Positions 1 through 51,533 of a stretch of DNA of 51,533 nucleotides are shown piece by piece. The position numbers and the translations under genes are program-made. Position 1 is the first letter of the stretch. Each line of letters starts with the position of its first letter. The notes below the pieces were generated by a model that was given only the letters and a program-made list of their open reading frames with translations, was not told where the DNA came from and ran no database searches. The DNA comes from a virus (Duplodnaviria > Heunggongvirae > Uroviricota > Caudoviricetes), in IMG/VR virus record IMGVR_UViG_2711768018_000019; one strand, 5' to 3'.

Positions 1-573
1 ATGTTTTGCGAAGAAAAAGTAGCTCAAATGGCTGCATACCTACTTCTTAAGCGAGGTGGGCGCATGGCATATCTGAAATTGATGAAGCTGCTCTATCTGT
101 CTAACCGCAAGTCGATTTTGAAGCATGGCAGGATGATCGGCGAAGATAGCCTTTACTCTATGAAATTTGGTCCAGTCATGTCGAATACGCTGAACTTGAT
201 TCGTGGTAAGGCTGAAGGTATTGGTGACTACTGGTACAACCTGATAGAGACGAACGGGCATGATGTGTTGTTGCGTTCAGATCCGAGGGAAATGGATGCA
301 GACGAGGTCTTTGATGAGTTGAGCCGTGCAGATATCCGGATTTTAGATGAAATCTATTCTCTGTATGGGCATATGAACCGATTTGATCTCGCAAACATGA
401 CGCATTTAGAAAGCGTTTGTCCAGAGTGGCACAATCCTGGCAATTCTCGTAAGCCTATAGACCTGAAAGAAATGCTGATCAGTGAGGGTAAAAGCGAGGA
501 TGAGGCTAATCGTATAATTGGCAAAATGGAAGAATCTCAGAAACTTAAGGAATTTTCTTTGCAATTATCATGA
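1..573 (+). CDS. Panacea-domain (DUF4065, SocA/GepA-like) protein, putative antitoxin; may be 5'-truncated by the window edge
   Basis: 190-aa ORF with an N-terminal motif (YLKLMKLLYL ... GEDSLYSMKFGPV) that I recall as typical of DUF4065/Panacea proteins. Its stop overlaps the next ORF's start (ATGA). Confidence 0.5.
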   Translation: MFCEEKVAQMAAYLLLKRGGRMAYLKLMKLLYLSNRKSILKHGRMIGEDSLYSMKFGPVMSNTLNLIRGKAEGIGDYWYNLIETNGHDVLLRSDPREMDADEVFDELSRADIRILDEIYSLYGHMNRFDLANMTHLESVCPEWHNPGNSRKPIDLKEMLISEGKSEDEANRIIGKMEESQKLKEFSLQLS

Positions 574-989
574 CGGATTATCAGCCATACAGGAAAGGAA
601 CTGTGCTTGCCCCAACTGGGCCATGCAATCATCTTCATGTGATTTGTAATGATCCTGTTTATTACCCCGTTAACGATTGTTATTGTGTTTTAGTTGTTAA
701 TATTTCTAGTATCAAGGATGGTGTCCCCCACGATCCGTCTTGCGTCTTGAATTCTGGTGATCATCGCTTTATCAAGCATCCAAGTTATGTTGTTTACGCT
801 GAAGCTATAATTTGGCGAGTGGATAACATGGTTAGAAAGCAGCGATCGGGTGAGATTTCCGTTCATGATGATATGCCAGAAGCTACATTCAATAGAATTC
901 TGGACGGTTTTGATATATCTGATGAAGTTACGCCAAAGAACCTTAAATTTAAAAATAAATATTGCGTATCATCTATTGATGATGAGTAA
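570..989 (+). CDS. Hypothetical protein, candidate toxin partner of the Panacea protein
   Basis: 139-aa ORF, Cys/His-rich, no family recognised. Start overlaps the upstream stop by 4 nt, which suggests translational coupling. Confidence 0.4.
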   Translation: MTDYQPYRKGTVLAPTGPCNHLHVICNDPVYYPVNDCYCVLVVNISSIKDGVPHDPSCVLNSGDHRFIKHPSYVVYAEAIIWRVDNMVRKQRSGEISVHDDMPEATFNRILDGFDISDEVTPKNLKFKNKYCVSSIDDE

Positions 990-1028
990 ACAACAGGAAT
1001 TGTTTCGGTATAGCTTCTGGAGTTTTCT

Positions 1029-1202
1029 ATGGAAGATCAAAAAGCAACCAAGCCACAGGTTAAGTTCGACACAATGAAAGCATTCGCAGGTATGGGTGCT
1101 GCTGTTGAAGTTCTGATGAAGGCTGCTCCTAATGCGTTCACTCACGCTACTGTCTCTGGTAAAGAGCAGCAGGGTAAGCTTCGTCGTCGCAAAGCAGCAT
1201 GA
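1029..1202 (+). CDS. Small hypothetical protein (57 aa)
   Basis: Short ORF (MEDQKATKPQVKFDTMKAFAGMGAAVEVLMKAAPNAFTHATVSGKEQQGKLRRRKAA) ending 20 nt before a strong hairpin terminator. Below the ORF-track length cutoff; coding status uncertain. Confidence 0.2.
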   Translation: MEDQKATKPQVKFDTMKAFAGMGAAVEVLMKAAPNAFTHATVSGKEQQGKLRRRKAA

Positions 1203-1221
1203 TCATAGCTGGTGCTTTTTG

Positions 1222-1247
1222 AAAACCCGCCTTTAGGCGGGTTTTTT
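1222..1247. terminator. Rho-independent terminator between convergent genes
   Basis: Stem cccgcc / ggcggg with loop ttta, followed by a T-run, and with an A-run on the other side (aaaacccgcctttaggcgggtttttt). Confidence 0.6.
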
Positions 1248-1249
1248 CT

Positions 1250-1531
1250 TTAGTGATGTTCTTTGCCCTTCTGTTTGCCTGTTCTGACCTGTTCCCACTC
1301 GATACGTCCTTCTTCTCGTCTTTTGTCTATGTATTCCGCAAGATCCTGAATATTGATGCAACGTTTTGCTTTTTGTGATGTACCGATGCGATATGTAGGT
1401 ACAGGCAACTTACAAGCGTTTGCTTTTGCTTCTGCTGTGGCTGGACTCATACCAAAGTATTTTTGACTAACTGCTGAGAGTTCAATGTTTGGGGTATTGA
1501 ATTCAGCCATCAGTAAAAACAAGGTATTCAT
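1250..1531 (-). CDS. PrtN-family (pyocin-activator-like) phage transcriptional regulator
   Basis: 93-aa ORF starting MNTLFLLMAEF and ending ...IQDLAEYIDKRREE, which matches my recollection of the PrtN/pyocin-activator family of small prophage regulators. Confidence 0.5.
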   Translation of the reverse strand: MNTLFLLMAEFNTPNIELSAVSQKYFGMSPATAEAKANACKLPVPTYRIGTSQKAKRCINIQDLAEYIDKRREEGRIEWEQVRTGKQKGKEHH

Positions 1532-1567
1532 ATCATTTCTCCATCATAACCGGCTGCACCCGGTGAG

Positions 1568-2401
1568 TTACTTATTCATTTCAATAATATTATTTTCTAT
1601 CATTGATTTATTTAAAACCAAAGAAGGAGCAAGATGGTTGTCTATTTTAAACAATGCATAACTTTTAAACTGTTGGTGATATCCGTAACTAATAAGGATG
1701 CTAGAAAAATCTCTTAATTCATCTTCTTTTAAAAAATTAAAATGAAATGGGTTGTCACCATTTATGAACAATGAAACATCTATTATGCAGTATTTCTCTC
1801 CGTTGTCATTTGCATAGAAAAAAATATAAGACATTCTGTTTGTTAAGACAATGCCATTAAATTTTCTTATGTCTGTAGCTATTTTGTTTTCCATGTTTGG
1901 TGCTACATATTTATTTTCAGAAATACATTTAATTTCATCTCCAGATGTCGTGATTATATAAAAATGAAACTTATCAGAAATATCTAACTTAACTACGCCA
2001 TCATTATTGTAAAGGCTGCTAAATTTTGGTGGTTCAACTTTTAAAGAATCATAGTTCTTTAAAAGAAGAGGGGAGTCAAATTTAATAACTTGTAGTATCC
2101 CTTTACCTTCAACCTCCATATTGATTGAAGATATAGCAATTGCATTATCTCTTTTATTATTCAGGATTATGGTTGATATATGCATGTCATATATTCTACT
2201 TGCATTTGCTGAATACGACACTGTCACCTTTTTTGATATTTTTTGCACGCCAAAATATATAGTGAAGGCAGCGGCAAGAATAGATAAGAATTTAATGTCA
2301 AATAAGGACCATAGCCACATTAGTTGCTCAATTGCTTCAGAGTTAATCATTTGCTTTACCATTATCGCTGTAATACAACACATGTGTGTATATATACGCA
2401 A
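1568..2401 (-). CDS. AT-rich hypothetical membrane-anchored protein (possible superinfection-exclusion or abortive-infection function)
   Basis: 277-aa ORF in a markedly AT-rich segment, with a hydrophobic N-terminal helix (FLSILAAAFTIYFGV) and a Lys/Asn/Ile-rich body. Exact start is uncertain among several Met codons. Confidence 0.45.
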   Translation of the reverse strand: MRIYTHMCCITAIMVKQMINSEAIEQLMWLWSLFDIKFLSILAAAFTIYFGVQKISKKVTVSYSANASRIYDMHISTIILNNKRDNAIAISSINMEVEGKGILQVIKFDSPLLLKNYDSLKVEPPKFSSLYNNDGVVKLDISDKFHFYIITTSGDEIKCISENKYVAPNMENKIATDIRKFNGIVLTNRMSYIFFYANDNGEKYCIIDVSLFINGDNPFHFNFLKEDELRDFSSILISYGYHQQFKSYALFKIDNHLAPSLVLNKSMIENNIIEMNK

Positions 2402-2538
2402 TGCAATTATTTTGCAAGTGCTTCATTTACTATCAATAGCTACGTCACGTTATTGTTTAATGGTTCTTTATAGGGGCGGCAATAGTTAAAATTATCGCTT
2501 CCGTAAATGCCCCCGCAGGGGCATTTGCAGTAATGAAA

Positions 2539-3363
2539 TCAGGCGGTGAAAGTACCAATAAAGGTTTCTACTTTGCTGTCTTTGAATTTCTCAACAAGCA
2601 GATCACGAAATTCGTTAGCCATTTCTTCCTGTACCGCTTCCAGCTGAATAATGCGCAGAACCAGTACAGGACGATCGCCAGTGATAATGCTGAGGCGTAA
2701 TTTAAACGGACGTTCTTTCAGACCTTCAAACGGAACGCATTTAAATTCAAATGCCACTGGCATAATGTCTTTGGTCTTCGCTTCGACAGACTCCATCAGG
2801 GAGCGTTTGCCGCTGAAGTCATTATCTTCAAAATCAGCGGTCTGGTTCGCTTCAATTGTGATTTTACGGATCGCCGCAGCCGCTTTGGTTGCCTGAATGG
2901 CGTCACCATTAGCATCAAAGCCCACAAGGTAGTCGGCCCAGTCTTCAATCCATTCTGCCAGTGACTTCTGGGAGTTACGCTCGCCATTAACAGACAACAG
3001 AGCAGAGAACGGAGCTGTCTTTTTCAGTTTGAGAGTGGCGGTGTTATCTGCGTGACCTGGTTCATCAATAGTACCCAGGTTAAGAACACTGACGGCACGC
3101 ATATTATCAGCATCGATAAAGCAGCGGGTGCCTTCATCTGCAAGATCTTTAGAATAACGAGTAAAGTCATCGATGCTGGCAGTGGAAAGCGCACCACGGA
3201 AACGGAAACGATTTAAATTTAATTTTTCCAGATCATGAATGCGGAAATTCTCAGGCAATGCCACAGCATCGGCACCAATCTTACTGATAATTTCATTAAC
3301 ACCCTGAGCAGAAATAAGGGCATGGATTTGATTAATTGCGGTTGCGTCTAAGTTCTGAGACAT
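2539..3363 (-). CDS. YfdQ-like DUF2303 prophage protein
   Basis: 274-aa ORF beginning [21 protein letters not shown]. Size and sequence match my recollection of the YfdQ/DUF2303 family of lambdoid early-left-operon proteins. Confidence 0.5.
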
Positions 3364-3428
3364 AATAAGTCCTCACTATATAAAGATATTCAGTGATGAG
3401 ATAAATAATCGGTTAATTAAGAACGATA

Positions 3429-3791
3429 TTAATGACCTGCTGCGCGGAGTTTTCCGTCAGGTTCACCGGCAAGAGTCAGTAATTGTCCCTGGTCTTCCTG
3501 CAGAATAGTCAGGCGACCACCGCGATTGACATACATCGGCGTTTCGGTGGTGTCTTCTTCGGAAATTTTCCCGCGGTTAGTCGGGCGAACATATGAGAGT
3601 TTGTGTTTGATTTTCACACGGTTCTCATCAAATGGTTCGATTTCCAGGTTGAGTGAGACCTTACCTTTGGTTTTCGTGTTCATCACACCGGAAGCGACTT
3701 CACTGAGAACTGCGCCGATTTTGGTTTCAAATACGCCGCCGTCCAGCTCCCCAATAAATGCCTGCACATCAGTACTGCGTTCGCTAGCCAT
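3429..3791 (-). CDS. Hypothetical early-left-operon protein (121 aa)
   Basis: The ORF-track ORF 3429..3977 has an internal start (MASERSTDVQAF...) at 3791 preceded by an RBS-like aggagca; upstream ATGs lack an RBS. Gly/Glu-rich soluble protein. Confidence 0.4.
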   Translation of the reverse strand: MASERSTDVQAFIGELDGGVFETKIGAVLSEVASGVMNTKTKGKVSLNLEIEPFDENRVKIKHKLSYVRPTNRGKISEEDTTETPMYVNRGGRLTILQEDQGQLLTLAGEPDGKLRAAGH

Positions 3792-4410
3792 TTTGCTGCT
3801 CCTAATCATATCGACCCTGCAAGGTCGGTTGGTTTCTCCACAAAACAGAGAAGAACACCTGCGGTGGCAGCCGCCCGGATGGATTTGGTTATGAGCCCGT
3901 CGTCCGGTGATGCTCTTCTCTGTTTTGTAAAAAGAGCGGTACCAGCCGGAAGCAAGTGTACAAACTGGTACCGCCAAAGCAGTGGCTGTTGTGGTGACCG
4001 GTGCTGATCTCCGGCTTGCGGTTATTTCAGACTCTCACGGGCGTTTAATTGCCCCGCCGAACAGCTCTTTTCCGCATTAGCTGCAATGTCTTTCGCGCAT
4101 CAGCCTGCGCATTCACCACAACGCTGAGAGCACTTAGCCAGTTACGGCACCACACTTTGTCGCGGTTCCATAAATGTCCTCATCGTTGCACCCTGGTCTC
4201 TTCCCAGGCGTCAAACCGAATCGCCACGCTGGTTAGGCGTCTTATCAGCATCATCATTGACTTGCACATTCCGGCTACCTGGTTTGTTTGCCCGAGCAAG
4301 GAGTGGATTGTCCCCTTTAACGTCCCCAGACCGCTAACGACGCATGTGCCATACGCCGTGTTACAACCAAATTTTGTTTAATCTTGCCTGTGCTGTGTTT
4401 CTTTTAGATA

Positions 4411-4439
4411 CATTATGTATCCCAAAGGTACATTGTCAA
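4411..4439 (-). promoter_or_regulatory. pL-like leftward promoter with overlapping operator (OL)
   Basis: On the minus strand: -35 TTGACA (4439..4434), 17-nt spacer, -10 ATAATG (4416..4411). The palindrome ATGTATCccaaaGGTACAT (4415-4433) overlaps the spacer and shares the GGTACA half-site seen at OR. Confidence 0.5.
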
Positions 4440-4443
4440 GTAT

Positions 4444-4466
4444 AAAAAAACCTGCCGAAGCAGGTT
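4444..4466 (-). terminator. Rho-independent terminator downstream of the repressor gene
   Basis: Minus strand reads acctgcTTCGgcaggt followed by a 7-T run, 12 nt after the cI stop. Confidence 0.65.
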
Positions 4467-4477
4467 ATAAATATTGA

Positions 4478-5152
4478 TTAGGCCTTTATTATGTATCTTC
4501 TTGGTTTTCCTGAGAAAATCACTGTACCAATTATAGAGCAATTACCGTTAATCTTAATGTAAGGCTCAGGCCAGTTTGGGTTTAATGCTTTGAGATAACG
4601 CTGTGTTCCATCTTCTATCAACCGCTTGAAGGTGGTTTCGCCTGTATCGTGCATCAATGCAATAACGTCGTCACCGTGGCAGGCAGGGACTTCAGGATCA
4701 ACAAAAATCATGTCTCCCGGGCGGTACTCATCAATCATTGAATCACCAATCACCCGCAAGATATAAGTCATTTCGCCACAGGGTACAGGGCAGGGATAAG
4801 TTTCTGCTGTGCTCAAATCAACCTCAGAATAGCCAACTTCTTTCCATGCTCCGGCCTGTACCCATGATATGACAGGGACTAACGTTATTTGTTTGTTAGT
4901 GATTGAAACGTCAGGTTTTTTTGTGATGTTCGTTGTCTGGTGTTCTTGATCAAGCCATCCGACAGGCAGGTCGAAACATTTTTCGATGTGCCGTGCCATG
5001 CTGTCACCGATATTTTTAGTTGCACCATCTCCCATAAACCTGCTGGTCTGGGTTGGCTCGCGATCAATCATGGTGGCAAAGGAAGAATTCCCGCCAACAC
5101 CATCTCTCAGTTTTCTGGCGTTAGACCGCCGGATGTCATGGACTGTTTTCAT
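4478..5152 (-). CDS. cI: CI-type prophage repressor (HTH plus S24 LexA-like peptidase domain)
   Basis: 224 aa. N-terminal HTH region and a C-terminal S24 signature with Ser in GDSM (VIGDSMIDEYRPGDMIFVD) and a downstream Lys (TTFKRL). Divergent from the Cro-like gene across an operator region. Confidence 0.8.
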   Translation of the reverse strand: MKTVHDIRRSNARKLRDGVGGNSSFATMIDREPTQTSRFMGDGATKNIGDSMARHIEKCFDLPVGWLDQEHQTTNITKKPDVSITNKQITLVPVISWVQAGAWKEVGYSEVDLSTAETYPCPVPCGEMTYILRVIGDSMIDEYRPGDMIFVDPEVPACHGDDVIALMHDTGETTFKRLIEDGTQRYLKALNPNWPEPYIKINGNCSIIGTVIFSGKPRRYIIKA

Positions 5153-5242
5153 AAAGAAATTAAAACCTTTGTACCGATAAGGTACAAGTATCTTGAAGGT
5201 TCATCTCAATCATGTAATATGTATACCGGAGGTACATATTGT
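5153..5242. promoter_or_regulatory. OR region: operators with divergent pRM/pR promoters
   Basis: Perfect palindrome TTGTACCgataaGGTACAA at 5169-5187; second imperfect site GTATACCggaGGTACAT at 5221-5237. pR candidate: -35 TTGAAG (5193-5198), 16-nt spacer, -10 TAATAT (5215-5220), upstream of the Cro-like ATG at 5243. Confidence 0.55.
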
Positions 5243-5443
5243 ATGAAAGCGTATTGGGACTCTTTAACCAAAGAACAGCAGGGTGAGTTGGCCGGAAAAG
5301 TTGGCTCAACACCAGGCTACTTACGGCTGGTTTTCAATGGTTATAAAAAAGCCAGTTTTGTGCTGGCTAAAAAACTTGAGCAATGCACGTCAGGTGCAAT
5401 TACGAAATCTGACTTAAGACCGGATATCTATCCGAAAGATTAA
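5243..5443 (+). CDS. cro: Cro-like (YdaS-family) HTH regulator
   Basis: 66-aa ORF (MKAYWDSLTKEQQGELAGKVGSTPGYLRLV...SDLRPDIYPKD) with RBS ggagg. The HTH and C-terminal DLRPD motif are typical of YdaS/Cro-family proteins. Not in the ORF track because the 4940..5443 frame shadows it. Confidence 0.6.
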   Translation: MKAYWDSLTKEQQGELAGKVGSTPGYLRLVFNGYKKASFVLAKKLEQCTSGAITKSDLRPDIYPKD

Positions 5444-5474
5444 CAGAACACCTTCAATTTTTAACCACAGAACG

Positions 5475-6038
5475 ATGAGGCTAACCGTGGGTAAGCATCA
5501 CTGGAAAGTAGAAAAACAGCCTGAGTGGTACGTGAAAGCTGTCAGAAAAACTATCGCGGCGTTGCCGGGGGGTTACGCTGAAGCTGCTGAGTGGCTGGAT
5601 GTAACAGAGAACGCTTTATTCAACCGCCTTCGTGCAGATGGCGATCAGATTTTCCCGCTGGGATGGGCAATGATTTTACAGCGCGCGGCTGGCACTCACT
5701 ACATTGCGGATGCTGTCGCACAGTCTGCTGGTGGGGTGTTTGTATCGCTTCCTGAAATTGAGGAAGTAGAGAACGCCGATATAAACCAGCGCCTGCTGGA
5801 AGTCATCGAACAGATCGGGAGTTACTCAAAGCAGATTCGTTCGGCAATCGAAGATGGGGTAGTGGAGCCACACGAGCAGACAGCAATTAATGATGAGTTG
5901 TATCTGTCAATTTCGAAGCTCCAGGAGCATGCAGCACTGGTCTACAAAATCTTTTGCGCTCCAGAAAAGAGTGACGCCCGCGAGTGTGCAGCTCCGGGCG
6001 TCGTGGCGTTTTGTGTCTGTGGAGAAACTAACGCATGA
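5475..6038 (+). CDS. YdaT/CII-like early regulatory protein
   Basis: 187-aa ORF immediately after the Cro-like gene, which is the conserved YdaS-YdaT arrangement. Assignment rests on position and general resemblance only. Confidence 0.4.
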   Translation: MRLTVGKHHWKVEKQPEWYVKAVRKTIAALPGGYAEAAEWLDVTENALFNRLRADGDQIFPLGWAMILQRAAGTHYIADAVAQSAGGVFVSLPEIEEVENADINQRLLEVIEQIGSYSKQIRSAIEDGVVEPHEQTAINDELYLSISKLQEHAALVYKIFCAPEKSDARECAAPGVVAFCVCGETNA

Positions 6039-6871
6039 ACAGTTTAACGGCAAATAACCGTTTGTCGCAACAGCTGGTGGTCAGCGTCGCTGAACACCTG
6101 TTGTTACGGCATGAATGCAGATTACCAAATCACCTGGCTGTAAGTAACCACAGAGAACTTTACCTGACTGTGGGGGGCGAGTTGTGCAGGAACTTAACCG
6201 CTGGTTTCGTGACGGAAGAGGACTTTATGTTCATGTTATTCGTTGGGAGCCAGAAACACAGCGCGTTATCTATCTTCGCAAAGACTACCCGCATGAGTGC
6301 TTTAGTCCTTTGTGGAAATTCAGGCGTGATTTTGTTGAGTGTGAAGGACCACCAGCACATTGATTCTGCCATTCCGGGACGTTACACTGTTCAGGCACCT
6401 TATAAAGCGGGTGCCGGGATTGGCGTCCTGGAATTGATCAAGGCGATATATGACGCGCCAGCGTCTTTTTTATCGTCCGCATTTGCTCACATCAAAGTTA
6501 TGGTGGGCTGGGCGGGGGCATCGAAAGATGCGCCGGTTTCCTTGATCACCGGTTACGCCAACCCCGTTCAGTTCACCACCAGCGAAATTGGCGTTTCCGG
6601 TGGTGGAAGTATTTCACCGATCAAGGAGGCTGCCATCATGGCTACTGTCCCAGCCCTCACTCGTCTGAATGATGAAGACTTACATAAACTCAGTTATGTA
6701 ACAACTGCACTACGTGCTCTGCGCAAGGTAACTCTTTCGGATCCGCAGGCACATCAGGTTCTGGTAGAAACCCTTCTTAACTTGCAAGCTGAACGTATTC
6801 GTCTGGCGGATAAGGCTAATTTTCATATTCACCGTCTCCTGAATATCAGCGGAGGGCATCGTCATGCTTAA
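6035..6871 (+). CDS. Hypothetical protein; ORF may be composite or contain a frameshift
   Basis: 278-aa open frame. A GTG-initiated alternative frame (about 6186-6365, with GGGGGG RBS) encodes a more protein-like peptide, and an internal ATG at 6638 has a strong AAGGAGG RBS. Confidence 0.3.
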   Translation: MNSLTANNRLSQQLVVSVAEHLLLRHECRLPNHLAVSNHRELYLTVGGELCRNLTAGFVTEEDFMFMLFVGSQKHSALSIFAKTTRMSALVLCGNSGVILLSVKDHQHIDSAIPGRYTVQAPYKAGAGIGVLELIKAIYDAPASFLSSAFAHIKVMVGWAGASKDAPVSLITGYANPVQFTTSEIGVSGGGSISPIKEAAIMATVPALTRLNDEDLHKLSYVTTALRALRKVTLSDPQAHQVLVETLLNLQAERIRLADKANFHIHRLLNISGGHRHA

Positions 6872-7100
6872 TCCGTTGATCCTCAATATTTGCCGTTTGC
6901 TTCAGCGTAAAAAAATATCAATTCCTACAGTTGGGCAGTGGTACACCACGCCTGCAGGGCATGTTCTACGTGTTAGCCTGGTTGACCGTGAATGCCAGAA
7001 GGTGATTTGTGAACCGCTGGGCCGTAATTACCGCGTCAGTATGCCGCTTATAGCCTTTCGCTCCGGAAAAAACATGAAGCATCTCGGAGGTGCAGCATGA
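6864..7100 (+). CDS. Small hypothetical protein (78 aa)
   Basis: ORF overlapping the stop of the preceding ORF and the start of the following gene, as in tightly packed phage operons. Confidence 0.3.
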   Translation: MLNPLILNICRLLQRKKISIPTVGQWYTTPAGHVLRVSLVDRECQKVICEPLGRNYRVSMPLIAFRSGKNMKHLGGAA

Positions 7101-7915
7101 GTATGGAGCTGATGGTTAAAGCGATGAAAATTCGAGTGGGTAATCCATTGCGAAAACTGGTTCTGATCAAGCTGGCTGATAATGCCAGCGATCAGGGTGA
7201 GTGCTGGCCCAGCTACCAGCATATTGCTGACCAGTGCGAAATTAGCAAACGTTCTGTGATGAATCATATTGCGGCCCTTTGTGAGTCCGGGCTGGTAAAA
7301 AAAGTCACCCGGAAAGGTGAAAAAGGTAACTCAAGTAATATCTATCTCCTTCATCTGGATGGTGCAGGAGATTCACTAGGGGGTAGTGCAAATAATTCAC
7401 TATCTGGTGCAGCAAATTCACCAGGTAGTGCAGGAGTTGCACCAGGGGGTAGTGCAGGAGATTCACCCAGAACCAGTCACTCTTTTGAACCAGTCAAAGA
7501 ACCAGTCAATGAACCAATAGCTGTTGGTGCATCAGTTGATGAGTCCGTGCGAGTTCGTTCAAACCGACCGGAATACTCTCCGGAGTTTGAGCAGGCATGG
7601 CTGGCATATCCCAAACGTGCTGGTGGCAATTCAAAATCTGCAGCCTTCAAAGCCTGGAAAGCCCGTTTGAATGAGGGAGTAAACCCCGAAACCATGCTGG
7701 AAGGTGTGAAACGCTACGCGGGATGGGTATCTGCGATGGGTAACAGCGGCACACAATTTGTGAAACAGGCTGTCACGTTCTTTGGTCCGGATCGTCATTT
7801 CGAAGAATTCTGGGAAGTTCCTGCGGTATCTGCAGCCAGACGCGAGGACCCGTACTTCAAAGCCAGTTACGACAACGTGGACTACAGCCAGATCCCGGCA
7901 GGATTCAGGGGGTGA
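7097..7915 (+). CDS. Replication initiation protein (HTH_36 / O-like replisome organiser)
   Basis: 272 aa with RBS ggagg. N-terminal winged-helix region, a low-complexity linker encoded by iteron-like DNA repeats, and a conserved C-terminal region. Sits in the lambda O position. Confidence 0.55.
   Translation: MSMELMVKAMKIRVGNPLRKLVLIKLADNASDQGECWPSYQHIADQCEISKRSVMNHIAALCESGLVKKVTRKGEKGNSSNIYLLHLDGAGDSLGGSANNSLSGAANSPGSAGVAPGGSAGDSPRTSHSFEPVKEPVNEPIAVGASVDESVRVRSNRPEYSPEFEQAWLAYPKRAGGNSKSAAFKAWKARLNEGVNPETMLEGVKRYAGWVSAMGNSGTQFVKQAVTFFGPDRHFEEFWEVPAVSAARREDPYFKASYDNVDYSQIPAGFRG
7360..7520. repeat. Iteron-like direct repeats inside the replication gene (candidate origin)
   Basis: Repeated units ggtgcaggagattcac (7361-7376 and 7452-7467), ggtagtgca(gga) several times, and three copies of gaaccagtca at 7470-7510. 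Confidence 0.45.
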
Positions 7916-7917
7916 TC

Positions 7918-8406
7918 ATGAGTCTTTTGAATGAAGTTCAGAAATTCATTGAAGCCCATCCGGGGTGTACTTCCGGAGACATTGCGGATGCTTTTGCAGG
8001 TTACTCACGGCAGCGCGTTCTGCAGTCAGCAAGCAAGTTACGTCAGAGTGGGCGTGTGGCTCACCGTTATGAAGGAGATACACGCAGACATTTCCCACGC
8101 CTGACTGAGAGAGCGCAGGAGCCGGAACCACAACCAGTTCGTGAAACCAGACCTGTGCGCAATTTCTATGTCGGCACTAACGATCCCCGGGTGATTTTGT
8201 GCCTGACCCGCCAGGCGGAAGAACTGGAGTCCAGGGGCTTATACCGTCGTGCTGCAACGGTGTGGATGGCGGCATTCCGTGAAAGCCACTCCCAGCCAGA
8301 ACGAAACAATTTTCTGGCGCGTCGTGAGCGGTGCTTACGGAAAAGCAGCAAGCGCGCTGCATCGGGTGAAGAGTGGTATCTGTCAGGGAATTACGTGGGG
8401 GCTTAA
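7918..8406 (+). CDS. Hypothetical protein with PerC/ANR-like C-terminal motif
   Basis: ATG at 7918 with RBS cagggggtgatc. The C-terminal segment LYRRAATVWMAAF resembles the PerC/ANR small-regulator family as I recall it. Confidence 0.35.
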   Translation: MSLLNEVQKFIEAHPGCTSGDIADAFAGYSRQRVLQSASKLRQSGRVAHRYEGDTRRHFPRLTERAQEPEPQPVRETRPVRNFYVGTNDPRVILCLTRQAEELESRGLYRRAATVWMAAFRESHSQPERNNFLARRERCLRKSSKRAASGEEWYLSGNYVGA

Positions 8407-9059
8407 TGAGTAATAAATATTGCCAGGCGCTGGTGGAGCTGCGGAACAAACCAGCCCATGAACTGAAGGAAGTGGGCGATCAGTGGCGCACGCCGGATAA
8501 CATTTTCTGGGGAATTAACACCCTGTTTGGCCCGTTTGTTCTGGATCTGTTCACTGATGGTGATAACGCCAAATGTGCCGCTTATTACACTGCGGAAGAC
8601 AACGCGCTGGCGCATGACTGGTCTGAACGTCTTGCGGAGCTTAAAGGTGCTGCCTTTGGTAATCCCCCGTACAGCCGCGCCAGTCAGCATGAAGGGCAAT
8701 ACATCACCGGCATGCGTTACATCATGAAACATGCCAGTGCCATGCGTGATAAGGGCGGACGCTATGTTTTCCTGATCAAAGCTGCCACCAGCGAAGTGTG
8801 GTGGCCGGAAGATGCAGATCATATTGCTTTTATTCGCGGGCGTATTGGTTTTGAACTGCCTGCCTGGTTTATCCCGAAGGACGAGAAGCAGGTGCCGACA
8901 GGCGCTTTCTTCGCTGGTGCTATTGCTGTTTTCGACAAGACCTGGAAGGGACCGGCAATCAGCTACATCGGGCGCGATGAACTTGAGGCATGTGGTGAGG
9001 CGTTTCTGGCGCAGGTTCGCCAGCAGGCGGAAAAACTGGTCAGGGAGATGGCGGCATGA
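8406..9059 (+). CDS. Phage Dam-family N6-adenine DNA methyltransferase
   Basis: 217 aa. Catalytic NPPY motif (AFGNPPYSR) and overall similarity to the phage N-6-adenine-methyltransferase family. Start overlaps the upstream stop (TAATG). Confidence 0.7.
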   Translation: MSNKYCQALVELRNKPAHELKEVGDQWRTPDNIFWGINTLFGPFVLDLFTDGDNAKCAAYYTAEDNALAHDWSERLAELKGAAFGNPPYSRASQHEGQYITGMRYIMKHASAMRDKGGRYVFLIKAATSEVWWPEDADHIAFIRGRIGFELPAWFIPKDEKQVPTGAFFAGAIAVFDKTWKGPAISYIGRDELEACGEAFLAQVRQQAEKLVREMAA

Positions 9060-9382
9060 CGACGTTAACTCAATGCCAGCAGCAGGTGCTGGATATGCTG
9101 ATTTCTTACCAGAAAGAACGTGGCTTCCCGCCAACCAATCAGGAGGTGGCAACCATGCTGGGATACCGTTCAGTGAATGCAGCGGTGGAACATCTTCGCG
9201 CACTGGAGAAAAAAGGCGTCATCACGATAAAGCGTGGCATGGCCCGGGGTATCACTCTTCATACCGCGGTGAAGGACGACGACAGCGAGGCGGTCGGGAT
9301 TATCCGCTCACTGCTTGCCGGTGAGGAAAACGCCAGGCTGCGTGCAACCCACTGGTTACATGAGAGAGGCCTGAAAGTATGA
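9056..9382 (+). CDS. LexA DNA-binding-domain-only protein
   Basis: 108-aa ORF (LTQCQQQVLDMLISYQKERGFPPTNQEVATMLGYRSVNAAVEHLRALEKKGVITI) closely parallels the LexA N-terminal winged helix. No S24 peptidase domain follows. Confidence 0.6.
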   Translation: MTTLTQCQQQVLDMLISYQKERGFPPTNQEVATMLGYRSVNAAVEHLRALEKKGVITIKRGMARGITLHTAVKDDDSEAVGIIRSLLAGEENARLRATHWLHERGLKV

Positions 9383-9768
9383 AGCTGATCCTGCCTTTCC
9401 CGCCCAGCGTGAACACGTACTGGCGACACCCCAACAAAGGGGCATTTGCTGGTAAGAGCCTGATAAGCGCGGCGGGGCGAAAATTTCAGAGCGCGGCGTG
9501 CGCAGCAATAGTTGAGCAGTTACGTCGTCTGCCAAAACCAACGTCGGCACCTGCTTCAGTGGAGATCGTGTTGTTTCCTCCGGATAACCGGATCCGCGAT
9601 CTGGACAACTATAACAAGGCGCTGTTTGACGCCCTGACCCACGCGGGGGTGTGGGAAGACGACAGCCAGGTGAAAAGAATGCTGGTGGAGTGGGGACCGG
9701 TTATCCAGAAAGGGAAGGTCGAGATCACTATCAGTAAGTATGAGAAACCGGCGGGTGCAGCCGCCTGA
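9379..9768 (+). CDS. rusA: RusA Holliday-junction resolvase
   Basis: 129 aa; PFPPSVNTYWRH ... RDLDNYNKALFDALTHAGVWEDDSQV matches RusA family catalytic motifs. Confidence 0.8.
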   Translation: MKLILPFPPSVNTYWRHPNKGAFAGKSLISAAGRKFQSAACAAIVEQLRRLPKPTSAPASVEIVLFPPDNRIRDLDNYNKALFDALTHAGVWEDDSQVKRMLVEWGPVIQKGKVEITISKYEKPAGAAA

Positions 9769-9787
9769 TCAAGAGGAGAAACGAAGT

Positions 9788-10597
9788 ATGAATAATCTGA
9801 TGGTCATTGATGGTATTGAAGTTCGTCGTGATGCTTATGGGCGTTACAGCCTGAACGATCTGCACAGGGCAGCCGGGGGAGAACAAAAAAACCGCCCGAA
9901 ATACTGGCTCTCCAATAAGCAAACCTGTGAATTGATTGAACAACTTTTCACCGAGGGTGGAATTCCGCCTCTGGAACAAAATCAACCAGTTAGCGTCATT
10001 AATGGCGGAAATAACCAGGGGACGTATGTCTGCAAAGAACTGGTGTATGCCTATGCAATGTGGATCAGCCCGTCATTCCATCTGAAGGTGATCCGTACTT
10101 TCGACATGGTAACCAGCGCACCGGAAAAATTATCCGGACAGGCTGCTGACAAGATGCAGGCTGGCGTGATCCTGCTGGACTTTATGCGCCGGGAATTAAA
10201 TCTGTCTAACTCATCAGTGCTTGGAGCCTGTCAGAAGCTTCAGGAGGCTGTTGGCTTACCGAATCTGGCACCGCGCTATGCCATTGATGCTCCTGCTGAC
10301 GCGCCTGATGGCTCAAGTCGCCCCACGCTGTCGCTGAGTGCACTGCTGAAGCAGTATGGTATCCGCCTGACGGCTAATCAGGCATATCACCAGATGGTGA
10401 AGCTGGGGATCGTTGAACAACGCGAACGATACAGCCGTACCGCGATTAACAACATCAAAAAATTCTGGTCGCTGACGGCGAAAGGCTGCATGTTCGGCAA
10501 GAACATCACCAGTCCTGCAAATCCGCGCGAGACGCAGCCGCATTTCTTCGAATCCCGATTCCCTGAGCTGTTAAAGCTGCTCGATACCGTTCATTGA
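9788..10597 (+). CDS. KilA-N domain protein
   Basis: ATG at 9788 with RBS agaggag. The N-terminal region (IDGIEVRRDAYGRYSLNDLHRAAGGEQKNRPKYWLSNKQTCELIEQL) follows the KilA-N pattern. Confidence 0.55.
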   Translation: MNNLMVIDGIEVRRDAYGRYSLNDLHRAAGGEQKNRPKYWLSNKQTCELIEQLFTEGGIPPLEQNQPVSVINGGNNQGTYVCKELVYAYAMWISPSFHLKVIRTFDMVTSAPEKLSGQAADKMQAGVILLDFMRRELNLSNSSVLGACQKLQEAVGLPNLAPRYAIDAPADAPDGSSRPTLSLSALLKQYGIRLTANQAYHQMVKLGIVEQRERYSRTAINNIKKFWSLTAKGCMFGKNITSPANPRETQPHFFESRFPELLKLLDTVH

Positions 10598-10598
10598 G

Positions 10599-11594
10599 GT
10601 GACCGTGAGAGCACTACTGACCCCTGAAATTGCCCCGCGTATGGGGATCGTATTGTTCAGGCCAGGTTCAGAGCTGATGCCCCTGTTTATGCAGGGGCGT
10701 GTTCTGCTGGAGCCTGAGCCGGAACGTTATTCATCTTTCGCCAGTGGTGCCGTTCCGGCGGCATCACAACCGCTGGCGGATGATCCTGCCGTTCGGGCCG
10801 TGTTCCGCAATGAGGCAGTGATCCGTCGTGCTGGTGGCGTGGAATGTCTTGAAAGCTGGTTACTTCGTGAAAAAGGCTGCCAGTGGCCTCATTCCGACTG
10901 GCACAGCGAGAACATGACCACAATGCGACACGCTCCGGGCGCAATCCGTCTGTGCTGGCACTGCGATAACCAGCTGCGCGATCAGTTCACGGAACGGCTG
11001 GAATCAATGGCAACGGATAACTGTGCCCGCTGGGTGTTGTCTGTTGTGCGTCGGGATCTCGGTTTTGATGATAGTCACGTTGTGACAATGCCGGAACTGT
11101 GCTGGTGGCTGATTCGTAATGACCTGGCGGATGCCTTACCGGAAAGTGCAGCCCGTAAGGCACTGAGATTACCAAAGCCTGTTGTGCCGTCTGTCACCCG
11201 GGAAAGTGACCTTGTGCCTTCGGTTCCTGCCACCAGCATCATCCAGGATAAGGCAAAAAAGGTGCTGGCGCTGAAAGTGGATCCGGAGTCGCCGGAGTCT
11301 TTTATGTTACGCCCAAAACGCCGCCGCTGGGTTAATGAAAAGTACACGCGCTGGGTTAAGACACAGCCGTGTGCATGTTGTGGAAAGCCTGCTGATGATC
11401 CCCACCACCTGATAGGCCACGGTCAGGGTGGAATGGGTACAAAAGCGCATGACCTCTTTGTGTTGCCTTTGTGCAGAAAGCATCACGACGAGCTGCATGC
11501 GGATACCGTGGCATTTGAAGAGAAGTATGGCTCCCAGCTGGAGCTGATATTTCGTTTTATCGATCGTGCGCTGGCAATTGGCGTATTGGCGTAA
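10599..11594 (+). CDS. DUF968 (YdfU-like) nin-region protein with C-terminal HNH-like zinc motif
   Basis: 331 aa; C-terminal CACCGKPADDPHHLIGHGQGG ... CRKHHDELH. Position before Q matches YdfU in Qin-type prophages. Start codon uncertain (GTG per ORF track). Confidence 0.5.
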   Translation: MTVRALLTPEIAPRMGIVLFRPGSELMPLFMQGRVLLEPEPERYSSFASGAVPAASQPLADDPAVRAVFRNEAVIRRAGGVECLESWLLREKGCQWPHSDWHSENMTTMRHAPGAIRLCWHCDNQLRDQFTERLESMATDNCARWVLSVVRRDLGFDDSHVVTMPELCWWLIRNDLADALPESAARKALRLPKPVVPSVTRESDLVPSVPATSIIQDKAKKVLALKVDPESPESFMLRPKRRRWVNEKYTRWVKTQPCACCGKPADDPHHLIGHGQGGMGTKAHDLFVLPLCRKHHDELHADTVAFEEKYGSQLELIFRFIDRALAIGVLA

Positions 11595-11607
11595 GTGGAG
11601 AACGAGC

Positions 11608-12360
11608 ATGAACCTTGAAGCCTTACCAAAATATTACTCCCCAAAATCTCCAAAATTGAGCGATGACGCACCGGCGACAGGCTCAGGTGGTTTAACGATT
11701 ACGGATGTGATGGCTGCGCAGGGGATGGTGCAGTCGAAAGCACCGCTTGGGTTTGCCTTATTCCTGGCAAAAGTTGGTGTTCAGGATCCTCAATTTGCGA
11801 TTGAAGGTCTGCTCAATTACGCGATGGCACTGGATAACCCGACATTGAACAAATTGAGTGAAGAAACCCGGTTACAGATCATCCCTTACCTTGTGAATTT
11901 TGCCTTTGCTGATTATTCCAGGTCTGCGGCAAGTAAGGCTCGCTGTGAGCATTGTGCTGGTACTGGATTTCATAATGTATTGCGCGAAGTGGTGAAACAC
12001 TCCAGAAGCGGGGAATCTGTTATCAAGGAAGAGTGGGTGAAGGAACTATGTCAGCATTGCCATGGTAAGGGAGAAGTCAGCACAGCGTGCAGAGGGTGTA
12101 AGGGTAAAGGTATTGTCCTGGATGAAAAAAGAACCCGGCTTCATGGTGTGCCTGTTTATAAGATTTGTGGGCGTTGCAATGGCAACCGGTTTAGCCGTTT
12201 ACCAACCACACTGGCGCGGCATCATGTCCAGAAACTGGTACCGGACCTGACGGATTATCAGTGGTACAAAGGATATGCAGACGTTATTAATAAACTGGTT
12301 ACAAAGTGCTGGCAGGAAGAAGCGTATGCTGAATCGCAATTGAGAAAAGTGACAAGATAG
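11608..12360 (+). CDS. Q: Late-gene antiterminator Q
   Basis: 250 aa from the ATG at 11608 (RBS ggag). Cys-rich zinc-finger region (CEHCAGTG ... CQHCHGKG ... CRGCKGKG ... CGRCNG), followed by a promoter plus terminator as expected for PR'/tR'. Confidence 0.6.
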   Translation: MNLEALPKYYSPKSPKLSDDAPATGSGGLTITDVMAAQGMVQSKAPLGFALFLAKVGVQDPQFAIEGLLNYAMALDNPTLNKLSEETRLQIIPYLVNFAFADYSRSAASKARCEHCAGTGFHNVLREVVKHSRSGESVIKEEWVKELCQHCHGKGEVSTACRGCKGKGIVLDEKRTRLHGVPVYKICGRCNGNRFSRLPTTLARHHVQKLVPDLTDYQWYKGYADVINKLVTKCWQEEAYAESQLRKVTR

Positions 12361-12391
12361 ATAATTTTCGCCGAAGATGTCGACGTGATAC

Positions 12392-12420
12392 TTGCATTTT
12401 TCAAAAAATATGGATAAGAT
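12392..12420 (+). promoter_or_regulatory. Candidate PR' late promoter
   Basis: -35 TTGCAT (12392-12397), 17-nt spacer, -10 TAAGAT (12415-12420), located 30 nt after the Q stop and about 45 nt before the tR'-like terminator. Confidence 0.4.
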
Positions 12421-12463
12421 TTTCTCAACGATGGGCCTTGTATGTCTACCGTTGGTAAATGTC

Positions 12464-12492
12464 AAAAACCCGCCGCTGAGCGGGTTTTTTGT
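12464..12492 (+). terminator. tR'-like rho-independent terminator
   Basis: aaaaacccgccgctgagcgggttttttg: GC stem plus T-run. A near-identical copy lies at 13143-13170. Confidence 0.65.
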
Positions 12493-12639
12493 GCCTGATG
12501 TCTCATGAAACTATGAAATGGATTGGTGCGTTAAACATTTTTTCTTATTATCTTTTAGATTTTGGAGAGATGGTTAACGTCTGTATTCCAGAAACTCGAT
12601 GGTTATTTAATAAATTAGTTTCAATGATGCTTCTAGGTT

Positions 12640-13065
12640 ATGACTGTAATGAAAAAGGTATTAATAGCAGCGATAGGTTTTTGTTTAGTTGGTTGTGCAG
12701 GTATGAAATTACCTGAGTATTCGCAAGTTAAAGCAAGTCCGTATTATACAGATTGCCGTGCGTTTGCCATGGATGTTTATAAAAATGATGGATACAGCAA
12801 AATTGCGAAAACTACTATCCTTAGCATGGATGATGTGAAAGCTAGATATATTGTGACAGGGTGTGTAGTTGCTATGGGGAAAAACACTGTAGAGGAAATC
12901 AAAGCTGATCTCTCTGCTAAAGGGAGTTCTTTTGGGCTTATCAGTGGAGCTTGTTCTAGTGCGGCATGTCGGGTTGATGTAGAGCAGCAAATGAACGCTT
13001 ATGTACTTGGTAGTTATTATGCTGCAAATAAAAAATTCCCGGATAAAATGAAAGCAGAGTTTTAA
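12640..13065 (+). CDS. Lipoprotein moron
   Basis: Signal peptide with lipobox (MKKVLIAAIGFCLVGCAG). AT-rich relative to flanking phage genes; flanked by duplicated terminators. Start is 12640 or 12649. Confidence 0.6.
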   Translation: MTVMKKVLIAAIGFCLVGCAGMKLPEYSQVKASPYYTDCRAFAMDVYKNDGYSKIAKTTILSMDDVKARYIVTGCVVAMGKNTVEEIKADLSAKGSSFGLISGACSSAACRVDVEQQMNAYVLGSYYAANKKFPDKMKAEF

Positions 13066-13142
13066 GCAAACCTTGTTTTCGATTATATGTCGAAGATAAA
13101 TGTTAGTAACGGCATAATAAGTAAATATATAGCTGTGATAGC

Positions 13143-13170
13143 AACCCGCCACTGAGCGGGTTTTTTGTAC
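13143..13170 (+). terminator. Rho-independent terminator (second copy of the tR'-like element)
   Basis: aacccgccactgagcgggttttttgtacc, differing from the 12467-12495 copy at two positions. Confidence 0.6.
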
Positions 13171-13264
13171 CCGTAAACTTGGTGCAGTACAGTAAACACG
13201 CTGGTGGTCGTGAATACTGACTTTTTATCTTGCTGGCTTTTTAGACAAGAGTTATTGGTATGTC

Positions 13265-13492
13265 ATGTTAACCAGAAGGGAAAAAGACATGCTAAAACAG
13301 CAAGATATGACAGAAACCGCCGCCGCAGTCCTTCATTTCTTACCTGCTGACAAGTGGGTAACGCCACGCATGATGACGAGAACTACCGGAGTAAGCGAAG
13401 CCCGGTGCCAGTTAATACTGACTCAGTTAGTTCTGGCGGGTCTGGCGAAGGATAACGGCGGGTACGGGAATAAATTCAGACGCTGCCAGTAA
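13265..13492 (+). CDS. Small hypothetical protein (75 aa)
   Basis: ORF between the lipoprotein moron and the methyltransferase; no family recognised. Confidence 0.3.
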   Translation: MLTRREKDMLKQQDMTETAAAVLHFLPADKWVTPRMMTRTTGVSEARCQLILTQLVLAGLAKDNGGYGNKFRRCQ

Positions 13493-13642
13493 TGGCGGTT
13501 TCCTGCTGTGAAAATGGGCGGCTGGTGGGTGTTGGTAGCACCTGCCAGCCATTCGCTCATGCTTACTGGTCACAAGCGAACCACGGCCCACTGCTTTAGC
13601 GCAAAAGCAGAGTGAGCCTACCAGAGTTACGCTTACTGATCC

Positions 13643-14695
13643 ATGAAAAATACTGTAAAAATAAACAGTGTTGATTTAATCAACGCTGATTGCCTGCATT
13701 TTATTCAGTCCCTGCCTGATGATTCCATTGACCTGATTGTTACCGATCCGCCTTACTTCAAGGTGAAACCCAACGGTTGGGACAATCAGTGGAAAGGGGA
13801 CGAAGATTACCTTAAGTGGCTGGACCACTGTCTGGCCCAGTTCTGGCGGGTGTTGAAACCTGCCGGAAGCCTTTACCTGTTCTGTGGGCATCGCCTGGCA
13901 TCTGATATTGAGATCATGATGCGTGAACGTTTCAACGTGCTTAACCATATCATCTGGGCGAAGCCGTCCGGACGTTGGAATGGGTGTAATAAAGAAAGTC
14001 TGCGCGCATATTTTCCTGCCACAGAGCGCGTTCTGTTTGCTGAACATTACCAGGGGCCATATCGCGGCAAAAGTGACGGCTATGCGGCAAAAGAAAGGGA
14101 ACTCAAACAGCACATAATGGCACCGCTGATATCGTATTTCAGGGATGCTCGTGCCGAACTGGGTATAACGGCAAAACAAATTGCCGAAGCCACAGGTAAG
14201 AAAAATATGGTTTCCCACTGGTTTGGTGCCAGTCAGTGGCAGTTGCCGAATGAGGCTGACTATCGGAAGTTACAGGCACTGTTTTCCCGTATAGCGGCAG
14301 AGAAGTTTCAGGAACAACAACTGGAACAACCACACCACCAGCTGGTGGCATCTTATGATTCACTGAATCGTAAATATTCTGAATTGCTGGATGAGTTTAA
14401 ATCTCTCCGGCGCTATTTCTCCGTATCAGTCTCCGTGCCTTATACCGATGTCTGGATGCATAAACCCGTTCAGTTCTACCCGGGGAAACATCCGTGTGAG
14501 AAACCGGCGGATATGCTCAGGCAAATAATCAATGCCAGTAGTCGACCAGGTGATCTGGTTGCTGATTTTTTTATGGGATCCGGTTCCACAATAAAAGCAG
14601 CAATGGCGCTGGGGCGTCGGGCCTTAGGTGTTGAGCTTGAGTCAGAGCGGTTTAATCAGACAGTGAAAGAGATAAACGAGCTGGTGGGGAAATAA
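13643..14695 (+). CDS. DNA methyltransferase (DPPY-motif N6-adenine/N4-cytosine family), apparently orphan
   Basis: 350 aa. Motif [11 protein letters not shown] near the N-terminus, with a C-terminal SAM-binding region (DFFMGSGST) typical of beta-class amino-methyltransferases. No adjacent restriction endonuclease. Confidence 0.75.
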
Positions 14696-14699
14696 TCTG

Positions 14700-14726
14700 G
14701 TGGCCACGTCAGGTGGCCTTTTTATT
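14700..14726 (+). terminator. Hairpin terminator upstream of the lysis cassette
   Basis: ggccac gtcag gtggcc followed by tttttat. Confidence 0.4.
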
Positions 14727-14762
14727 TCCATTACACAGCACCCGCATCTGCGAGGTGGGGTT

Positions 14763-14978
14763 ATGAAATCCATGGATAAGTTAACAACGGGTGTCGCCTA
14801 TGGCACCTCAGCAGGTAGTGCCGGGTACTGGTTTTTACAGTTGCTCGATAAAGTCACGCCCTCACAGTGGGCGGCAATAGGTGTGCTGGGTAGTCTGGTA
14901 TTTGGCTTGCTGACGTATCTGACAAACCTTTATTTCAAGATTAAAGAAGACAAGCGTAAGGCTGCACGGGGAGAGTAA
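14763..14978 (+). CDS. S: Phage-21-type pinholin (S21-like) with dual start
   Basis: [71 protein letters not shown] is near-identical to S21 as I recall it, including the Met1/Met4 dual-start arrangement. Confidence 0.75.
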
Positions 14979-14982
14979 TTCA

Positions 14983-15333
14983 ATGACTCAAAACTATGAA
15001 CTGATTGTGAAAGGGATCCGCAATTTTGAGAATAAAGTTACGGTAACTTTAGCGTTACGGGACAAAAAACGCTTTGACGGTGAAATTTTTGACCTGGACA
15101 TCTCGCTGGACCGTGTTGAAGGTGCCGCGCTGGAGTTTTATGAGGCAGCAGCCAGAAGGAGCATCAGACAGGTCTTCCTGGATGTTGCTGCCGGGTTATG
15201 TGAAGGGGATGAGCAGTCGCCGGAAAAGCGCCCCGTAATTTTAGATGCGCAGAATGTTTGGATAACCTACAAAGGAAAGCTACCAGGAAGAATTACTGGT
15301 TCTCTGAAGACTCCTCCGGAATCACAACCTTAA
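14983..15333 (+). CDS. YdfR-like (DUF1327) protein between holin and endolysin
   Basis: 116-aa ORF in the position YdfR occupies in the Qin prophage lysis cassette. Assignment is mainly positional. Confidence 0.4.
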   Translation: MTQNYELIVKGIRNFENKVTVTLALRDKKRFDGEIFDLDISLDRVEGAALEFYEAAARRSIRQVFLDVAAGLCEGDEQSPEKRPVILDAQNVWITYKGKLPGRITGSLKTPPESQP

Positions 15334-15396
15334 GTCACTGACCGGAACAGATAAACCTGTCCGTGGGCAGAAACCGATAAATCCTGATAAATATCC

Positions 15397-15930
15397 ATGA
15401 ACGCAAAAATCAGATACGGCCTGTCGGCTGCCGTTCTGGCACTGATTGCCGTCGGTGCGCCCGCGCCTGATATTCTCGACCAGTTTCTGGATGAAAAAGA
15501 AGGTAACCACACAACGGCATACCGCGATGGGTCCGGCATCTGGACCATCTGTCGGGGTGCCACGATGGTGGATGGAAAACCCGTTTTTCCCGGTATGAAA
15601 CTGTCGAAGGAAAAATGCGACCAGGTCAACGCCATTGAGCGTGATAAGGCGCTGGCATGGGTGGAGCGCAATATTAAAGTACCACTGACCGAGCCACAAA
15701 AAGCGGGTATCGCGTCATTTTGTCCCTATAACATTGGCCCCGGTAAGTGTTTTCCGTCGACGTTTTATAAGCGGCTGAATGCTGGTGATCGTAAAGGTGC
15801 ATGCGAGGCGATTCGCTGGTGGATAAAAGATGGTGGGCGCGATTGCCGCATACGTTCAAATAACTGCTATGGACAGGTTATTCGTCGTGACCAGGAAAGC
15901 GCATTAGCCTGTTGGGGGATAGATCAGTGA
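15397..15930 (+). CDS. R: SAR endolysin (GH24 lysozyme with N-terminal signal-anchor-release domain)
   Basis: Hydrophobic Gly/Ala-rich N-terminus ([16 protein letters not shown]) followed by the lysozyme catalytic region ([22 protein letters not shown]). Paired with a pinholin, as in phage 21. Confidence 0.8.
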
Positions 15931-16394
15931 GCAGAGTCGCCGCGATTATTTATGCTCTGGTTATCTGCATCATCGTCTGCCTGTCGTGGGCGGTCAATCA
16001 TTACCGTGATAACGCCATCGCCTACAAAGAACAGCGTGATAAAAAAGTCAGTGAGCTGAAGCAGGCGACCGCCACCATTACTGACATGCAGCAACGCCAG
16101 CGTGCTGCTGATGTACTCGATGCTAAATACACGAAGGAGTTGGCTGATGCGAAAGCTGAAAATGATGCTCTTCGGCGCAAGCTTGATAATGGTGGTCGGG
16201 TGCTCGTCAAAGGAAAATGCCCTGTGCCATCCTCAGCCGAAACCTCCAGCGCCTCCGGCATGGGCAATGATGCCACCGTCGAACTCTCTCCAGTTGCTGG
16301 ACGAAACGTTCTCGGTATCCGGGACGGAATCATCAGAGACCAGACAGCACTGAGAACGCTTCAGGAATATATCAGGACGCAATGCCTTCGATGA
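15927..16394 (+). CDS. Rz: Rz-like inner-membrane spanin
   Basis: GTG start overlapping the R stop (GTGA). N-terminal TM segment ([19 protein letters not shown]) followed by a coiled-coil-like periplasmic domain. Confidence 0.6.
16147..16353 (+). CDS. Rz1: Rz1-like outer-membrane lipoprotein spanin, embedded in the +1 frame of Rz
   Basis: [22 protein letters not shown] lipobox, then a Pro-rich mature region (PQPKPPAPP). Entirely nested within Rz. Confidence 0.6.
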
Positions 16395-16565
16395 TAGCGA
16401 TAATTTTACTCATCATCCTTCACATTTGGCTCTGTAGACAGGGTGGTGATCACTTCTGGAGTGAATCCAGATTAAACATCTCATTGCTGATGCTTGAAGT
16501 TGAGCATCTGGCGCGCGGTAAGGGGCTGCGTTGAAATAAGAGCCAGTCATTAAAAATACCTGGAT

Positions 16566-16592
16566 TTAGCCTCGCATTCGCGGGGCTTTTTA
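16566..16592 (+). terminator. Hairpin terminator after the lysis cassette
   Basis: gcctcgcattcgcggggc followed by tttttatt. Confidence 0.4.
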
Positions 16593-17209
16593 TTGCCATT
16601 ACAAAAGCCACTCCCTACAGAGTGGCTTTGATAATGGCTTATACCCTACACGGGATAACTTAACTGATATCCCTTTTAACGGATAAAGGTATTCAAGCCT
16701 GACACATCATGCGCTGTATCGTCGCCGTATTCCCGTATTAACAGAGACCGTAGCCCGACGGGGAACTCCTTCTGCGAGAGTGTGCGGGAATAATCAAAAA
16801 CGATGCACACCGGGTTTTTACCGCGTTTATGGTTCGCGGGTTTGTCCCTCATGCTCGCCAGTCCTGTGCGGGGGTGGAAGAAACAGGATACTCACACAGA
16901 TTCTTGTGGGCACGATGCTATTCCTTTCTGGATTATCCCGATGCCATTCATGCAAGGCGCTGTATCAGACGTTCGTCATGTCTGTCAGGCTGACGGGTCC
17001 TCCCGGTGGAGTGGCCTGCCACGGGGCGGGAGCGTCGCGGAAAAAGGCTAGTTTTTGAAATTTCATTCGTCATCACCACCACTGTAATAGATTGATATTA
17101 CAGTGGTTTTGTTTTTATGGTGTCGATTTTGATTGTTTTTTGTTCATCACTAACACCGTTTGCCTAAAGTTGTTCGCGAGATGCATGTTTAAAACATTCT
17201 GGAGCGGGT

Positions 17210-17704
17210 ATGGATCGAGAGTTAAAAAATCTGACGCTGAATATCAGTCAACTGGCGGCACTGTCAGGTGTACATCGCCAGACTGCTGCGGCAAGGCTGC
17301 AAAATCTACCCGTTGCAGGGGGGCATGAAAGCAACCTCAAGCTTTATCGGGTGGTTGATATTGTGTCGGCATTTCTGGCATTGCCACCGCCGGTTGCAGA
17401 AGGCGAAATGGACGCGCATGAGCGCAAAGCCTGGTATCAGTCTGAACGTGAGCGTCTTAAGTTCGAACAGGAAACGGCACAACTCATTCCGGCCAGTGAT
17501 GTCAGACGGGAGTTTGCCATCTGGGCAAAAGCGGTCGTGCAGGTGCTGGAGACATTACCGGATATTCTGGAACGTGACTGCGGTCTGCAGCCTGCCGCTG
17601 TGAGCCGTGTTCAGTCCATTATTGATGATCTGCGCGATCAGATAGCCCTGCGGGTGACTGAAGCAGGTGCGGATGATGAGGAGGAATTACAGCAGGAGGA
17701 GTAA
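17210..17704 (+). CDS. nu1: Terminase small subunit (Nu1-like)
   Basis: 164 aa. N-terminal HTH (LNISQLAALSGVHRQTAAARL), acidic C-terminus, stop overlapping the large-subunit start. Confidence 0.7.
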   Translation: MDRELKNLTLNISQLAALSGVHRQTAAARLQNLPVAGGHESNLKLYRVVDIVSAFLALPPPVAEGEMDAHERKAWYQSERERLKFEQETAQLIPASDVRREFAIWAKAVVQVLETLPDILERDCGLQPAAVSRVQSIIDDLRDQIALRVTEAGADDEEELQQEE

Positions 17705-19806
17705 TGCTGAATCAGGAAACCGCAAAGGCAGCACGAACCGATTCAGGTTATATCCTTCGCGCACCGAGACGAATGCGGGTTGCTGATGCCGTTGCTCAGT
17801 ATATGCGGGTGCCCATGGGGGCAGGGAACTCAGTCCCGTGGGATCCGCTGGTGGCACCGTATGTTATTGAGCCGATGAACTGCCTGGCCTCGCGTGAATA
17901 CGACGCAGTGATATTTGTTGGCCCGGCACGAACCGGCAAGACTATCGGCCTGATTGACGGCTGGGTGATTTACAACGTGATTTGCGATCCTGCTGATATG
18001 CTGATCATTCAGATGACGGAGGAAAAAGCCCGCGAACACTCCAAAAAACGACTCGCCAGAACGTTTCGCGTCAGCCCGGAAGTGGTCAGTCGCCTGAGTC
18101 CGAACAAAAATGACAACAACGTTTATGACAGAACATTCCTTGCTGGTAACTACCTGAAAATCGGCTGGCCGTCAGTCAATATCATGTCCTCATCAGATTA
18201 TAAATGCGTCGCGCTGACGGATTATGACCGTTTTCCGGAAGATATTGATGGCGAGGGGGATGCTTTCTCTCTTGCCTCAAAACGTACCACAACATTTATG
18301 TCCAGTGGTATGACGCTTGTGGAGAGTTCCCCCGGCAGGGATGTGAAGGATGTGAAATGGCGACGGACTTCACCGCATGAGGCTCCACCAACCACGGGGA
18401 TACTGTCGCTCTATAACCGTGGCGATCGCCGTCGCTGGTACTGGCCCTGTCCACACTGTGGTGAGTATTTTCAGCCCTGCGGCGATGTGGTTGCTGGTTT
18501 CCGTGATATTGCCGATCCCGTGCTGGCAAGTGAGGCGGCTTATATTCAGTGTCCTTCCTGTTCAGGACGGATTATGCCTGAACACAAACGTGAGCTGAAC
18601 GGACGTGGGGTCTGGTTGCGGGATGGTGAATCCATCAATGCGGATGGCAGTCGTTATGGTGATCCCCGACGCTCACGTATTGCGTCATTCTGGATGGAGG
18701 GTCCGGCAGCTGCTTACCAGACACTCTCGCAACTCGTTTACAAACTGCTTACTGCAGAACAGGAATACGAGACAACCGGAAGTGAAGAAACACTCAAGAC
18801 GGTTATCAATACCGACTGGGGATTACCTTATCTTCCCCGCGCCAGCATGGAGCAACGAAAAAGTGAACTGCTTGAGCAGCGGGCAGAGCCAGTTCCTTCC
18901 CGCAGTGTGCCGGATGGCGTTAATTTCCTTGTGGCGACAGTGGATGTGCAGGCGGGACGTCATCGCCGTTTTGTGGTTCAGGTAACGGGCTATGGCAGCC
19001 GTGGCGAACGCTGGATTATTGATCGTTACAACATCACGCAGTCATTGCGCGGTGACAGCGACGGGGAGAGCCAGCGAATTGATCCGGCCAGCTATCCGGA
19101 AGACTGGGATGTCCTGCTGACGGATGTTTTTCATAAAAGCTGGCCGCTGGCCTCCGATCCTTCTCAACAAATGCGACTGATGGCAATGGCGGTGGACTCC
19201 GGCGGTGAAGACGGGGTCACTGATAATGCCTATAAATTCTGGCGTCGTTGCCGTCGTGATGGCCTTGGTAAACGTATTTACCTGTTTAAGGGCGACAGCA
19301 TCCGGCGCGCAAAACTGATCACCCGTACATTCCCTGATAACACCGGACGAACGGGCCGACGGGCGCAGGCCGCAGGTGATGTGCCGCTCTGGCTTCTTCA
19401 GACGGATGCACTGAAAGACCGGGTGAATAACGCGTTATGGCGTGACTCGCCAGGTCCCGGCTATGTGCATTTCCCTGACTGGCTGGGGAGCTGGTTTTAC
19501 GACGAACTGACGTATGAAGAGCGGAGCAGTGACGGGAAATGGAGTAAGCCGGGTCGCGGTGCCAACGAAGCTTTTGACCTGATGGTGTATGCCGAGGCTC
19601 TGGTCATTCTGCATGGATACGAAAAGATCCGCTGGCCGGATGCACCGGAGTGGGCGAGCCGGGAAACCTGGCTGGAGTGTGTCCCGGACAGTACCGAACC
19701 GTCACCCTCACCGGAACCGGTATCCACGCCTGTTAAAAAACAAAAACGGAAGAAAACAGTAACTGACGATGTTAACCCCTGGCTGACTTCCGGAGGATGG
19801 TTATGA
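17704..19806 (+). CDS. A: Terminase large subunit (gpA-like)
   Basis: 700 aa. Walker-A-like VGPARTGKT and a CPHCGEYF zinc motif paralleling lambda gpA. Confidence 0.85.
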   Translation: MLNQETAKAARTDSGYILRAPRRMRVADAVAQYMRVPMGAGNSVPWDPLVAPYVIEPMNCLASREYDAVIFVGPARTGKTIGLIDGWVIYNVICDPADMLIIQMTEEKAREHSKKRLARTFRVSPEVVSRLSPNKNDNNVYDRTFLAGNYLKIGWPSVNIMSSSDYKCVALTDYDRFPEDIDGEGDAFSLASKRTTTFMSSGMTLVESSPGRDVKDVKWRRTSPHEAPPTTGILSLYNRGDRRRWYWPCPHCGEYFQPCGDVVAGFRDIADPVLASEAAYIQCPSCSGRIMPEHKRELNGRGVWLRDGESINADGSRYGDPRRSRIASFWMEGPAAAYQTLSQLVYKLLTAEQEYETTGSEETLKTVINTDWGLPYLPRASMEQRKSELLEQRAEPVPSRSVPDGVNFLVATVDVQAGRHRRFVVQVTGYGSRGERWIIDRYNITQSLRGDSDGESQRIDPASYPEDWDVLLTDVFHKSWPLASDPSQQMRLMAMAVDSGGEDGVTDNAYKFWRRCRRDGLGKRIYLFKGDSIRRAKLITRTFPDNTGRTGRRAQAAGDVPLWLLQTDALKDRVNNALWRDSPGPGYVHFPDWLGSWFYDELTYEERSSDGKWSKPGRGANEAFDLMVYAEALVILHGYEKIRWPDAPEWASRETWLECVPDSTEPSPSPEPVSTPVKKQKRKKTVTDDVNPWLTSGGWL

Positions 19807-20015
19807 ACCAGAATGATATTGAAGCCATGATTCAGCGTTATACGGAAGCTGAAATGGCGGTGCTGGACGGAAAATCCGTCACCTTTAATGGTCAGCAGAT
19901 GACCATGGAAAACTTATCTGAGATCCGGCAGGGACGGCAGGAGTGGGAGCGCCGCCTTGCGGCTCTGATTACACGACGACGGGGGCATCCCGGGTACCGG
20001 CTGGCGAGGTTCTGA
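19797..20015 (+). CDS. W: gpW-like head-tail joining protein
   Basis: 72 aa between terminase and portal, with stop overlapping the portal ATG, as for lambda W. Confidence 0.5.
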   Translation: MVMNQNDIEAMIQRYTEAEMAVLDGKSVTFNGQQMTMENLSEIRQGRQEWERRLAALITRRRGHPGYRLARF

Positions 20016-21523
20016 TGGCAATTCTTGATGATGTGATTGGCGTTTTTTCACCAGGATGGAAAGCGGCAAGGCTGCGTTCCCGTGCGGTGATCCAGGCTTA
20101 TGAGGCCGTAAAAACGACGCGGACACACAAAGGCCGGCGGGAAAACCGAACTGCCGACCAGTTAAGCCAGTACGGGGCCGTGTCGTTACGTGAGCAGGCC
20201 CGTTACCTTGATAACAACCACGATCTGGTTATTGGTGTATTTGACAAGCTGGAAGAACGGGTGGTGGGGAAAAACGGGATTATTGTCGAGCCACATCCGG
20301 TATTACGCAATGGGGCCATTGCCCGTGACCTGGCTGCGGAGATTCGCACCCGATGGAGTGAATGGTCTGTCAGCCCGGAAGTCACCGGGCAGTTTACCCG
20401 TCCGATGCTGGAACGTCTGATGCTGCGTACCTGGCTGCGCGATGGTGAGGTGTTTGCCCAGATGGTTTCCGGGCGCATAAACAGCCTGACGCCTTCTGCC
20501 GGTGTTCATTTCTGGCTGGAGGCGCTCGAGCCGGACTTTATTCCCATGACCAGTGATGAGAGCAACAGGCTGAATCAGGGCGTGTTTGTTGATGACTGGG
20601 GGCGTCCCGAAAAATATCTGGTGTATAAAAGCCGTCCCGTATCCGGACGGCAGATGGAAACCAAAGAAGTGGATGCAGAGCGAATGCTGCATCTTAAATT
20701 TGTTCGCCGTCTGCACCAGATGCGCGGGACGTCTTTGTTGTCCGGTGTGCTGATCCGCCTCAGTGCCCTGAAAGATTATGAAGATTATGAGCTGACTGCA
20801 GCAAGGATCGCCGCTGCTCTGGGGATGTACATCCGCAAAGGCGACGGGCAGAGCTATGAACCGGATGGTAATGGCAGCAAGGATAAGGAACGCGAGCTTA
20901 CCATTCAGCCAGGCATTATTTACGACGATCTGAAACCCGGCGAAGAAATCGGAATGGTGAAGTCGGATCGCCCCAATCCTAACCTTGAAACTTTTCGTAA
21001 TGGTCAGTTGCGTGCCGTGGCGGCGGGCAGTCGTCTGAGTTTTTCCAGTACAGCGCGCAACTATAACGGCACTTACAGCGCCCAGCGTCAGGAGCTGGTT
21101 GAATCTACTGATGGCTACCTGATCCTGCAGGACTGGTTTATTGGTGCCGTCACCCGCCCGATGTATCGTGCATGGCTGAAACAGGCTGTGGCATCCGGTG
21201 TTATCAGGCTACCCCGCGATCTTGACCGTTCTTCACTGTATACCGCGGTGTATTCCGGACCGGTGATGCCGTGGATTGACCCTGTTAAGGAGGCTGAGGC
21301 CTGGAAAATCCAGATTCGTGGTGGAGCGGCGACAGAATCAGACTGGGTACGTGCAGGTGGTCGTAATCCGGATGATGTCAAACGTCGGCGCAAGGCCGAA
21401 ATTGATGAAAACCGCAAGCTGGATCTGGTATTTGATACCGATCCGGCCAGTGATAAAGGAGGCAGCAGTGCCGCAACGAAACGACAGGAGCCGCAGCACA
21501 CCGACGACCAGTCCGAAGAATAA
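20015..21523 (+). CDS. B: Portal protein (gpB-like)
   Basis: ATG at 20015 overlapping the W stop; about 500 aa in the portal position. Confidence 0.8.
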   Translation: MAILDDVIGVFSPGWKAARLRSRAVIQAYEAVKTTRTHKGRRENRTADQLSQYGAVSLREQARYLDNNHDLVIGVFDKLEERVVGKNGIIVEPHPVLRNGAIARDLAAEIRTRWSEWSVSPEVTGQFTRPMLERLMLRTWLRDGEVFAQMVSGRINSLTPSAGVHFWLEALEPDFIPMTSDESNRLNQGVFVDDWGRPEKYLVYKSRPVSGRQMETKEVDAERMLHLKFVRRLHQMRGTSLLSGVLIRLSALKDYEDYELTAARIAAALGMYIRKGDGQSYEPDGNGSKDKERELTIQPGIIYDDLKPGEEIGMVKSDRPNPNLETFRNGQLRAVAAGSRLSFSSTARNYNGTYSAQRQELVESTDGYLILQDWFIGAVTRPMYRAWLKQAVASGVIRLPRDLDRSSLYTAVYSGPVMPWIDPVKEAEAWKIQIRGGAATESDWVRAGGRNPDDVKRRRKAEIDENRKLDLVFDTDPASDKGGSSAATKRQEPQHTDDQSEE

Positions 21524-23495
21524 TTCCTGGTTCAGGATGCAGGCTGGTCACCAGAGTGACGCGGATATTTATATTTATGACGAGATTGGTTTCTGGGGTG
21601 TTACAGCGAAGCAGTTTATCAGTGATCTGAATGCACTGGGCGATATCACCCACATTAATCTCCATATTAATTCACCGGGTGGCGATGTCTTTGAAGGCAT
21701 CGCCATTTTTAATGCGCTGAAAACACATGGTGCGTCCATTACCGTTTATGTCGACGGTGTGGCGGCGTCAATGGCGTCGGTCATTGCGATGGTGGGAAAC
21801 CCGGTCATTATGCCGGAAAACACCTTCATGATGATTCATAAACCATTTGGCTTTACGGGCGGTGATGCGGAGGACATGCGCACCTATGCCGACCTGCTCG
21901 ATAAGGTTGAGGCGGTTCTGTTACCCGCTTATGCACAGAAAACCGGGAAAACCACCGATGAAATTGCTGCCATGCTGGCGGATGAGACCTGGATGTCCGG
22001 TGCCGAATGTCTGGCACAGGGATTTGCTGATCAGGTGACGCCAGCCGTTAAGGCAATGGCATGTATTCAGTCAAAACGTACAGAGGAATTTAAAAAGATG
22101 CCGGAATCCATTCGAAACATGATTACTCCGCCACGCAACAGTGCTCCACGCGTACAGGATGATGAACCTGCAGCCTCCCGGACGCCAGTGCAGGCAGCAG
22201 CACCCGTGGTGGATGAAAACAGTATCCGTGCGCAGGTACTGGCAGAGCAAAAAGCGCGTGTAAACGGTATTAATGATCTGTTTGCCATGTTTGGCGGGCG
22301 TTATCAGACGCTGCAGGCTCAGTGTCTTGCCGATCCTGAATGTTCGCTGGAGCAGGCCCGCGAAAAGCTGTTGAACGAGATGGGGCGCGAGTCCACGCCA
22401 TCCAATAAAAATACCCCGGCTCATATTTATGCCGGAAACGGTAATTTTGTGGGGGACGGGATCCGCCAGGCGCTGATGGCGCGTGCCGGATTTGAAAAAA
22501 CCGAACGTGATAATGTCTACAACGGGATGACCCTGCGTGAATATGCCCGTATGTCACTGACTGAACGGGGTATTGGGGTTTCCAGTTATAACCCGATGCA
22601 GATGGTCGGTGCGGCGTTCACACACAGTACGTCTGACTTCGGTAATATTCTGCTGGATGTTGCGAACAAAGCCATTCTGCAGGGCTGGGAAGATGCCCCT
22701 GAAACCTATGAACAGTGGACGCGGAAAGGTCAGTTGTCTGATTTTAAAATTGCCCATCGTGTGGGTATGGGGGGCTTCAGTGCTCTGCGTCAGGTGCGTG
22801 AAGGGGCGGAATATAAATACGTCACCACCGGAGATAAACAGGCCACTATTGCACTGGCGACCTATGGCGAGCTGTTCAGTATCACCCGTCAGGCCATTAT
22901 CAATGATGATCTGAATATGCTGACCGATGTCCCGATGAAACTGGGCCGTGCGGCGAAATCCACTATTGCCGATCTGGTTTATGCCATTCTGACGTCTAAC
23001 CCGAAAATCTCCACAGATAATGTAAGTCTGTTCGATAAAGCGAAACATGCAAACGTACTGGATAGCGCTGCAATGGACGTGGCATCGCTGGATAAAGCCC
23101 GCCAGTTGATGCGCGTTCAGAAAGAGGGGGAGCGTCATCTGAATATTCGTCCTGCGTTCGTACTGGTACCGACGGCGATGGAGTCTGTTGCTAACCAGGT
23201 CATTCGCTCCTCAAGTGTCAAGGGGGCCGACATTAACGCCGGTATTATTAACCCGGTGAAAGATTTTGCGACCGTTATTGCAGAGCCTCGTCTTGATGAT
23301 AACAGCCAGACCACCTTCTACCTGGCTGCGTCAAAAGGCTCCGATACGATTGAAGTGGCTTATCTCAACGGTGTGGATACGCCATATATTGATCAGATGG
23401 AGGGCTTCAGTGTGGATGGCGTGACAACGAAAGTGCGTATTGACGCCGGTGTCGCGCCAGTTGATCACCGCGGTCTGGTGAAATGTACGGCGTAA
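21468..23495 (+). CDS. Prohead protease (ClpP/S14 family) fused to major capsid protein
   Basis: GTG at 21468 with an AAGGAGG RBS 7 nt upstream. N-terminal ClpP-like region (INSPGGDVFEGIAIFNALK ... ASMASVIAMVG), a linker, and a C-terminal HK97-fold-like capsid region of about 400 aa. Confidence 0.7.
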   Translation: MPQRNDRSRSTPTTSPKNNSWFRMQAGHQSDADIYIYDEIGFWGVTAKQFISDLNALGDITHINLHINSPGGDVFEGIAIFNALKTHGASITVYVDGVAASMASVIAMVGNPVIMPENTFMMIHKPFGFTGGDAEDMRTYADLLDKVEAVLLPAYAQKTGKTTDEIAAMLADETWMSGAECLAQGFADQVTPAVKAMACIQSKRTEEFKKMPESIRNMITPPRNSAPRVQDDEPAASRTPVQAAAPVVDENSIRAQVLAEQKARVNGINDLFAMFGGRYQTLQAQCLADPECSLEQAREKLLNEMGRESTPSNKNTPAHIYAGNGNFVGDGIRQALMARAGFEKTERDNVYNGMTLREYARMSLTERGIGVSSYNPMQMVGAAFTHSTSDFGNILLDVANKAILQGWEDAPETYEQWTRKGQLSDFKIAHRVGMGGFSALRQVREGAEYKYVTTGDKQATIALATYGELFSITRQAIINDDLNMLTDVPMKLGRAAKSTIADLVYAILTSNPKISTDNVSLFDKAKHANVLDSAAMDVASLDKARQLMRVQKEGERHLNIRPAFVLVPTAMESVANQVIRSSSVKGADINAGIINPVKDFATVIAEPRLDDNSQTTFYLAASKGSDTIEVAYLNGVDTPYIDQMEGFSVDGVTTKVRIDAGVAPVDHRGLVKCTA

Positions 23496-23506
23496 ACGTC
23501 GCAGAC

Positions 23507-23536
23507 AACAACTCTGATGGCCCGTAAGGGCTTTTT
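23507..23536 (+). terminator. Hairpin terminator after the capsid gene
   Basis: ggcccgtaagggc followed by tttttttgt. Confidence 0.5.
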
Positions 23537-23581
23537 TTGTACCTGAAATCAGCCCCTGAACGGGGCTGTGCGGAGACAGTT

Positions 23582-23905
23582 ATGGCAAAGAATTTTGTAG
23601 AAGAAGGAAAAACGGTGGCGATTGTTGCCAGTGCAGCCATCAGCAGCGGAGATCTGGTGCAGGTGGGTGATGTTTTTGCGGTGGCACTGACCGATATTCC
23701 ACAGGGTGAAACAGGCGACGGCCTGACCGAAGGTGTGTTTATGCTGCCTAAGCTGAAAACGGATGACATGAAAACGGGTAAGAAGGTTTATCTGAAGTCC
23801 GGAAAAGTTCAGCTGACTAACAGCGGCTCTGATCCGCTGGTCGGGGTTGTCTGGGCAGATGCCGGAACCAGTGCAGAAGAAGTGCCGGTAAAACTCAATG
23901 TCTGA
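23582..23905 (+). CDS. Small head protein (decoration/DUF2190-like)
   Basis: 107 aa from the ATG at 23582, directly after the capsid gene. Assignment is positional. Confidence 0.4.
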   Translation: MAKNFVEEGKTVAIVASAAISSGDLVQVGDVFAVALTDIPQGETGDGLTEGVFMLPKLKTDDMKTGKKVYLKSGKVQLTNSGSDPLVGVVWADAGTSAEEVPVKLNV

Positions 23906-24173
23906 TCCCTTTTCCCGGCTGGCAGCGCGTATGGATGCGATCACGGTCAGAAAGATGGGAAAGACAGCCTCGATTAATGATGTCGATATGACTGTGATCC
24001 CGGGAGAAACACTGGCAGAGCTGAATGCTCTGTCCGGACCTGCGGTCTCTCTGGTGGTGTTTTCTTCGGGATACCGCCCACGGCGCGGGGATCGCGTTGT
24101 TTATGACGGACAACAATGGACGGTCACACGGCATGAACGCTTTAACGGTAAGCCAATGATCTTTATTGAGTAA
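23898..24173 (+). CDS. Head-tail joining / head completion protein
   Basis: 91-aa ORF between the head and tail modules. Confidence 0.4.
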   Translation: MSDPFSRLAARMDAITVRKMGKTASINDVDMTVIPGETLAELNALSGPAVSLVVFSSGYRPRRGDRVVYDGQQWTVTRHERFNGKPMIFIE

Positions 24174-24184
24174 AGAGGTGTGGG

Positions 24185-24763
24185 ATGAAGGGGCTTGAGA
24201 ATGCCATCCGCAATCTGAACAGCCTTGATACCCGTATGGTGCCACAGGCCAGCGCATGGGCGATAAACCGTGTGGCACAGAAAGCGGTCTCGGTTGCCAC
24301 CCGGCAGGTTGCCGGGAATACCGTTGCGGGAGATAACCAGGTGAAAGGGATCCCCCTGAAACTGGTACGTCAGCGTGTCCGGGTGTTTAAAGCCAGTCCG
24401 TCAGGAAAAATGACGGCCAGGATCCGCGTTAACCGGGGCAATCTGCCCGCCATTAAGCTGGGGACAGCCCGGGTCAGACTGGCCCGGCGTGGTGGAAAAC
24501 TGCAGTACCGTGGCAGTGTGCTGAAGGTGGGTAAATATCTTTTCCGGGATGCGTTTATTCAGCAACTGGCGAATGGTCGCTGGCATGTGATGCGGCGTAT
24601 TGATGGCAAAAATCGTTACCCCATTGATGTGGTGAAAATCCCGCTGTCCGGACCGCTGACACAGGCATTTGAAGATGCCCGCGACCGCATCATTGCTGCG
24701 GAAATGCCGAAACAGCTGGGGTATGCACTGAAACAACAACTGAGGTTATGGCTGACCCGATGA
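24185..24763 (+). CDS. Z: Minor tail protein Z
   Basis: 192 aa immediately upstream of an unambiguous gpU homologue; size and position match lambda Z. Confidence 0.6.
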   Translation: MKGLENAIRNLNSLDTRMVPQASAWAINRVAQKAVSVATRQVAGNTVAGDNQVKGIPLKLVRQRVRVFKASPSGKMTARIRVNRGNLPAIKLGTARVRLARRGGKLQYRGSVLKVGKYLFRDAFIQQLANGRWHVMRRIDGKNRYPIDVVKIPLSGPLTQAFEDARDRIIAAEMPKQLGYALKQQLRLWLTR

Positions 24764-25161
24764 ACCGACATACACAAATCCGCCAGGTCGTACTGGCACG
24801 CCTTCGGGAACAGTGTGGAGACAGCGCCACGTTTTTTGACGGGCTTCCGGCATTTGTTGATGCGCAGGAACTGCCTGCCGTGGCGGTGTGGCTGAGTGAT
24901 GCTCAGTACACCGGAAAAATGACGGATGAAGATGACTGGCAGGCTGTTCTGCATATTGCTGTCTTCATCCGGGCACAGGCACCGGATTCAGAGCTGGATA
25001 TGTGGATGGAGAGCACCATTTTCCCGGCCTTGAATGATGTACCAGCACTTTCCGGACTCATCGACACCCTGATCCCACTCGGTTTTAACTATCAACGTGA
25101 TAATGAGATGGCCACCTGGGCGATGGCGGAAATCACGTACCAGATCACGTACACGAATTAA
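24748..25161 (+). CDS. U: Tail terminator protein U
   Basis: ATFFDGLPAFVDAQELPAVAVWLSDAQYTGKMTDEDDWQAVLHIAVFIRAQAPDSELDMWMES parallels lambda gpU. Confidence 0.8.
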   Translation: MADPMNRHTQIRQVVLARLREQCGDSATFFDGLPAFVDAQELPAVAVWLSDAQYTGKMTDEDDWQAVLHIAVFIRAQAPDSELDMWMESTIFPALNDVPALSGLIDTLIPLGFNYQRDNEMATWAMAEITYQITYTN

Positions 25162-25171
25162 GGAGGTGGTA

Positions 25172-25915
25172 ATGACCACACCAAATCCACTGGCAAAAAC
25201 GAAAGGTGCGGGAACGACGTTCTGGATGTATACCGGCAAGGGCGATGCGTTTGCGAACCCTTTATCGGACACTGACTGGCTGCGTCTTGCGATGGTGAAG
25301 GATCTGCAACCTGGCGAAATGACCGCTGATGCAGAAGATGACACTTATCTCGATGATGAAGATGCAGACTGGAAAACGACAACCCAGGGGCAGAAATCCG
25401 TTGGTGATACTTCGGCGACGCTGGCCTGGCGTCCGGGTGACAGCGGGCAGAAAAAACTGGTTCAGTTGTTCGACTCCGGTGAAGTCTGCGCGTTTCGTAT
25501 CAAATATCCCAACGGTACTGTTGATGTTTTCCGTGGCTGGCTGAGTTCACTGGGTAAAACCATTGCCTCAAAAGACGTGATGACCCGCACAGTGAAAATC
25601 AGCGGTGTGGGGCGTCCGTATCTGGCAGAGGAAGGCACTGAAACAGTGAGCGTTACCGGGCTGACGGTGGCACCGGCATCTGCCAGTGTAAAAGTGGGAG
25701 CAACCACCACGCTGACCTTTACAGTAAAACCTGACGGAGCCAGTGACAAAGCGATCAGTGTGCATTCGACAGATCCACAGACTGCCACGGTGACCCTGAA
25801 CGGGCTTGTGGCCACGGTGAAAGGCGTGAAGCAGGGCAGTGTCAGCATTGTGGGCATGACCGCTGACGGGAATTTTGTGGCAGTGGCTACGGTGACTGTC
25901 AGCGCAGCAGGTTAA
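25172..25915 (+). CDS. V: Major tail protein V (with C-terminal Ig-like domain)
   Basis: RBS AAGGAGG. KGAGTTFWMYTG ... YLDDEDADW ... PNGTVDVFRGWLSS closely matches lambda gpV. Confidence 0.9.
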   Translation: MTTPNPLAKTKGAGTTFWMYTGKGDAFANPLSDTDWLRLAMVKDLQPGEMTADAEDDTYLDDEDADWKTTTQGQKSVGDTSATLAWRPGDSGQKKLVQLFDSGEVCAFRIKYPNGTVDVFRGWLSSLGKTIASKDVMTRTVKISGVGRPYLAEEGTETVSVTGLTVAPASASVKVGATTTLTFTVKPDGASDKAISVHSTDPQTATVTLNGLVATVKGVKQGSVSIVGMTADGNFVAVATVTVSAAG

Positions 25916-25933
25916 CAGGACGATACTCATCAT

Positions 25934-25960
25934 TTGCCCCGGTTATTCGGGGCTTTTTTA
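25934..25960 (+). terminator. Hairpin after V
   Basis: gccccggttattcggggc followed by tttttta. Confidence 0.45.
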
Positions 25961-25972
25961 CAGGTGGAGAAC

Positions 25973-26362
25973 ATGATGTTTCTGAAACAGGACACGTTTA
26001 ATTATGAAAAACAGTCCGTGGTGCTCAGTGAGCTGTCCGGGCTGCAGAGAATTGAATATCTGACGTTTGTTCAGCAGCGAACGGCAAAGTTTGATGCCGG
26101 GGAGGGAGAACTGCCGGAGGCTGAACGACAGATTGCTTTTCTGCGGATGGGGATGGATATCAATGCCTGGCTGGTTTCCCGCTCACTGTGGAATGCGGAA
26201 CAGTCTCAGGATGTTGAGACGCTTTACGCATCCGTTATTACAACATGGTCGTATGATGCCCTGGGTGCGGGGGCGGAGATGGTTCTGTCGCTGAGCGGTA
26301 TGGGGGCCATTGATAATGCCGGGGATTTGGAGCATGAGGGGCTGACGCCGGAAAAGTCCTGA
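25973..26362 (+). CDS. G: Tail assembly chaperone G
   Basis: MMFLKQDTFNYEKQSVVLSELSGLQRIEYL parallels the lambda gpG N-terminus. Confidence 0.8.
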   Translation: MMFLKQDTFNYEKQSVVLSELSGLQRIEYLTFVQQRTAKFDAGEGELPEAERQIAFLRMGMDINAWLVSRSLWNAEQSQDVETLYASVITTWSYDALGAGAEMVLSLSGMGAIDNAGDLEHEGLTPEKS

Positions 26363-26700
26363 CGCGGGAAATGCAGTTTGTCATGCGGCTTGCCCGGGAG
26401 TTCCGGCGGGCAGACTGGCGGCGGATGCTGTCGGAAATGTCGGCCACTGAGCTTGGTCAGTGGGGCGATTATTTCCGGATGCAGAGCTTCAGTGATGTGT
26501 GGATGGATGCGCAGTTTGCCTCGCTGAAGGCATTGATCGTGAGAATGGTGTCCGGCAGCAGTGATGCTGCGGTGGCTGATTTCAGCCTTTTACCGGAAGA
26601 GAACGGGATACCGGAGCGAACGGACGAAGAACTGATGCATCTTGGGGAAGGTATTTCCGGAGGTGTGCGTTATGGACCAGATAGCCAACCTGGTCATTGA
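26338..26700 (+). CDS. T: gpT portion, expected to be made as a G-T fusion by -1 frameshifting
   Basis: The -1 frame relative to G opens at 26338, just before the G stop at 26360, and runs to 26700. The candidate slip region CCGGAAAAG (26348-26356) resembles the lambda G GGA AAG site. Confidence 0.6.
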   Translation, partial: GADAGKVLTREMQFVMRLAREFRRADWRRMLSEMSATELGQWGDYFRMQSFSDVWMDAQFASLKALIVRMVSGSSDAAVADFSLLPEENGIPERTDEELMHLGEGISGGVRYGPDSQPGH

Positions 26701-29700
26701 TTTGGGGATTGATGCGGCAGAGTTTAAAAATGAAATTCCCCGTATCAAAAACCTTCTGAATGGTGCAGCCAGCGATGCAGAACGGTCTTCTGCCCGTATG
26801 CAGCGTTTTATGGAGCGTCAGACTCAGGCCGCCCGGCAGACAACGCAGGCGGCTTCTTCGGCTGCAACAGCCGCATCCGTCCATGCGCAGACGGTGGAGA
26901 AGAACGCACAGGCTCATGAACGCATGTCCCGCGAGGTGGAGAAAACCCGCCAGCGCATGGAGGCACTGAGCCAGAAAATGCGCGAGGAACAGGCGCAGGC
27001 CATGGCTCTGGCGGAGGCTCAGGATAAAGCGGCTGCTGCGTTTTATCGTCAGATTGACAGTGTGAAACAGGCCAGTGCGGGGCTGCAGGAATTACAGCGT
27101 ATTCAGCAGCAGATCCGACAGGCCAGAAACAGTGGCGGGATTGGTCAGCAGGATTATCTGGCGCTGATTTCTGAGGTTACGGCGAAAACCCGTGTTCTTA
27201 CACAGGCTGAGGAAGAGGCTACCCGACAGAAAGTGGCGTTTATCCGTCAGCTTAAAGAGCAGGCAACCCGCCAGAATCTTTCATCTTCTGAGTTGCTTCG
27301 TGCTAAGGCTGCCCAGCTGGGGGTAAGCAGTGCTGCAGAAGTGTATATCCGCAAAATGGAGCAGGCAGGAAAAGCCACGCATTCGCTGGGTCTGAAAAGT
27401 GCAGCAGCCCGCCAGGAGATAGGCGTTCTGATAGGTGAACTGGCCCGCGGCAATTTAGGGGCGCTGAGGGGGTCCGGAATAACGCTGGCTAACCGTGCCG
27501 GATGGATAGACACACTGATGTCACCGAAAGGCATGATGCTGGGCGGGGTTATTGGCGGTATTGCCGCGGCTGTCTATGGTCTGGGTAAAGCCTGGTATGA
27601 CGGTCAGAAGGAGGGGGAAGAATTTAACCGCCAGTTGTCGCTGACGGGGCATTATGCCGGAGTCACTGCCGGGCAGCTGTGGACGCTCAGTCGTGCTATT
27701 TCCGGGAATGGTATTACGCAACATGCTGCAGCCGGTGCGCTGGCTCAGGTGGTGGGGAGTGGTGCATTTCGTGGAAACGATATCGGTATGGTGGCGAGAG
27801 CTGCCGCACAGATGGAGCGATCGGTTGGCCAGTCGGTCAGCGATACCATAAATCAGTTTAAGCGGCTGAAGGATGATCCTGTAAATGCCGCGAAGGCTCT
27901 GGACAATGAGCTGCATTTTCTTACTGCCACTCAGCTTGAGCAGATACGCGTCCTTGGGGAACAGGGGCGGTCCAGTGATGCGGCACGGATAGCCATGTCT
28001 GCACTGGCAGAGGAAACCGGTCGGCGTACTGCGGATATTGATAATAACCTCAATGCGCTGGGCAGTACGCTGAAGTATCTGTCTGATTTATGGAGTCGTT
28101 TCTGGGATGCGGCCATGAATATTGGTCGTGAAGACTCGCTGGATGAACAGATTTCCGCTTTACAGGAGAAAGTGTCGCGGGCGAAAAGACTCCCCTGGAC
28201 GGCATCATCTTCTCAGGTTGAGTACGATCAGCAGCGTCTTAACGAGCTTCAGGAGAAAAAACGCCAGAAGGATTTGCAGGATGCAAAAGAGCAGGCAGAG
28301 CGGAATTATCAGGAGCAACAGAAACGCCGTAATGCTGAAAATGCTGCACTGAACCGGATGAATGAAACGGAAGCAGCACGACATCAGCGTGAAATTGCGC
28401 GTATTAATTCCATGCAGTACGCCGATCAGGCTGTCAGGGATGCGGCGATACAACGTGAAAATGAACGTTACGAGAAAGCCCTGGCATCCGGTAAGAAAAA
28501 AACACGCGAACCCCGTAATGATGAGGCCACCCGGTTATTGCTGCAGTACAGTCAGCAACAGGCACAGGTGGAAGGACAGATTGCTGCTGCCAGACAGTCA
28601 GCAGGCATTGCCACGGAAAGGATGACAGAAGCGCATAAACAGCTTCTGGCTCTGCAGCAGCGCATCAGCGACCTGGACGGGAAAAAACTGACGGCAGATG
28701 AAAAGAGTGTGCTGGCCCGTAAAGATGAACTGATTCAGGCACTGACGCTGCTGGATGTAAAACAGCAGGAGCTTCAGAAACAGACGGCACTCAACGAGCT
28801 GAAGAAAAAAACAATTCAGCTGACCAGTCAACTGGCTGAAGAAGAGCGCGCTCAGCGTCAGCAACATGACCTGGATATCGCCACGGTGGGTATGGGTGAT
28901 CAGCAGCGGCAGCGATATCAGGTACAACTGAGTCTTCGCCAGAAATACCAGCAACAGCTGGAGCAGTTGAGGCGGGATAGTGAGCAGAAAGGAACATATA
29001 ACACGGATGACTACAGAAAGGCCGAGCAGGCGCTGACGGAGAGCCTGAACCGACAACTGAATGAGAATCGCCGTTACTGGCAACAGCTTGAAGTTGTGCA
29101 GGGTAACTGGAAAAACGGAGTCCTGCGTGCATTTCAGGATTTTACCGTGGATGCAGATAATACGGCAGGAACAGCAGAACAGGTGTTCTCGTCAGCCTTC
29201 AGCAACATGGGAAATGGCCTGGCAACTTTTGTCACTACCGGCAAACTCAATTTCAAATCCTTCACCTCTTCTGTGCTGTCAGATATGGCGAAAATCCTGG
29301 CGCAGGCAACCATGATGAAATCGATAAAAGGGATTGGCAGTGTACTGGGATTTGATCTCAGCAGCCTTTCCCTGAATGCCAATGGGGGGATTTATCAGTC
29401 TGCTGATTTGAGTCGTTACAGTGGCACGGTGGTTAACCGTCCGACGTTTTTTGCTTTTGCAAAAGGCGCGGGTGTGATGGGGGAAGCGGGACCTGAAGCC
29501 ATTCTGCCACTGCGTCGTGGTGCTGACGGTAAGCTGGGGGTTGTGGCGGATATTGGTGGTTCAGGTATGGCGATGTTTGCCCCGCAGTACAACATCGAGA
29601 TCAATAACGATGGCACGAACGGGCAGATAGGTCCGGCTGCCCTGAAGGTGGTTTATGACCTTGGGAAAAAAGCGGCAGCGGACTTTATGCAACAGCAGGC

Positions 29701-29737
29701 CCGTGATGGTGGTCGGTTAAGTGGAGCATATCGGTAA
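26672..29737 (+). CDS. H: Tail tape-measure protein H (copy 1, diverged from lambda)
   Basis: 1021 aa from the ATG at 26672 (RBS ggaggtg). The C-terminal region (NNDGTNGQIGPAALKVVYDLGKKAAADFMQQQARDGGRLSG) parallels the lambda gpH C-terminus. Confidence 0.85.
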   Translation: MDQIANLVIDLGIDAAEFKNEIPRIKNLLNGAASDAERSSARMQRFMERQTQAARQTTQAASSAATAASVHAQTVEKNAQAHERMSREVEKTRQRMEALSQKMREEQAQAMALAEAQDKAAAAFYRQIDSVKQASAGLQELQRIQQQIRQARNSGGIGQQDYLALISEVTAKTRVLTQAEEEATRQKVAFIRQLKEQATRQNLSSSELLRAKAAQLGVSSAAEVYIRKMEQAGKATHSLGLKSAAARQEIGVLIGELARGNLGALRGSGITLANRAGWIDTLMSPKGMMLGGVIGGIAAAVYGLGKAWYDGQKEGEEFNRQLSLTGHYAGVTAGQLWTLSRAISGNGITQHAAAGALAQVVGSGAFRGNDIGMVARAAAQMERSVGQSVSDTINQFKRLKDDPVNAAKALDNELHFLTATQLEQIRVLGEQGRSSDAARIAMSALAEETGRRTADIDNNLNALGSTLKYLSDLWSRFWDAAMNIGREDSLDEQISALQEKVSRAKRLPWTASSSQVEYDQQRLNELQEKKRQKDLQDAKEQAERNYQEQQKRRNAENAALNRMNETEAARHQREIARINSMQYADQAVRDAAIQRENERYEKALASGKKKTREPRNDEATRLLLQYSQQQAQVEGQIAAARQSAGIATERMTEAHKQLLALQQRISDLDGKKLTADEKSVLARKDELIQALTLLDVKQQELQKQTALNELKKKTIQLTSQLAEEERAQRQQHDLDIATVGMGDQQRQRYQVQLSLRQKYQQQLEQLRRDSEQKGTYNTDDYRKAEQALTESLNRQLNENRRYWQQLEVVQGNWKNGVLRAFQDFTVDADNTAGTAEQVFSSAFSNMGNGLATFVTTGKLNFKSFTSSVLSDMAKILAQATMMKSIKGIGSVLGFDLSSLSLNANGGIYQSADLSRYSGTVVNRPTFFAFAKGAGVMGEAGPEAILPLRRGADGKLGVVADIGGSGMAMFAPQYNIEINNDGTNGQIGPAALKVVYDLGKKAAADFMQQQARDGGRLSGAYR

Positions 29738-30066
29738 TGGAGACGTTTCACTGGAAAGTGCGCCCGGATATGAATGTGGTATCAGAGCCGAAAGTGGTGA
29801 CAGTGAAGCTGGGCGATGGTTATGAACAGCGTCGTGCGGCGGGACTGAATAACCAGTTGTCGACTTACAGCGTGACGATACGTGTTCGTAAATGTGAACA
29901 CCCATCTTTAAAAGCCTTTCTGGAACGGCACGGTGGCGTCCGCGCATTTCAGTGGACGCCACCTTATGACTGGAAGCCGATCAGGGTGGTTTGTCGTAAA
30001 TGGTCGGCAAGCGTGGGGGCGTTGTGGGTAACCATAACGGCAGATTTTGAACAGGTCGTGGCATAG
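29737..30066 (+). CDS. M: Minor tail protein M (copy 1)
   Basis: 109 aa, colinear with lambda gpM (…GDGYEQRRAAGLN…TYSVT…WTPPYDWKPIRVVCRKWS…FEQVVA). Confidence 0.9.
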   Translation: METFHWKVRPDMNVVSEPKVVTVKLGDGYEQRRAAGLNNQLSTYSVTIRVRKCEHPSLKAFLERHGGVRAFQWTPPYDWKPIRVVCRKWSASVGALWVTITADFEQVVA

Positions 30067-30075
30067 GAGTCTCTG

Positions 30076-30774
30076 ATGCAGGATATTCCACAGGAAACAC
30101 ATCATGAGACGACACGCCTCACTCAGTCAGCCCAGGTGGTGCTCTGGGAAATCGATCTGACAGAGGTCGGTGGAGAACGTTATTTTTTCTGTAATGAGCA
30201 GAACGAAAAAGGTGAGCCGGTCACCTGGCAGGGGCGACAGTATCAGGCGTATCCCATTCAGGGGACGGGATTTGAACTGAACGGCAAGGGCAGTGCTGCC
30301 CGTCCGACACTGACGGTTTCTAACCTGCACGGCATGGTCACCGGGATGGCGGAAGATCTGCAGAGTCTGGTCGGCGGAACGGTGGTCCGGCGTAAGGTTT
30401 ACGCCCGTTTTCTGGATGCGGTGAACTTCGTCAACGGAAACAGTGACGCCGATCCGGAGCAGGAGGTGATCAGCCGCTGGCGCATCGAGCAGTGCAGCGA
30501 ACTGAGCGCGGTGAGTGCCTCCTTTGTACTGTCCACGCCGACGGAAACGGATGGCGCTGTTTTTCCGGGGCGCATCATGCTGGCCAACACCTGCACCTGG
30601 ACCTATCGCGGCGATGAGTGCGGTTATCACGGTCCGGCGGTCGCGGATGAATATGATCAGCCGACGTCCGATATCACGAAGGATAAATGCAGCAAATGCC
30701 TGAGCGGCTGTAAGTTTCGCAATAACGTCGGCAACTTTGGCGGCTTCCTTTCCATTAACAAACTTTCGCAGTAA
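30076..30774 (+). CDS. L: Minor tail protein L (copy 1)
   Basis: 232 aa, near-identical to lambda gpL (VVLWEIDLTEVGGERYFFCNEQNEKGEPVTWQGRQYQ…). Confidence 0.9.
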   Translation: MQDIPQETHHETTRLTQSAQVVLWEIDLTEVGGERYFFCNEQNEKGEPVTWQGRQYQAYPIQGTGFELNGKGSAARPTLTVSNLHGMVTGMAEDLQSLVGGTVVRRKVYARFLDAVNFVNGNSDADPEQEVISRWRIEQCSELSAVSASFVLSTPTETDGAVFPGRIMLANTCTWTYRGDECGYHGPAVADEYDQPTSDITKDKCSKCLSGCKFRNNVGNFGGFLSINKLSQ

Positions 30775-30779
30775 ATCCC

Positions 30780-31523
30780 ATGACAGAGACAGAATCAGCG
30801 ATTCTGGCGCACGCCCGGCGATGTGCGCCAGCGGAGTCGTGCGGCTTCGTGGTGAGAACACCGGAGGGGGAAAGATATTTTCCCTGCGTGAATATCTCCG
30901 GTGAGCCGGAGGAGTATTTCCGGATGTCGCCGGAGGACTGGCTGCGGGCAGAGATGCAGGGTGAGATTGTGGCGCTGGTCCACAGCCACCCCGGTGGTCT
31001 GCCCTGGCTGAGTGAGGCCGACCGGCGGCTGCAGGTGCAGAGTGATTTGCCGTGGTGGCTGGTCTGCCGGGGGGCGATTCACAAGTTCCGCTGTGTGCCA
31101 CATCTTACCGGGCGGCGCTTTGAGCACGGGGTGACGGACTGTTACACGCTGTTCCGGGATGCTTACCATCTGGCGGGGATTGAGATGCCGGATTTTCATC
31201 GCGGGGATGACTGGTGGCGTCACGGTCAGAATCTCTATCTGGATAATCTGGAGGCTACAGGGCTGTATCAGGTGCCGTTGTCAGCGGCGCAGCCGGGCGA
31301 TGTGCTGCTGTGCTGTTTTGGTTCATCGGTGCCGAATCATGCCGCCATTTACTGTGGTGACGGCGAGCTGCTGCACCATATTCCTGAACAACTGAGCAAA
31401 CGAGAGAGGTATACCGACAAATGGCAGCGACGCACACACTCCCTCTGGCGTCACCGGGCATGGCACGCATCTGCCTTTACGGGGATTTACAACGATTTGG
31501 CCGCCGCATCGACCTTCGAGTGA
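30780..31523 (+). CDS. K: Tail tip assembly protein K (copy 1)
   Basis: MTETESAILAHARRCAPAESCGFVV ... HSHPGG (JAB/MPN-like) ... NlpC/P60-like C-terminus, as in lambda gpK. Confidence 0.9.
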   Translation: MTETESAILAHARRCAPAESCGFVVRTPEGERYFPCVNISGEPEEYFRMSPEDWLRAEMQGEIVALVHSHPGGLPWLSEADRRLQVQSDLPWWLVCRGAIHKFRCVPHLTGRRFEHGVTDCYTLFRDAYHLAGIEMPDFHRGDDWWRHGQNLYLDNLEATGLYQVPLSAAQPGDVLLCCFGSSVPNHAAIYCGDGELLHHIPEQLSKRERYTDKWQRRTHSLWRHRAWHASAFTGIYNDLAAASTFE

Positions 31524-32068
31524 AAACGGGGTCCGAAGCCATCCGGGCGCTGGCCATGCAGATCCCGGCGTTTCGTCAGAAACTGAATGAGGGCTGGTAT
31601 CAGGTGCGCATTGCCGGGCGTGATGCAGGCGAAAATGAATTATCTGCCCGTCTTAATGAGCCGCTGGCAAATGGTGCCGTGATCCACATCGTGCCGCGTC
31701 TGGCGGGAGCTAAAAGTGGCGGTGTGTTTCAGGTGGTGCTTGGGGCGGCGCTGATTGCGGTGGCATGGTGGAACCCTGTGGGCTGGCTGGGGGCCGCGGC
31801 TGTATCGGGCATGTATGCGGCAGGGGCCAGTATGATCCTGGGCGGAGTGGCGCAGATGCTGGCACCGAAAGCCAGGACGCCCACGGCAGCCAGTACAGAT
31901 AACGGCAAACAGAACACCTATTTCTCCTCACTGGATAACATGGTTGCCCAGGGCAATGTTCTGCCTGTTCTGTACGGTGAAATGCGCGTGGGGTCACGTG
32001 TGGTTTCTCAGGAGATCAGCACGGCAGACGAAGGGGATGGTGGTCAGGTTGTGGTGATTGGTCGCTGA
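31421..32068 (+). CDS. I: Tail assembly protein I (copy 1)
   Basis: MAATHTLPLASPGMARICLYGDLQRFGRRIDLRVKTG ... matches lambda gpI; overlaps the 3' end of K. Confidence 0.85.
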   Translation: MAATHTLPLASPGMARICLYGDLQRFGRRIDLRVKTGSEAIRALAMQIPAFRQKLNEGWYQVRIAGRDAGENELSARLNEPLANGAVIHIVPRLAGAKSGGVFQVVLGAALIAVAWWNPVGWLGAAAVSGMYAAGASMILGGVAQMLAPKARTPTAASTDNGKQNTYFSSLDNMVAQGNVLPVLYGEMRVGSRVVSQEISTADEGDGGQVVVIGR

Positions 32069-32128
32069 TGCAAAATGTTTTATGTGAAACCGCCTCCGGG
32101 CGGTTTTGTCGTTTATGGAGCGTGAGGA

Positions 32129-34124
32129 ATGGGTAAAGGCAGCAGTAAGGGGCATACCCCGCGCGAAGCAAAGGACAACCTGAAGTCCACGCAGTTGCTG
32201 AGTGTGATCGATACCATCAGCGAAGGGCCGGTTGAAGGTCCGGTGGATGGATTAAAAAGCGTGCTGCTGAACAGTACACCGGTGCTGGACAGTGAGGGGA
32301 ATACCAACATCTCTGGTGTCACGGTGGTGTTCCGGGCAGGTGAGCAGGAACAGACACCGCCGGAGGGATTTGAATCATCAGGTTCCGAGACGGTACTGGG
32401 TACGGAAGTGAAATACGACACGCCGATCACCCGGACCATCACGTCGGCAAACATTGACCGACTGCGTTTTACCTTCGGTGTACAGGCACTGGTGGAAACC
32501 ACCTCAAAGGGAGACAGGAATCCGTCTGAAGTTCGCCTGCTGGTTCAGATACAGCGTAACGGTGGCTGGGTGACGGAAAAAGACATCACCATTAAGGGCA
32601 AAACCACCTCGCAGTATCTGGCCTCGGTGGTGGTGGGTAACCTGCCGCCGCGCCCGTTCAATATACGGATGCGCAGGATGACGCCGGACAGCACCACAGA
32701 CCAGCTGCAGAACAAAACGCTCTGGTCGTCATACACCGAAATCATCGATGTGAAACAGTGCTACCCGAACACGGCACTGGTCGGCGTGCAGGTGGATTCG
32801 GAGCAGTTCGGCAGCCAGCAGGTGAGCCGTAATTATCATCTGCGCGGGCGCATTCTGCAGGTGCCGTCGAGCTATAACCCGCAGACGCGGCAATACAGCG
32901 GTATCTGGGACGGAACGTTTAAGCCAGCATACAGCAACAACATGGCCTGGTGTCTGTGGGATATGCTGACCCATCCGCGCTACGGCATGGGGAAACGTCT
33001 TGGTGCGGCGGATGTGGACAAATGGGCGCTGTATGTCATCGGCCAGCATTGCGATCAGTCGGTGCCGGACGGTTTTGGCGGCACGGAGCCGCGCATCACC
33101 TGTAATGCGTACCTGACCACACAGCGCAAGGCGTGGGATGTGCTCAGTGATTTCTGCTCGGCGATGCGCTGTATGCCGGTATGGAACGGGCAGACGCTGA
33201 CGTTCGTGCAGGACCGACCGTCGGATAAGGTGTGGACCTATAACCGCAGTAATGTGGTGATGCCGGATGATGGTGCGCCGTTCCGCTACAGCTTCAGCGC
33301 CCTGAAGGACCGCCATAATGCCGTTGAGGTGAACTGGATTGACCCGAATAACGGCTGGGAGACGGCGACAGAGCTTGTGGAGGACACGCAGGCCATTGCC
33401 CGTTACGGTCGTAACGTCACGAAGATGGATGCTTTTGGCTGTACCAGCCGGGGGCAGGCACACCGCGCCGGGCTGTGGCTGATTAAAACAGAACTGCTGG
33501 AAACGCAGACCGTGGACTTCAGCGTGGGTGCCGAAGGGCTTCGCCATGTACCGGGCGATGTCATTGAAATCTGCGATGATGACTATGCCGGTATCCGCAC
33601 CGGCGGGCGCGTGCTGGCGGTAAACAGCCAGACCCGGACGCTGACGCTCGACCGTGAAATCACGCTGCCATCTTCCGGCACCACGCTGATAAGCCTGGTT
33701 GACGGGCAGGGGAGTCCGGTCAGCGTGGAGGTTCAGTCCGTCACCGACGGCGTGAAGGTGAAAGTGAGCCGTGTTCCTGACGGCGTTGCTGAATACAGCG
33801 TATGGGGGCTGAAGCTGCCGACGCTGCGCCAGCGCCTGTTCCGCTGCGTGAGTATCCGTGAGAACGACGACGGCACGTATGCCATCACTGCCGTGCAGCA
33901 TGTACCGGAAAAAGAGGCCATCGTGGATAACGGGGCGCACTTTGACGGCGACCAGAGCGGCACGGTAAATGGTGTCACGCCGCCAGCGGTGCAGCACCTG
34001 ACCGCAGAAGTCACCGCAGACAGCGGGGAATACCAGGTGCTGGCCCGCTGGGACACGCCGAAGGTGGTGAAGGGCGTGAGCTTCCTGCTTCGCCTGACCG
34101 TGGCAGCGGATGACGGCCGTGAGC
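32129..34124 (+). CDS. J: Tail tip/host-specificity protein J (copy 1), 3' end lost in an assembly gap
   Basis: MGKGSSKGHTPREAKDNLKSTQLLSVIDTISEGPVEGPVDGLKSVLLNSTPVLDSEGNTNISGV ... matches lambda gpJ; the coding sequence runs into the N-run at 34125. Confidence 0.85.
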
Positions 34125-34374
34125 NNNNNNNNNNNNNNNNNNNNNNNNNNNNNNNNNNNNNNNNNNNNNNNNNNNNNNNNNNNNNNNNNNNNNNNNNNNN
34201 NNNNNNNNNNNNNNNNNNNNNNNNNNNNNNNNNNNNNNNNNNNNNNNNNNNNNNNNNNNNNNNNNNNNNNNNNNNNNNNNNNNNNNNNNNNNNNNNNNNN
34301 NNNNNNNNNNNNNNNNNNNNNNNNNNNNNNNNNNNNNNNNNNNNNNNNNNNNNNNNNNNNNNNNNNNNNNNNNN
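34125..34374. other. Assembly gap (250 N)
   Basis: Run of n characters in the sequence. Confidence 1.
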
Positions 34375-34375
34375 G

Positions 34376-35209
34376 AGCGATACCGAAGCGTCACGGCTGA
34401 AATATACCGAAGAGGCGCAGAAGGCTTACGAACGGCTGCAGACGCCGCTGGAGAAATATACCGCCCGTCAGGAAGAACTGAACAAGGCACTGAAAGACGG
34501 GAAAATCCTGCAGGCGGATTACAACACGCTGATGGCGGCGGCGAAAAAGGATTATGAAGCGACGCTGAAAAAGCCGAAACAGTCCGGCGTGAAGGTGTCT
34601 GCGGGCGATCGTCAGGAAGACAGTGCTCATGCTGCCCTGCTGACGCTTCAGGCAGAACTCCGGACGCTGGAGAAGCATGCCGGAGCGAATGAGAAAATCA
34701 GCCAGCAGCGCCGGGATTTGTGGAAGGCAGAAAGTCAGTTCGCGGTACTGGAGGAGGCGGCACAACGTCGCCAGCTGTCCGCACAGGAGAAATCCCTGCT
34801 GGCGCATAAAGACGAGACGCTGGAGTACAAACGCCAGCTGGCTGCACTTGGTGACAAGGTTACGTATCAGGAGCACCTGAATGCGCTGGCGCAGCAGGCG
34901 GATAAATTCGCACAGCAGCAACGGGCAAAACGGGCAGCCATTGATGCGAAAAACCGGGGGCTGACTGACCGGCAGGCAGCGCGGGAAGCCACGGAACAGC
35001 GTCTGAAGGAACAGTATGGCGATAATCCGCTGGCGCTGAATAACGTCATGTCAGAGCAGAAAAAGACCTGGGCGGCTGAAGACCAGCTTCGCGGGAGCTG
35101 GATGGCAGGCCTGAAGTCCGGCTGGAGTGAGTGGGAAGAGAGCGCCACGGACAGTATGTCACAGGTTAAAAGTGCAGCCACGCAGACCTTTGATGGTATT
35201 GCACAGAAT
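34376..35209 (+). CDS. H: Tape-measure protein H, internal fragment of a second lambda-like copy, bounded by gaps
   Basis: SDTEASRLKYTEEAQKAYERLQTPLEKYTARQEELNKALKDGKILQADYNTLMAAAKKDYE ... matches the middle of lambda gpH, sitting between two N-runs. Confidence 0.8.
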
Positions 35210-35514
35210 NNNNNNNNNNNNNNNNNNNNNNNNNNNNNNNNNNNNNNNNNNNNNNNNNNNNNNNNNNNNNNNNNNNNNNNNNNNNNNNNNNNNNNNNNNN
35301 NNNNNNNNNNNNNNNNNNNNNNNNNNNNNNNNNNNNNNNNNNNNNNNNNNNNNNNNNNNNNNNNNNNNNNNNNNNNNNNNNNNNNNNNNNNNNNNNNNNN
35401 NNNNNNNNNNNNNNNNNNNNNNNNNNNNNNNNNNNNNNNNNNNNNNNNNNNNNNNNNNNNNNNNNNNNNNNNNNNNNNNNNNNNNNNNNNNNNNNNNNNN
35501 NNNNNNNNNNNNNN
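35210..35514. other. Assembly gap (305 N)
   Basis: Run of n characters. Confidence 1.
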
Positions 35515-35811
35515 TTTGTCTTCACGAAGGAGGCAACCAGCCGGATTGGCGTGGGGAATCTCTACCGGCTGATGCGCGGCTATGCGGAAGGTGGTTATGT
35601 GGGCGGTGCCGGAAGTCCGGCGCAGATGCGGCGGGCTGAAGGCATTAATTTTAATCAGAACAATCACGTGGTGATTCAGAACGACGGTACGAATGGTCTG
35701 CCAGGTCCACAGATGATGAAGGCCGTGTATGACATGGCCCGCAAGGGTGCCCGTGATGAAATTCAGACACAGATGCGTGATGGTGGCCTGTTCTCCGGAG
35801 GTGGACGATGA
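35515..35811 (+). CDS. H: Tape-measure protein H, C-terminal fragment (copy 2)
   Basis: FVFTKEATSRIGVGNLYRLMRGYAEGGYVG ... IQTQMRDGGLFSGGGR matches the lambda gpH C-terminus; stop overlaps the ATG of M'. Confidence 0.8.
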   Translation, partial: FVFTKEATSRIGVGNLYRLMRGYAEGGYVGGAGSPAQMRRAEGINFNQNNHVVIQNDGTNGLPGPQMMKAVYDMARKGARDEIQTQMRDGGLFSGGGR

Positions 35812-36137
35812 AAACCTTCCGCTGGAAAGTGAAACCCGGTATGGATGTGGCTTCGGCCCCTTCTGTAAGAAAGGTGCGCTTTGGTGATGGCTATTCCCAG
35901 CGAGCGCCTGCCGGGCTGAATGCCAACCTGAAAACGTACAGCGTGACGCTTTCTGTCCCCCGTGAGGAGGCCATGGTACTGGAGTCGTTTCTGGAAGAGC
36001 ACGGGGGCTGGAAAGCCTTTCTGTGGACGCCGCCTTATGAGTGGCGGCAGATAAAGGTGACCTGCGCAAAATGGTCGTCGCGGGTCAGTATGCTGCGTGT
36101 TGAGTTCAGCGCAGAGTTTGAACAGGTGGTGAACTGA
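35808..36137 (+). CDS. M: Minor tail protein M (copy 2, lambda-type)
   Basis: MKTFRWKVKPGMDVAS ... FEQVVN; closer to lambda gpM than copy 1 is. Confidence 0.9.
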   Translation: MKTFRWKVKPGMDVASAPSVRKVRFGDGYSQRAPAGLNANLKTYSVTLSVPREEAMVLESFLEEHGGWKAFLWTPPYEWRQIKVTCAKWSSRVSMLRVEFSAEFEQVVN

Positions 36138-36835
36138 TGCAGGATATCCGGCAGGAAACACTGAATGAATGCACCCGTGCGGAGCAGTCGGCCAGCGTGG
36201 TGCTCTGGGAAATCGATCTGACAGAGGTCGGTGGAGAACGTTATTTTTTCTGTAATGAGCAGAACGAAAAAGGTGAGCCGGTCACCTGGCAGGGGCGACA
36301 GTATCAGCCGTATCCCATTCAGGGGAGTGGTTTTGAACTGAATGGCAAAGGCACCAGTACGCGCCCCACGCTGACGGTTTCTAACCTGTACGGTATGGTC
36401 ACCGGGATGGCGGAAGATATGCAGAGTCTGGTCGGCGGAACGGTGGTCCGGCGTAAGGTTTACGCCCGTTTTCTGGATGCGGTGAACTTCGTCAACGGAA
36501 ACAGTGACGCCGATCCGGAGCAGGAGGTGATCAGCCGCTGGCGCATTGAGCAGTGCAGCGAACTGAGCGCGGTGAGTGCCTCTTTTGTACTGTCCACGCC
36601 GACGGAAACAGATGGCGCTGTTTTTCCGGGACGTATCATGCTGGCCAACACCTGCACCTGGACCTATCGCGGCGATGAGTGCGGTTATCACGGTCCGGCG
36701 GTCGCGGATGAATATGACCAGCCAACGTCCGACATCACGAAGGATAAATGCAGCAAATGCCTGAGTGGCTGTAAGTTTCGCAATAACGTCGGCAACTTTG
36801 GCGGCTTCCTTTCCATTAACAAACTTTCGCAGTAA
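36137..36835 (+). CDS. L: Minor tail protein L (copy 2)
   Basis: Near-identical to copy 1 and to lambda gpL. Confidence 0.9.
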   Translation: MQDIRQETLNECTRAEQSASVVLWEIDLTEVGGERYFFCNEQNEKGEPVTWQGRQYQPYPIQGSGFELNGKGTSTRPTLTVSNLYGMVTGMAEDMQSLVGGTVVRRKVYARFLDAVNFVNGNSDADPEQEVISRWRIEQCSELSAVSASFVLSTPTETDGAVFPGRIMLANTCTWTYRGDECGYHGPAVADEYDQPTSDITKDKCSKCLSGCKFRNNVGNFGGFLSINKLSQ

Positions 36836-36840
36836 ATCCC

Positions 36841-37261
36841 ATGACAGAGACAGAATCAGCGATTCTGGCGCACGCCCGGCGATGTGCTCCAGCGGAGTCG
36901 TGCGGCTTCGTGGTAAGAACGCCGGAGGGGGAAAGATATTTCCCCTGCGTGAATATCTCCGGTGAGCCGGAGGCGTATTTCCGTATGTCGCCGGAAGACT
37001 GGCTGCAGGCAGAGATGCAGGGTGAGATTGTGGCACTGGTCCACAGCCACCCCGGTGGTCTGCCCTGGCTGAGTGAGGCCGACCGGCGGCTGCAGGTGCA
37101 GAGTGATTTGCCGTGGTGGCTGGTCTGCCGGGGGGCGATTCACAAGTTCCGCTGTGTGCCACATCTTACCGGGCGGCGCTTTGAGCACGGGGTGACGGAC
37201 TGTTACACGCTGTTCCGGGATGCTTACCATCTGGCGGGGATTGAGATGCCGGATTTTCATC
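36841..37261 (+). CDS. K: Tail protein K (copy 2), N-terminal part, truncated by a gap
   Basis: Identical in organisation to copy-1 K up to ...GIEMPDFH, then the N-run. Confidence 0.8.
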
Positions 37262-37498
37262 NNNNNNNNNNNNNNNNNNNNNNNNNNNNNNNNNNNNNNN
37301 NNNNNNNNNNNNNNNNNNNNNNNNNNNNNNNNNNNNNNNNNNNNNNNNNNNNNNNNNNNNNNNNNNNNNNNNNNNNNNNNNNNNNNNNNNNNNNNNNNNN
37401 NNNNNNNNNNNNNNNNNNNNNNNNNNNNNNNNNNNNNNNNNNNNNNNNNNNNNNNNNNNNNNNNNNNNNNNNNNNNNNNNNNNNNNNNNNNNNNNNNN
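37262..37498. other. Assembly gap (237 N), flanked by near-identical 114-bp segments
   Basis: Sequence 37148-37261 and 37499-37612 are the same K-gene segment with about 6 substitutions, i.e. overlapping contig ends from non-identical alleles. Confidence 1.
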
Positions 37499-38173
37499 TT
37501 CCGCTGTGTGCCGCATCTCACCGGGCGGCGCTTTGAGCACGGGGCGACGGACTGTTACACGCTGTTCCGGGATGCTTATCATCTGGCTGGGATTGAGATG
37601 CCGGATTTTCATCGCGGGGATGACTGGTGGCGTAACGGTCAGAATCTCTATCTGGATAATCTGGAGGCCACAGGGCTGTATCAGGTGCGTATTGCCGGGC
37701 AGGATGTTAGCACGTCCGGATTAACGGCACAGTTACATGAGGCTCTGCCTGACGGCGCTGTGATTCATATTGTTCCCAGAGTCGCCGGGGCCAAGTCAGG
37801 TGGTGTATTCCAGATTGTCCTGGGAGCAGCCGCCATTGCCGGATCATTCTTTACCGCCGGAGCCACCCTTGCAGCATGGGGGGCTGCCATTGGTGCCGGT
37901 GGTATGACCGGCATTCTGTTTTCTCTCGGTGCCAGTATGGTGCTCGGCGGTGTGGCTCAGATGCTGGCACCGAAAGCCAGAACTCCCCGCACACAGACAA
38001 CGGATAACGGTAAGCAGAACACCTATTTCTCCTCACTGGATAACATGGTTGCCCAGGGCAATGTTATGCCTGTTCTGTATGGTGAAATGCGCGTGGGGTC
38101 ACGTGTGGTATCTCAGGAGATCAGCACGGCAGACGAAGGGGACGGTGGTCAGGTTGTGGTGATTGGTCGCTGA
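37499..38173 (+). CDS. In-frame K-I hybrid ORF (K segment joined to lambda-type gpI at a shared YQV codon stretch)
   Basis: ...LEATGLYQV|RIAGQDVSTSGLTAQLHEALPDGAVIHIVPRVAGAKSGG...: the K C-terminus and I N-terminus are missing relative to copy 1. The I part matches lambda gpI more closely than copy 1 does. Confidence 0.6.
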   Translation, partial: FRCVPHLTGRRFEHGATDCYTLFRDAYHLAGIEMPDFHRGDDWWRNGQNLYLDNLEATGLYQVRIAGQDVSTSGLTAQLHEALPDGAVIHIVPRVAGAKSGGVFQIVLGAAAIAGSFFTAGATLAAWGAAIGAGGMTGILFSLGASMVLGGVAQMLAPKARTPRTQTTDNGKQNTYFSSLDNMVAQGNVMPVLYGEMRVGSRVVSQEISTADEGDGGQVVVIGR

Positions 38174-38233
38174 TGCAAAATGTTTTATGTGAAATCGCCT
38201 CCGGGCGGTTTTATCGTTTATGGAGCATGACGA

Positions 38234-39593
38234 ATGGGTAAAGGCAGCAGTAAGGGGCATACCCCGCGCGAAGCGAAGGACAACCTGAAGTCCACGCAGC
38301 TGCTGAGTGTGATCGATGCCATCAGCGAAGGGCCGGTTGAAGGTCCGGTGGATGGATTAAAAAGCGTGCTGCTGAACAGTACGCCGGTGCTGGACAGTGA
38401 GGGGAATACCAACATCTCCGGCGTCACGGTGGTGTTCCGGGCAGGTGAGCAGGAGCAGTCACCGCCGGAGGGATTTGAATCCTCCGGCTCCGAGACGGTG
38501 CTGGGTACGGAAGTGAAATATGACACGCCGATCACCCGGACCATCACGTCGGCAAACATTGACCGACTGCGTTTTACCTTCGGTGTACAGGCACTGGTGG
38601 AAACCACCTCAAAGGGGGACAGGAATCCATCGGAAGTCCGCCTGCTGGTTCAGATACAGCGTAACGGTGGCTGGGTGACGGAAAAAGACATCACCATTAA
38701 GGGCAAAACCACCTCGCAGTATCTGGCCTCGGTGGTGGTGGATAACCTGCCGCCGCGCCCGTTTAATATCCGGATGCGCAGAATGACGCCGGACAGCACC
38801 ACAGACCAGCTGCAGAACAAAACGCTCTGGTCGTCATACACCGAAATCATCGATGTGAAACAGTGCTACCCGAACACGGCACTGGTCGGCGTACAGGTGG
38901 ATTCGGAGCAGTTCGGCAGCCAGCAGGTGAGCCGTAATTATCATCTTCGCGGGCGCATTCTGCAGGTGCCGTCGAACTATAATCCGCAGACGCGGCAATA
39001 CAGCGGTATCTGGGACGGAACGTTAAAACCGGCATACAGCAACAACATGGCCTGGTGTCTGTGGGATATGCTGACCCATCCGCGCTATGGCATGGGGAAA
39101 CGTCTTGGTGCGGCAGATGTGGATAAATGGGCGCTGTATGTCATCGGCCAGTACTGTGACCAGTCGGTGCCGGACGGCTTTGGCAGCACGGAGCCGCGCA
39201 TCACCTGTAATGCCTGGCTGACCACACAGCGCAAGGCGTGGGATGTGCTCAGTGATTTCTGCTCGGCGATGCGCTGTATGCCGGTATGGAACGGGCAGAC
39301 GCTGACGTTCGTGCAGGACCGACAGTCGGATAAGGTGTGGGCCTATAACCGCAGTAATGTGGTGATGCCGGATGATGGCGCGCCGTTCCGCTACAGTTTC
39401 AGCGCCCTGAAAGACCGCCATAATGCCGTTGAGGTGAACTGGATTGACCCGGATAACGGCTGGGAGACGGCGACAGAGCTTGTGGAGGATACGCAGGCCA
39501 TTGTCCGTTACGGTCGTAACGTCACGAAGATGGATGCCTTTGGCTGTACCAGCCGGGGGCAGGCACACCGCGCCGGGCTGTGGCTGATTAAAA
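38234..39593 (+). CDS. J: Tail protein J (copy 2), N-terminal part up to a gap
   Basis: Near-identical to copy-1 J and to lambda gpJ; interrupted by an N-run. Confidence 0.85.
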
Positions 39594-39915
39594 NNNNNNN
39601 NNNNNNNNNNNNNNNNNNNNNNNNNNNNNNNNNNNNNNNNNNNNNNNNNNNNNNNNNNNNNNNNNNNNNNNNNNNNNNNNNNNNNNNNNNNNNNNNNNNN
39701 NNNNNNNNNNNNNNNNNNNNNNNNNNNNNNNNNNNNNNNNNNNNNNNNNNNNNNNNNNNNNNNNNNNNNNNNNNNNNNNNNNNNNNNNNNNNNNNNNNNN
39801 NNNNNNNNNNNNNNNNNNNNNNNNNNNNNNNNNNNNNNNNNNNNNNNNNNNNNNNNNNNNNNNNNNNNNNNNNNNNNNNNNNNNNNNNNNNNNNNNNNNN
39901 NNNNNNNNNNNNNNN
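39594..39915. other. Assembly gap (322 N)
   Basis: Run of n characters. Confidence 1.
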
Positions 39916-39917
39916 CT

Positions 39918-40353
39918 GAATACAGCGTGTGGGGGCTGAAGCTGCCGACGCTGCACCAGCGATTGTTCCGCTGCGTGAGTATCCGTGAGAACGACGACGG
40001 CACGTATGCCATCACCGCCGTGCAGCATGTGCCGGAAAAAGAAGCCATCGTGGATAACGGGGCGCACTTTGACGGCGACCAGAGCGGCACGGTGAATGGT
40101 GTCACGCCGCCAGCGGTGCAGCACCTGACTGCCGAAGTCACCGCAGACAGCGGGGAATATCAGGTGCTGGCGCGCTGGGACACGCCGAAGGTGGTGAAGG
40201 GCGTGAGCTTCCTGCTCCGTCTGACCGTAACAGCGGATGACGGCAGTGAGCGGCTGGTCAGCACGGCCCGGACGACGGAAACCACTTACCGCTTCACACA
40301 ACTGGCGCTGGGGAACTACAGGCTGACAGTCCGGGCAGTAAATGCGTGGGGGC
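39918..40353 (+). CDS. J: Tail protein J (copy 2), middle fragment
   Basis: EYSVWGLKLPTLHQRLFRCVSIRENDDGTYAITAVQHVPEKEAIVDNGAHFDG... matches the lambda gpJ central region. Confidence 0.85.
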
Positions 40354-40396
40354 NNNNNNNNNNNNNNNNNNNNNNNNNNNNNNNNNNNNNNNNNNN
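40354..40396. other. Assembly gap (43 N)
   Basis: Run of n characters. Confidence 1.
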
Positions 40397-40398
40397 CC

Positions 40399-41673
40399 CC
40401 GGCAGCGCCGTCGCGGATTGAGCTGACGCCGGGCTATTTTCAGATAACCGCCACGCCGCATCTTGCGGTTTATGACCCGACGGTACAGTTTGAGTTCTGG
40501 TTCTCGGAAAAACGGATTGCGGATATCAGGCAGGTTGAAACCAGCGCGCGTTATCTTGGTACGGCACTGTACTGGATAGCCGCCAGTATCAATATCAAAC
40601 CGGGCCATGATTATTACTTTTATATCCGCAGTGTGAACACCGTCGGCAAATCAGCATTCGTGGAGGCTGTCGGTCGGGCGAGCGATGATGCGGAAGGTTA
40701 CCTGGATTTTTTCAAAGGCCAGATAACCGAATCCCATCTCGGCCAGGAGCTGCTGGAAAAAGTCGACCTGACGGAGGATAACGCCAGCAGACTGGAGGAG
40801 TTTTCGAAAGAGTGGAAGGACGCCAACGATAAGTGGAATGCCATGTGGGGCGTCAAAATTGAGCAGACCAAAGACGGCAAACATTATGTCGCGGGTATTG
40901 GCCTCAGCATGGAGGACACGGAGGAAGGCAAACTGAGCCAGTTTCTGGTTGCCGCTAACCGTATCGCGTTTATTGACCCGGCAAACGGGAATGAAACGCC
41001 GATGTTTGTGGCGCAGGGCAACCAGATATTCATGAATGACGTGTTCCTGAAACGCCTGACGGCTCCCACCATTACCAGCGGTGGAAATCCGCCGGCATTT
41101 TCCCTGACACCAGACGGAAAGCTGACCGCTAAAAATGCGGATATCAGCGGTAATGTGAATGCAAATTCAGGGACGCTCAACAATGTCACGATTAACCAGA
41201 ACTGTACGATTAAGGGCATGCTGGAGGCGACCCAGGTCAGAGGAGATTTCGTTAAAGCTGTATCAAAAGCCTTCCCGAAAAAAGTCGGTACGTGGGGTAA
41301 CACGGAAACACCAAACGGTACGGTTACAGTCACCATCAGCGATGATCATAACTTTGACCGCCAGATTATTATTCCGCCCATTATTTTTAACGGTATAGCG
41401 TATGACGATCCGGGGAGCGGAAATAACCCAGGAGGCACGCGATACACGGGTTATGGTTTTGAAGTTCGCAAAAACGGCGTATTAATCGCATCCAGAGAAA
41501 CTAAAGGGGCCATTCCCGGTAGTTACAGTGCAGTTATTGATATGCCGAGTGGCAGGGGAAGCGTCACTCTGGAGTTTAAGATTTTCCAGAAAGGCAATCA
41601 GGGGGCAGGCAATATCACCGACTGTACGGTGATTGTGACCAAAAAAGCCGCTTCCGGCATCAGTATTCGTTGA
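40399..41673 (+). CDS. J: Tail protein J (copy 2), C-terminal receptor-binding part
   Basis: [38 protein letters not shown] ... [10 protein letters not shown] matches the lambda gpJ C-terminus. Confidence 0.85.
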
Positions 41674-41743
41674 AATATTTATAACCCCAATAAAGGGCGT
41701 CAGGAATGACGCCTTTTTTATTGCAGAAAAGCGAGAGGTAATT

Positions 41744-42343
41744 ATGCGTAAAGTTTGTGCAGCAATTTTGTCCGCAGCCATTTGTCTGGCCGTATCCGGT
41801 GCGCCTGCATGGGCGTCTGAACATCAGTCCACGCTGAGCGCGGGGTATCTTCATGCCCGGACGAACGTTCCCGGCAGTGATGATCTGAACGGGATTAACG
41901 TGAAATACCGTTATGAGTTTACGGACACACTGGGGCTGGTGACGTCGTTCAGCTATGCAGGAGACAAGAATCGCCAGCTGACCCGTTACAGCGATACCCG
42001 CTGGTATGAAGATTCCGTGCGTAACCGCTGGTTCAGCGTGATGGCGGGGCCGTCTGTGCGCGTGAATGAATGGTTCAGCGCGTATGCGATGGCGGGTGTG
42101 GCTTACAGCCGTGTGTCGACTTTTTCCGGGGATTATATCCGCGTAACTGACAATAAGGGGAAAACGCACGATGTGCTGACCGGAAGTGATGACGGTCGCC
42201 ACAGCAACACGTCTCTGGCGTGGGGAGCTGGCGTGCAGTTTAACCCGACCGAATCCGTGGCCATTGATATTGCTTATGAAGGCTCCGGCAGTGGCGACTG
42301 GCGCACTGACGGTTTCATCGTGGGTGTCGGTTATAAATTCTGA
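41744..42343 (+). CDS. lom: Lom outer-membrane protein (Ail/Lom family)
   Basis: Signal peptide plus beta-barrel; the C-terminus IDIAYEGSGSGDWRTDGFIVGVGYKF is identical to the lambda Lom C-terminus as I recall it. Confidence 0.85.
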   Translation: MRKVCAAILSAAICLAVSGAPAWASEHQSTLSAGYLHARTNVPGSDDLNGINVKYRYEFTDTLGLVTSFSYAGDKNRQLTRYSDTRWYEDSVRNRWFSVMAGPSVRVNEWFSAYAMAGVAYSRVSTFSGDYIRVTDNKGKTHDVLTGSDDGRHSNTSLAWGAGVQFNPTESVAIDIAYEGSGSGDWRTDGFIVGVGYKF

Positions 42344-42369
42344 TTAGCCAGGTAACACAGTATTATGAC

Positions 42370-42397
42370 AGCCCGCCGGTTCAGGCGGGCTTTTTTG
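42370..42397 (+). terminator. Rho-independent terminator after lom
   Basis: gcccgccggttcaggcgggc followed by tttttt. Confidence 0.6.
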
Positions 42398-42407
42398 TGG
42401 GGTGAAT

Positions 42408-45400
42408 ATGGCAGTAAAGATTTCAGGTGTACTGAAAGACGGCACAGGAAAACCGGTACAGAACTGCACAATCCAGCTGAAAGCAAAACGTAACAGCACC
42501 ACGGTGGTGGTGAACACGCTGGCCTCAGAAAATCCGGATGAAGCCGGGCGTTACAGCATGGACGTTGAGTACGGGCAGTACAGCGTTATTCTGTTGGTGG
42601 AGGGATTCCCGCCGTCACATGCCGGGACCATCACCGTGTATGAAGATTCCCGACCCGGTACGCTGAATGATTTTCTCGGTGCCATGACGGAGGATGATGC
42701 CCGTCCTGAGGCACTGCGCCGCTTTGAACTGATGGTGGAAGAGGTGGCGCGTAACGCGTCCGCGGTGGCACAGAACACGGCAGCCGCGAAGAAATCAGCC
42801 AGCGATGCCAGCACATCAGCCCGTGAGGCGGCAACCCGTGCGACTGATGCTGCAGGCTCAGCACGAGCAGCCAGCACGTCAGCCGGACAGGCCGCTTCGT
42901 CGGCTCAGTCTGCGTCTTCCAGCGCAGGAACGGCATCAGCAAAGGCCACTGAAGCATCAAAAAGTGCTGCCGCTGCAGAGTCCTCAAAAAGCGCGGCGGC
43001 CACCAGTGCCGGTGCGGCGAAAACGTCAGAAACGAATGCGGCAGCGTCACAACAATCAGCTGCCACTTCTGCATCCACCGCGACCACGAAAGCGTCAGAA
43101 GCAGCCACCTCAGCCAGAGATGCGTCGGCTTCAAAAGAGGCGGCAAAATTATCAGAAACGAGCGCAGCTTCGAGCGCCAGTAATGCCGCTTCCTCGGCAA
43201 CGGCGGCAGGAAATTCCGCGAAGGCGGCAAAGACGTCTGAGACAAACGCTAAGTCCTCTGAAACGGCAGCAGCACAGAGTGCCTCCGCAGCAGCAGGCTC
43301 AAAAACAGCGGCTGCGTCGTCTGCCAGTGCAGCGTCAACAAGTGCCGGGCAGGCCTCAGCCAGTGCTAGCGCCGCCGGAAAATCGGCAGAAAGCGCCGCA
43401 TCGTCCGCTTCAACAGCCACAACGAAGGCTGGCGAAGCCACTGAACAGGCCAGTGCAGCAGCGAGGTCTGCTTCCGCAGCGAAGACATCGGAGACGAACG
43501 CGAAAGCGTCGGAGACCAGCGCAGAATCCTCAAAAACGGCTGCCGCATCGTCCGCCAGTTCGGCGGCGTCATCGGCATCATCGGCGTCTGCTTCAAAAGA
43601 TGAGGCGACCAGACAAGCGTCCGCAGCGAAGGGCAGCGCCACGACAGCATCCACGAAGGCGACAGAGGCTGCTGGCAGTGCGACGGCGGCAGCACAGAGC
43701 AAAAGTACGGCGGAATCCGCGGCAACGCGCGCCGAGACAGCGGCAAAACGTGCAGAGGATATTGCATCCGCCGTGGCGCTTGAGGATGCGAGCACGACGA
43801 AAAAGGGGATAGTACAGCTCAGTAGTGCGACTAATAGCACGTCTGAAACGCTGGCGGCAACGCCAAAGGCAGTAAAAGCAGCCAATGACAATGCTGAGAA
43901 ACGTCTGCAGAAAGACCAGAACGGCGCTGATATACCCGATAAGGGACGCTTCCTGAACAACATTAACGCGGTCAGTAAAACAGACTTTGCTGATAAGCGT
44001 GGTATGCGTTATGTGCGGGTTAACGCTCCTGCAGGTGCAACATCTGGAAAATATTACCCTGTTGTTGTTATGCGTTCTGCTGGCTCAGTAAGCGAACTGG
44101 CATCAAGGGTCATTATCACCACGGCAACGCGAATCGCAGGCGATCCGATGAATAACTGCGAGTTTAACGGATTTGTTATGCCTGGTGGCTGGACTGACAG
44201 GGGGCGTTATGCTTATGGAATGTTCTGGCAATATCAAAACAATGAACGAGCCATCCACTCAATAATGATGAGTAATAAGGGCGATGATTTGCGCTCTGTG
44301 TTCTATGTTGATGGCGCTGCTTTCCCTGTTTTTGCGTTTCTCGAAGATGGCCTGTCAATATCCGCACCTGGTGCTGATCTCGTTGTTAATGATACGACCT
44401 ATAAGTTTGGGGCAACAAATCCGGCGACTGAATGTATCGCGGCGGACGTTATCCTTGATTTTAAGAGTGGGCGTGGTTTTTATGAGTCTCATTCGTTAAT
44501 CGTTAACGATAACTTGTCGTGCAAAAAACTTTTTGCCACAGACGAAATTGTAGCGCGTGGTGGTAATCAGATTCGAATGATAGGTGGGGAGTATGGTGCA
44601 TTATGGCGTAATGATGGCGCTAAAACTTACCTGCTGCTTACCAATCAAGGTGATGTTTATGGTGGCTGGAATACATTAAGACCGTTTGTTATTGATAACG
44701 CAACCGGCGAACTGGTTATTGGAACCAAACTGTCTGCAAGTCTGAACGGTAACGCATTGACAGCAACAAAGCTGCAAACGCCAAGACTGGTTTCTGGTGT
44801 TGAGTTTGATGGTTCCAAAGATATTACTTTAACCGCCGCGCATGTGGCTGCTTTTGCCAGAAGGGCAACGGATACATATGCCGATGCGGATGGTGGCGTT
44901 CCATGGAATGCCGAATCAGGCGCTTACAATGTCACCCGCTCTGGCAACAGCTATATTCTGGTTAACTTCTATACCGGAGTCGGAAGTTGCCGGACCTTGC
45001 AGATGAAGGCGCATTACAGAAATGGTGGTCTGTTCTACCGTTCTTCAAGAGACGGTTATGGTTTTGAGGAAGACTGGGCAGAAGTTTATACCTCGAAAAA
45101 TCTTCCACCAGAAAGCTACCCAGTCGGTGCACCAATCCCGTGGCCATCAGATACCGTTCCGTCTGGTTATGCCCTGATGCAGGGACAGACTTTTGACAAA
45201 TCTGCTTACCCGAAACTTGCAGCCGTTTATCCGTCAGGTGTGATCCCTGATATGCGTGGCTGGACGATTAAGGGCAAACCTGCCAGTGGTCGGGCCGTAT
45301 TGTCTCAGGAACAGGACGGCATTAAATCGCATACCCACAGCGCCAGCGCATCCAGTACGGATTTGGGGACGAAAACCACATCGTCGTTTGATTACGGCAC

Positions 45401-45806
45401 TAAATCCACGAATAACACTGGTGCGCATACCCATAGTTTAAGTGGCAGCACGAATGCAGCTGGTAATCACAGCCATAGAGATGGCCGTCGATTTAACCCC
45501 AGTGTTTTTAAAGATACTTATCAATATGGTTATACAAGCTCAGGTCAAAATACCTGGGGTGTACAAGGCTCAGTAGGTATGTCTACGGGGTGGTTAGCGA
45601 ATACCAGTACAGATGGTAATCATAGCCACTCACTGTCCGGCACAGCAGCATCTGCAGGTGCACACGCGCATACTGTCGGTATTGGTGCTCATACGCACTC
45701 CGTTGCGATTGGTTCACATGGACATACCATCACCGTTAACGCTGCGGGTAACGCGGAAAACACCGTCAAAAACATCGCATTTAACTATATTGTGAGGCTT
45801 GCATAA
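42408..45806 (+). CDS. stf: Side tail fibre protein Stf
   Basis: About 1130 aa. [79 protein letters not shown] matches K-12 StfR-type fibres as I recall them; long Ala/Ser/Thr repeat region; C-terminal His-rich repeats (GAHTHS, GNHSHS). Confidence 0.85.
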
Positions 45807-46390
45807 TGGCATTCAGAATGAGTGAACAACCACGGACCATAAAAATTTATAATCTGCTGACCGGAACTAATGAATTTATTGGTGAAGGTGACGCATATAT
45901 TCCGCCTCATACAGGTCTGCCAGCAAACAGTACCTATATTGCACCGCCAGATATTCCGGCTGGCTTTGTGGCTGTTTTCAACAGTGATGAGGCATCGTGG
46001 CATCTCGTTGAAGACCATCGGGGTAAAACGGTTTATGACGTAGCGTCAGGGGACGCGTTATTTATTTCTGAACTCGGTCCGTTACCGGAAAATGTTACCT
46101 GGTTATCCCCGGAAGGGGAGTTTCAGAAGTGGAACGGCACAGCCTGGGTGAAGGATACGGAAGCAGAAAAACTGTTCCGGATCCGGGAGGCGGAAGAAAC
46201 AAAAAACAGCCTGATGCAGGTAGCCAGTGAGCATATAGCGCCACTTCAGGATGCTGTAGATCTGGAGATCGCAACGGAGGAAGAAAACTCGTTGCTGGAA
46301 GCCTGGAAGAAGTATCGGGTGTTGCTGAACCGTGTTGATACATCAACTGCACCTGATATTGAGTGGCCTGCGGTCCCTGTTATGGAGTAA
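45806..46390 (+). CDS. tfa: Tail fibre assembly protein Tfa
   Basis: 194 aa directly after stf; the N-terminal [58 protein letters not shown] is characteristic of the Tfa family. Confidence 0.8.
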
Positions 46391-46502
46391 TCGTTTTGTG
46401 ATATGCCGCAGCAACTTGTCATGGCAGGATACTGCGGCTGATTTGTGAATTTAAATAGTGTGTTTATTGCTTTATATATAAAGGATTTAATGGATTACAT
46501 AT

Positions 46503-47873
46503 CTATGATATCCCTGAAATGTCCTCTTCAAGCTCTTTTACTGATTTCGCAATTTTAAATTTAAATTTTCTCTCTATTTCACTATTGCTAAGTTTTTTTT
46601 CATTCTCTTTCCCTATCCACATAGAAACAATTTCTCGTTTCTGAGATATATGTAGATTGTCAAAGTTAGGTATGTATTTAAAAGTCTCCGCTCTACCCCT
46701 GCGGAGTTCATAGAAAGTTTTAATCAAAGACTTTGGTTTTATTTCTGATGAAAGGCCGAATCGGCGGATAAGATTATTGATCGTATGATTAACAGCTCGA
46801 AGTTGAGCTGTTGACGTTATTTGTGAGAAGTACGATACCCATCCCAATCGTTTACCTTCAAACACACATCCCGTAATTCTAAGATTTAGTTTCCACTGAC
46901 AATATGCAACAGCTCGTTCTTTATCGCGCTTATTTTTAGCTTGTAGTAGAGCGTGTCTATATGCAGTAAAAATTTTTGCTAAGGATGACTCAAATCTAAG
47001 AATGCTCTCATGTTTTATCAATAATTCTCGATTTTTTATGTGGTAGCCCAAAAAGTTGAAACTTTCATCCAAGCTGCCTACTTTGGATTTTGAGTTCTCT
47101 TCATTTAATGGATGTGGGTTTAAATTTAATGATTGAAGCTTATCAATGATATGAGAAGCTATTTTTGTTGCTTGATATTTTGGTGTTAAAATAAGAATGT
47201 CATCAACGTATCGCATGTACCATATGTCATGCATTTTATTGATTTCATCATCGAAATTAGATAGTGATATTTCAGCTAAAATGTTTGATATCGCTAATCC
47301 CTGAGGTACTCCTCTGGTATTATTAGGGATACCTTTGCTTCCTGTGGTTCCACTTACAGTAGGCACGATTAATGATGATGTTATTAACTGTCTAATTTCT
47401 TTTTTTCTAATTTTATTTTTTATTGCATTAATTATCAATTTATGTTCAATTGAAGGATAGAAACTTTTAAGATCTATTTTTGCATATTCAGCATATAGAC
47501 TGTTGTTTAATGCTTCTTTCAATGAGTCAATTACTGTATGTGGTAGTTTTAATCTGGACTTAGGATATATTTCCGTAAGGCATTCACAGAGAGCTCTAAG
47601 AGTAATTCTGTCCCTAGCAGTTGGTATGGAAATCTGTCTGGGTGTAGAGTTAGCGCCTTTAGATATTAATTTTTCTTTATATGCTGTAAATTTGTAATTG
47701 CCAGAATTAACCTTTTCAAAAATGAAAGTGATCTCATTTTTTATTGTCAAATCAAGTTTTGATGGGCGAATCCGATCTATGCCAATCGCTCCTGATTCTT
47801 TGATTTTTTCAGAGTATACTTTTAGAAGATTTTTTTTCGAGAATGACTTTTTAAAAATTCTGCTTGCAGTCAT
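46503..47873 (-). CDS. Reverse transcriptase (defence-associated, retron/UG/Abi-like; unclassified)
   Basis: 456 aa from the ATG at 47873..47871. RT motifs: RQISIPTARDRI (motif 1), AKIDLKSFYPSI (motif 2), RGVPQGLAISNILAEI (QG motif), YMRYVDDILIL (YxDD active site), FLGYHI (thumb). AT-rich; start overlaps the upstream gene's 3' end. Confidence 0.8.
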   Translation of the reverse strand: MTASRIFKKSFSKKNLLKVYSEKIKESGAIGIDRIRPSKLDLTIKNEITFIFEKVNSGNYKFTAYKEKLISKGANSTPRQISIPTARDRITLRALCECLTEIYPKSRLKLPHTVIDSLKEALNNSLYAEYAKIDLKSFYPSIEHKLIINAIKNKIRKKEIRQLITSSLIVPTVSGTTGSKGIPNNTRGVPQGLAISNILAEISLSNFDDEINKMHDIWYMRYVDDILILTPKYQATKIASHIIDKLQSLNLNPHPLNEENSKSKVGSLDESFNFLGYHIKNRELLIKHESILRFESSLAKIFTAYRHALLQAKNKRDKERAVAYCQWKLNLRITGCVFEGKRLGWVSYFSQITSTAQLRAVNHTINNLIRRFGLSSEIKPKSLIKTFYELRRGRAETFKYIPNFDNLHISQKREIVSMWIGKENEKKLSNSEIERKFKFKIAKSVKELEEDISGIS

Positions 47874-48402
47874 AGTCAATCCAAAGATATATTAATGGGA
47901 GTATATAAAGTGCGGCAGTAATAAATATTCGAAGTAATATCCATAAAATAACAATTATTTTTTCTTTTTGTGTGGGGATCCTCGTCTTAAGTCCAACTTG
48001 AGTTACCCTTGAAATTTTATCATCTATGTCACGGTGATTCTCAACCTCATTGAGCAAATTAAAATATTTTTCTTTCTGTTCAAGAGATAACTGTTGACTG
48101 GTGGTAATGTCAAAATAGAGTCGCTGTAGTGCAATATAATTCCTTCTCATGGCTATTGCTCGACCACGAAAATCTAGGTTAGATACGATCAGAGAAATAC
48201 CCAGTAGAGCCACTGAAAGTATCGCCGCAACGACATCTGTATTATCTCCTAGAACCTTTGGAAATCGCAACGTTACAATTGAAAGTACCGCACTCAATAT
48301 AGCATACCAAACGAGGATAAATTGAGAGTGTTTTTCAAGCCATTCTAGTCGATGGTGCGCTTGGATACGTGCTTTATATGTAAACCAAATATTGTCATGC
48401 AT
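47851..48402 (-). CDS. Small multi-TM membrane protein (SLATT-like candidate effector) co-transcribed with the RT
   Basis: 183 aa, RBS aagga. Two adjacent TM helices (FILVWYAILSAVLSIVTL; VVAAILSVALLGISLIVS) and a third at the C-terminus (IIVILWILLRIFITAALYILPLIYLW). Its 3' end overlaps the RT start by about 23 nt. Confidence 0.6.
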   Translation of the reverse strand: MHDNIWFTYKARIQAHHRLEWLEKHSQFILVWYAILSAVLSIVTLRFPKVLGDNTDVVAAILSVALLGISLIVSNLDFRGRAIAMRRNYIALQRLYFDITTSQQLSLEQKEKYFNLLNEVENHRDIDDKISRVTQVGLKTRIPTQKEKIIVILWILLRIFITAALYILPLIYLWIDYDCKQNF

Positions 48403-48624
48403 AAAAGATCCTTTTTAAAAGCGGAAGGGGCAGGATATATTGGAACCGTTGAACATCCTGCCCGGCAGGATCAGTGAGCATAAGCTCAACAGTAAAATAT
48501 TACTGTTCATTATCAGAGCCGCCCTTGCATGCGCAAGAGGAAAAACCTGCCCCATCCCTTTGAATTATTACAATTTAATGATCTTAAAGTCAATACAAGT
48601 GAATGGTGTCCAGAGATGATGAAC
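48403..48624 (-). ncRNA. Candidate structured ncRNA (retron msr/msd-like or DRT-type) upstream of the membrane-protein/RT operon
   Basis: On the minus strand: promoter-like -35 TTGACT (48593..48588) and -10 TAATAA (48570..48565), then inverted repeats GGATGGGGCAGG (48557..48546) and CCTGCCCCTTCC (48434..48423), 11/12 complementary, enclosing three hairpins. No ORF. Confidence 0.35.
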
Positions 48625-48873
48625 TTAATGAACAAACCACTCGTCAGCAGACTCCCAGGTATCTTTCAGAGTCTCCTGAACAAAAGTTTTAGCTGAATCT
48701 TTATCAGCGGTGCGCGTAACAGAAAGGCCATCGTTGCTGGTGGCTTTTACGATCACTTCTACATCGTCATAACGTTTACTGATGCGTCGGGTTAATTCTT
48801 CCTTTAACGCATCCACAGCACCGGTTGGCATTTTAGTCATTTTTTCTTTGGCTATGCAGATTTCAATACGCAT
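48625..48873 (-). CDS. dinI: DinI-family damage-inducible protein
   Basis: 82 aa; [11 protein letters not shown] ... [16 protein letters not shown] matches the DinI family. Preceded by two LexA boxes. Confidence 0.75.
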
Positions 48874-48887
48874 AAAAGTCCCCTACA

Positions 48888-48931
48888 CTGTATTTGTATA
48901 CAGTATTATTTTTAACTGTATGGATAAACAG
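48888..48931. promoter_or_regulatory. Two LexA (SOS) boxes in the dinI promoter
   Basis: CTGTatttgtatACAG (48888-48903) and CTGTatggataaACAG (48916-48931), both matching CTGT-N8-ACAG, between the integrase stop and the dinI start. Confidence 0.7.
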
Positions 48932-48933
48932 TG

Positions 48934-50031
48934 TCAAGAGGTCTTATTTCTGCTCCTTTGGAGTTCTTCAAAACGATTATGTAAAGATTTCGGATACAGT
49001 TCGGTATATACCTGCCATAGCACGTTTAATGAACGATGCCCTGTAACCTGAGCGACTTCCTCAATACTAAAACCAGCCTCAAATAAGCGACTTGCCCCTT
49101 CTCTACGCAAATCATGGTATCTCAGATCTTTAATACCTAATTTGCTTCTTACCCTCTGAAATCCTGCGGTAACAGAAGTGCTGTTATATGGAAAAATGAA
49201 TTCTGATTTTTTGGGTTGTCGCTGGACGATATCCCAGGCTTCCCCAAGCAAGGCAACTTTCATATGGTTGCCTTCCTTTTTACGTGGATCTTTCCTGTCT
49301 CTTACTAGTATAGATTTTTGTTCCTGGTCGAGATCTTCCCATCGTAACCGGCATACTTCTCCGATTCGCATACAGGACCACACAGAAAATTTGAGGATAT
49401 CAACGAACGGAATTTTTGAGCATTTATGAGTAGATCGTTGTTGAAGGCCTTCAATGAGCATGTTCAGTTCATCAGATGCTGGTCTACGATTACGACGGTT
49501 TGATTTACCAATCAAACCGAGTTTAAGTAGATATGGACGAGCGCTTTTCGCCGGGTTTGATGTGTAATTGATTCCGTATACAGGTTTTGCCGCATCCAGA
49601 ACACTGCCAAGATAACTAACATCGTGGCTGACTGTTGCTGGGCCTGCACCAGCGTTGTTTCTTAGCCTGCAATGTTCAATTACGTCATTTTCTGTCAGTT
49701 CAGATAGTTTGATCGCGGAGATGTCACTATCCATAAGCAGTTCCAGCACATATCTTTTAGTACGGCCTGCTTTACCTCCGGCATTTGGGTCATTTAAATA
49801 TTTGTGTAGTAAGTCACGGACTGTAAGTCCGTCAACAGCATTTGATGATGGAATGCCATATAGATCTAATTCCATCACTTTCTGTGCGCCCCATGTTTTG
49901 GCATGAGCATGTTTAGGGAATGTTTTGCTTTCCCTGTAAGTGATAACACCTTTTTCTTTGATAATCACATTACAGCGATAGCGTGGTGTGCCATCGGATT
50001 TTAGTCGTTTCTCTATGTTATAGTACGCCAT
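48934..50031 (-). CDS. int: Tyrosine integrase (DusA-associated family)
   Basis: 365 aa with C-terminal catalytic-domain motifs (HDLRREGASRL, VTGHRSLNVLWQVY); lies immediately beside and divergent from dusA. Confidence 0.85.
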   Translation of the reverse strand: MAYYNIEKRLKSDGTPRYRCNVIIKEKGVITYRESKTFPKHAHAKTWGAQKVMELDLYGIPSSNAVDGLTVRDLLHKYLNDPNAGGKAGRTKRYVLELLMDSDISAIKLSELTENDVIEHCRLRNNAGAGPATVSHDVSYLGSVLDAAKPVYGINYTSNPAKSARPYLLKLGLIGKSNRRNRRPASDELNMLIEGLQQRSTHKCSKIPFVDILKFSVWSCMRIGEVCRLRWEDLDQEQKSILVRDRKDPRKKEGNHMKVALLGEAWDIVQRQPKKSEFIFPYNSTSVTAGFQRVRSKLGIKDLRYHDLRREGASRLFEAGFSIEEVAQVTGHRSLNVLWQVYTELYPKSLHNRFEELQRSRNKTS

Positions 50032-50119
50032 TACACGACCTCGTTATTTCGGGTTCCCATAAAGCGTGGGAACCTGTGCGGGAACCTAACGCGAGAAAAA
50101 TAGCCTGAAATGTTCAAAA

Positions 50120-51157
50120 ATGCACGATAATCCTGAAACACAGAAAACTAATCAAACCAGCGTGATGCCTGAAAAAACTGGCGCTTACTGGAGTTCTCGG
50201 TTTAGCATTGCTCCTATGCTCGACTGGACGGACAGACATTGCCGCTATTTCTTGCGTCTGCTTTCCCGCAATACGTTGCTGTATACCGAAATGGTGACCA
50301 CAGGGGCGATTATTCACGGTAAAGGTGATTACCTGGCGTACAGTGAAGAAGAACATCCGGTAGCGTTGCAACTCGGCGGTAGCGATCCGGCGGCGCTGGC
50401 ACAGTGTGCGAAGCTGGCAGAAGCGCGTGGATATGATGAGATCAACCTGAATGTCGGCTGCCCGTCTGACCGGGTGCAGAACGGCATGTTTGGTGCGTGT
50501 CTGATGGGTAATGCGCAGCTGGTTGCCGACTGCGTGAAAGCGATGCGCGATGTGGTGTCGATTCCAGTGACGGTGAAAACGCGTATTGGCATCGATGACC
50601 AGGACAGCTATGAATTTCTCTGCGATTTCATCAACACCGTTTCCGGCAAAGGCGAGTGTGAGATGTTTATCATCCACGCACGTAAAGCCTGGCTTTCGGG
50701 GTTAAGCCCGAAAGAAAACCGTGAAATCCCGCCACTCGATTATCCGCGTGTGTATCAACTGAAGCGTGACTTTCCGCATCTGACAATGTCGATTAACGGT
50801 GGTATCAAGTCGCTGGAAGAGGCCAAAGCACACCTGCAACATATGGATGGCGTGATGGTCGGGCGCGAGGCGTATCAGAATCCGGGTATTCTGGCGGCGG
50901 TAGACCGGGAGATCTTTGGTTCCTCGGATACCGATGCCGATCCGGTGGCGGTAGTGCGCGCCATGTATCCGTACATTGAGCGTGAACTCAGCCAGGGGAC
51001 GTATCTCGGCCATATTACCCGGCATATGTTGGGCTTGTTCCAGGGTATTCCTGGCGCGCGGCAGTGGCGGCGTTATTTAAGTGAAAATGCCCATAAAGCG
51101 GGTGCAGACATTAATGTGCTGGAACACGCGCTCAAACTGGTGGCGGATAAGCGTTAA
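50120..51157 (+). CDS. dusA: tRNA-dihydrouridine synthase A
   Basis: 345 aa; TIM-barrel Dus family ([22 protein letters not shown] ... NLNVGCPS ... catalytic Cys region). The first ~25 codons are probably prophage-derived. Confidence 0.9.
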
Positions 51158-51239
51158 CTTTTCACCAAAAAGTAGTCAAATTCACCACGCCCTGCGCACC
51201 GTCGCGGGGCGTTTTGCTGTTAAATCAATAGATTATTTT

Positions 51240-51255
51240 TGGCATGATTCTTGTA
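51240..51255 (+). promoter_or_regulatory. Candidate sigma-54 promoter for pspG
   Basis: TGGCATgattcTTGTA resembles the -24/-12 consensus TGGCAC-N5-TTGCA, about 36 nt upstream of the pspG ATG. Confidence 0.35.
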
Positions 51256-51290
51256 ATGCCAGCAAGAGATTTCATATTTGGGAGAGCATC

Positions 51291-51533
51291 ATGCTGGAAC
51301 TACTTTTTGTGATTGGCTTTTTTGTCATGCTGATGGTCACCGGCGTTTCGTTGCTGGGCATTATCGCCGCGCTGGTTGTGGCGACGGCCATTATGTTCCT
51401 CGGCGGTATGCTGGCATTGATGATTAAGTTGCTGCCGTGGTTACTACTGGCGATTGCGGTGGTGTGGGTTATTAAGGCGATTAAAGCACCAAAAGTGCCG
51501 AAATATCAGCGTTATGACCGCTGGCGTTACTAA
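51291..51533 (+). CDS. pspG: Phage shock protein G
   Basis: 80-aa hydrophobic protein MLELLFVIGFFVMLMVTGVSLLGI ... KVPKYQRYDRWRY matching PspG, in its expected position after dusA. RBS gggag. Confidence 0.85.
   Translation: MLELLFVIGFFVMLMVTGVSLLGIIAALVVATAIMFLGGMLALMIKLLPWLLLAIAVVWVIKAIKAPKVPKYQRYDRWRY

Follow-up and report, generated by a model that had tools for sequence, protein, structure and literature searches.

Integrase and dusA genes at the right end of the window

The window (the whole stretch of 51,533 nucleotides that was analysed, IMG/VR record IMGVR_UViG_2711768018_000019) is E. coli DNA. Toward its right end, an integrase gene (int) and the tRNA-modification gene dusA are arranged divergently around a short spacer, and pspG comes after dusA. 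The principal features are as follows.

48934-50031, minus strand: tyrosine integrase of the dusA-associated integrase (DAI) family, 365 aa (open reading frame, ORF; Pfam PF00589, E=8e-21)
50032-50119, no strand: int-dusA spacer, 88 bp, phage-derived, forming the outer int-side arm of attP (match to mEp460 attP)
50120-51157, plus strand: hybrid dusA ORF, 345 aa (ORF; Pfam Dus, E=8e-105)

The gene limits reported in an earlier note on this DNA, with int ending at 50031 and dusA starting at 50120, were exact: the ORF calls agree with them, as does the RefSeq annotation of strain AR434, in which the identical DNA is annotated as a tyrosine recombinase/integrase and dusA. The spacer at 50032-50119 is unrelated to the DNA upstream of dusA in K-12, and a spacer length of 88-90 nt is kept in most relatives of the integrase. 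The spacer must house the promoters of the divergent int and dusA genes; a consensus scan of 49900-50350 found no sigma-70-like promoter for either gene and no terminator or T-run. Expression of the hybrid dusA from a promoter supplied by the phage is assumed here from work on other elements (PMC8409611).

Of 5426 complete E. coli genomes, 741 share the int-dusA junction of the window. The dusA portion is matched in every one of the 5426, and most matches in genomes with no int match begin at window position 50117.

Attachment core and crossover position

The attachment site was delimited by a four-way alignment in which attP was represented by the mEp460 virion genome (NC_019716), where it is contiguous, attR by the window, attL by the genome CDF6, and attB by the unoccupied site of K-12. 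CDF6 is the closest public genome and was used as a proxy for the left junction; it is 100% identical to window 1-6000 and covers 88% of window 26600-51533, without the 6-kb tail-gene repeat. In none of the complete E. coli genomes was the right half of the window (26600-51533) matched over its full length, mainly on account of the 6-kb repeat that it contains. The window follows attP to the left of the switch and K-12 attB to the right of it, CDF6 attL shows the opposite order, and in both the switch falls at the same 8 bp, ATGCTCGA. The features at the junction are therefore as follows.

50120-50215, plus strand: phage-supplied dusA 5′ end, codons 1-32 (near-match to mEp460 attP; opens with the ATGCACGATAAT box)
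50216-50223, no strand: att core ATGCTCGA, 8 bp, within DusA codons M33-L34-D35 (identical in attP, attB, attL and attR)
50224-51157, plus strand: host-derived rest of dusA (few mismatches to K-12; Dus domain)

Mismatch counts change abruptly at the core. From the start of int to the core, the window differs from mEp460 attP at 2 of 184 positions, and within the coding part of this interval (50120-50215) at 1 of 96. Compared with K-12, the 96 coding nucleotides to the left of the core differ at 18 positions (18/96; 10 of 32 residues), and there are 5 mismatches in 300 nt to the right of it; CDF6 attL shows no mismatch to K-12 over the 96 nt left of the core (0/96). The switches in the four-way alignment and these counts limit strand exchange to 50216-50223. 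In an ST131 lysogen (phylogroup B2) the exchange is of the same kind, with another attB sequence. Sequence comparison thus establishes where the junction and the crossover lie and that the 5′ end of dusA has been replaced.

The earlier note had placed attR within 50032-50160. A prophage-host junction does lie at the 5′ end of dusA as it stated, but the core is 56 nt past the right end of that interval, which contains only the phage-derived arm with its GGGAACCT sites (described below) and the first 14 phage-derived codons. The comparison with prophage-free dusA that the note proposed was made here with K-12, as part of the four-way alignment that located the core.

An attL within the window was considered and rejected: the 29-nt sequence of the core region occurs once even when 3 mismatches are allowed, and no direct repeat was reported. 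As the window has no second copy of the core region, attL lies outside it. The suggestion that attL is to be found past the left edge was borne out by proxy, the core of CDF6 being 262 nt to the left of window position 1. In CDF6, AR434 and O25b:H4, which stand in here for the source strain, the far end of the prophage carries the native dusA 5′ fragment and the core. Kp4882-1 and Vibrio PE001 were examined as further examples of attP and set aside, because these records begin at the att site and their attP is not contiguous. The names attL and attR are a matter of convention, and the int-proximal junction is called attL by Balasubramanian et al. (2019, PMC6328086).

Replacement 5′ end and the hybrid DusA

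The DNA supplied by the phage extends over 50032-50215 and comprises the region upstream of dusA and codons 1-32. As phage DNA runs up to the core and includes these codons, dusA is restored as an intact hybrid ORF of 345 codons with a complete Dus domain. The four-way alignment confirmed the view that the element provides a replacement 5′ end for dusA. It also bears on the remark that about 25 N-terminal residues of DusA look unlike the rest of the protein: they are indeed element-derived, but the element-derived part is 32 residues long and is not alien to DusA, being a diverged homologue of the K-12 DusA N-terminus (MHGNSEMQKINQTSAMPEKTDVHWSGRFSVAP).

The start of the annotated dusA ORF coincides with a box, ATGCACG(A/G)(T/A)AAT, whose nucleotide sequence is conserved among elements of many genera. 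Relatives of the element inserted at other sites have the same box too, and there the reading frame is closed by a stop within a few codons. Because the box occurs in these relatives without an ORF downstream, a non-coding role is possible, and it may act in attP or in int expression. Translation of DusA may start at M16 (50165) rather than M1 (50120).

Family, architecture and target specificity of the integrase

The integrase is 98% identical to the Int protein of mEp460, a phage listed among the DAI matches by Farrugia et al. (2015, PMC4482086). Its catalytic residues R222, H306, R309, H332 and Y342, identified by alignment to XerA, are invariant or nearly so among 58 homologues. A tblastn search with Int also reached integrases of Burkholderia, Pseudomonas, Ralstonia and Acinetobacter phages.

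Target specificity was surveyed in one genome per species, giving 52 loci of integrase relatives from other species with 43-99% identity. In 33 of the 52, dusA lies divergently upstream of int, the starts of the two genes usually being separated by 88-90 nt. This adjacency, with the identity to mEp460 Int, bears out the assignment to a DusA-specific integrase family made in the earlier note. The other loci include several truncated contigs and insertions beside genes for an srmB-like helicase, upp, pgl, pyrD and a sensor kinase; exceptions with other target genes were also reported by Farrugia et al. (PMC4482086).

An AlphaFold2 model of Int built from the 58 homologues (mean pLDDT 86.5) shows an N-terminal domain (residues 1-58), a core-binding domain (about 70-172) and a catalytic domain (about 186-364). 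The N-terminal domain is modelled as three strands (residues 2-10, 16-26 and 29-38) and a helix (41-58) with pLDDT of 82-94. The best Foldseek matches of the model were Tn1549 Int and lambda Int; 366-376 columns were aligned with full-length lambda Int and about 290 with lambda Int 75-356, i.e. about 75 fewer. Pfam detected no arm-binding domain in residues 1-60, and the only match given by Pfam and NCBIfam in the N-terminal part of Int was a weak one to Int_N at residues 72-165.

Repeats in the int-dusA spacer and on the other arm of attP

Three copies of a short motif were located in the spacer.

50051-50058, minus strand: candidate arm-type site 1, inverted copy, GGGTTCCC (GGGAACCC on the minus strand) (motif search; an inverted copy is also present in relatives)
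50068-50075, plus strand: candidate arm-type site 2, GGGAACCT (exact copy; layout conserved, sequence lineage-specific)
50080-50087, plus strand: candidate arm-type site 3, GGGAACCT (exact copy; start-to-start distance from site 2, 12 nt)

Exact GGGAACCT occurs only twice in the 51.5-kb window, both strands included, and all 3 occurrences of the degenerate form GGGARCCY fall inside 37 nt. The tandem motifs that had been noticed at about 50058-50078 are therefore real and not due to chance, although the two copies lie about 10 nt further to the right than described and the inverted copy at 50051-50058 had been missed.

The layout of the repeats, an inverted copy followed after about 9 nt by a direct copy and after another 4 nt by a second direct copy, recurs in relatives from more than 25 other species of about 20 genera, and the motif itself changes with the lineage (GGGAACCT, GGGGTGCT, GGTGTACy, GGTGTCCT, GGATACCT, GGGTGACT or TGTGRCCC). 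In a scripted search of the spacers for two copies with at most one mismatch, spaced exactly 12 nt from start to start, a pair was found in 25 of 32 related spacers, and in most of these 25 the pair is preceded by an inverted copy; for most spacers, no more than 1 of 200 shuffled sequences reached the same score.

Copies are also present on the other arm of attP. In mEp460, GGGAGCCT and GGGAACCC are located at +51 and +62 from the core, with a one-base change relative to the lineage motif, and CDF6 attL has GGGAGCCT and GGGAACCT at the matching positions. Yersinia phage YeP2 carries GGGGTGCT twice on this arm, with the same ATT spacer as in mEp460. Each attP thus has three copies on one arm and two on the other, of GGGARCCY in mEp460 and of GGGGTGCT in YeP2. 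In Pseudomonas phage JBD90, a distant relative whose Int is 34% identical, both arms carry GTAGCAA repeats. On the grounds of the conserved layout, the copies on the other arm and the lambda Int-like N-terminal domain of the modelled integrase, the GGGAACCT repeats are probably arm-type binding sites of the integrase.

Short repeats are also bound by excision factors and regulators, and the repeats might instead be recognized by another protein, either the PrtN/RdfN factor described below or a repressor whose operator would overlie the divergent int and dusA promoters. This is suggested by their position between the start codons of int and dusA, where the promoters must be, and by the lack of an arm-binding Pfam domain in Int. 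However, excisionase sites are usually confined to one arm, and here the copies occupy both arms of attP, about 130-165 bp to the left and 51-69 bp to the right of the core, which is the pattern of Int arm sites. Int itself is modelled with a lambda-like N-terminal domain, whose strand residues vary with the motif class (a correspondence confounded by shared ancestry), and relatives with other target genes retain the repeats beside int. Binding by a protein other than Int was therefore judged decidedly unlikely.

The inverted pair GGGTTCCC...GGGAACC might alternatively form a hairpin in RNA or DNA, controlling translation from the int 5′-UTR or insulating int from dusA, with the lineage-specific changes in the copies being compensatory changes in the stem. 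The inverted copy and the first direct copy are predicted to pair as a stem of 11 bp (MFE -23.3 kcal/mol), and the inverted and direct copies change in step across lineages, as a conserved stem would. However, the predicted fold is not exceptional among shuffled sequences, with a z-score of only -1.4 and 21 of 200 shuffles folding equally well, and no T-run or terminator accompanies it. In addition, co-variation extends to the third (direct) copy and to the pair on the other arm, about 200 bp distant, none of which can join the stem, and relatives inserted elsewhere (loci L029-L038) keep the two direct copies with no clear inverted copy. The hairpin was consequently rejected as highly improbable, and binding of the repeats by Int is retained in what follows.

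Probable excision factor and state of the prophage

Close to the other end of the prophage, the window contains the following gene.

1250-1531, minus strand: PrtN-family protein, probable excisionase (RdfN-type recombination directionality factor) (Pfam PF11112, E=3e-23)

In the circular form of the element, this location puts the gene opposite int across attP. Its homologue in mEp460 is annotated as an excisionase, and RdfN, a PrtN-like protein, is required to excise a dusA-specific element (Durand et al. 2021, PMC8409611); by analogy with the latter, the 1250-1531 product is probably the excision factor.

Among the closest known systems, excision has been studied in phage 1720a-02, which integrates about 100 bp into dusA, has a seven-base core present in all four att sites, and forms no attP when int is deleted (Balasubramanian et al. 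2019, PMC6328086). It is 98.3% identical to the window across 49700-50223. Int-dependent excision has been demonstrated for this 98%-identical module, and excision of such a module is also implied by the contiguous attP in the mEp460 virion genome.

The element could also be a fixed, defective prophage remnant and the junction a historical scar. The window contains a 6-kb tandem repeat of the tail genes whose copies have diverged, the second J-like ORF being split, and this repeat lengthens the element, whose core-to-core length is about 50.5 kb (with the other junction taken from the CDF6 proxy) compared with 44.5 kb for mEp460. Moreover, AR434 carries a heavily deleted version with an identical junction. 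On the other hand, int retains its full length and every catalytic residue, the PrtN/RdfN gene is intact, the core and all the arm repeats correspond to attP in a viable phage (with the 2/184 mismatches given above), and near-identical modules excise in an Int-dependent manner (PMC6328086). A defective remnant is therefore unlikely.

Taken as a whole, the locus is best explained as the attP arm of an mEp460-like prophage in dusA, with a DAI integrase, the repeats as arm sites, and excision by a PrtN/RdfN protein, an account in which we have high confidence. According to this model, the DAI tyrosine integrase inserted a lambdoid prophage at the 5′ end of dusA in E. coli by recombination of attP with attB inside the 8-bp identity ATGCTCGA, leaving the original dusA 5′ fragment at the other junction, presumably about 260 bp to the left of window position 1. 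The N-terminal domain of Int would bind the repeats, which would make it a heterobivalent enzyme like lambda Int, and it would assemble the intasome on about 230 bp of attP. For excision, the PrtN/RdfN-family protein encoded at 1250-1531 would be required.

Relationship to known systems

The integration module has been described in PMC4482086, PMC6328086 and PMC8409611, and the junction is therefore an instance of a described system whose biology is already known. DAIs have been reported from more than 200 bacteria; the 5′ end of dusA is replaced, the att repeats of 21 bp are semi-conserved, and prtN is frequent, being found in 64% of dusA islands (Farrugia et al. 2015, PMC4482086). The window shares with these islands a tyrosine recombinase divergent from dusA, the replaced 5′ end, a prtN-family gene, and semi-conserved att repeats around a conserved dusA motif. 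It differs in that a 21-bp att consensus is given there, whereas five co-varying repeats and a putative lambda-like N-terminal domain are proposed here. Arm-type sites are mentioned neither in PMC4482086, where the word 'arm' occurs 0 times, nor in PMC8409611.

The nearest relatives are mEp460 and the Stx phage 1720a-02 (Phi-stx2dact), which have 98% identity in Int and 98-99% in the attP arm and pseudo-dusA 5′ end, the same target about 100 bp into dusA, and a core identical to that of the window. The rest of the genome and the cargo are mosaic, and the prophage in the window is without stx. Unlike these two phages, it carries an RT_UG17 and SLATT defence pair beside DinI and int, with a Panacea-domain gene at the opposite end, as well as the 6-kb tail-gene repeat. 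A LexA-family repressor gene (S24-type, CI-like) is also present in the prophage, so that it is presumed to be under SOS control.

The resemblance to lambda Int and attP lies in the three-domain model, the five repeats distributed over both arms, the short core of identity and a separate small excision factor. In contrast, lambda Int has only about 17% sequence identity to the Int of the window; the candidate arm sites of the window type are arranged 3 + 2, with one inverted and with 12 nt between direct copies; the target is a protein-coding gene that the phage repairs; and a PrtN/RdfN factor takes the place of lambda Xis. The SGI1-like dusA elements such as IMEVchUSA3 (PMC8409611) likewise have a PrtN-like RdfN excision factor across attP from int, but they are mobilisable islands under the control of AcaCD of IncC plasmids, whereas the element in the window is a lambdoid prophage. 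ICE SXT, in prfC, is grouped with elements of the IMEVchUSA3 type as a related known system.

The K-12-type dusA 5′ end as a possible relic

The chromosomal dusA 5′ end falls into two types in the 5426 complete E. coli genomes, K-12-type in 4303 and B2-type in 1123, which diverge exactly at the att site. The short DusA N-terminus of the B2 type resembles the native DusA of Salmonella and Klebsiella/Raoultella, and DusA N-termini of the MH[DEG]N type are those of element junctions. The K-12-type 5′ end has the box, as ATGCACGNNAAT, with 81% nucleotide identity to the element-borne copy; related elements with other targets carry the box with no ORF after it. In K-12-type genomes yjbM lies between zur and dusA, and B2-type genomes are without yjbM. 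An intermediate relic with 30 integrase codons left was found in S. enterica subsp. diarizonae.

From these comparisons, we lean slightly towards the view that the 'empty' attB of K-12-type genomes is itself the domesticated relic of an ancient dusA-specific element, comprising the upstream region, a 15-codon MHGN... extension and possibly yjbM. A simple model of an intact relic element was rejected, as homology to the B2 arrangement stops about 90 nt from the zur start. A B2-type dusA 5′ fragment, corresponding to the old attL, was not found near zur in K-12-type genomes, so that a relic would require further deletions. A search upstream of K-12 dusA for a remnant of the integrase start gave a weak match (16 of 24 nt), equalled in 39 of 2000 shuffles; tblastn gave nothing convincing there.

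Significance for the DAI family and for dusA

For annotation, the comparison gives base-level positions for the prophage boundary and for the att core, and identifies the first 32 codons of the annotated dusA as phage DNA. The probable arm-type sites would be needed for minimal attP cassettes and integration vectors aimed at dusA and, if they are confirmed as such, the DAI family would have its first defined arm-type sites in the five co-varying repeats. If the K-12 dusA 5′ end is derived from a mobile element, this would bear on the true translation start of DusA and on the reshaping of housekeeping genes through repeated integration, and the dusA promoter region and N-terminal extension of the K-12 reference may themselves have come from a mobile element.

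Gene content of the prophage

Four segments of the prophage that are treated here, numbered from the left edge of the window, are as follows.

1-573, Panacea/SocA-domain protein (Pfam, E = 2e-18)
570-989, 139-aa ORF of unknown family, overlapping the Panacea/SocA-domain gene by 4 nt
30073-34088 and 36134-40215, diverged tandem repeat spanning tail-tip genes, one of them J-like
46503-48402, minus strand, reverse transcriptase of class UG17 (PADLOC) and an overlapping SLATT_5 two-transmembrane protein

The two copies of the tail-tip repeat are 91-96% identical with a period of 6,061 bp, and the second J-like copy is divided between two ORFs (38234-39919 and 40342-41673). CDF6, the closest public genome, carries a single copy only. 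With the repeat, the prophage measures approximately 50.5 kb from core to core, compared with 44.5 kb for phage mEp460. The UG17 reverse transcriptase (RT_UG17, E = 1e-158) and the SLATT_5 protein (RTasSLATT, E = 1.5e-56), whose ORFs overlap, form an anti-phage defence pair of the DRT type. The prophage carries it as cargo, with the tail-fibre assembly gene on one side and DinI/int on the other. The Panacea/SocA-domain gene and the 139-aa ORF, located just inside the other prophage end, may constitute a toxin-antitoxin-like pair; in strain AR434, the same position is held by a different Panacea-domain gene.

Junctions and att core in other lysogens

The int-dusA junction of E. coli AR434 (NZ_CP029122, 4557436-4581261; L004) was 100% identical to that of the window over 701 nt. 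The AR434 prophage is only approximately 24 kb and heavily deleted, with only fragments of the portal and tail genes left; defective remnants therefore retain int-dusA junctions of this type. In the B2/ST131 E. coli lysogen O25b:H4 (NZ_CP015085), the cores at both junctions (L066:2040-2300 and L067:1900-2000) were ATGCTTGA, the host variant, whereas the attP core of mEp460 is ATGCTCGA. One explanation would be that the C/T position falls within the overlap region and was settled in favour of the host base; the other, that the T was already present in the infecting phage.

Conserved box at the annotated dusA start and integrase relatives at other genes

50120-50131, box ATGCACG(A/G)(T/A)AAT, with which the annotated dusA ORF opens, found at the same position in loci L009-L060
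L029-L038, L051 and L052, close integrase relatives (58-64% identical) with non-dusA neighbours in Xenorhabdus, Serratia and Pseudomonas lundensis

The box is conserved at the nucleotide level across elements of many genera. It is also kept in relatives integrated beside non-dusA genes, where it is followed only a few codons later by a stop. The box may therefore act in regulation or as an attP element instead of coding for protein, and DusA translation may start at M16 (50165). The relatives with non-dusA neighbours lie beside genes for an srmB-like helicase or a sensor kinase, or beside upp, pgl or pyrD, and retain the two direct candidate arm motifs at a spacing of 12 nt; in these relatives the core specificity appears to have changed while the arm architecture was kept.

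Chromosomal dusA 5' ends in E. coli

The chromosomal dusA 5' ends of K-12 (L001:1428-1607) and B2 (L008:2801-3017), equivalent to 50032-50223 in the window, were compared. Every one of 5426 E. coli genomes carried one of these two types, the K-12-type in 4303 and the B2-type in 1123, and the att core is the exact point at which the two part. The native DusA N-termini of Salmonella and Klebsiella are similar to that of the B2-type. No old attL survives near zur, and the match of an int-like remnant upstream of K-12 dusA was weak. The K-12-type 5' end contains the signature of dusA elements (ATGCACGNNAAT, MH[DEG]N), and therefore the usual 'empty' attB of E. coli may itself be the relic of an old dusA element.
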